Made by a program: the position numbers and the translations under genes
Shown here: positions 1 to 28,757 of the stretch, piece by piece
How the letters are laid out: every line of letters starts with the position of its first letter
Numbering within the stretch: position 1 is the stretch's first letter
Notes under the pieces: generated by a model
Databases searched by the model: none
What the model was told of the DNA's origin: nothing
What the model saw: the letters and a program-made list of their open reading frames with translations, nothing else
Origin: an uncultured Methanosarcinales archaeon
GTDB taxonomy: Archaea > Nanobdellota > Nanobdellia > Woesearchaeales > UBA11576
DNA: 28,757 nucleotides
Direction of reading: 5' to 3'
Assembly: GCA_964572875.1 (NCBI GenBank)
Contig: CAZNGE010000008.1
Location: 5,753-34,509 of the forward strand

Positions 1-10400: not shown

Positions 10401-10553
10401 TCCAGGACTATTCCTGACCTTCCTGAGCAGCCCTTCTGATTCAGGCTTCCTGTCTATCAGGTCGTTCACCCTGCTCAGCTCAGAGTTCAGCTTCTCGATG
10501 TCTCTATCGACAACCATCGACTTTCTCTTTCCTCTTCTTGCTGTCCTGCTCAT
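1473..10553 (-). CDS. Giant (3026 aa) glycosylated cell-surface/adhesin-like membrane protein. Predicted layout: N-terminal cytoplasmic segment and TM anchor; a huge extracellular region with Ig-like tandem repeats, a LamG/concanavalin-like domain, a poly-Gly linker and a Cys-rich triple repeat; three C-terminal TM helices; a Pro/Ala/Lys-rich cytoplasmic tail.
   Basis: A single uninterrupted ORF. It carries dozens of N-x-S/T sequons. A LamG_3-like signature is present (FTISAWVKV...WYHVVGRF...VSLWVNG). There are ~95-aa repeats containing the motif LYRNGT (DNA repeats near 4005, 5397 and 5639). A Gly13 run is encoded at 2972-3003, flanked by CxxC-rich modules (WxC..WG.C.....Q.RAC, three copies). 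TM helices are encoded around 2270-2560 and 10330-10390. The low-complexity PAK-rich tail is encoded at 1473-2270. The start overlaps the upstream regulator stop by 4 bp. Confidence 0.85.
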   Translation of the reverse strand: MSRTARRGKRKSMVVDRDIEKLNSELSRVNDLIDRKPESEGLLRKVRNSPGSITNYGRIQNHPLMQKEVLFALILLIITAGLFFMHGGITAWIVGGDQYTTYVQHIGANITESQEMTWRLESHPDSFSLRSVKLTGHLKGTGNAKAYLEDSDGRRYLLLDEDTVQKQAITQVTAFAILAGELAEDGNNTENITEDNSTAGNRTEEETVEEEIPAEEVPEDLLGDLSSVDEQAAEVDVPPEEREITTVLRYNMGTLWDEDNDGTEFIEDGVVDLTVEGTGFNWPVDESKLCTKWTVSSIDDGIDTTVCNGAADCCMLAGVAPEEPDWNTPLYVFHGKYGATDNNTVTAQVVFLNQSLSGDVYFESTVGTASSLPVEFVPKETFDFADVCVQTCSLPDGLDADEYTLVFELDDRVELYIENITYSVENLTVDITENETANLTASLTMANATNVSYEKVKTDIRYDAIVDATAYDNETDTLIVIFHHDSFTPLPILVKGRVDYTLDKNISSYGENVTLTITNWSDRMFRIAVGSHTEVLEFGRARQIKFRGRILDSRGRGISARITFRDSLTEEVVAEKTDAEEEKTIDEGEYDIRAEFEDGSHIKEILIDNVDIYDNITSFINVEDVNETEKNLTEYAEVYAIDPTAFNFTNATVTVTATGTVLYKCTSWNFTTQECVISPEDCEPDRGTCNTIQGWQEVMTLTPGQDYSFTLTPDDPGFAEGSPSSGTPDDGGLTSSGTGYDISGGSHASTQTDDSAYYYVGRGNSEEGDDLGAYIELEYDISSLGISPADITKLNFTINYCHSGDETNPVCGQSDPQEGSTNGAQNVELYNWTSSSWVDIGDITVYANDNQQWGSWMVTSGFEDYVDSSDWIKVRYETDIALSSGWDAAFLVDYAPLTVTYEATSGGISFDAASSATGTGSLSFSHTVGSDDNRILIVGVAAESNGASVAADTCRATSVTYDGTGLTKAAGYDLDDGADQCVSLWYLLAPASGTANIQVSFAGTVRESNAGGISIYNASQHAPEATNTNYATGNPSSITTSITTLTDGAWVIDAVGSGDVGAFSTTQSNTERWDVGSSTSQGAGSTKEVSTAGPTNMGWSQSANRLVHVLAAFAPASSNSAPTHTTPLLSSSGGTNTTDEDITIYNQSTYDADSDSVKNIINWYRNSTPIAVLNMPFEDISDPATDYSGQSNTGAVSGATWTETGGHDGSGAYNFDGTSDYINLGTPSELNFAGNSSFTISAWVKVMGNTDTHRPIVVKGDTQYTLKIYTNNTFETCAYDGGWECAYSQSALTEDVWYHVVGRFDNANVSLWVNGTYQSSTTHTGITTNGYNVNIGRDPENPTRLFNGNIDDVQIFDRALSAEQIQALHQGRTDLIVSQETSVGDVWYADVTPNDGTEDGTAKSSNTLTIVEEVDETPPATVTSLSESAIGWTWIQWNWTNPGDADFDSAILYLNGSNIANTSSNGYNFTGLEGFTKYQLIVHTKDADGNVNTTDVSDNALTLDHIAPQYSNIVDQNNSEYAAGGLYQFNITWTDNVNVNSVTFEFDGTNYTDASNSGEVYYKTLSDLATGSYTYRWFANDFLSNENQTGDITFVISERAAELTLTATPGWSSTYGTGVTVNCTTTDEGVTPQLYRNGTPVSIPDVQTLGAGSHGYTCNSTSTQNYSAGSTSNTSIVSKASTTMSISASPSWNETYGTQTTVNCSADNNEVTPQLYRNGTLVSIPNVQTLAAKQHIYVCNASATQNYSASTISNTTTINKAASAVNLLLNGTDGNISIEVGNLVNETGSLVTGDILIELYEGGVLVNSGSSPVTNLTQYSTLGAFNVSAVYPESENYTASSETHWVTVQDTTEPAVILISPADNETTASQTQGFTFNLTDNYYSTASCTLYLDDAASGTNSSVSAGVSTTITNTSLPEGVHSWYANCTDGSSNNGGSSTRTLNIDLTAPNITIAMPLDGKTAGYIVNLQATPTDSVAGVASVWYEIKNSSGASVASDTLTAPNYQDSWNSSSEADGEYTFIVYSNDTVGNLGNSSSIFNLSNTQPYIEITTPASGTDWSSGFNLNITYQDDELSTVVYNITNSTGDIVQSNSTINLNTTSYKFNDPVEVPSIGFGSFTITAYANDSTGYETTETRNFTTSKAASVVSLLLNGTSSNMTIERTTAANLTAIRVTGTGPMQLYRNGALLGSGTTVSDLSAYDAEAVYNITAYYPETQNHSSSRQTYWLTVDDTIPPGSVTDLLLLNKGQNYLYWVWTNPTDSDFYRAEVWLNGAYKTSTANEYYYATGLNHSTLYTISIRPVDTSGTKGAWVNDTERTSFACNENWVAAYSACNLNDTRVKTYNDTAGCGTNYTTPTDNNTIVSCDCVVSTSFYGDTTNLTGNDLSDLQDVVLDNMAYGKIEFTENITITRCLDLDTYVRIGQDYAHISSSALPEFNKSANITLYGINFTSPRIMVDGSVCSSSVCAQINYSGGTFIFNVTHFTNYSVEEGPYCGDGSCNGVETCGSCALDCGSCGSPGGGGGGGGGGGGSARQEEACAPNWLCYSWGPCENNFQSRACFDANACNNDTDKPATERVCVSGCAERWACEDWGKCSEAGVQTRACNDLGRCGTDNRKPETVQPCYYDFCTDGKMNNNETGVDCGGSCRDCTPQELEELARRNLLTGEAITVQPYEPPNPLYIMPLILMLVLLVAVIALHKAKLSYRMKKIITAVHVLLIISIVFMLIVTFNVPEVTGRAVSSMVDTTGISGALLIIIVSVLMVGGFAYVAVTRGMPDLQGLEQYYSKSKYWAGYAIQKIKWSAKRKKQLKEIKVELDSGATSDEKPQQMFEGITQEIDRLNIKVEQTKKEEKPPAKPVQEQLQKPVKKDTAPASKPAVKPPVQAVKPIAPKTIARPITKPAARPVTRPATLTRQIIKPSTKPTTITKPAARPARPAAAPPPRTVAPPARKVVVELIRPKPAAPASAAPTAPARPAVQRPMQKPAPLQKPKEAAKPMKPIDPLAAKFGTDDPLKIAEAILKNRSRNDRDE

Positions 10554-11014
10554 TTCGCTATTGCTGTCCTCTTCCTCTTCGTCCTCATGTAGACTGTTGA
10601 GACTGTCTTGTCTGACCTGTTGAGTATGACCGCTATCTGGTGGTTTGTCATGTTGGCCTTGTCGCGCAGGTACTCGACTACCACTTCCAGTATCGATAAT
10701 GACCTGTCCTTCACCACAGAAAGAGGGATCTGCACCAGGGGCGATTTCTTCACTGACATCTCCTCGGTCTCATCCCTTTTTCTCCTTGCCCTGCTGTACA
10801 GTGTCCAGATGTTCCTCTCATCCCTGTTGGTGAGCATGCCTATCTCATGGTATGAGAAGTTCAGCTGCTCCTTGAGGTATTCGACCAGGGACTCAAGAAA
10901 GCTCAGTGATCTGTCGCAGAATATTGTGGTGGGTATGAGTATCTGGGACTCAGAAAAAGCCTCTTTTATGATTCTCTCTTCACTAAAGCCGCTGATAGCG
11001 GCTTCTTTTTCCAT
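10550..11014 (-). CDS. Tandem helix-turn-helix DNA-binding protein (two sigma-70 region-4 / HTH_10-like modules), the first gene of the giant-protein operon.
   Basis: The module appears twice: IP..I..DRSLS.LE..VEYL.......EI..L.NR...T.....RA.RKR. The gene is translationally coupled (ATGA overlap) to the giant gene. Confidence 0.6.
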   Translation of the reverse strand: MEKEAAISGFSEERIIKEAFSESQILIPTTIFCDRSLSFLESLVEYLKEQLNFSYHEIGMLTNRDERNIWTLYSRARRKRDETEEMSVKKSPLVQIPLSVVKDRSLSILEVVVEYLRDKANMTNHQIAVILNRSDKTVSTVYMRTKRKRTAIAK

Positions 11015-11103
11015 TTTAAGCCCTAAATTCCTCTTTTTTTTCTGTAATTACTTCAAAAGCTCTCAAAAAACAAAAATAATCGCTTTTGGGCTTGTTTGTT
11101 TCG

Positions 11104-11316
11104 TCTTACTATGTATGTATATTGTCGATAAATATGTTTTGGATCACGAATTTCAGGCTATCTTTCCTACCATGTGTGTTAATAGATATAAAAATGTTTC
11201 TCTTTATGTCTTACTATGTATGTATCTAACGTAGATTGATTCTTACTATGTGTGTATTTTATCTTACTATGTATGTATATGCTGTTTTCCGAGCGATTCG
11301 TCTTACTATGTATGTA
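11104..11316. promoter_or_regulatory. Array of five direct repeats of the 16-bp motif TCTTACTATGT(A/G)TGTA in the promoter region of the regulator/giant-protein operon.
   Basis: Copies lie at 11104-11119, 11209-11224, 11241-11256 (G variant), 11262-11277 and 11301-11316. Copies 1 and 5 share the extended form TTCGTCTTACTATGTATGTA. I did not see the motif elsewhere in the window. Confidence 0.7.
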
Positions 11317-11378
11317 TCAATTGTAGGAAAAAGGTGTGCAGCCGAATCCTGCGCAATAGACTGAGAAATGAGTGCTGT

Positions 11379-12221
11379 TCAGGCGATGAGCGGCGTTACG
11401 AATACCTCGACCATCGCAGCCAGGAACAGCACTATGACTGAGATTGTTATGATGTCTGTCGAGTCCAGCAATGATGTCTTGAACCTGTCCGAATTGAAGT
11501 CGTGCCTTATCACTGCTATGGACAGTATGCCTCCTGCAAGCGCGCCTACAAAATACGCCACGATCTCGAGCACCCCATGAGTCAGGTACTTCAGCACCCC
11601 TAATGATATTATGTGCGAGTATGTGGCTATGTTAGGCCCGAGATGGCTCATTATGCTGTTCCTGATGAATATGCCGATGGCCGCAGCCACTACAGAGGCG
11701 TTCCATGTCAGGATGAATATAGAGCCTGCACCGAAGAAGAATGAGAGCAGGAAGCAGAATATGAGTATCTTGAGGTTGTTGAGCATTATCCCTCCGACGC
11801 TCTTGAAAGAGGCCATGAAATTGCCTGTCGGGCTGCCTGATGATATCGAGGATATCGTGTTGATCTGTATGCTGAAGACGTCCTGCACAGTGTTGGTGGG
11901 CAGGAGCACGAAGAATAGCAGGAAGGCGGTGACAAATCCGAGGAACAGGAAAGTGAATGCGCTGACTGCCTTGCTATGCTCCTTTATCAGCCAGCTCTCT
12001 TTCTGTGGCGTGTCATCCTTCCTTGCCTCGACAAGGATGGTGTTGTATACCAGCGGCACAGCGCATATCGCAGTCAGCGTGACCATGACTATGCTTACAT
12101 ACTCCTTGAAGACCCAGTAGCTCAGGAGGAAAGCGAAAGCTGCATATACTATGCCAAGGAAGAAAAGTTCCCAAGGCTCTTTCTCGGCTTTTTTTGGGTT
12201 CAGTAAGGATTCCAGAACCAT
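11379..12221 (-). CDS. SpoIIM/DUF95-family polytopic membrane protein, ~280 aa.
   Basis: The protein has 6-7 TM helices and a conserved THGVLEIVAYFVGALAGG motif, which matches the PHGxxEIPA signature of the SpoIIM family. The ORF track extends the start to 12344. I prefer the ATG at 12221 (MVLESLL...) because a plus-strand TATA box at 12313-12320 lies inside the extension. Confidence 0.55.
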   Translation of the reverse strand: MVLESLLNPKKAEKEPWELFFLGIVYAAFAFLLSYWVFKEYVSIVMVTLTAICAVPLVYNTILVEARKDDTPQKESWLIKEHSKAVSAFTFLFLGFVTAFLLFFVLLPTNTVQDVFSIQINTISSISSGSPTGNFMASFKSVGGIMLNNLKILIFCFLLSFFFGAGSIFILTWNASVVAAAIGIFIRNSIMSHLGPNIATYSHIISLGVLKYLTHGVLEIVAYFVGALAGGILSIAVIRHDFNSDRFKTSLLDSTDIITISVIVLFLAAMVEVFVTPLIA

Positions 12222-12312
12222 GCTGTATACTTTCTCAATCGGGTTTAAATAGATTTCGATTGGATTGACGGCGAGCGCGTTGCGGCGCAGCAGCAGCAAT
12301 GACAGGGAAAAC

Positions 12313-12320
12313 TTTATAAG
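12313..12320 (+). promoter_or_regulatory. TATA box (TTTATAAG) with an A-rich BRE-like upstream sequence, for the divergent small gene at 12361.
   Basis: The sequence is ...GGGAAAACTTTATAAGTG... about 45 bp upstream of the ATG at 12361. The same 10-mer core CTTTATAAGT recurs at 21886, upstream of another gene. Confidence 0.45.
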
Positions 12321-12360
12321 TGATTTATGTGTGGGGGTCACCAATCAAAAGAAGGTGAAA

Positions 12361-12591
12361 ATGGATAAGCGCAGAAGAAGATTGTTTATATGCCTAATAC
12401 TTATATTTGTCTTGACCACGATAGCTTTTCTTCTCTCTCTTTTCGGCAAAGGCGGGACTGCGCCAGGGATATCAGGGGCGGCGGTCACAGGTTCGCCAGG
12501 CATAGGCTCACCTGTCTGGACAATCTATCTTCCAGGCGTGGCATTCCTTGGCATAATGATAGTGACTATATGGTATCTTGAGAAGAAGTGA
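12361..12591 (+). CDS. Small (77 aa) two-TM membrane protein.
   Basis: The ATG is preceded by AAGGTGAAA. The product MDKRRRRLFICLILIFVLTTIAFLLSLF...IYLPGVAFLGIMIVTIWYLEKK has two hydrophobic helices. The TTG-extended version starting at 12265 overlaps the promoter and is unlikely. Confidence 0.45.
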   Translation: MDKRRRRLFICLILIFVLTTIAFLLSLFGKGGTAPGISGAAVTGSPGIGSPVWTIYLPGVAFLGIMIVTIWYLEKK

Positions 12592-12673
12592 TCATCTATA
12601 TGCGGCTAGCTATTCATTATGGTTTCATTCTCCCATCTTCTGTCCATTGTTGTTTTCTGTGTTGTCTGACCGC

Positions 12674-12820
12674 TCAGTTCGGTCTTGAAAGGTCCATGTA
12701 ATCGAGGTCTTCATCATTCATCACTATCTCCCTTATGATCTCCACCCTTGCCTTTGACTTGGGCAGGGTGTATATGTACCGTTCCCATTCTATATTTGGG
12801 CCGCCTTCATGGATATGCAT
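12674..12820 (-). CDS. Possible small (48 aa) acidic protein.
   Basis: A perfect SD (GGAGGT) with a 6-nt spacer precedes the ATG: ggaggtagcatcATGCAT. The product is MHIHEGGPNIEWERYIYTLPKSKARVEIIREIVMNDEDLDYMDLSRPN. There is no homology support. Confidence 0.25.
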   Translation of the reverse strand: MHIHEGGPNIEWERYIYTLPKSKARVEIIREIVMNDEDLDYMDLSRPN

Positions 12821-13752
12821 GATGCTACCTCCGGAATGCAGGCTATGCGACAAAGACAACAAAATCATCAAACAAAATCATCAAACGCGCCCGCACCCCT
12901 GAATTTACCCATATATTAATGGTCAACCAGCTATTTAAATGTTGCTGTGATTTCGGGGTTTGTTGCGGGGTTGCTTTTGTTCTGTTTCCGCATGATTCCC
13001 TTGCCATAAAAAATATATAAAACGATTTATTAACCAACCCGTGATTTTTTCCGCATTTATTGCAAAAGATTTCAGCAACTGTTCAAAACTTTACCTAAAA
13101 CACCAATTTCCGTGATTATTACAACCATTTTTTCACAGCATTTTCCGTGCTTTGTTCGATTTGCATTTTGATTTGTTTATTTCAAACATTTTTTATCAAA
13201 AAACTATTTTCTATATGGATAAGTTTTAAATAGTAAAAAAGACATAGTTACTATTGGGGTCGGAGCAAGATAGCTTTCAAAGCAGTTTCATAATCCAATC
13301 GGTAAAAAGGAAGGTGTTGACTAAGCGCAGAACCGAACCTCGCAAGGGTCTTGTTCTTAGTCAAGCAGGTGATACAACATGGGGAAAACACTGACCACGA
13401 TAGCTGCAGCTGTGCTGGCACTGACTATGGGTGCTCCACACTCAGGCTGCACAAACGAGAAACCGATCCGGCCTACTGGTTCTCATGCAGAATATCCTGT
13501 TCCTTTTTTGAGAAAGCTGAGGAAAAAGATCTGCCCGGCAGCAAGCTGGGCGCAGATACAGGTGATAGATGAGGTGATGTCCGGAGCATCGAAAAGAGGT
13601 GCCGGAACTTCATATTTACGGGGCAGGGAGGCGCACTCAACGTTTGTTCTCCAAGCAAAGCGGCTTCGTCGCTTTGCGAGTATCGCCCGGAAAACATCCT
13701 CCCGCCCCGTACCTTATGCTCGTTGAGTTTGAGAAGATGAGAGAGAGATACC

Positions 13753-16140
13753 ATGGCCAGAACAACCAAACCCGCTAACGATGGAAAGCTTGAGGACATC
13801 GTCGCCGAAGCGCCGAAGGATGCCGAAGCGCCGAAGAGGTCCCGGGTGGCGTACATAAGCGAGGTCGCTTACGACACAGAGTATTTTGAGAGGCCTGACT
13901 CGCAGCAGGCATACAGCAACCTTCTTGAGTTCCTGTCGCAGGACAGGAGCGTGACCGGCATACTCATAGACGGAGCCATAACAAGGCTTGACCGGCCCGA
14001 GTTCCTCAACGAACGTCTCACGTACTGGGACAAGTCAGAGGAAGAGTGCCGCGAGGCCACAGAGCAGATACCGAACAGCGACCAGTACATGACCATGATG
14101 AGGACGCAGCTCAGCATAGTTGATGAGAGGCTAAGGGAGCTGAGGCAGCGGGTCCCCCACGCCAGGCAGATAACATTCTCGCTCCATTCTGACGATCTCC
14201 AGTACACGGCTTCCGCGATGCTCAATGAGCTGCTGATAAGGAAGCAGGCCAGGATAGGCGACAAGATAGAGAAGCTCAAGGTGAAGAAGAAGGACCTAAA
14301 GAAGAAGAGGACAGCTTTCGAGAGGGATTTCAAGAAGCTCAAGGGCAAGCGCGGCGGGGCGAGGGACCGGGCCACCCTGAAGAGGAAGATCAACACCTGC
14401 ACCACGAAGGTCGATAACATAGAGGAGAAGCTCACAGACTTATATGAGGAGCAGCAGCTCTACAGGGAGAAGAAGGTAAGGCCCATACACCAGCACACCA
14501 CCAATACGTTCTTGCAGAGAATATACAGTATGTATAAGGGCATCTGCGACAAGTACGGTGTAAGGCTCGTCACAGGCGAGGATAAGCTGGTCTTCGACGA
14601 CCACCTGACTATAGACTACTCGCACAGCAGGCACAAGACCTGGCATCCTGTCAAGGGCCGGGACAAGAATCTGGTCAAGGAGGTGCATGGGGAGCTCAGG
14701 AAGCTCAAGGGATCAGGTATCGACGTGAAGCTTGAGAGCGGCCATTTCGGCATGGGTTTCAAGCAGCTCCAGAAGCTGATGGACTCTCCTGAAGAGAATA
14801 ATTTCCTGAACCAGTCTGATTACGTGTCAAAGACCTGCGATGAGCATATAACCGTAGTGCTGGCGCTGCCGTTCGAGAACACTGCTGCTATAGGCGAGTA
14901 CTGCAAGGGCAGGAAAGCGATAAGGATGAGCGGCGGAAAGCCGATGAGCACGAGGAAGACAGCTGCCACAGACAGGTACTACAATGGCGGCGTGTCAGGA
15001 CTTACGATCATAGAGAAGGACGAGCAGGGAATAGTCAGGACAGACTGGATACAGTACCAGAACTTTGTCGACGGCGCTGTTCTCAGGCAGCCTGAGGAGT
15101 ATTCCATGATTGCGGCTTCTTCAGACGAGCACATGAGGTCGCCTGAATCCAACCCTATAGTCACTGACGGCTGGGTCGAGCGTTTCAAGAGCCTTGTAGC
15201 AGAAGGGACGGTCCTGCGGGGAAGGAAGGCGTTCGTGAAAGGCTATCTCAATGCAGGAGACATGGGAGAGGCGAACTCAAGGAAATGGCGCCATCTGTAT
15301 CATCATCAGCGGGCTCCTGAAGAGGTCATGGACGAGAACATCAGGCTTCTTGCAGATTTCCATCCTGAGAGCATAGATGAGGTGATAGCTCTCGCTATCA
15401 GGAAGACGAATGACTCGATGGGTGGCAGTGTCGAGAGCATGGATGACATACTTGACAGCGTCGCGGATTACCTGGAGAGGTTTCTCGACCCTCTGCTGGC
15501 CGGCAGCATGCTCAGGCATCTGCTTGCAGTGACGGAAGGCAACCATTCAGGGGATATACTGCGCGATCTCGGACTGCGCGAGACCAATTTCTTCAGGCAG
15601 CGCCTCAAGGCAAAGGGGCTGAAGCCGTTTGAGGTAGGTAAGCCCGGCTACATGCAGGACATGGAGAATGCCCGTGTCGTGCTAGGCGGGTACAGCAACG
15701 CACGCATATTCCAGATAACTGATTACGGCATGGGTGTAGACGGCAGGCCGATGTTCGGACCGATAAATCTTGTCGTGCAGCACGACCCGAAAGGCTCGGG
15801 TATGGGCGGGGTCATAGGCGCCGGGAAGAATGCTGGCGCAGACCTTTCGATAGGAGGGCACACGCATGACAATGTGCTGAAGCTCTATAAGACAGATGAT
15901 AACCAGTTCGGCGTCGCGTATAAGCTAGCCACCATGCAGGGGGTCTCGCCCACAGAGAAGTATTACGCATCCTCAGTGCCCCGGACGCAGGCGGCCCAGG
16001 AGCTGGTGATGCCGATGCCAGGCGACTTCAGCGAGAAGACGATACCTGTAGGCTATCTGCGCGACGAGGGCATGGCCGCCATCCGCAGGAAGGCAGAGGC
16101 GCATCTCAAGAAGAGGAAGGGCTGCAAGTGCAGGAGCTGA
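13753..16140 (+). CDS. Large (795 aa) Mre11/SbcD-like calcineurin-fold phosphoesterase homolog. Its N-terminal motifs I and II are degenerate, and a ~480-aa insertion containing a Lys-rich coiled coil is present.
   Basis: The N-terminus RVAYISEVAYDTEYF...VTGILIDGAITRLDRPE aligns in pattern to Mre11 KFAHLADIHLGYEQF...VDFILIAGDLFHSSRPS, but the metal ligands are replaced (DxH becomes ExA, GDxxH becomes DGxxT). Motifs III (TEGNHSGD), IV (VVQHD) and V/VI (GGHTHD) lie in the C-terminal third. The central segment KIEKLKVKKKDLKKKRTAFERDFKKLKGKR...EEKLTDLYEEQQLYREKK is predicted to form a coiled coil. Confidence 0.5.
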   Translation: MARTTKPANDGKLEDIVAEAPKDAEAPKRSRVAYISEVAYDTEYFERPDSQQAYSNLLEFLSQDRSVTGILIDGAITRLDRPEFLNERLTYWDKSEEECREATEQIPNSDQYMTMMRTQLSIVDERLRELRQRVPHARQITFSLHSDDLQYTASAMLNELLIRKQARIGDKIEKLKVKKKDLKKKRTAFERDFKKLKGKRGGARDRATLKRKINTCTTKVDNIEEKLTDLYEEQQLYREKKVRPIHQHTTNTFLQRIYSMYKGICDKYGVRLVTGEDKLVFDDHLTIDYSHSRHKTWHPVKGRDKNLVKEVHGELRKLKGSGIDVKLESGHFGMGFKQLQKLMDSPEENNFLNQSDYVSKTCDEHITVVLALPFENTAAIGEYCKGRKAIRMSGGKPMSTRKTAATDRYYNGGVSGLTIIEKDEQGIVRTDWIQYQNFVDGAVLRQPEEYSMIAASSDEHMRSPESNPIVTDGWVERFKSLVAEGTVLRGRKAFVKGYLNAGDMGEANSRKWRHLYHHQRAPEEVMDENIRLLADFHPESIDEVIALAIRKTNDSMGGSVESMDDILDSVADYLERFLDPLLAGSMLRHLLAVTEGNHSGDILRDLGLRETNFFRQRLKAKGLKPFEVGKPGYMQDMENARVVLGGYSNARIFQITDYGMGVDGRPMFGPINLVVQHDPKGSGMGGVIGAGKNAGADLSIGGHTHDNVLKLYKTDDNQFGVAYKLATMQGVSPTEKYYASSVPRTQAAQELVMPMPGDFSEKTIPVGYLRDEGMAAIRRKAEAHLKKRKGCKCRS

Positions 16141-16186
16141 TACGGTCTTATGGTAATGTTCAACGACTTCGCTAAAGGTGTATTTT

Positions 16187-17590
16187 ATGGCAGATGATGA
16201 TCAGGATGATAAGGATAGCAACCCTTTCGATTGGGGCCCGCTTTACCCCTGCGGTGATGATAAAGGGGATGATTGGGGCGGGAAAGCGGATGGGAAGGGA
16301 AGCAAGAGCCGCATAGACTTTCTCATGCCGCCTCTTCTCGGAGGCAGGGACAGGAAGTGCGGATCTGAAGAAAAGCCTAAAGACCCTCCTGAATGGACCC
16401 TTGAGGAGCAGGTCGCATTCCTGCAGAAAGAGCTCGATGAGAAGACGGAAGAGATAGAGCATCTGAAGGCAGAGGTCAATATCTATTCCGGCATGGTCGA
16501 TGATTATGAGGAGAAGATAGAGAAGACGAACCAGAAGATAATAGAGCATAACGAGAACATCAGGAAATGGCGCGCGGCGCATGAGGTGCTGAAGAAGCAG
16601 AATGAAGAGCTGACGAAACGGCGCGGGTCCATGCAGAAGGACGGGAAAGTGAGTGAGACATTCGCGGACCTGCAGGATATCGAGAAGGAGGTAGTTGACT
16701 TCAGGAAGCAGGACATACGGTTCGATGACGTGGGAGGAATAGGAAGAATAAGGGGCAAGATAGACGAGTTCGCCGCAGGCATAAAACATTATGATATGCA
16801 TGAGCAGTTCGCACTGGACGCACCGAGAGGCCTGCTTCTCCACGGGCCGCCGGGCTGCGGAAAGACCATGCTTGCGATGGCGATGGCCAATGAGATGGAG
16901 TGCGATTTCCTTCTTCTGCCGCCTACAAGGATAGGCAGCGGCATAGTGACGCGTTCATCGAGGCGGCTCGAGTTCGTGCTGAAAAAGTTCGTAGAGAAAT
17001 TCCGGAAGGACAGGATACCTACGATGATATTCGTGGATGAGGCCGACGGGATGCTCAAGAAGAGGGGATCGGCATTCGGCGTCAGCACATACGACGACAT
17101 AGTCAATGTCTGGCTCCGCTATCTCCAGGGGTCTGAGGATAATGAGGGCCTGATACTTGTCGCTGCGACGAACAGGTTCGACATGGTTGATGATGCTATC
17201 GTGAGGGCGGGCAGGGTGAACTATGTGCTGGAGGTCCCGAAGCCTGACAGGACAGGCGTCGAGGACATACTCCGGAAGCAGGTCATATACCGCCATCGCA
17301 GGGCGAAGAGGGAGTTCTACATGATAGATGATTACTCCAGGCTTGCAGACATGCTTTACGGGAAGCAGGCGAGCGGTGCTGACATCGCAGCAGTCCTTGA
17401 GCAGCCTGCAAGGGGGAGGATACTGCAGTTCGCAGAGCTGCCTGAAGACATACCCATATCTGCCGATGATGTGCTGATATGCCAGCAGGAGCTTGAGGAG
17501 GCCGTGCGCAATTACGCGCCTTCAGACATGATGCGCAGGAAGGAGCCTATAGGCTTCGGCAAGGGAGGGCGTCAGGTGCTTGTTGGGTGA
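16187..17590 (+). CDS. Classic-clade AAA+ ATPase with an acidic N-terminus and a ~80-aa coiled-coil/helical N-domain. It resembles Vps4/CdvC or PAN but has no OB domain.
   Basis: Walker A is GPPGCGKT, Walker B is MIFVDEADG, and the SRH is VAATNRFDMVDDAIVRAGRVNYV. The pre-Walker segment IRFDDVGGIGRIRGKIDEF matches the classic AAA pattern, and a C-terminal lid (GADIAAVLEQ) is present. The ATG at 16187 is preceded by AAAGGTG. The ORF track's GTG start at 16178 is less likely. Confidence 0.8.
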   Translation: MADDDQDDKDSNPFDWGPLYPCGDDKGDDWGGKADGKGSKSRIDFLMPPLLGGRDRKCGSEEKPKDPPEWTLEEQVAFLQKELDEKTEEIEHLKAEVNIYSGMVDDYEEKIEKTNQKIIEHNENIRKWRAAHEVLKKQNEELTKRRGSMQKDGKVSETFADLQDIEKEVVDFRKQDIRFDDVGGIGRIRGKIDEFAAGIKHYDMHEQFALDAPRGLLLHGPPGCGKTMLAMAMANEMECDFLLLPPTRIGSGIVTRSSRRLEFVLKKFVEKFRKDRIPTMIFVDEADGMLKKRGSAFGVSTYDDIVNVWLRYLQGSEDNEGLILVAATNRFDMVDDAIVRAGRVNYVLEVPKPDRTGVEDILRKQVIYRHRRAKREFYMIDDYSRLADMLYGKQASGADIAAVLEQPARGRILQFAELPEDIPISADDVLICQQELEEAVRNYAPSDMMRRKEPIGFGKGGRQVLVG

Positions 17591-17604
17591 TTTTCGGGGG
17601 GATC

Positions 17605-17850
17605 ATGATGATATATCCAGAATTTGATGATTGCGGGCATCTCGTCGAAGAGGCGTTAGATTACGCGAGAGAGCTCGGCATAGGGGCCAATGTTGTCGAT
17701 GCGGTCTTTGACCATGCATACCATGACAACAGGCAGATCTACAAGGCTATAACCGCTCTACCTGACCATGACACCCACCTCAGGCAGGCCAACGTGACCG
17801 TCCAGAAGAAGGTGATGTCAGAGCTTGAGAGGCTCGCGGGAAGGAAGTGA
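17605..17850 (+). CDS. Small (81 aa) helical protein that overlaps and is coupled to the AAA ATPase gene.
   Basis: The start region overlaps the AAA gene stop. The ATG at 17605 is preceded by GGGGGGA. The ORF track's alternative GTG start at 17587 gives an ATGA/GTGA-type overlap with the AAA stop. There is no recognisable domain. Confidence 0.4.
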   Translation: MMIYPEFDDCGHLVEEALDYARELGIGANVVDAVFDHAYHDNRQIYKAITALPDHDTHLRQANVTVQKKVMSELERLAGRK

Positions 17851-17901
17851 AGACAGGATGCATGATGTTCGTGTAATAAGGACAAGGAAAACCATGGAAG
17901 G

Positions 17902-18417
17902 GTGTTAGAGATATACAGGCTTGACGGGACGGAACGGAAGATAATGGACTACGTGACAGAGAATGCGCATGCCACGCCCAAGGAGATAGCCAGGGCTGTC
18001 GACACCGACGAGCAGACCGCAAGGCGCCTGTACAACAGGCTGTTCGCGGAGAACGCGTGCTCGCAGGTTATCCTGCCGAACTACGCGATGCTGGGTTTCA
18101 AGGTGATGATAATCCAGAAGCTCAAGGTGAAGAACAAGTCTTTGCCTGACGTCGCTTTCATCAAGGCGAAGATAGAGTCCGAATGGACCAACTGCATCGA
18201 CTGCCACGAGACATTCGACGGCAAGATATTCGTAAGGAGCGTCTGGAAGAACGCTGAGGAGTTTAAGGATGCCAGGATCCGCCTGCACCAGAAGCATGGC
18301 ATGGAGTGGCTCTCCGGAGAGGAGGTCGACATGGTTCCCTTGAACGAGCAGAGGAGCATATTCAGGGTAAAGAGCCTTTGGGAAAATGAGGTGGAGACTG
18401 AGGAGCCTACGGAATAG
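17902..18417 (+). CDS. Winged-HTH transcription regulator with an Lrp/AsnC-like architecture. Its C-terminal alpha/beta domain carries a conserved CxxCH motif.
   Basis: The N-terminal HTH is KEIARAVDTDEQTARRLYNRL, and a RAM-like segment ILPNYAMLGFKVMIIQKLKV follows. The motif WTNCIDCHETFDGKI is identical in the paralog at 21941. The start is a GTG, supported by conservation of the N-terminus (GTERKI versus NEQKIL) with that paralog. Confidence 0.6.
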   Translation: MLEIYRLDGTERKIMDYVTENAHATPKEIARAVDTDEQTARRLYNRLFAENACSQVILPNYAMLGFKVMIIQKLKVKNKSLPDVAFIKAKIESEWTNCIDCHETFDGKIFVRSVWKNAEEFKDARIRLHQKHGMEWLSGEEVDMVPLNEQRSIFRVKSLWENEVETEEPTE

Positions 18418-18765
18418 GCTGGTGAGGTATCTGCGTATAAAGAGATTCGTTTGGCACACGGCGTTGCTCTCCATTATTTTCGATTTGCGGCAATGGAGGG
18501 CTAAGAGACCGGTTAGCAGGCTCAACATACGGATCATCAGGGTGAGCGACAGGAAAGTCGTGAGGATCCGCTGAGATCCGCTGGACCTACGGGATGACAG
18601 GGACGTGCCGCACAAAAGAGAGGTGACAGGATGAGCACGATAGTCATGCTCTGCATAATCATACTGAAAAAACTACGGTGGGACTCGTAGGATTCCCTTG
18701 ACCTCGCTGAAGGGGATTTCTTGGCGTCTGCCGTCGTAAAGTTGGTTGTGGAAAGGTGTTGGGAA

Positions 18766-20301
18766 ATGTTTTCACGAAGAAAAATAAAGAATAGCGCGAA
18801 GAGCGTGAAGGAGCAGAATGCGGAGAACAGAAGAAAGAGGAAGGTATACGTCGACGAGGGAGGGAATGAGGTCAACATCTCATGGTGGACTCCCTGGAGG
18901 AGCGTCAAGGCTTTCCTGCTGGCTGCGGCGATAGGCACGGCCGGTGCAGGCCTTTACCATTATTTCAGCAGCCGGGCAGCGGTGGACCCGGCGGTGGTCT
19001 CGCATATGGAGGAGGTGAATGATGAGTTCTCTCTGTATGATTCTTACAGTCCATTGATCACACCTCTTGAGAGCATTGTCTCTCCTGGCAGCAGGGGGAA
19101 CATAATCAAGGATTCTGTCGTGATGTATGGAATACAGTCAGACAGGAAGAACATGGCTGTCAGGTCGATGAAGAGGTTCACCAATTGTTCGGATGAACCG
19201 GGTCATGAGGTGAATATCAGCGACAAGCGCCCGTTCATAAGGCCTGTCGATACAGGACAGGAACTGTACATCCAGTCTGCTGTCAGGATAAGCGGCATGG
19301 ATTTTGATGACCTTGAAGGCATCGTCAGCAGGAAGGCGGGGATACGGATAATTCCCGGGGTTCCTGAGATACTGCCCTATTATTTCAGCATAGACACCGT
19401 GAGCATCAACTCCAAAGGGATTCCGATGAAGTATGTCGAGGCCAGGAATCCTGATGGCAGGGTGGGCAGGCTGCACTACTATGTTGATCTCAGGGGCCTT
19501 GTCAGGGACAACGTGCTCGACGAGAGTGATTTCAAAGACCCCATTGACATAAGCATAGACTCGTCGATAGAGGTCATGGAGATAAGGCGATTGTATGAGG
19601 GTGATGTTGCAGGCATGTTCGCCTACAAGGCCATGCCTGAGTATCTGAGGAGATTCACCGAAAAGACCAGCGAGCTGCCGATTGGAAACCCGTGCATAAA
19701 GAAGATTGTCGATGCATATGATGGCCAGAAGTTGAATGTGCTTGATATTGTGGATTATGCACTGAGGGTCACAGGACAGGCATTCAGCTATAAGGTTCAG
19801 GACGAGGGCCAGGATCTTATGGATCTGGTCAGGAAGGGGGAAGCTGACTGCGAATACTACTCGAAATTATTCGTGACCGTGCTGCGCGCGTTCGGCGTAC
19901 CTGCGCGGCCTGCAGAAGGGCCGATCATGAAAGATGATGGTTCTGGTTTCAGGGGGAGACATGAGTGGGTTGAGGTCCTCCTTCCTTTCAAGGATGGCTC
20001 GTACAGGTGGGTCCTGGCAGAGCCTACATGGGCCGATGACAGTCCTGTGCCTGATGATTTCATAAATTATGTCGACGGCAGATACCTGTACAGCTTCGAC
20101 TTCGACGTTCAGCTGGACACGGGTGGCGATTCAGGCACGTTCTATGTCCTTCAGGACCATCGATGGCATTCGACGCGCGTGGAGGATCTCGATGCTGAGA
20201 TCAGCGATGATGGGGAGGCGCAGGATATGGTGGAAGCCGGGGCAAGGATGGATATGCCTCCGCTCGAGATGATAGTCCGGAAGAGGGCAGGTGGTGAATG
20301 A
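18766..20301 (+). CDS. Membrane-anchored transglutaminase-like (TGc) cysteine-protease-fold protein, ~511 aa.
   Basis: It has a positively charged N-terminus, one TM (AFLLAAAIGTAGAGLYHYF) and then an extracytoplasmic domain. The TGc core is GEADCEYYSKLFVTVLRAFGVPAR...RHEWVEVLL...WVLAEPT (Cys-His-Asp/Glu triad). The ATG at 18766 is preceded by GGAAAGGTG. The ORF track's TTG start at 18721 is less likely. Confidence 0.65.
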   Translation: MFSRRKIKNSAKSVKEQNAENRRKRKVYVDEGGNEVNISWWTPWRSVKAFLLAAAIGTAGAGLYHYFSSRAAVDPAVVSHMEEVNDEFSLYDSYSPLITPLESIVSPGSRGNIIKDSVVMYGIQSDRKNMAVRSMKRFTNCSDEPGHEVNISDKRPFIRPVDTGQELYIQSAVRISGMDFDDLEGIVSRKAGIRIIPGVPEILPYYFSIDTVSINSKGIPMKYVEARNPDGRVGRLHYYVDLRGLVRDNVLDESDFKDPIDISIDSSIEVMEIRRLYEGDVAGMFAYKAMPEYLRRFTEKTSELPIGNPCIKKIVDAYDGQKLNVLDIVDYALRVTGQAFSYKVQDEGQDLMDLVRKGEADCEYYSKLFVTVLRAFGVPARPAEGPIMKDDGSGFRGRHEWVEVLLPFKDGSYRWVLAEPTWADDSPVPDDFINYVDGRYLYSFDFDVQLDTGGDSGTFYVLQDHRWHSTRVEDLDAEISDDGEAQDMVEAGARMDMPPLEMIVRKRAGGE

Positions 20302-21263
20302 TGACATTTGTCGATTCAATCATGGAGTATATGGACAAGTTCCGCTTCTGGGAGATAGTCTATGAGTACAAGCAGGGCCTGCATTTCAGGAAAGGCAGTG
20401 TCATAAAGAGGAAGGTAAGATGTGACAAGGAGCTTGTGAAGAAGAACCTTGACAGGATAGTCCGGGAGGAGAACAAGGCAATGCGTGATAATGGAGGCGC
20501 GTGGAAGTACGTCCTCCCTTTCAGCAGGCCGGAGATTCCTGAGAGTTTCAGGAGGTCTTTCCTCACTGGCAAGCTGAAGTACAGGCATCGGCGTGACAAG
20601 GCACGGGGTAAGGAGGTTCCTCCGGGTACTTCAGGCACCCGCCAGCTTGATTTTCTTCAGATGGCGATTGATGAGGAGCGGTTAATGAAGGAGAATGGGG
20701 GTGTGTGGAGATATGTCCTGCCTCTGTTCAGGCCGGATGTACCTGAAGGGTATACCCGGTCAATAATCACGGGCAGGCTTGAGCACGAGGGCAGGTACAG
20801 CAAGATACTCAGGCAGGGGCTCTATCTTTACGTACCTTTCCTGGATGATATAGTTGCGGAGGACGTAAAGGAGAGGGTCATGGACCTTCAGAACATCAGC
20901 GTTCCCACAAGTGAGAAAGGGGATGAGAGCAGGGTCATGTCTGTCAGCTGCGCTATCCGTTACGAGATACAGGATTTCTACAAGGCCCATACCAAGGTGC
21001 ATGATTATGAGAACACATTGCAGGACTACACGATAGCAGAGCTTGCCAAGCACATAAGAGGATGGAACTATGAGAGTTGGAAGATGGCAGATGTCATCAA
21101 GAACATAGAGACAGATGTCCTGAAGGCATTGAGGAAGACAGCCACGCGTAGATGGGGAATCAAGATCCATGACTTCTATATAACGGATCATATCAGCTCT
21201 GATGTCAAGAGACTGCTGCATGAGGGATTAGAAGCCCCGATAGCAGCGGCAGTTGGGGAATAG
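20298..21263 (+). CDS. SPFH/band-7 (stomatin/prohibitin-like) domain protein with no N-terminal TM and a ~120-aa internal tandem repeat inserted in the domain.
   Basis: The N-terminus FWEIVYEYKQGLHFRKGSVIKR matches the SPFH start. The insertion is two copies of NGG(A/V)W(K/R)YVLP(F/L)(S/F)RP(E/D)(I/V)PE...(T/I)TG(K/R)L. The domain then resumes with YVPFLDDIV...WGIKIHDFYITDHI (compare WGIKVERVEIKDI of stomatins). The gene overlaps the transglutaminase gene by 4 bp (ATGA). Confidence 0.6.
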   Translation: MMTFVDSIMEYMDKFRFWEIVYEYKQGLHFRKGSVIKRKVRCDKELVKKNLDRIVREENKAMRDNGGAWKYVLPFSRPEIPESFRRSFLTGKLKYRHRRDKARGKEVPPGTSGTRQLDFLQMAIDEERLMKENGGVWRYVLPLFRPDVPEGYTRSIITGRLEHEGRYSKILRQGLYLYVPFLDDIVAEDVKERVMDLQNISVPTSEKGDESRVMSVSCAIRYEIQDFYKAHTKVHDYENTLQDYTIAELAKHIRGWNYESWKMADVIKNIETDVLKALRKTATRRWGIKIHDFYITDHISSDVKRLLHEGLEAPIAAAVGE

Positions 21264-21282
21264 CAGGGTGCAGAAATGTCTT

Positions 21283-21298
21283 ATTTTTTCTTTTTTAA
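21283..21298 (+). terminator. Oligo-T archaeal terminator following the SPFH gene.
   Basis: TCTTATTTTTTCTTTTTT lies immediately 3' of the stop at 21263. Confidence 0.5.
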
Positions 21299-21352
21299 CA
21301 AAGAAATAGCTCAGCAGCAGGAAGGCTGGGATTGAGATAAAGGGGGATTTCT

Positions 21353-21727
21353 TCAGGCGGCATATGCCGCAGTGACTAGTGCGAACAGCACGACACCGAT
21401 TCCGACAAACACCCAGTTCAGCACGTTCATATTCTTGACATGCCATCTTATCATGGCAAATCGTACAGCTATCAGGACATGGCATATGGATGCGAATGCC
21501 ATGGGAATTGTCAGGTAATCATGTATCTGGAAAGAGATAGCCCTGTGCATCAGCCCGCCAGTCCATTTATAGATGAAGCCTGATTTGGTTATGCCGAATC
21601 CTGAGACAAAATACAGCATTATAAAGACCAGCAGCGCCCAGGCGCAGAACCTGCCGAAACGTACGATAAAGCCTTCAAAGCTCGCAGAATGTTTTTTTTC
21701 AGGTATCTCGCGCTCTTTTTTTATCAT
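21353..21727 (-). CDS. Small (124 aa) three-TM membrane protein with several conserved-looking His residues.
   Basis: The hydrophobic helices are FCAWALLVFIMLYFVSGF, LTIPMAFASICHVLIAVRF and VLNWVFVGIGVVLFALVTAAYAA. Its family is unknown. Confidence 0.45.
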   Translation of the reverse strand: MIKKEREIPEKKHSASFEGFIVRFGRFCAWALLVFIMLYFVSGFGITKSGFIYKWTGGLMHRAISFQIHDYLTIPMAFASICHVLIAVRFAMIRWHVKNMNVLNWVFVGIGVVLFALVTAAYAA

Positions 21728-21831
21728 TTCGCAATGCCTGTGCGTGCCTTATTATTATATATTTTACCATTTGAGGCAGTTTTCTGACGGGTTTATAAAT
21801 GAAGAGCCGTGATTCTTTCTATCAAACGCCT

Positions 21832-21855
21832 AAAAATGCACGGTTTTTTGCATTT
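21832..21855. promoter_or_regulatory. Palindrome AAAATGCA-N8-TGCATTTT, a candidate operator about 100 bp upstream of the CxxCH regulator paralog. A TATA box (CTTTATAAGT) lies at 21886-21895.
   Basis: The 8-bp arms are perfect inverted repeats. The TATA box and the SD (GGAGGGCG) precede the ATG at 21941. Confidence 0.4.
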
Positions 21856-21940
21856 TCTGCGCAATAATGTATTTTTTGATACGAACCTTTATAAGTTTTA
21901 TTTACGTATTTATTTGCGGGGTTGTAGTTGGAGGGCGTGA

Positions 21941-22429
21941 ATGTCGGGCAATACAAGATCCTTGAAAGCCAATGAGCAGAAGATCCTGCGCCTGCTCATG
22001 GACAATAAAGGACATACGTTCAGGGAGATAGCGAAGCAGGTCAACCTGAATGAGGTTTCTGTCAGGAGGATATACAACAAGCTCATGCAGGAGGATGTCT
22101 TCCAATCATTGCACATACCAAACTTCCCGCTTCTCGGCTATAAGATAATGATGCTCCAGCGCATATACATCGCGAGCCCGTTTCTCATCGAGACAAAGAA
22201 CATAATCAGGAACGTGCTTGATGAATGGAACAACTGCGTTGACTGCCACGAGACATATGACGGCAAGATAATAGCCCGCTCTGTATGGAAGAACGCAGAG
22301 GAGTTCAAGAAGGCGCATGCTGACTTCTACAAGAAGTTCGGCACAGAATGGCTCCAGAGGGAGAACATCGACATGATACCGCTCGACAACTCGAGCAGAC
22401 TGATCAGGATAAAGGGCATAGATGTTTGA
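21941..22429 (+). CDS. Winged-HTH Lrp/AsnC-like regulator, a paralog of the 17902 gene with the same CxxCH motif.
   Basis: The HTH is FREIAKQVNLNEVSVRRIYNKL. The segment WNNCVDCHETYDGKIIARSVWKNAEEFKKA is ~80% identical at the DNA level to 18188-18270. The SD is GGAGGG. Confidence 0.65.
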   Translation: MSGNTRSLKANEQKILRLLMDNKGHTFREIAKQVNLNEVSVRRIYNKLMQEDVFQSLHIPNFPLLGYKIMMLQRIYIASPFLIETKNIIRNVLDEWNNCVDCHETYDGKIIARSVWKNAEEFKKAHADFYKKFGTEWLQRENIDMIPLDNSSRLIRIKGIDV

Positions 22430-22712
22430 GCAAAGGTATATGATATTCAAGATATTCACATTTCACAGTATTGAGTGCGTGTTTCCCGAAAAAGAGGTCT
22501 TGATAGGCGTTCAAAAGGTGTTCGCAGCTAGCCAGCATTAGCTATGCGCACCAACAGGTTCATGCTTCCATGCTGTTAATGTTTACCGGATGCAACGCAA
22601 GGTGTTTCAATGGGTGAAGCAGGTAAGAGGCGATGGTATGATCCAGCTCTATGGATTGGTGCTGTCCGAAGGCTGAATAGATCTGTTCTGTATACTTTGG
22701 AGGCCATCTGAT

Positions 22713-25304
22713 ATGGGCTGGCTGAAAAGGTTTTACAATCGCCTCAGAGGGCGCGGATTCGAGGATGAGGTATTCGATCTCGACGATATGACTAGCGAGA
22801 GCAGCGTGGACATAGAGCAGCAGGGCAGGAGCCTGGCTGACTTGCTGCTGTTCAGGAAGCCCGAGGAGAAGCCCGATGAGGAGAAGAAGATAAGCACTGC
22901 CCAGAGGCGTATCGACGACATAATAGATGAATATATCCGGGTGAAGAGCGAGGCCGGAGGCAAGTTCCTGAAGTACATGAAGAGAAAGGGGTGGGATCTT
23001 GAGGAGATCATCAATGCAGGTATGCTTTTCGAGCAGACCATATTCAAGGACAATGCCCAGCCGCCTGAAGAGTCTCTCAGGCTCCTGCACAGGGTCATAA
23101 AATCAGGCGTCCTGAAGGAGCAGAATTATGCGGTAGAATACCCTGATGGGACGAAAGGTCCTGTCGGTTCGTCCTCCCAGCTCAAGCTCGTGCTTTACGC
23201 CCTCAACAGGATGATCGCTTCATCAGTGCCTGCATGGGCATACCGTAATATCATCAGCGAATGGGTCGGCAACAAGGAAGCGTATAAGAACAGCGACCGC
23301 TTCGCCCTGGACTTCTTCCAGGCAGTGTCTGATCCGAGCAGGAAAGATGACAAGTCTGGCTCGCTCGCATTGGCAGGCCTCATGTCCAGGCAGCAGCGGG
23401 ACCTGCTGATAACCATCAACGATCGCCTGACGCGATCCTCATTGCTGAGGTATGGCAACAAGTTCTCAGTCATGTGTACTGGGATACTTAACGCGAACGA
23501 GCGTACTCCCCAGAAGGCATATGAGCTCTGCGAGAAGTTCCTTGAAAAGGACACTAAGTTCGAGGTCCCGGAGATGTGCGGCTCGCTTCTCAGCCTTCCC
23601 GATGAGACGCCCAGAAGGACGTTCCAGTTCATAGAGGATGCTATTAACCGCATACTCTCCGACGATAAGACAGGTATGTCTGTGAAGTGGTATGCGGAAA
23701 GCCTTGAGAACTATGTTTCCCAGATTTCGAAGAAGCTGAGTGATGTGGGGCTCGCTCCCCAGATGGATGACAATCCTGAGAGGTTCCTGCAGAACTGGTA
23801 CAAGCTGTCAGAGCTCGCCACCAAGTACGGGAACTTCGGCATGTTCCGGAGAGAGGATATCTCATTTCTTCTCGCGCAGGCCGACTTCGATGCTAAGACC
23901 TATATCGAGAAATGCCTCAATGAGCTCAAGCAGCTTGACCTCAACATGTCAAGCATGACCTCGGGCTATAAACCCGAGGCTCCTCACTTCGAGTTCCTCC
24001 TCGACAGGCTGCATGACGCGAACCCTCTCGAGTCCATGGTGTTTGCCATGGCCCATATGAAGGCAGTGAAAGGAGAGTTGCTGAGGCCATTCGAACAGAG
24101 GTGGTATGATGAGCTGGTGTCTAAGGCATACGCGCGCAACACAGACCTGAGGGAAGACCAGAGGAAGCTGGTAGACATCGTCGTCGACAGGAGGAACACA
24201 AAAGACGTTCCGCCTCATGTCGCAGAGTATTACCGACTGCAGTATGGCGTAAAGGTATCAGGAAGGATGCTCGACCTGGGCAAGGACAACAATGCATGGT
24301 ACCGCTTCAGGAGCTCTGTTGAGGGATATCAGGCCCTGAACGGGGAGGGCCAGGGTGAGGACAGGGTGGATAAAGGGTTCATATCCAGGATTGTCTGGCA
24401 CCTGAACCGGCATGGACAGCTTGGGATGCGCGACATACTTCTGGCAGGGCTTGCCTGCGGCGATGGATGGAAAGAGATCGCGATGTACCTGGAGATAAAG
24501 GACAGGCAGCGGCTTAAGGACGGCAGGCCGTTCAATGTCTGGCTGAACATGTATGACAAGAACTCTGAGATGATAGCAAGGGCAAGGAGGAACTGCAACA
24601 GCAAGAGGATAGCGGCTTCCACCTACAGGAGGGACATAATGGAGATGAACTATGAGACTGATTTCTCAGGTTTCGAGAGGCAGCTTATTTTCTTCCTAGG
24701 AGGAAGGACTCCTTTCAACTTCGGGGATGATTTCAACAGGCTCCTTGACTCCCTGCTCATGATCAGTCTCAAGCACTTCACGGAGAAGGTGCCAAAGCCC
24801 GCGATAATACTGATTGAAGGCGCTGAATCGACGAACATGGAGCATTACTGGGACAGGAATGCGATACAGCTGCATTCCGAATACCTGTTGAGGCGCCTTG
24901 AGATGGACCGCAACGTGATATATTTTGACAAGTCGATCACCCAGCCGATAACGCTTCCTCTGACAGTCATAGGAGAGTCGGCGGAGACTACATACGCAGC
25001 GATCCAGACGCCTGAGAAGGACAGCGTAGAGTTCTATTTTGTCGCGCTCAGGGATACCCCGATACTGGGAGGTAAGCACATGCTGCATGCCAATGAAGTG
25101 ATAAGGTGCGGCGAGAGCAGGCTTATGTCCCCGGAGATATATGCTTCATTGAAAGACCGGTTCATCTGGGAGGTCATAAGGAACGACAATGACGCGAACA
25201 ACATGTTCCTGAAGCTGATACCTGATTACGAAAAGCTTTTAGGTACAGAAAGACAGGCAGAATTACCTTTTAAGTTATTGATGCCGCAGACTGAAGAAAA
25301 ATGA
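22713..25304 (+). CDS. Large (863 aa) protein of unknown function. Its C-terminal third has class-I SAM-methyltransferase (EgtD/Methyltransf_33-like) motifs.
   Basis: The SD is GGAGGC. Motif I is ILLAGLACGDGWKEI, the post-I segment is FNVWLNMYDKNSEM, and motif III is LLDSLLMISLKHFTEKVPKPAIILIEG. The N-terminal ~550 aa show no recognisable domain. Confidence 0.5.
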   Translation: MGWLKRFYNRLRGRGFEDEVFDLDDMTSESSVDIEQQGRSLADLLLFRKPEEKPDEEKKISTAQRRIDDIIDEYIRVKSEAGGKFLKYMKRKGWDLEEIINAGMLFEQTIFKDNAQPPEESLRLLHRVIKSGVLKEQNYAVEYPDGTKGPVGSSSQLKLVLYALNRMIASSVPAWAYRNIISEWVGNKEAYKNSDRFALDFFQAVSDPSRKDDKSGSLALAGLMSRQQRDLLITINDRLTRSSLLRYGNKFSVMCTGILNANERTPQKAYELCEKFLEKDTKFEVPEMCGSLLSLPDETPRRTFQFIEDAINRILSDDKTGMSVKWYAESLENYVSQISKKLSDVGLAPQMDDNPERFLQNWYKLSELATKYGNFGMFRREDISFLLAQADFDAKTYIEKCLNELKQLDLNMSSMTSGYKPEAPHFEFLLDRLHDANPLESMVFAMAHMKAVKGELLRPFEQRWYDELVSKAYARNTDLREDQRKLVDIVVDRRNTKDVPPHVAEYYRLQYGVKVSGRMLDLGKDNNAWYRFRSSVEGYQALNGEGQGEDRVDKGFISRIVWHLNRHGQLGMRDILLAGLACGDGWKEIAMYLEIKDRQRLKDGRPFNVWLNMYDKNSEMIARARRNCNSKRIAASTYRRDIMEMNYETDFSGFERQLIFFLGGRTPFNFGDDFNRLLDSLLMISLKHFTEKVPKPAIILIEGAESTNMEHYWDRNAIQLHSEYLLRRLEMDRNVIYFDKSITQPITLPLTVIGESAETTYAAIQTPEKDSVEFYFVALRDTPILGGKHMLHANEVIRCGESRLMSPEIYASLKDRFIWEVIRNDNDANNMFLKLIPDYEKLLGTERQAELPFKLLMPQTEEK

Positions 25305-26884
25305 AGAATTCGCTGAAAGGAGTAGGATCGCTGGAACGTATCGTCTATCACACGATGGTGGATGGACGGGGCAGGCTTAGGAAGGGCTATGCCCGGCTCC
25401 TGAACCCTTTCGGCAAGTACCGTCATGACCAGTATCCGGCGAACCAGATAGGCCTGCTTGCCCGTCTCGAGAAGCCCCTGCAGGATATGCACATAAAGCT
25501 CGGCGAGATAGAGGATCTTGTCAGGAATGACCGCGCTTATGTTCAGGGCATGTATTCCCCCAATCTGATTCATTTCGTAAGGAAGGTCATCGCGCGTATA
25601 GGGATGGAATCATACAACGTAGAGTGGAGGAACAGGGAGAGCCAGATCCAGCTCAAGGAGAAGATCGAGGCTTCTACTGACATCACGTTGCTCGCGAACA
25701 GGATGCTTTCAGAGATGGCTGAGAGGCATGTCATAGCTGTGTTCAAGGACATAATGAGGGACAAGACCCATCCGCGGAAGAAGGACTTCTATACTGTCAT
25801 GGATCTCGGCTGCGGCATGCACGCCGCGACGATAGGTAACCATCTCGAGAAGCTGCATGATCTCGCTGGAAAGGGACTCATCCCGAAGAGATACAGCGAT
25901 TACGTCAGGGTGCTGCTCGTCGACGTGGATCCGCATGCGACGCATAAGACAGCAGACATGATATCCAATCCTAATTCATATAAGCATCTGGGGTTCAAGT
26001 TCAGCTCTCCGAGGGAGGTCCATTGCTTCAACATGAACTTCAATGAGCTCGCGACCAACCCGGCATTGATGGACTACACAGGGCTTGTAGACACAGGGCT
26101 CAGCGGGGCAGCGCCGTGCCACGTGACAGAGAAGGATGAGTTCTTCAGCATGAACCGCAAGCTGTGCTCGCACAGGGGGGCATTCTTCATGTGGGACTGG
26201 CTCGCCAAGACATTCGCGGCCCAGTATCTCAGGTTGCCGCGTATCGCACCGGGCTGCATATTGTTCGAGGCGTCTCGCGAAATCCCTGAACGGCATGAGG
26301 TATACACATTCGAAGACATAGATGCTATACCTGATGATTTCTATGAGAAACTTAAGGGCACAAGGTGGCGCAGCATCTATGAGCTGCGCGAGGAGGATGT
26401 GGCGCCCCATCTGGCGAACATGGATGCCTGGCTTGGGTATTGGGGGTACAGGATGTTCGACGATTCAGAGGAGTGCTTTGTCGAGAAGCAGGTCAATGGC
26501 ATGGGCATAACCGAGTTCCACCGTAAGCTGTTCCATATGCTGATCGAGAAGGAGAGGGGATACAACCCGATACATGATTTCGTGATAGGCTCGCTTTCAA
26601 GAGGCAGGAGGTCTGACCTTATGCCTTTCGATACCGGTAGGGTCGCCTACAACTTCATAGAGAGCTATGGCATCGAGGTCTCCAGGATGATGAGGAAGGC
26701 CGGTTTCGAGGCATATGACATACCTTTCGCAGAAGCGATGGATCTCGCAAGGACGCAGAACTTAAGCGGAGAGTTCAACATGAATGCAGATGATCTCAAT
26801 GAGACGCAGAAAGTGATGATGCCTGCCCTGAACTTCAGCGTCGCTTACGACGACAAGGATTATCTTGATGAGCTACTTAGATGA
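25301..26884 (+). CDS. 527-aa protein with an EgtD-like SAM-methyltransferase motif set. It is translationally coupled (ATGA overlap) to the 863-aa gene.
   Basis: Motif I is FYTVMDLGCGMHAATIGNHL, and the post-I segment is YVRVLLVDVDPHATHK with an acidic residue at the end of beta-2. Later motifs include FFSMNRKLCSHRGAFFMWDW. Confidence 0.5.
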   Translation: MKNSLKGVGSLERIVYHTMVDGRGRLRKGYARLLNPFGKYRHDQYPANQIGLLARLEKPLQDMHIKLGEIEDLVRNDRAYVQGMYSPNLIHFVRKVIARIGMESYNVEWRNRESQIQLKEKIEASTDITLLANRMLSEMAERHVIAVFKDIMRDKTHPRKKDFYTVMDLGCGMHAATIGNHLEKLHDLAGKGLIPKRYSDYVRVLLVDVDPHATHKTADMISNPNSYKHLGFKFSSPREVHCFNMNFNELATNPALMDYTGLVDTGLSGAAPCHVTEKDEFFSMNRKLCSHRGAFFMWDWLAKTFAAQYLRLPRIAPGCILFEASREIPERHEVYTFEDIDAIPDDFYEKLKGTRWRSIYELREEDVAPHLANMDAWLGYWGYRMFDDSEECFVEKQVNGMGITEFHRKLFHMLIEKERGYNPIHDFVIGSLSRGRRSDLMPFDTGRVAYNFIESYGIEVSRMMRKAGFEAYDIPFAEAMDLARTQNLSGEFNMNADDLNETQKVMMPALNFSVAYDDKDYLDELLR

Positions 26885-27883
26885 TGGTTTCGATGATGTC
26901 TTGTTCTTCTCAGAAGGGAAAGGCAGGTAGTTTATCCTGTGCTCCTTGAACACGAGGCCTGGTTTGCAGTCCTTTATCACGTCAGGGAAATTTGTCTTCA
27001 GCCCCCTGAGCATGTTGTGCAGCTCCATGCTGTTCATTACCTGTATCTCGAACTCAAGGTCTGCCAGCCCTATCGCGTCTGTTATGTAGATCGTGTTCTT
27101 GTTGAGCCTGAGATATTCTATTATCTGGTTGATTATCTGCTTGTTGACGGTGTGGAGCTTGAGGAACACCTTGAAGTGCTGGTATCCTATCTGCGAAGTG
27201 TCTATCATGGTGTTGAACGCGACGATGACCCCGCTGTCGACGAGCTTCTTTATCCTATACTTGACAGTGTTGGGCGAAGCGCCGACCTTCTTGCCAATGT
27301 CCAGCGTCGTGCTCCGGGCGTCTTCCGCGAGCAGCTTGAGTATCTCTATGTCAAGCTCGTCGATGTCTGCAGGCGGCTTGTTGCCCCCTATGACTGCTTC
27401 AGAATAATCTTTAGAGTCGAAGAGGTAGTTGTGCTTGAAATGGTAGATGTGCAGGACGATGCTTATGTAGTATTCCTGGAAGTACTTTCCGTACTTGTCG
27501 AGCACCTTGTCGTATATCTCCCTGAACTCATAGATGTCCTTGGCCCAGAAAAGTACCGCGATGTCGTAGAACCCTTCGTATGCTGCTATCCAGCCGACTG
27601 AGTTCAGGCTCTTGAGGTAGTCTGTGATCTCTCTCTCTATCGCAGGCGAGACGTTCTGGAACTTTATGAACAGCCTGTAGATCTTGTATCCTATGCCTGA
27701 CGTGTCTATGACTGCGTGGAACCCCTGTATTATGCCCTTCTCCACAAGCCTCTTCATGCGGTAGTTGACGACCTCTTTCGAGAGGCCTACCTTCTTGGCA
27801 ATCATGGATATCGGCTGCCTTGAGTTCCTGTCCAGTTCTAGAAGGATCCGCTTGTCTTTGGTGTCTAAAATCGTCGATTTCAC
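26873..27883 (-). CDS. Tandem-duplicated Lrp/AsnC-family transcription regulator with two HTH plus RAM modules. The transcript is leaderless.
   Basis: The two modules are KRILLELDRNSRQPISMIAKKVGLSKEVVNYRMKRLVEKGIIQGF and LDIEILKLLAEDARSTTLDIGKKVGASPNTVKYRIKKLVDSGVIVAF. On the minus strand a TATA (TTATAAAAT, plus coordinates 27897-27906) lies ~25 bp upstream of the ATG. The 3' end overlaps the convergent gene by 12 bp. Confidence 0.75.
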   Translation of the reverse strand: MKSTILDTKDKRILLELDRNSRQPISMIAKKVGLSKEVVNYRMKRLVEKGIIQGFHAVIDTSGIGYKIYRLFIKFQNVSPAIEREITDYLKSLNSVGWIAAYEGFYDIAVLFWAKDIYEFREIYDKVLDKYGKYFQEYYISIVLHIYHFKHNYLFDSKDYSEAVIGGNKPPADIDELDIEILKLLAEDARSTTLDIGKKVGASPNTVKYRIKKLVDSGVIVAFNTMIDTSQIGYQHFKVFLKLHTVNKQIINQIIEYLRLNKNTIYITDAIGLADLEFEIQVMNSMELHNMLRGLKTNFPDVIKDCKPGLVFKEHRINYLPFPSEKNKTSSKPSSK

Positions 27884-28046
27884 GAAACCACCACCCTATT
27901 TTATAATTACGCAACAATAATATATAAATTTTGCGTTTTAGGGAAAAAAGCCCTAAGAAGTTTTATACATTTCAGACGCATATATTATGGTTGAGGGGAG
28001 CAGTATTTACTTGTGCAGCGATATGTTATGATTACATCGAACATAA

Positions 28047-28182
28047 GGGGAGAGATGTCTGCTCAAAGCCTGGAAGGCTTTGGCATCTTAAAATCATTGG
28101 TGACAATGATTTTACGACTCCACACAAAGCGCTCAGGAACAACGTTTCTGAGGTCTTCGGCCACCAAACAATCTCTCTCCCC
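28047..28182 (+). ncRNA. Candidate structured RNA (136 nt) or structured 5' leader: a 9-bp closing stem around three hairpins.
   Basis: The closing stem is GGGGAGAGA (28047-28055) paired with TCTCTCCCC (28174-28182). Hairpin 1 is CTCAAAGCC-TGGAA-GGCTTTGG (28062-28083). Hairpin 2 is AAAATCATTG-GTGA-CAATGATTTT (28090-28113), a 10-bp stem with a GNRA-type loop. Hairpin 3 is CTCAG-N11-CTGAG (28132-28152). AT-rich TATA-like sequences lie upstream at 27921-27935 and 27983-27992. Confidence 0.35.
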
Positions 28183-28260
28183 TTTAGTGATTATTGATTT
28201 TTCACCGTAGGGATGCCGGGTCTTCAAACCTGGCCCGAAAAAGAGGTATAGAGGTGCAAG

Positions 28261-28707
28261 ATGATAAAGAGAAAGGACCTTTTGATTTTGTCATACCTAA
28301 GGAACAATGCCAGGCAGCGCCTTACGAGCATTTCCAGAAGGACGCACATACCCGTTACAACGATATACGACAACGTGAGAAGGTACGAGAAGAAGTTCAT
28401 CGTGAAGCACGCGAGCCTTCTTGATTTCAGGAAGCTTGGTTTCAACGCTAAGACAAATATAGCTCTGAAGATAAACGGCTCTAGGGCCGAGCTGCTGAGC
28501 TACCTCCAGGAACATCCGAATGTTAATTCTCTGTACAGGACCGATTCAGAATTCGATCTTATGGCAGAGCTTGTGTTCAGGGAGTTGAGAGATGTCGATG
28601 AGTTCATGGAGACCCTTAACAACAAGTTCGACGTGGAAAAGAGTGTCGTCTTCAACATAACAGAGGACCTTAAGCGTGAAGATTTCATGAGCAAGGTCTC
28701 GTTTTAG
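28261..28707 (+). CDS. Lrp/AsnC-family transcription regulator (148 aa).
   Basis: The HTH is KDLLILSYLRNNARQRLTSISRRTHIPVTTIYDNVRRYEKK, followed by a RAM-like domain. The SD is GAGGTG. Confidence 0.7.
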   Translation: MIKRKDLLILSYLRNNARQRLTSISRRTHIPVTTIYDNVRRYEKKFIVKHASLLDFRKLGFNAKTNIALKINGSRAELLSYLQEHPNVNSLYRTDSEFDLMAELVFRELRDVDEFMETLNNKFDVEKSVVFNITEDLKREDFMSKVSF

Positions 28708-28757
28708 GGATGGCTGGATACAGGATGATTTGCGTGCCATCTGCCGAGTGCAGGTGG

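Follow-up and report, generated by a model that had tools for sequence, protein, structure and literature searches.

The window analysed here, the whole stretch of 28,757 bp, carries on its minus strand a gene for a 154-aa protein with two HTH domains, followed by a gene for a giant, putative surface protein of 3026 aa. An array of short repeats sits in the 364-bp gap 5′ of the tandem-HTH gene. The features of the locus, with the repeat copies labelled S1 to S6 and the TATA-like boxes P1 to P3, are the following:

1473..10553, minus strand: surface-protein gene, 3026 aa, whose start overlaps the stop of the HTH gene by 4 nt (ATGA)
10550..11014, minus strand: tandem-HTH gene, 154 aa, with two sigma-70-region-4/LuxR-type HTH domains
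11071..11090, minus strand: P3 candidate, CCCAAAAGCGATTATTTTTG, possibly one more BRE/TATA, located in the leader
11103..11119, minus strand: S6, TACATAC-ATA-GTAAGAC, 8 nt downstream of P2 and at −105..−89 from the ATG
11128..11140, minus strand: P2, AAAACATATTTAT, second conserved TATA-like box, putative in function
11164..11180, minus strand: S5, AACACAC-ATG-GTAGGAA, conserved deviant site, 5 nt downstream of P1
11186..11200, minus strand: P1, GAAACATTTTTATAT, conserved BRE/TATA-like box, a putative promoter element
11208..11224, minus strand: S4, TACATAC-ATA-GTAAGAC, exact copy, 32 bp from S3
11240..11256, minus strand: S3, TACACAC-ATA-GTAAGAA, exact copy, 21 bp from S2
11261..11277, minus strand: S2, TACATAC-ATA-GTAAGAT, exact copy, 39 bp from S1
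11300..11316, minus strand: S1, TACATAC-ATA-GTAAGAC, exact copy in columns invariant across relatives, at −302..−286 from the ATG
ending at 11379, minus strand: SpoIIM-like membrane-protein gene, upstream of the array

Five near-identical 16-mers had been reported in this region by a sequence-only reading, and the count was reproduced: TCTTACTATGTRTGTA has five exact copies on the plus strand of the 28,757-bp window (starts at 11104, 11209, 11241, 11262 and 11301) and matches in none of 100 dinucleotide-preserving shuffles. A sixth, diverged copy, TCCTACCATGTGTGTT, emerges at 11165–11180 once three mismatches are permitted. No further copy could be found on either strand of the 28.7-kb window at up to three mismatches, in agreement with the earlier statement that the motif was not seen elsewhere in it. 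The array was also correctly placed upstream of a tandem-HTH/giant surface-protein operon, in that both minus-strand ORFs lie downstream of it and share the 4-nt overlap. The description of the unit as a 16-bp direct repeat has to be amended. Its repetition stands, but the unit spans 17 bp and is better seen as a quasi-palindrome in a 7-3-7 frame (TACAYAC-ATA-GTAAGAn on the gene strand, half-site centres 10 bp apart) than as a plain direct repeat; the conserved block, ATACAYACATAGTAAGA on the gene strand, extends one base beyond the earlier 16-mer. Centre-to-centre spacings from S1 to S6 are 39, 21, 32, 44 and 61 bp, and the copies are thus dispersed rather than arranged head-to-tail, with 5–89 bp of unique DNA between them. 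The GC content of the 500-bp bin 11001–11500 is 0.37, compared with ~0.50 in the flanks.

The 154-aa protein is an internal duplication of a ~47-residue unit, and its recognition helices are NRDERNIWT and NRSDKTVST. The only Pfam match is to Sigma70_r4_2 (28 bits versus a cut-off of 25.7), and the best structural matches are region 4 of SigF, SigE and SigW on −35 DNA, so that both profile and structure assign the protein to the fold of the sigma-70 region 4/LuxR-GerE HTH superfamily. These matches are what it has in common with sigma-70 region 4/ECF factors, whereas the chain itself is a tandem of two region-4-like domains and regions 2 and 3 of sigma factors are absent. It does not belong among the sigma factors either by the NCBIfam sigma models, which score far below their cut-offs (e.g. 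24.7 versus 323). Archaea are not known to use sigma factors. A PDB sequence search with the 154-aa protein returned nothing significant, no whole-chain structural analogue was found in the structure search, and an exact look-up of the protein yielded no matching record. Homologues, where named, are proteins of Woesearchaeota (DPANN archaea). When 1.84 billion representative proteins were searched with a profile, ~2,200 clusters at 50% identity were collected, namely, 2,193 at E-values up to 1e−3, of which 679 are at E-values up to 1e−30. The tandem-HTH family is therefore large and uncharacterised, and has no dedicated profile family beyond the sigma-70 region-4 models; we found no description of the family or of its array in the literature. 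As for the giant protein, it matches Laminin_G_3 (E-value = 1.8e−29) and, weakly, Big_7 and fn3, domains which are consistent with a surface protein.

The same HTH pair is also located at the C-terminus of very large proteins of other lineages, up to 5919 aa in length (P0092, P0095, P0098, P0100, P0110 and P0117 are examples), and many proteins of 300–370 aa contain two HTH pairs. The large proteins are candidate fusions, for which a gene-calling artefact is possible; if genuine, they could represent a tethered or cleavage-released regulator which relays surface state to transcription.

A metagenome scan provided 80 loci encoding relatives of the HTH protein, and 600–700 bp upstream of each homologue gene was subjected to a k-mer scan. 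Most loci with enough upstream DNA have locus-specific repeat families of 3–8 copies. Co-oriented arrays of 2–8 sites, 60–500 bp upstream of the HTH homologue, are present in ~40 non-redundant Woesearchaeota loci. The general site consensus is TACTTAC-AWW-GTAAGTA, of which TACAYAC-ATA-GTAAGAn is the variant of the window lineage. No array was detected at L049, L064, L066, L067, L071, L073 and L077; at these loci the HTH pair forms the C-terminal part of an ORF of 780–1500 aa and the upstream DNA is coding. The SpoIIM-like upstream neighbour is restricted to the closest relatives, with other genes in its place elsewhere. A homologue of the giant protein is encoded after the HTH gene in most loci, usually with the two genes overlapping by 4 nt, as they also do in L141–L144. 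A different arrangement is seen in L009–L012, where a large surface-protein gene is located upstream in divergent orientation, with the array between the two genes. The array thus stays with the HTH gene whatever the upstream neighbour, which supports its being a set of operators for that gene's product.

Repeat families of at least four copies were detected in 11 of 14 gaps upstream of HTH genes and in 3 of 25 other gaps of the same loci. Using the locus-specific consensus with up to two mismatches on both strands, we obtained a site density of 7.4 per kb upstream (112 matches in 15 kb) versus 0.056 per kb elsewhere (8 in 143 kb), where the former value is inflated by derivation of the consensus from the upstream regions and the near-zero count elsewhere is unaffected. 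Exact ATACAYACATAGTAAGA occurs at 41 loci in 185,579 GTDB species genomes: 37 are singletons in unrelated taxa, and 7 matches come from 4 Woesearchaeota-type contigs, which bear the same Woesearchaeota organism title as the protein homologues. All 7 of these matches lie 90–300 bp upstream of an HTH homologue. In IMG/VR viral contigs there are 18 singletons, which corresponds to chance level. Since the Woesearchaeota matches are found only upstream of HTH genes and the others are singletons, a common dispersed repeat is ruled out for the window, for 143 kb of related loci and for the GTDB species genomes. Another repeat family of at least four copies, a rarity outside the gaps upstream of HTH genes, occupies an intergenic region of L056, at −1270..−679 from the HTH gene, with six copies of a AGATATTACT-type 10-mer.

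The sequence-only reading had further entertained a phase- or copy-number-variable switch, whereby gain or loss of repeats would toggle surface-protein expression in populations, and had proposed to compare repeat copy number between strains. The array is unchanged in L141, a strain of 99% identity recovered from the same JGI sample. In L142 and L143 (97% strains) sites S4–S6 carry point changes and the contigs end before S3. L144, with 81% protein identity, is without S3 through a 21-nt indel equal to two helical turns. This whole-unit indel is the sole difference in copy number that was observed. Direct repeats could in principle recombine, and the loss of exactly one unit in one relative would fit such a switch, but the only indel separates species-level relatives and preserves the helical phase, while the 99% strain is unchanged and the 97% strains display point changes alone in S4–S6. 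Moreover, a phase-variable tract consists of head-to-tail tandem units whose number varies between strains, whereas here the copies are not tandem and have unique DNA between them. We therefore consider a phase switch extremely improbable, and this part of the earlier proposal is abandoned.

Two alignments of the intergenic region were compared, one with relatives at 66–81% protein identity (A2) and one with relatives at 81–99% (A3). The invariant columns correspond to the sites and to two BRE/TATA-like boxes, P1 and P2, whereas the rest of the region has diverged; S6 is an invariant block in both alignments. P1 is kept in L002, L004, L005, L107, L112, L115, L134, L142 and L144. The end of S4 is 7 nt upstream of this box and 13 nt upstream of its T-run. 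P2 is kept as A(T/C)ATATTTA(A/T) in L002, L004, L107, L134, L142 and L144. The deviant S5, in which AAC replaces TAC in most relatives as well, spans about −17..−1 relative to the start site expected from P1. The P3 candidate lies where the leader is best conserved in close relatives and is nearly invariant down to the 81% relative; it is not kept in all relatives at about 70%. Over all loci, TATA-like octamers show a modest excess ending 4–8 nt upstream of the sites, which, given how AT-rich this DNA is, lends weak support to a link between sites and promoters. The leaders of L142 (at ~205–275) and L143 also carry a 68-nt insertion between positions corresponding to ~11050 and ~11045 of the window. 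This insertion contains a hairpin, with CCAAAGACCT...AGGTCTTTGG as its inverted repeat, and may be a miniature mobile element; the window, L141 and L144 lack it.

Site spacings are phased with the DNA helix. For 84 neighbour spacings from 26 loci, the periodicity peaks at 10.5–10.6 bp (R = 0.62, compared with at most 0.38 among 5000 random sets), and the spacings cluster at 21–22, 31–33, 42–45, 52–55, 63, 73–75, 85–87 and 105 bp. Asymmetric arrays contain 76 sites in the common orientation and 2 in the opposite one. Within the window, S2, S3 and S4 are in phase with each other (21 and 32 bp), as are S4 and S6, which are separated by 105 bp or 10.0 helical turns; the off-phase members are S1, 39 bp away from S2, and S5, whose distances to S4 and S6 are 44 and 61 bp.

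Phased, co-oriented repeats are also typical of iterons, and the array might accordingly be an iteron-type replication origin or a centromere-like partition site, with the small HTH protein as its initiator or binder. The co-oriented ~17-bp sites with favoured spacing of 21–22 bp next to the gene of a presumed binder, the AT-richness of the region and the switch of coding strand and GC skew only 1.3–2.7 kb away (12.3–13.7 kb) would all suit this possibility. Iteron arrays of theta plasmids, with co-oriented sites of ~17–22 bp and ~21–22-bp phasing, also neighbour a gene for a two-domain DNA-binding protein, which is autoregulating in iteron systems and putatively so here. However, phasing and co-orientation are not discriminating because they are common to operator arrays, and an initiator gene next to the repeats is missing: no Orc1/Cdc6, Rep, primase or ParA-type gene was detected among the scanned ORFs of the window or among the recurrent neighbour families (the latter considered without a profile scan). 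In addition, the fold is of the three-helix region-4 type as opposed to the two-domain winged-helix Rep of iteron systems, and the protein consists of two HTH domains alone, without any domain for initiation or oligomerisation. Conserved TATA-like boxes lie among the sites, and the sole constant partner is the gene for the giant surface protein, either coupled or divergent. Given the lack of replication genes and the constant link to a surface-protein gene, we rejected the origin/iteron assignment as very unlikely.

Protein and site vary together across loci. For 42 non-redundant loci, site symmetry, expressed as the number of matching half-site positions (0–7), was compared with how far the two recognition helices of each protein, 9 residues each, are identical. 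The two quantities are correlated over all loci (Spearman rho 0.68) and also after collapse to 25, 21 and 15 protein clusters (rho 0.66, 0.64 and 0.78, respectively; p from 7e−4 to 2e−3), a procedure which corrects for phylogeny only crudely. Furthermore, in 21 of 23 loci, Asn at helix position 6 goes with a base other than T at position 4 of the half-site and Thr goes with T; L014 and L081 are the exceptions. Four combinations of helices and half-sites illustrate this relationship:

both helices xRTIWT: perfect palindrome TACTTAC/TACTTAC (L016, L018, L034, L078)
ERNIWT + DKT(V/I)(S/W)T: TACAYAC + TCYTAC (window clade)
DRTIWA + ERNIWT: TACTTAT + TACATAA (L022, L024, L035)
ERNIWH + DRTIWT: TACGTTA + TACTTAC (L025, L044, L056, L061)

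In the window clade the helix of the Asn type belongs to domain 1, which by this pattern would cover the upstream half-site, and in the L022 clade it belongs to domain 2. Such a difference in the implied polarity speaks against a conserved, oriented contact with the basal transcription machinery.

These relationships bear on the identity of the binder. An unlinked factor might occupy the sites, the adjacent HTH protein being merely a co-regulated passenger, and the window does encode other HTH proteins, of AsnC/Lrp type (17902–18417, 21941–22429, 26873–27883 and 28261–28707), which could serve as such. Yet across clades site symmetry and the base at half-site position 4 vary in step with the recognition helices of the adjacent protein itself, and the array always accompanies the HTH gene even though other neighbours change. 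Judging from these comparisons, an unlinked factor appears unlikely.

The perfect palindromes of some clades could also make a 7-bp hairpin, raising the question of whether the repeats act in the leader as RNA or single-stranded hairpins, or are simply neutral remnants of local duplication. In the window clade, though, the arms are not complementary and there are no compensatory changes restoring pairing. The gene-strand transcript folds no better than its shuffles (z = −1.2) and the array region has no Rfam match, so that neither a known RNA family nor a structured leader was recognised. Conservation in ~40 lineages and the 10.5-bp phasing speak against neutral remnants, and we find either of these two possibilities hardly credible.

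The arrangement of sites and genes is that of an operator array. The earlier suggestion that the repeats serve as operators of the regulator/giant-gene operon, possibly for autoregulation by the tandem-HTH protein, gains support from the comparative data, that is, from conservation of the array in ~40 lineages, invariance of the site columns, covariation, phasing and absence of the motif elsewhere. On sequence grounds, we consider it quite probable that the repeats constitute an autoregulatory operator array of the adjacent regulator, a single-chain, pseudo-dimeric protein of the sigma-region-4/LuxR type. According to the proposed mechanism, the six repeats would be operators for the 154-aa protein encoded directly downstream, which would act as a covalent pseudo-dimer, each HTH reading one 7-bp half of the 7-3-7 site. 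In the complex on TACATACATAGTAAGAC, the two recognition helices would enter successive major grooves ~10 bp apart; half-site centres separated by 10 bp would place both helices on one face of the DNA. In the window lineage the helices (NRDERNIWT versus NRSDKTVST) have diverged, as have the half-sites (TACAYAC versus TCTTAC), which would explain why the sites there resemble direct repeats and not palindromes. The co-oriented sites, mostly integral numbers of helical turns apart, may then direct a head-to-tail protein assembly on one face of the DNA, spanning two or three conserved TATA-like boxes and setting transcription of both the regulator gene and the coupled giant LamG-type gene.

Known systems offer partial parallels. 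Proteins of the LuxR/GerE-NarL type bind inverted-repeat sites, and NarL recognises 7-2-7 pairs of the heptamer TACYYMT (NarL–DNA structure 1je8); the resemblance of these half-sites to those of the array is a possible lead. Unlike in NarL-type regulators, where dimerisation brings two HTH units together, both units are here part of one 154-aa chain. A receiver or ligand domain is lacking, each half has diverged on its own and the host is an archaeon with TBP/TFB promoters. In EnfR (TON_1525) of Thermococcus onnurineus (PDB 8hno), each chain has a single HTH and the X-shaped homodimer binds one 36-bp site (PMC10570040), whereas the present protein has two HTH domains per chain and 17-bp sites in arrays of 2–8 phased copies; the two proteins share 20% identity over one domain. 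Iteron systems differ from the locus in that it has no replication genes, its partner gene encodes a surface protein and TATA-like boxes are found inside the array.

Positions of the sites relative to the boxes provide hints at the mode of control. Archaeal activators act upstream of the BRE/TATA box, and four sites (S1–S4) lie upstream of the distal BRE/TATA-like box P1, which is the geometry of an activator (UAS). S5 and S6 are each 5–8 bp downstream of a TATA-like box, and known archaeal repressors bound there, just downstream of TATA, block recruitment of RNA polymerase. Our preference is for autoregulation that includes a repressive component and may be dual-mode and threshold-like. If P3 is the real promoter, all six sites would be upstream of it, and this would suggest activation rather than repression.

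Giant surface proteins of DPANN archaea are thought to mediate host contact. To our knowledge, gene regulation in DPANN archaea is all but unexplored, as is the control of such proteins. The analysis links a family of regulators to a probable DNA site and a putative target gene; the regulator family is new, and the mechanism is of a known kind. A more far-reaching version, which we put forward tentatively and regard as rather doubtful, is that of a self-contained switch found throughout Woesearchaeota, in which the pseudo-dimer polymerises head-to-tail on the phased array and exerts threshold-like on/off control of the giant adhesin-like protein, itself probably serving the attachment of host-dependent DPANN cells. 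Were this version correct, protein halves and site halves would co-evolve independently and amount to a natural region-4 recognition code. The natural symmetric and asymmetric variants form a data set for the recognition code of region-4/LuxR-type HTH domains.

Several other features of the window deserve mention. The only Rfam match in it is a tRNA at 70–185 on the plus strand (116 nt, 41.5 bits, full model), which is not called by ARAGORN and may be an intron-containing archaeal tRNA. A 1.4-kb stretch at 12345–13752 is AT-rich and gene-poor; genes to its left are on the minus strand and those to its right on the plus strand, and the cumulative GC skew likewise switches here. No replication gene was detected in its vicinity. 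This stretch contains repeat pairs (13100–13152 and 13113–13194), a tandem 13-mer (12858–12883) and small ORFs for membrane- or lipoprotein-like proteins. A gene run on the plus strand (16178–21263) encodes an AAA ATPase with a coiled-coil N-terminus (16178–17590), a small HTH_24 protein (17902–18417), a transglutaminase-like protein (18721–20301) and an SPFH/Band-7 protein (20298–21263). Winged-HTH genes of the AsnC/Lrp type are located at 21941–22429, 26873–27883 and 28261–28707, which brings the number of further HTH proteins within 29 kb to four; one of the AsnC-type proteins, 336 aa long, is a tandem double HTH with a NirDL/Ahb-like match.

Follow-up and report, generated by a model that had tools for sequence, protein, structure and literature searches.

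The 28,757-nucleotide stretch of DNA analyzed here (the window) encodes a 795-aa protein that, judged from structure models and sequence motifs, consists of two complete calcineurin-type metallophosphoesterase (MPE) folds in tandem, one degenerate and one carrying all of the canonical ligands. The tandem MPE family is small, unannotated, and derived from ultra-small archaea and bacteria, and its archaeal gene set is undescribed. As an earlier reading of the sequence alone had supposed, neither the family nor the gene module is named in the profile libraries or literature searched. The features of the locus are listed below.

13379..13462, +: trypsin-like lipoprotein protease remnant, signal peptide plus lipobox (MGKTLTTIAAAVLALTMGAPHSGC), found by tblastn
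13602..13723, +: conserved structured-RNA-like leader, directly upstream of the phosphoesterase start codon
13753..16140, +: tandem MPE gene, 795 aa (two predicted calcineurin-like folds in one chain)
13840..15087, +: predicted N-terminal MPE fold, motifs degenerate (residues 30-445)
14191..14460, +: predicted basic antiparallel helical hairpin, after strand 3 of the N-terminal fold (residues 147-236)
15100..16047, +: predicted C-terminal MPE fold, complete canonical ligand set (residues 450-765)
15118-15132: C-terminal fold motif I, SSDEH
15253-15270: C-terminal fold motif II, AGDMGE
15538-15549: C-terminal fold motif III, GNHS (residues 596-599)
15772-15786: C-terminal fold motif IV, VVQHD (residues 674-678)
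15853-15870: C-terminal fold motif V, GGHTHD (residues 701-706)
16187..17590, +: single-ring classic-clade AAA ATPase gene (467 aa from ATG; 470 aa from GTG 16178)
16394-16711: AAA coiled coil, residues about 70-175, from coiled-coil-type profile matches
16844-16867: AAA Walker A, GPPGCGKT
16934-16957: AAA degenerate pore loop 1, GSGIVTRS
17030-17047: AAA Walker B, FVDEAD
17201-17218: AAA Arg fingers, VRAGRV
17546-17560: AAA C-terminal motif, PIGFG
17587..17850, +: 87-aa ORF, GTG start overlapping the AAA stop codon (GTGA), no family match
17902..18417, +: 171-aa winged-helix (HTH_24) regulator, Pfam HTH_24 E 4.9e-6

The tandem phosphoesterase and its family

Searches of Pfam, NCBIfam, and PDB sequences gave the 795-aa protein no significant match, and a Foldseek search against the PDB was not significant (best E 0.02). 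Therefore, the fold assignment rests on predicted structures and motifs. Of 46 family members, 10 match Pfam Metallophos weakly, with P0067 attaining the gathering score over its C-terminal domain (21.6 vs 21.5 bits). The GNHS, VVQHD, and GGHTHD motifs picked out by the sequence-only reading are all present, with G596, N597, H598, H677, H703, and H705 invariant in the 46 homologues. The same is true of D458, H460, G502, and D503, and because the invariant D458-E-H460 and G502-D503 supply motifs I and II, the C-terminal half constitutes a complete domain. Residues 25-447 alone are likewise predicted as a full MPE fold. By mapping N-domain residues to ligand positions through sequence register, we infer that S36-E37 and A39 (SEVAYD, 36-41) replace D-x-H at motif I, D73-G74 (IDGA, 72-75) replaces G-D at motif II, S146-D147-D148 replaces G-N-H, H291 occupies the motif IV position, and G330-H331-F-G333 replaces G-H-x-H, the second His of motif V being gone. 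Most canonical motif I-III ligands thus appear to be lost from this fold, which has D41, D73, H291, and H331 as its own invariants. The earlier observation that N-terminal motifs I and II lack the canonical Asp/His was accurate, whereas its extension to a protein devoid of metal ligands was not, since the C-terminal fold has them all. The same reading treated the protein as a single Mre11/SbcD-like fold split by a ~480-residue coiled-coil insertion, which would make it a catalytically dead scaffold, a view that accommodates the degenerate SEVAYD and IDGA sequences at the N-terminus followed ~500 residues later by GNH, H, and GHTH. However, it had overlooked motifs I and II of the C-terminal half, and these, together with the separately modeled N-terminal fold, contradict a split fold and make it highly improbable.

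The Lys-rich coiled coil assigned to that insertion does exist at residues 147-236, as a 90-residue hairpin rather than as the bulk of ~480 residues. Its predicted helices span 147-196 and 203-236, it carries 18 K and 8 R (26 K+R vs 15 D+E), and the sequence has no CxxC hook at the apex. The hairpin ranges from 63 to 111 residues across 46 homologues and measures ~91 in 30 of them, bacterial ones lacking an AAA neighbor included. Relative to Mre11/SbcD, the window protein places both folds in one chain, one of them degenerate, with a coiled coil of ~90 residues inside the MPE and no zinc hook; Rad50/SbcC is missing from the neighborhood, the Mre11 and SbcD profiles did not match, and no capping domain was identified. 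Profile searches also agreed that the arrangement is not that of Mre11-Rad50-HerA-NurA. Sequence identity is 8-12% between the PolD small subunit DP1 or the inactive B-subunits of eukaryotic polymerases alpha, delta, and epsilon and the window protein, which has no detected OB domain, no polymerase partner gene, and a degenerate fold fused to an intact one. MJ0936/YfcE-type phosphodiesterases, in contrast, are single small domains of ~165-185 residues that lack a hairpin, a partner fold, and helical insertions. We found 58 homologues, and a search of 1.84 billion representatives gave 56 clusters; the family is hosted by Woesearchaeota and a few Patescibacteria. There is no Pfam model or annotation for the family, and all homologues are unnamed or "hypothetical" except for one JGI label, "phage shock protein A".

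The AAA ATPase and flanking elements

The second gene was correctly described as a classic-clade AAA ATPase with an N-terminal coiled coil and neither OB nor MIT (PF00004, E 1.3e-24; no OB or MIT family at E ≤ 0.1 by profile search). The 37-nt gap reported ahead of it is true from stop 16140 to GTG 16178; to the ATG at 16187, the start of the publicly called 467-aa form, it is 46 nt. It has an acidic N-terminus and keeps intact Walker A, Walker B, and Arg fingers, and among solved structures it comes closest to the VAT/CDC48 D1 and D2 domains (E 6e-60). While it shares its classic-clade AAA domain with VAT-CDC48 and its N-terminal coiled coil with PAN, it is a single ring without OB, N-domain, or MIT, scores far below the family cut-offs, and ends in a conserved R-I-G-F tail instead of an HbYX motif. 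The terminal IGF is conserved in AAA orthologues (two have IGL or I-E-G-F), of which there are ~20 specific ones, their contigs matching, in length, ones with the phosphoesterase. These orthologues keep the canonical K-W-V-G pore loop of PAN and VAT-CDC48 (SKWVGE), whereas the window protein and P0105 have GSGIVTRS and the aromatic residue is lost in the window ATPase. Despite this change, the window ATPase is under purifying selection, with a dN/dS of 0.175 vs its nearest relative.

Upstream of the phosphoesterase, relatives have a 290-340-aa Trypsin_2 gene where the window has only a remnant. Protease orthologue queries matched the window over the first ~29 residues only (tblastn, E 7e-4 to 0.02); beyond them, the 115-aa remnant ORF (to 13726) does not resemble a protease and extends over the RNA-like leader, and the public record calls no gene there. 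The relatives' proteases are trypsin-like (S1-type) with lipoprotein signal peptides, while the MPE and AAA proteins look cytoplasmic, and no transmembrane segment was predicted in the MPE, AAA, or 87-aa proteins. On topological grounds, the AAA ATPase is thus unlikely to feed the protease directly. Any link between protease loss and pore-loop loss is drawn from a single evolutionary event. The ~100-nt leader is RNA-like and supported by covariation. It occurs at 13 loci, one copy each with constant position and strand, and combines a long-range helix (ACGGGGC/GCCCCGU plus GGGAGG/CCUCCC), an invariant core (GCACUCAAC...UUCUCCA...GUAUCGCCCGGAAA), and a variable hairpin at 13655-13677. Pairing was found in 82.8% of cells vs 54-67% with partners slid, and six pairs had changed on both sides vs 1-3 with partners slid. 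Covariance model scores were 76-104 bits, the MFE was -45.6 kcal/mol (z -5.35), and no Rfam family matched.

Downstream, the small ORF does overlap the AAA stop codon in its 87-aa GTG form, which public gene calls also use, whereas the 81-aa ATG form previously reported starts at 17605 and does not. Homologues of 34-39% identity lie at the equivalent position in L005, L023, L026, L032, and L035, while tblastn detected none in the nearest relative, L031. This gene is conserved in the closest clade only, and is accordingly no fixed member of the set. In the same clade, the phosphoesterase is linked to this small (~85-aa) protein, an ~105-aa PD-(D/E)xK-like protein, and the winged-helix regulator, which sits behind the cassette in all close relatives (61-88% identical, position unchanged). 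Synteny in the window clade is stable, with surface-protein, SpoIIM, transglutaminase, and SPFH genes.

Partner genes in related loci

Gene-neighborhood conservation, a check named by the sequence-only reading, revealed that the MPE and AAA genes are co-conserved in archaeal genomes in at least four gene orders. Since a calcineurin fold is predicted and the pair is co-conserved, neither of the outcomes it had regarded as fatal was obtained. In Woesearchaeota, the phosphoesterase has stayed linked, through several rearrangements, to the AAA gene and to exported trypsin-like lipoprotein proteases, which number one to three: Trypsin_2, MPE, AAA (L005-L008, L023, L032, L035, L038); Trypsin_2, AAA, MPE (L020, L029, L043); MPE, three Trypsin_2, AAA (L015); and MPE, at some remove from Trypsin_2, AAA (L019). 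The consistent third partner is therefore this protease, lost in the window, and the strict three-gene module originally envisaged did not survive. Nor is the MPE-AAA pairing obligatory, as bacterial homologues stand alone and the AAA gene has been lost by deletion in one archaeal lineage. Neither an AAA nor a protease gene lies within 8-10 kb of the MPE in bacterial L003, L021, L024, L025, and L030 or in archaeal L028; the neighbors are PCNA and RNase J in L028 and PolX, DHH, and PD-(D/E)xK in L003. In L001 and L017 the MPE follows a different, 800-aa AAA and a proteasome-like peptidase, while L033 has a related AAA, Trypsin_2, and PD-(D/E)xK-like set without the MPE.

Candidate functions of the gene set

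These loci could be read as a conflict, defense, or toxin-antitoxin-like system built on the logic of IetAS, a plasmid-stability and anti-phage pair, and decaying in the window, with the MPE and PD-(D/E)xK-like proteins as nuclease effectors and the HTH proteins and RNA leader as regulators. As in IetAS, a classic AAA ATPase is paired with a serine protease, and translational coupling of the two genes is frequent (L015, L019, L029); AAA orthologues match PADLOC IetA models (86.5 bits for the window, 123.6 bits for L029). The proteases weakly match defense-associated trypsin-like models (LmuA-protease 5e-13, PDC-S45, RT-Protease), and the ~105-aa neighbor a CARF-PD-(D/E)xK model; the phosphoesterase is rare and patchy across archaea and bacteria, components are lost one at a time, and L033 has its set without the MPE. 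However, CDC48, PAN, and CdvC models all outscore IteA for the AAA, which falls far short of the IteA cut-off (87-109 vs 510 bits), the proteases are S1-type exported lipoproteins whereas IetS is subtilisin-type, and the tandem phosphoesterase is an addition to the IetAS pair. Furthermore, the sole PADLOC matches of the MPE are coiled-coil artefacts, no relative is encoded on any viral contig scanned, and the window-clade locus lies in stable synteny with no obvious defense island. We consider this reading unlikely.

A stand-alone housekeeping or salvage phosphoesterase, helping, for instance, host-dependent DPANN and CPR cells to scavenge nucleotides or nucleic acids, with its neighbors simply inherited Woesearchaeota synteny, is similarly doubtful. 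The five bacterial loci and L028 fit such a role, as do the nucleic-acid genes adjoining the L028 and L003 phosphoesterases, the retention of the hairpin whatever the partners, and the dispensability of AAA or protease. Against this, the MPE, AAA, and protease genes stay together through the different orders and differing flanks, down to 42-45% MPE identity (L015, L019, L020, L029), the AAA subfamily matches the MPE family in rarity and hardly ever occurs away from it, and the L001/L017 pairing ties the family independently, for a second time, to the machinery of ATP-dependent proteolysis. That two unrelated AAA and peptidase pairings adjoin the family (coiled-coil AAA with Trypsin_2, 800-aa AAA with the proteasome-like peptidase) would also suit an enzyme that serves ATP-dependent proteolysis as a protein phosphatase or protein-processing factor and is not itself a nuclease; PPP phosphatases belong to the MPE superfamily, yet we judge this quite improbable.

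Our best guess makes the tandem MPE a metal-dependent phosphodiesterase or nuclease that has an ATPase remodeler as its partner, and the defense or DNA-processing role suggested by the sequence-only reading is possible. The overall explanation, to which we assign a probability of roughly 55%, combines a tandem MPE with AAA and protease partners, a pseudo-dimer, a docking tail, and a reduced module in the window. The N-terminal domain would serve as a built-in non-catalytic or half-site partner, such that a single chain may imitate the Mre11/SbcD homodimer or, by analogy, the inactive polymerase B-subunits that act as scaffolds. The substrate held by the basic hairpin would be polyanionic, with nucleic acid the likeliest candidate, while an AAA hexamer would remodel or load the phosphoesterase or its substrate, with the conserved R-I-G-F tail as a putative docking peptide. 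In the window lineage the module would have been reduced through loss of the protease gene and replacement of the pore-loop aromatic; because purifying selection on the ATPase persists with both gone, this suggests a role for the ATPase without canonical polypeptide threading.

Tandem phosphoesterase folds

All three ORFs that a sequence-only reading had grouped into a module were recovered in the ORF list, and the public gene calls give the ATPase in its 467-aa form and the small ORF in its 87-aa form. The 37-bp gap that had been described between the first two genes holds as the distance to the GTG at 16178, whereas it is 46 nt when counted to the ATG at 16187. The features discussed here are as follows:

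13379-13462, + strand: protease remnant, signal peptide only
13602-13723, + strand: structured-RNA-like leader, ~100-120 nt, directly upstream of the phosphoesterase start codon
13753-16140, + strand: phosphoesterase gene, 795 aa
16178-17590, + strand: AAA ATPase gene, 470 aa from GTG; 467 aa from the ATG at 16187, which is preceded by GGTG
17587-17850, + strand: small ORF, 87 aa, GTG start overlapping the ATPase TGA
Residues 147-236 of the phosphoesterase: antiparallel helical hairpin (90 residues), inserted after strand 3 of the N-terminal domain

The metallophosphoesterase (MPE) superfamily is well known, and the ligand set of its calcineurin-like members runs D-x-H, G-D, G-N-H, H and G-H-x-H. 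The sequence-only reading had taken the 795-aa protein for one Mre11-like fold split by a huge coiled-coil insertion. Its downstream motifs are indeed where it placed them (GNHS at residues 596-599, VVQHD at 674-678 and GGHTHD at 701-706), but it overlooked SSD458EH460 and AG502D503, and with these the full ordered ligand set lies within the C-terminal 320 residues rather than being divided between two ends of the protein. In order, the motifs are D458xH460, G502-D503, G596-N597-H598, H677 and G702-H703-T-H705, and in an alignment of 46 sequences D458, H460, G502, D503, G596, N597, H598, H677, H703 and H705 are invariant. The active-site signature is thus complete in one of two MPE folds, the folds themselves being those of the predicted structural model, in which the C-terminal domain forms the beta-alpha-beta-alpha-beta sandwich of the calcineurin-like superfamily. 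The protein is an example of how motif reading without structure can take a domain duplication for a split fold.

Sequence profiles agree weakly with this superfamily assignment, as 10 of the 46 family members have sub-threshold or borderline matches to Pfam Metallophos (PF00149; best E 0.0036) while the window protein has none; one longer member, P0067, scored 21.6 bits over its C-terminal domain against a gathering cut-off of 21.5. Searches of Pfam, NCBIfam, PADLOC and PHROGs with the 795-aa protein returned only low-scoring coiled-coil artefacts (SMC, LmuB, JetC, tape-measure), a phmmer search of PDB sequences returned no match, and neither a full-family HMM nor a C-domain-only HMM found an MPE chain in the PDB. 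The C-domain HMM did match designed Kelch proteins there, which proved to be spurious GHTH matches. Foldseek against the PDB listed MPE-type proteins, none of them significant.

The N-terminal domain likewise carries the superfamily fold in the model. When residues are mapped by sequence register, the canonical metal ligands are absent from it: strands 1, 2 and 3 are followed by S36-E37-V-A, D73-G74 and S146-D147-D148, and the positions of motifs IV and V are occupied by H291 and G330-H331-F-G333. The family alignment gives this domain invariant residues of its own (D41, D73, G74, H291, H331 and G333), and it is therefore constrained, though non-canonical; because D41, D73, H291 and H331 are among them, an altered metal site is possible. 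Since hhalign detected no similarity between the N-half and the C-half, the tandem would be an ancient duplication, or else the two folds are of separate origin. The inserted hairpin is basic (26 K+R vs 15 D+E), lacks a CxxC at its tip and is ~91 residues long in 30/46 aligned homologues (range 63-111). As its length is kept in homologues that have no AAA neighbour, the idea that it binds the coiled coil of the ATPase is weakened.

By analogy, the predicted activity is most like that of an Mre11/SbcD-type phosphodiesterase, although the protein lies outside that family, for it lacks a profile match, a Rad50/SbcC partner and a hook; no capping domain was recognised in it either. Specifically, no NCBIfam/TIGRFAM Mre11 or SbcD model matched it at E <= 0.1, and the window contains no ABC or SMC-type gene that could be an adjacent Rad50/SbcC ATPase with its long, zinc-hooked coiled coil; the genes nearby encode AAA, HTH, transglutaminase and SPFH proteins. 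The SMC matches on the protein itself are coiled-coil matches, at 19 bits against a cut-off of 567.

A homology search yielded 58 full-length relatives at 36-80% identity, mostly in Woesearchaeota/Nanoarchaeota MAGs and otherwise in a small number of Patescibacteria, none with a precomputed Pfam domain and all unnamed or 'hypothetical' apart from one JGI record called 'phage shock protein A'. An alignment profile run against 1.84 billion cluster representatives recovered only 56 proteins, almost all matched across both domains, and among these matches there was no bridge to ordinary MPE families. The loci comprise 23 in the species-level genome collection and 22 in metagenome contigs, and the viral contigs scanned encoded no relative. 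The family has no Pfam model or name. The fold and chemistry are already known, whereas the libraries and papers searched gave no description of a tandem live/dead MPE with a basic hairpin, of its family or of its gene set; literature searches on Woesearchaeota metallophosphoesterases, tandem MPE and IetAS brought up nothing relevant.

A dedicated AAA ATPase and recurrent peptidases

The ATPase contains a single AAA domain (residues 216-351, PF00004, E 1.3e-24) preceded by a region with coiled-coil-type matches only (residues 70-175), and Pfam placed no OB or MIT family in it. Its closest solved sequences are the D1 and D2 domains of VAT/CDC48 (E 6e-60), yet it falls far below every curated family cut-off (132 of 500 bits for PAN, about 126 of 803 for CDC48, 94 of 650 for CdvC and about 87 of 510 for IteA), as do its orthologues. 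Architecture separates it further from these families. PAN combines a coiled coil, an OB ring and AAA and ends in HbYX, whereas the orthologues here end in R-I-G-F-G and, at ~360 aa, are too short to accommodate an OB domain; CDC48/VAT has an N-domain and two tandem AAA rings in place of the one found here. Judged by the criteria of PAN, CDC48, Vps4/CdvC and IetA, the protein belongs to none of these and is an unclassified classic-clade AAA. Only some 20 specific orthologues were found (~350-370 aa; 38-49% identity, one at 76%), the next matches being generic CDC48, and their contigs agree in length with those of the phosphoesterase homologues. The AAA subfamily is a dedicated one. The C-terminal [K/R]-I-G-F is conserved among them, with variants IGL in L020 and I-E-G-F in L015.

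The ATPase has an intact Walker A, Walker B, sensor 1 and set of arginine fingers. Pore loop 1 (residues 250-257; 16934-16957) reads G-S-G-I-V-T-R-S in the window and in P0105, the 76%-identical orthologue, whereas all other orthologues have S-K-W-V-G-E, as does VAT; the aromatic-hydrophobic-Gly loop of classic-clade AAA unfoldases is accordingly absent from the window protein. Measured against L031, the nearest relative, dN/dS is 0.175 for the AAA gene and 0.119 for the phosphoesterase. The AAA gene thus remains under purifying selection, and the pore-loop change is therefore a lineage-specific alteration rather than decay or sequencing error. This change and the absence of the protease gene are common to the same two genomes (the window and L031), so that their association rests on a single evolutionary event.

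Among the nearest relatives, a clade with 51-80% identity in the phosphoesterase, the gene order is constant: the - strand encodes a giant LamG protein, a sigma70_r4-like protein and SpoIIM, and the + strand encodes one or more Trypsin_2 proteases, the phosphoesterase, the AAA, an ~85-aa ORF, an ~105-aa PD-(D/E)xK-like ORF, an HTH_24 regulator, transglutaminase and SPFH. Distant archaeal loci have different flanks and retain the MPE, AAA and Trypsin_2 trio in other orders:

L020, L029 and L043: Trypsin_2, then AAA, then MPE
L015: MPE, then three Trypsin_2 genes, then AAA
L019: MPE, four small ORFs, Trypsin_2, then AAA

In L015, L019 and L029, protease and AAA share an overlap of 4-8 nt. Two more distant loci have a second, different AAA and peptidase neighbourhood, in which genes for an ~800-aa AAA and a proteasome-like (PF00227) protein, together with two or three uncharacterized ORFs, precede the phosphoesterase (L001, 2708-7481; L017, 3387-9082). 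Linkage to peptidases is recurrent. Overall, ~14 loci carry both the AAA and a protease, ~9 have only the trypsin-like gene (several on short contigs), 3 have only the AAA, and about a dozen have neither, including all bacterial loci, these counts coming from pattern-seeded scans and MAG contigs of uneven length. Co-conservation of the MPE and the AAA, which the sequence-only reading had proposed, therefore stands for archaea, where ~14 distinct loci hold both partners, and fails as an obligatory partnership, given the loci with neither.

All of the proteases begin with a lipoprotein-type signal peptide and a lipobox cysteine, which makes a ClpXP-style direct feeding of substrates from the AAA to the protease unlikely; no hydrophobic segment occurs in the phosphoesterase, in the AAA or in the 87-aa protein. 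In the window, only the first ~28 residues of a 115-aa ORF (13379-13726, +) are homologous to Trypsin_2 N-termini, as a lipoprotein signal peptide, and tblastn with the orthologues matched just their first ~29 residues. Since the catalytic domain is missing, the ORF is a gene remnant. L031 has no room for a protease gene either. The converse loss occurred in a different lineage, in L036 (6001-8394; the same locus as L053), where a neat deletion of the AAA gene has left the ATPase tail KKRIGFGV as the end of the phosphoesterase ORF, while the protease and the downstream small ORFs are kept. From these two losses, we can conclude that the phosphoesterase is the stable core and its partners are dispensable.

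The ~105-aa PD-(D/E)xK-like ORF (EIDLVG...D-x-YEVK), which is absent from the window, lies downstream of the AAA in L005-L008, L026, L032, L035, L036 and L038, with the AAA or small ORF on one side and the HTH regulator on the other; it has a weak PADLOC CARF-PD-(D/E)xK match and no Pfam match. It also occurs in L033 (3774-4094), a locus (712-5209) with a related AAA (34% identity) and Trypsin_2 in which six small uncharacterized ORFs between these two genes replace the phosphoesterase; tblastn ruled out that the six are a fragmented MPE gene.

A conserved leader and the remainder of the window

The leader is conserved far above synonymous sites, its core GUAUCGCCCGGAAA staying invariant across 13 loci although the proteins encoded there are only 52-80% identical. 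It consists of a long-range helix supported by covariation (ACGGGGC/GCCCCGU and GGGAGG/CCUCCC), the invariant core and a hairpin whose length varies while its site does not. With a covariance model, each locus gave a single copy, in every case on the + strand upstream of the phosphoesterase, and there was none elsewhere in 635 kb. Helix cells were paired in 82.8% of cases compared with 54-67% for slid partners, both-sided pair changes numbered 6 compared with 1-3 (such as GGGAGA/UCUCCC in L007, L008 and L022), and the many G-U pairs agree with the + strand. For the window copy, the folding energy is -45.6 kcal/mol (z -5.35). An Rfam E-value scan assigned no family, giving only a 12-bit snoR9 match on the opposite strand. 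The leader is a candidate cis-regulatory RNA of the phosphoesterase-AAA operon, riboswitch-like in character.

An AT-rich non-coding stretch at ~13025-13254, in which two TTTCCGTG boxes are spaced by 35 nt, is 73-77% identical at the nucleotide level in some ten relatives and there precedes the protease gene. It may be a promoter or operator, but the TTTCCGYG box is not significantly enriched in the window (3 found vs 1.1 expected). A small ORF at 12674-12871 (-), of 48-65 aa and a 48-aa gene in the public record, shows 73-80% nucleotide identity in many relatives.

On the - strand, a 3026-aa ORF (1473-10553) with a Laminin_G_3 match (E 1.8e-29) and weak Big_7 and fn3 matches probably encodes a giant surface protein. 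Next on that strand come a 154-aa ORF resembling sigma70_r4 and a SpoIIM-like membrane protein, and the block is syntenic in close relatives. AT skew is strongly negative over 1-11 kb and positive from ~13 kb, which coincides with the switch in coding strand, and its sign change reflects purine-rich coding strands, not a replication feature. At 70-185 (+), Rfam reported a tRNA match of 41.5 bits while ARAGORN found no tRNA in the window; as the match spans 116 nt, an intron-containing archaeal tRNA is suggested. Four winged-helix/Lrp-type regulators lie within 11 kb (17902-18417, 21941-22429, 26873-27883 (-) and 28261-28707). The 171-aa and 162-aa regulators are paralogues (~41% identity), and the 336-aa double-HTH and Lrp-like pair also flanks the phosphoesterase loci L001 and L017. 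Adjacent 863-aa and 527-aa ORFs at 22713-26884 (+) have no Pfam, PADLOC or PHROGs match and are conserved as a pair in L007, L023 and L026.

Possible function and significance

We consider the 795-aa protein to be an active phosphoesterase, with a probability of roughly 0.8. In the mechanism we propose, the N-terminal domain would be a built-in partner, imitating the second protomer of an Mre11/SbcD dimer or acting as a B-subunit-like scaffold, the basic hairpin would touch a polyanionic substrate, and the AAA ring, docking via its IGF tail, might remodel or load the phosphoesterase or the substrate. A nucleic acid substrate is a tentative prediction, somewhat short of even odds, and direct contact between the AAA and the phosphoesterase is rather unlikely. 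That a dedicated AAA and peptidases are linked to the gene again and again points to a machine not yet characterised.

Other explanations start from the same neighbourhoods. The genes could form an IetAS-like defence or TA system, for which an AAA beside a protease is the parallel; IetS is a subtilisin-type protease, however, whereas the partner here is Trypsin_2, and the NF042959 score is 86.9 bits in the window and 91-109 bits in the orthologues against a cut-off of 510. Alternatively, the phosphoesterase could be a stand-alone salvage enzyme whose neighbours are there by mere synteny, a reading to be set beside both the loci with neither partner and the trios kept in altered order. It could also be a protein phosphatase attached to proteolysis, a reading that draws on the recurrent peptidase neighbours. 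The boldest reading is an undescribed multi-component DPANN system, in which a leader-RNA-controlled dead/live tandem MPE would be a built-in pseudo-dimer nuclease, operated by the dedicated coiled-coil AAA and coupled to surface trypsin-like proteases, and would serve mobile-element defence or else allow an episymbiont to harvest and process macromolecules of its host, with the leader as a new archaeal riboswitch class; we regard this as improbable.

Interest would rise if the cassette were a functional system or the leader a riboswitch. If it is a ligand sensor, the leader could show which physiological signal is at work, and archaea would gain one more of their rare cis-regulatory RNAs. The phosphoesterase family occurs exclusively in Woesearchaeota and Patescibacteria, ultra-small lineages that depend on hosts and are known for the most part through inference from their genomes; characterising its function would thus give a conserved unknown in those genomes an annotation.

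What the first reader, a model, noticed from the sequence alone, without database searches (positions are those of the whole stretch)
18766..21263. Operon of an extracytoplasmic membrane-anchored transglutaminase-like protein and a cytoplasmic SPFH protein bearing an inserted tandem repeat
SPFH (stomatin/HflKC) proteins are classically paired with a protease partner such as NfeD or FtsH. Here the 4-bp-overlapping upstream partner is instead a TGc-fold (Cys-His-Asp/Glu) cysteine-protease-like membrane protein. The SPFH protein lacks the usual N-terminal membrane hairpin. It carries two ~60-aa repeats (NGGxW[KR]YVLP..RP.[IV]PE...TG[KR]L) spliced into the start of the SPFH domain. This may be a new variant of the stomatin-operon-partner theme. 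The upstream CxxCH wHTH regulator may control it.
Basis: partly seen in the sequence, partly recalled or inferred. Interest (0 to 1): 0.55.

Follow-up and report, generated by a model that had tools for sequence, protein, structure and literature searches.

The report
Clade-specific TGc–SPFH operon in DPANN archaea
Two overlapping genes of a tiny symbiotic-type (DPANN) archaeon encode a probably membrane-anchored transglutaminase-like enzyme and an unusual anchorless SPFH protein with a repeated insert, but the pairing occurs in only one small clade, so it is a local curiosity and not a new general SPFH–protease system.

Summary
ORF A (18766-20301) has a Transglut_core domain with invariant Cys362/His399/Glu419. 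ORF B (20298-21263) has an SPFH/Band_7 domain. The genes overlap (ATGA), and ORF B carries two copies of a ~52-aa module (z=27 against shuffles).

The module is not a peculiarity of this protein. It defines a tiny SPFH family (about 23 representatives among 1.84 billion) whose named members are Woesearchaeota or Nanoarchaeota (DPANN) MAGs. All members lack a membrane anchor and the wall/cap helices that build SPFH cages. All carry 1-3 module copies in the β1-β2 loop of SPFH1. The module matches no Pfam or PDB entry and occurs nowhere else.

The TGc gene lies upstream, with start and stop overlapping, in five lineages. These form one terminal clade of the family tree, where about 13 genes are syntenic. 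Eight other lineages have no TGc neighbour and share no other partner.

TGc evolves much faster than SPFH. Its catalytic domain is predicted to lie outside the membrane, and SPFH inside.

My best reading is a derived, co-transcribed membrane module, not a stomatin–NfeD or HflKC–FtsH analogue. It is a new variant of a known kind, of moderate interest.

The parts
18766..20301 (+). TGc gene (511 aa): basic N-terminal tail, one marginal hydrophobic segment, an uncharacterised β-rich middle region, and a C-terminal transglutaminase-like core
   Evidence: Pfam Transglut_core E=1.9e-13. Only 5 clusters of relatives among 5.8 billion proteins. An AGGTG Shine-Dalgarno-like motif ~10 nt upstream of ATG 18766 is conserved in orthologous leaders.
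18910..18966 (+). Single hydrophobic Ala/Gly-rich segment (residues 49-67), probably an N-in/C-out signal anchor
   Evidence: KD19 is 1.36 (1.58-1.66 in orthologues) and the apparent insertion free energy is +1.9 to +3.9. There are 12-16 K/R before the segment and 1-4 K/R with 6-8 D/E in the 30 aa after it.
19777..20025 (+). TGc catalytic core (residues 338-420), with Cys362 (19849-19851), His399 (19960-19962) and Glu419 (20020-20022)
   Evidence: Pfam match. The three residues are invariant in A2/A3.
20298..21263 (+). SPFH-core gene (321 aa; the true start is probably ATG 20301, giving 320 aa). It has no anchor and no wall/cap helices.
   Evidence: Band_7 E=2.2e-13. Profile hits to QmcA and stomatin. 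Foldseek matches to stomatin cores. The start comes from orthologues and P0001.
20346..20405 (+). SPFH1 strand β1 (residues 17-36, FWEIVYEYKQGLHFRKGSVI)
   Evidence: It aligns to stomatin KIIKEYERAIIFRLGRILQ. The alignment then jumps across the insert.
20445..20600 (+). Module copy 1 (residues 50-101): charged helix followed by NGGxW[KR]YxLPFxRPx[IV]PE..RSFxTG[KR]L
   Evidence: hmmsearch with A4, E=3e-31.
20649..20804 (+). Module copy 2 (residues 118-169), a duplication shared with the L004 and L015 lineages
   Evidence: E=3e-30.
20787..21191 (+). Band_7 (SPFH) match, from β2 to the end of the α/β core
   Evidence: Pfam residues 164-298. Foldseek TM ~0.8 to 4fvg, 3bk6 and 8gn9.
21284..21296 (+). 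Two T6 tracts 21-33 nt after the SPFH stop codon; probably an archaeal oligo-T terminator
   Evidence: These are the first T5+ tracts on the + strand after 13509. The terminator role is inferred.
18693..18724 (+). Conserved 32-nt box in the leader, 42-73 nt upstream of the TGc start codon; role unknown (possibly an operator or 5'-UTR element)
   Evidence: Conserved in the four aligned leaders. Unique in the window. No consistent fold was found.
18386..18574 (+). p62: a small arginine-rich ORF overlapping the 3' end of the regulator gene
   Evidence: 62 codons in all lineages, 52-80% identity, with synonymous-type substitutions.
17902..18417 (+). Lrp/AsnC-like wHTH regulator (171 aa) with an invariant NCxDCHET motif. 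A paralogue lies at 21941-22429.
   Evidence: HTH_24 E=4.9e-6. 75-88% identical across lineages and always upstream.
13753..17850 (+). Upstream same-strand genes that may be co-transcribed: a 795-aa coiled-coil protein, a classical-clade AAA ATPase (16178-17590) and p87
   Evidence: Gaps are 37, -4 and 51 nt, with no T5+ tract. AAA E=1.3e-24. Syntenic in L003, L004, L001 and L014.
21353..21727 (-). Convergent 124-aa protein with several predicted transmembrane segments. It occupies the position held by a GGDEF gene in L001-L003. It is not NfeD.
   Evidence: KD19 2.2-2.4. No NfeD hit. 62% identical in L004 and L015.

Best explanation
**What it is (shown).** This is a chromosomal gene pair of an archaeon related to Woesearchaeota/Nanoarchaeota (DPANN) MAGs.

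The downstream gene belongs to a very small SPFH family. The family members that carry an organism name come from DPANN MAGs. The family keeps only the SPFH1 hairpin and the SPFH2 α/β core. It has lost the N-terminal membrane hairpin and the C-terminal wall/cap helices. The β1-β2 loop of SPFH1 carries 1-3 copies of a family-specific module: a charged helix followed by a Pro/aromatic/basic stretch, Y.LPF.RP.VPEGY.RSF.TG.P..KR.

This family is ancestrally a stand-alone gene. In one terminal clade a fast-evolving TGc-fold gene (Cys-His-Glu) was recruited directly upstream. The two genes then became translationally coupled, behind an Lrp-like regulator and a small basic ORF.

**How it probably works (inferred).**
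- The TGc protein is a type-II anchored enzyme. Its catalytic domain faces outward and cleaves, cross-links or deamidates cell-surface proteins.
- The SPFH protein sits on the cytoplasmic face.
- In human stomatin, SPFH1 is the membrane-facing subdomain (PMC12344292). The basic/aromatic module in its loop is therefore well placed to replace the lost anchor as a peripheral membrane-binding or partner-binding arm, with copy number tuning avidity.
- In this clade the SPFH protein would cluster or stabilise the TGc enzyme through its short, conserved, K/R-rich tail (SWWTPWR motif). It would not enclose a protease in a cage.

The confidence of 0.42 refers to this mechanism. The descriptive part is about 0.85.
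For: - Domain calls and catalytic residues.
- Family size and restriction: 11 clusters. The module-only profile finds 23 proteins among 1.84e9 representatives. All but one spurious Cys-rich repeat protein have the same SPFH architecture.
- Module copy number is 1-3.
- Organism names are Woesearchaeota or Nanoarchaeota. Archaeal marker genes occur in the loci. The window has an intron-containing tRNA.
- No anchor.
- No wall/cap helices: the Band_7 match ends at profile position 145 of 176. The protein ends ~15 positions after the point that aligns to stomatin residue 183 of 256.
- Pair with start/stop overlap in five lineages, despite gain and loss of flanking operon genes.
- The TGc-linked genes form one terminal clade in a neighbour-joining tree.
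- Positive-inside charge pattern in all TGc orthologues.
- TGc is fast-evolving, which fits an exposed protein.
- An oligo-T tract lies directly after the SPFH gene.
- Role of SPFH1 at the membrane: PMC12344292.
Against: - No direct evidence exists for any TGc–SPFH interaction.
- The structure models are poor (pLDDT 49 and 41), so the fold of the module and the membrane orientation of its loop are unknown.
- The TGc hydrophobic segment is only marginal.
- The N-terminal helix of the SPFH protein is only weakly amphipathic (μH 0.36).
- TGc and SPFH diverge at unrelated rates.
- The SPFH gene functions without TGc in most of the family, and possibly in L015.
- The whole ~13-gene block is syntenic in the clade. 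The adjacency could therefore be inherited and not selected.
Confidence: 0.42

Rival explanations
1. The pair is a true analogue of stomatin–NfeD or HflKC–FtsH. The SPFH protein forms an oligomeric assembly that encloses or gates its operon-partner protease, with a TGc cysteine peptidase in place of NfeD or FtsH.
For: - The genes are overlapping and co-oriented, and the overlap is conserved in five lineages.
- TGc has an intact peptidase-like triad.
- SPFH proteins classically pair with proteases. For example, QmcA–YbbJ (8z5g) and HflKC–FtsH structures appear among the hits.
Against: - The SPFH protein lacks the anchor and the wall/cap helices that build the cage.
- The pairing is absent in eight other lineages of the family.
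- The predicted topology separates the catalytic domain from the SPFH protein.
- The two proteins evolve at uncoupled rates.
- No NfeD or FtsH-type peptidase is present.
Confidence: 0.13
2. The two genes are co-transcribed but functionally independent neighbours. The adjacency is a historical accident, fixed once in the ancestor of a clade that keeps the whole ~13-gene block in order.
For: - The entire block from p795 to Lrp148 is syntenic in the same lineages.
- The TGc association arose once.
- The SPFH family is otherwise a stand-alone gene in varied housekeeping contexts.
- A possible TGc-less variant exists in L015.
Against: - The start/stop overlap persists at 44-76% SPFH identity.
- Both flanking operon genes (p302-378 and GGDEF) were lost or gained independently, yet the pair stayed intact.
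Confidence: 0.25
3. Both proteins are cytoplasmic and belong to a larger system. That system is encoded by the same-strand array: coiled-coil protein, AAA ATPase, regulator, p62, TGc, SPFH, with or without GGDEF. It would act in proteolysis, protein modification or conflict. The TGc enzyme might act on the repeated SPFH modules or on substrates unfolded by the AAA ATPase.
For: - The TGc hydrophobic segment is marginal (apparent insertion free energy +1.9 to +3.9).
- There is no T5+ tract from 13510 to 21283 and the intergenic gaps are short.
- The AAA ATPase belongs to the classical PAN/FtsH/Cdc48 clade and gives sub-threshold IetA-like hits.
- TGc, p863 and p527 are fast-evolving.
- Trypsin-like genes lie upstream in L003.
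Against: - The positive-inside pattern and a positionally conserved hydrophobic segment favour a real anchor.
- PADLOC gives no hit for TGc, SPFH, p863 or p527.
- The absence of T-tracts is only weakly significant, because about 2.5 are expected (my estimate).
- Lrp-like regulator genes interrupt the array.
Confidence: 0.15

Closest known systems
Stomatin / QmcA-type SPFH proteins (Pfam Band_7; PH1511, human stomatin, E. coli QmcA)
   Same: Both have the SPFH1 β-hairpin and the SPFH2 α/β core. These are the best sequence and fold matches.
   Different: - The window protein has no N-terminal hydrophobic hairpin or transmembrane segment.
- It has no wall helix, cap helix or C-terminal barrel.
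- A 52-68 aa module (1-3 copies) replaces a 5-residue loop of SPFH1.
- It has no NfeD partner.
Stomatin–NfeD (STOPP) and HflK/C–FtsH operon or complex pairs
   Same: An SPFH gene lies adjacent to, and is co-transcribed with, a gene for a peptidase-like membrane protein.
   Different: - The partner has the TGc fold (Cys-His-Glu), not the ClpP-like serine fold or the AAA-M41 type.
- The pairing is restricted to one clade of the SPFH family.
- The domains are probably on opposite membrane faces.
- A cage-forming architecture is absent.
TgpA-like membrane-anchored extracytoplasmic transglutaminase-like proteins (P. aeruginosa TgpA, PDB 6g49)
   Same: Both have a TGc core predicted to lie outside the membrane behind an N-terminal anchor. 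TgpA ranks second in the Foldseek list.
   Different: The Foldseek match is not significant (E=0.02, poor model). The window protein has a single marginal anchor where TgpA, from my own knowledge, has several transmembrane helices. Its middle domain is unrelated. No sequence match to any PDB entry was found.
Major vault protein and archaeal 'MVP repeat + SPFH shoulder' proteins (PMC13607799)
   Same: Short repeated units are associated with an SPFH-type core. That paper reports DPANN examples of ~320 aa.
   Different: The module gives no sequence match to Pfam or PDB. It is inserted after β1, not placed before the SPFH domain. The structural comparison could not be made because the model is poor.

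Membership tests
SPFH / Band 7 superfamily (PF01145) | Significant match to the Band_7 profile, above the gathering score | tested here: met
   51.1 bits against 23.6, E=2.2e-13, residues 164-298. Profile hits to QmcA (E=4.5e-4) and stomatin.
SPFH / Band 7 superfamily (PF01145) | α/β SPFH core fold | tested here: met
   Residues ~190-304 of the model (pLDDT 60-88) superpose on stomatin cores 4fvg, 3bk6 and 8gn9 (TM ~0.8, rmsd ~2.2 Å, E~1e-7). The rest of the model is unreliable.
Cage-forming SPFH proteins (stomatin, HflK/C, prohibitin, flotillin, erlin) | N-terminal transmembrane helix or hydrophobic hairpin anchor | tested here: not met
   KD19 maximum is 0.74 and the best 19-aa apparent insertion free energy is +14.7. 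No family member shows such an anchor.
Cage-forming SPFH proteins (stomatin, HflK/C, prohibitin, flotillin, erlin) | C-terminal wall/cap (coiled-coil) helices that form the dome | tested here: not met
   The Band_7 match stops at profile position 145 of 176. The protein ends ~15 positions after the point aligned to stomatin residue 183 of 256.
Cage-forming SPFH proteins (stomatin, HflK/C, prohibitin, flotillin, erlin) | Large homo- or hetero-oligomeric ring | not testable with these tools
   No multimer prediction tool was available and the monomer model is poor. Tandem paralogues in L018 hint at hetero-oligomers.
Stomatin–NfeD / HflKC–FtsH partner systems | Adjacent NfeD-family gene or FtsH-type AAA-M41 protease | tested here: not met
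   No ORF scanned gives an NfeD or Peptidase_M41 hit. The AAA protein at 16178-17590 has no peptidase domain, and the 124-aa membrane protein is not NfeD.
Stomatin–NfeD / HflKC–FtsH partner systems | Partner association conserved across the SPFH subfamily | tested here: not met
   TGc is upstream in 5 lineages that form one terminal clade. It is absent in 8 other lineages, and L015 is ambiguous.
Stomatin–NfeD / HflKC–FtsH partner systems | Protease domain and SPFH domain on the same side of the membrane | tested here: inconclusive
   The charge pattern predicts TGc outside and SPFH inside, but the anchor is marginal. No dedicated topology predictor was available.
Transglutaminase-like (TGc) superfamily (PF01841) | Profile match above the gathering score | tested here: met
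   51.1 bits against 23, E=1.9e-13, residues 338-420.
Transglutaminase-like (TGc) superfamily (PF01841) | Conserved Cys-His-Asp catalytic triad | tested here: met
   Cys362 and His399 are invariant. Glu419 (motif EPTW) replaces the Asp of DPT and is invariant, as is Asp424. The assignment of motif positions rests on established knowledge of the family.
Transglutaminase-like (TGc) superfamily (PF01841) | Peptidase or transglutaminase activity | not testable with these tools
   This needs biochemistry.
Major vault protein repeat (Pfam Vault / ECOD 3529.1) | The module is homologous to the MVP repeat | tested here: inconclusive
   No Pfam hit at E≤10 and no PDB hit to MVP at E≤10. A structural test was impossible because pLDDT is below 50 in the insert.
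IetAS anti-phage system | IetA-family ATPase above the family cut-off, plus an IetS protease | tested here: not met
   The NCBIfam IteA model gives 86.9 bits against a cut-off of 510. The same protein scores higher with PAN (132 bits). No S8 protease is present.

The most novel reading that the evidence does not exclude
The whole same-strand array is one lineage-specific membrane proteostasis or signalling system of DPANN archaea. The array comprises the coiled-coil protein, a classical AAA ATPase, an Lrp-like regulator, p62, the TGc peptidase and the SPFH protein, plus a GGDEF cyclase in sister lineages. It would be a 'split' functional analogue of FtsH–HflKC, with unfoldase, peptidase and SPFH scaffold as separate proteins. 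In some lineages it would be coupled to a GGDEF-type nucleotide cyclase, which would imply c-di-GMP-like signalling in archaea. The variable-copy SPFH1 module would provide a new way of attaching an SPFH protein to a membrane or a partner.
Probability: 0.1. Interest if true: 0.7.

Novelty: new variant of a known kind. Interest (0 to 1): 0.4.

Why it matters
SPFH proteins are understood as anchored, coiled-coil-capped cages that organise membrane patches and control partner proteases. This family keeps only the SPFH core and adds a variable-copy module in the membrane-facing SPFH1 subdomain.

If the module proves to be an alternative attachment or oligomerisation device, it would show a second way to build an SPFH scaffold. 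It would also give a minimal system for studying what the SPFH core does on its own.

The TGc pairing is a recent, clade-limited recruitment. It is useful as an example of how SPFH genes acquire peptidase-like partners, but it is not a new general system.

The family is found in DPANN archaea, whose membrane and surface biology is central to their symbiotic lifestyle and is almost unexplored.

Tried and rejected
- **Structure models.** AlphaFold2 models of both proteins from the only available shallow alignments (7 and 5 sequences) were poor (pLDDT 49 and 41). Nothing can be said about the fold of the insert or about the TGc N-terminal region. Foldseek with the TGc model gave nothing significant (best E=0.019; TgpA, 6g49, ranked second at the same E, with a poor superposition).
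- **Module against known domains.** No Pfam family matched at E≤10 in more than one of ten copies. PDB gave only chance hits.
- **MVP repeat lead.** The idea from PMC13607799 found no sequence support.
- **Module as a duplication of SPFH strand β2.** hhalign does align WKYVLPFSRPEIP with LYLYVPFLDDIVA, but only at E=0.036 and probability 1.4%. This is not accepted.
- **Defence or phage origin.** PADLOC and PHROGs gave no hits for TGc or SPFH. Viral contigs hold no relatives. The IetA-like hits of the AAA ATPase are far below the cut-off.
- **Conserved leader box as an RNA hairpin.** The minimum-free-energy folds differ between lineages and Rfam finds nothing there.
- **A recurrent alternative partner in the wider family.** Neighbours of eight lineages share no similarity.
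- **Neighbouring proteins.** The 795-aa, 863-aa and 527-aa proteins gave no PDB matches.
- **L015 as proof of a TGc-less close relative.** The scaffold has a 27-N gap flanked by a duplicated 25-mer, so I leave this ambiguous.
- **Literature.** I found no paper in the held library describing a TGc–SPFH operon or this SPFH family.
Full report
**1. The observation**

The two ORFs exist as described. ORF A (18766-20301, +, 511 aa) matches Pfam Transglut_core (E=1.9e-13, residues 338-420). ORF B (20298-21263, +, 321 aa) matches Band_7/SPFH (E=2.2e-13, residues 164-298 = profile positions 14-145 of 176). The stop codon of A and the start codon of B overlap as ATGA. Orthologues and the database copy start at the next ATG (20301), which gives a 1-nt overlap.

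ORF B contains two copies of a module (residues 50-101 and 118-169; nt 20445-20600 and 20649-20804). The local alignment score is 136, against 22.6±4.2 for 2000 shuffles (z=27). The two copies are 57% identical at the nucleotide level, so the duplication is old.

A family profile aligns β1 (FWEIVYEYKQGLHFRKGSV) to stomatin KIIKEYERAIIFRLGRILQ. It resumes at PGLFF (β2) only after the insert. The insert therefore replaces a 5-residue loop between β1 and β2.

ORF B has no hydrophobic segment (KD19 maximum 0.74).

ORF A has one positionally conserved Ala/Gly-rich hydrophobic segment. Its tail carries 12-16 K/R, and the following stretch is acidic, which fits N-in/C-out. The segment is only marginally hydrophobic: KD19 is 1.36-1.66, and the apparent insertion free energy is +1.9 to +3.9 on the Hessa scale, which I recalled from memory.

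Cys362, His399 and Glu419 are invariant. Glu419 sits in the position of the Asp of the DPT motif.

**2. What the SPFH protein is**

Searches of 5.8 billion proteins found only 7, and then 11, clusters of relatives. A profile of the module alone, scored against 1.84 billion representatives, found 23 proteins. All but one spurious Cys-rich repeat protein have the same architecture: a short N-terminal helix, β1, a charged helix, the module at about residues 45-100, then the rest of the SPFH domain.

Copy number is one in most members. It is two in the window/L004/L015 subclade and, independently, in P0015, P0023 and L018a. It is three in P0016.

The module matches no Pfam family and no solved structure.

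Every member ends about 15 residues after the SPFH2 core, so the wall and cap helices of cage-forming SPFH proteins are missing. The part of the AlphaFold model that is usable (residues ~190-304) superposes on stomatin cores with TM ~0.8.

Organism names, where given, are Candidatus Woesearchaeota or Nanoarchaeota. The loci carry archaeal marker genes: S3Ae, S6e, Topo VI-A, Rpb6 and exosome RNase PH. The window has an intron-containing tRNA.

The 'inserted tandem repeat' is therefore the hallmark of a small, DPANN-associated, anchorless, coiled-coil-less SPFH family. Only the second copy is a clade-specific duplication.

**3. Is the TGc–SPFH pairing conserved?**

The TGc family is even smaller, with 5 clusters. 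A TGc gene lies directly upstream with a 1- or 4-nt overlap in five lineages: window/L005, L004, L003, L001/L002/L006 and L014.

In these lineages the whole block is syntenic. The order is: ~790-aa coiled-coil protein, AAA ATPase, small ORFs, 171-aa wHTH, p62, (p302-378), TGc, SPFH, (GGDEF), 162-aa wHTH, ~830-866-aa protein, ~530-aa protein, double-HTH, Lrp.

The operon edges are fluid:
- A 302-378-aa gene lies between the leader and TGc in L003, L004 and L014. Only its first ~12 codons remain in L001, and it is absent in the window.
- A GGDEF gene follows SPFH in L001-L003. It is absent without remnant in the window and L004, where a convergent 124-aa membrane protein gene sits.

The TGc–SPFH junction survives all of these changes, which argues for co-expression.

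Eight further lineages of the SPFH family have no TGc neighbour: L007, L008, L009/10/11, L012, L013, L016/17, L018 and L019. Their neighbours share no similarity with one another.

In a neighbour-joining tree the TGc-linked genes form one terminal clade. L015, a close relative (SPFH 74% identical), shows p62 followed directly by SPFH, but across a scaffold gap, so it is ambiguous.

TGc evolves much faster than SPFH. Between the window and L004 it is 42% identical, against 76% for SPFH and 76-92% for most neighbours.

**4. Transcription context**

Two T6 tracts lie 21-33 nt after the SPFH stop codon. They are the first T5+ tracts on the + strand since 13509. Gaps between the seven upstream same-strand genes are short. 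The pair may therefore be the distal end of a longer transcript that includes the Lrp-like regulator. About 2.5 T-tracts would be expected by chance, so this is weak evidence.

The leader carries a conserved 32-nt box (18693-18724) of unknown role. It has no consistent fold.

**5. Mechanism**

*Shown:* the domain identities, the catalytic residues, the lack of an anchor and of coiled coils, the position of the module, the narrow family, and the single derived recruitment of TGc with start/stop overlap.

*Inferred:*
- TGc is a type-II anchored ecto-enzyme acting on surface proteins.
- The SPFH protein is cytoplasmic.
- SPFH1 is the membrane-facing subdomain in human stomatin (PMC12344292). The basic/aromatic/proline-rich module in its loop is therefore a plausible substitute for the lost anchor, or a partner-binding arm.
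- In this clade the SPFH protein could cluster or stabilise TGc through its conserved basic tail.

I give this mechanism 0.42.

**6. Comparison with known systems**

The protein is a member of the SPFH superfamily, and ORF A is a member of the TGc superfamily (both tests met). ORF B is not a member of the cage-forming stomatin/HflKC/prohibitin/flotillin type, because the anchor and wall/cap helix tests were not met.

The locus is not a stomatin–NfeD or HflKC–FtsH system. It has no NfeD or M41 peptidase, the pairing is not family-wide, and the topology is probably split across the membrane.

No paper in the held library describes a TGc–SPFH operon or this SPFH family.

**7. Verdict**

The feature is real and was correctly observed. 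It is a new variant of a known kind: an SPFH-core family with a variable-copy SPFH1 module, and a clade-limited TGc operon partner. Interest is moderate (0.4). The SPFH family is the more interesting half, and the pairing is a local, derived event.

Noticed in passing
L001:5119-5877; L002:3625-4419; L003:10781-11566: A GGDEF-domain gene with an intact GGDEF motif and metal-binding DxD region directly follows the SPFH gene in three related archaeal loci. As far as I know, diguanylate-cyclase-type signalling is not established in archaea. The window has no remnant of this gene.
   Followed up: partly
L012:3-1073 and 3017-4165; window 10550-11014 (-): Full-length sigma-70-like genes (regions 2, 3 and 4) flank the SPFH homologue on a contig with archaeal markers (S6e, IMP cyclohydrolase). 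The window has a 153-aa ORF with a Sigma70_r4_2 hit (E=1.6e-6). Bacterial-type sigma factors in DPANN archaea would be unusual.
   Followed up: no
window 18386-18574 (+): A 62-codon arginine-rich ORF overlaps the 3' end of the wHTH gene by 32 nt. It has the same length in all lineages, is 52-80% identical, and shows synonymous-type substitutions. It is probably a real small basic protein.
   Followed up: partly
window 17902-18417 and 21941-22429 (+): These are paralogous Lrp/AsnC-like wHTH regulators (40% identical). They share an invariant NCxDCHET motif (CxxCH). Each precedes an operon of fast-evolving proteins. Only the HTH part aligns to a canonical Lrp (hhalign E=0.004).
   Followed up: partly
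window 22713-26884 (+): An 863-aa and a 527-aa protein with overlapping genes have no Pfam or PDB match. They evolve extremely fast (60-68% identity to L004, 17-27% to L003 and L001). The L003 orthologue of the 527-aa protein shows a weak methyltransferase signal.
   Followed up: partly
window 13753-17590 (+): A 795-aa coiled-coil protein is followed by a classical-clade AAA ATPase with an N-terminal coiled coil. The ATPase scores highest with PAN (132 bits) and also with Cdc48, FtsH, CdvC and IetA, all far below the family cut-offs. Two Trypsin_2 genes precede the orthologous pair in L003.
   Followed up: partly
window 70-185 (+): A 116-nt tRNA found by Rfam (41.5 bits) but missed by ARAGORN. 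It probably contains an intron, which fits an archaeal origin.
   Followed up: no
window 1473-10553 (-): A giant 3026-aa ORF with Laminin_G_3, Big_7 and fn3 signals. It is probably a surface protein, as is typical of DPANN genomes.
   Followed up: no
L018:5018-5887 and 6001-6930: Two tandem paralogues of the SPFH-with-module family lie side by side. This recalls the HflK/HflC, PHB1/2 and flotillin-1/2 pairs and hints at hetero-oligomers.
   Followed up: no
L015:440-900: In a close relative, p62 is followed after ~170 nt by the SPFH start codon with no TGc gene. The scaffold has a 27-N gap flanked by a duplicated 25-mer, and 38 nt after the gap could be the end of another ORF terminating in ATGA. 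This is either strain variation or an assembly artefact.
   Followed up: partly
window 18693-18724 (+): A 32-nt box (TTCCCTTGACCTCGCTGAAGGGGATTTCTTGG) in the operon leader is conserved in the four lineages whose leaders were aligned (window, L004, L003, L001). It gives no Rfam hit and no consistent predicted fold. It may be an operator for the adjacent regulator.
   Followed up: partly
window 13510-21283 (+ strand): No run of five or more T occurs across 7.7 kb covering seven same-strand genes. Two T6 runs then follow immediately after the SPFH stop codon. This fits avoidance of internal archaeal terminators, but about 2.5 runs are expected by chance.
   Followed up: partly
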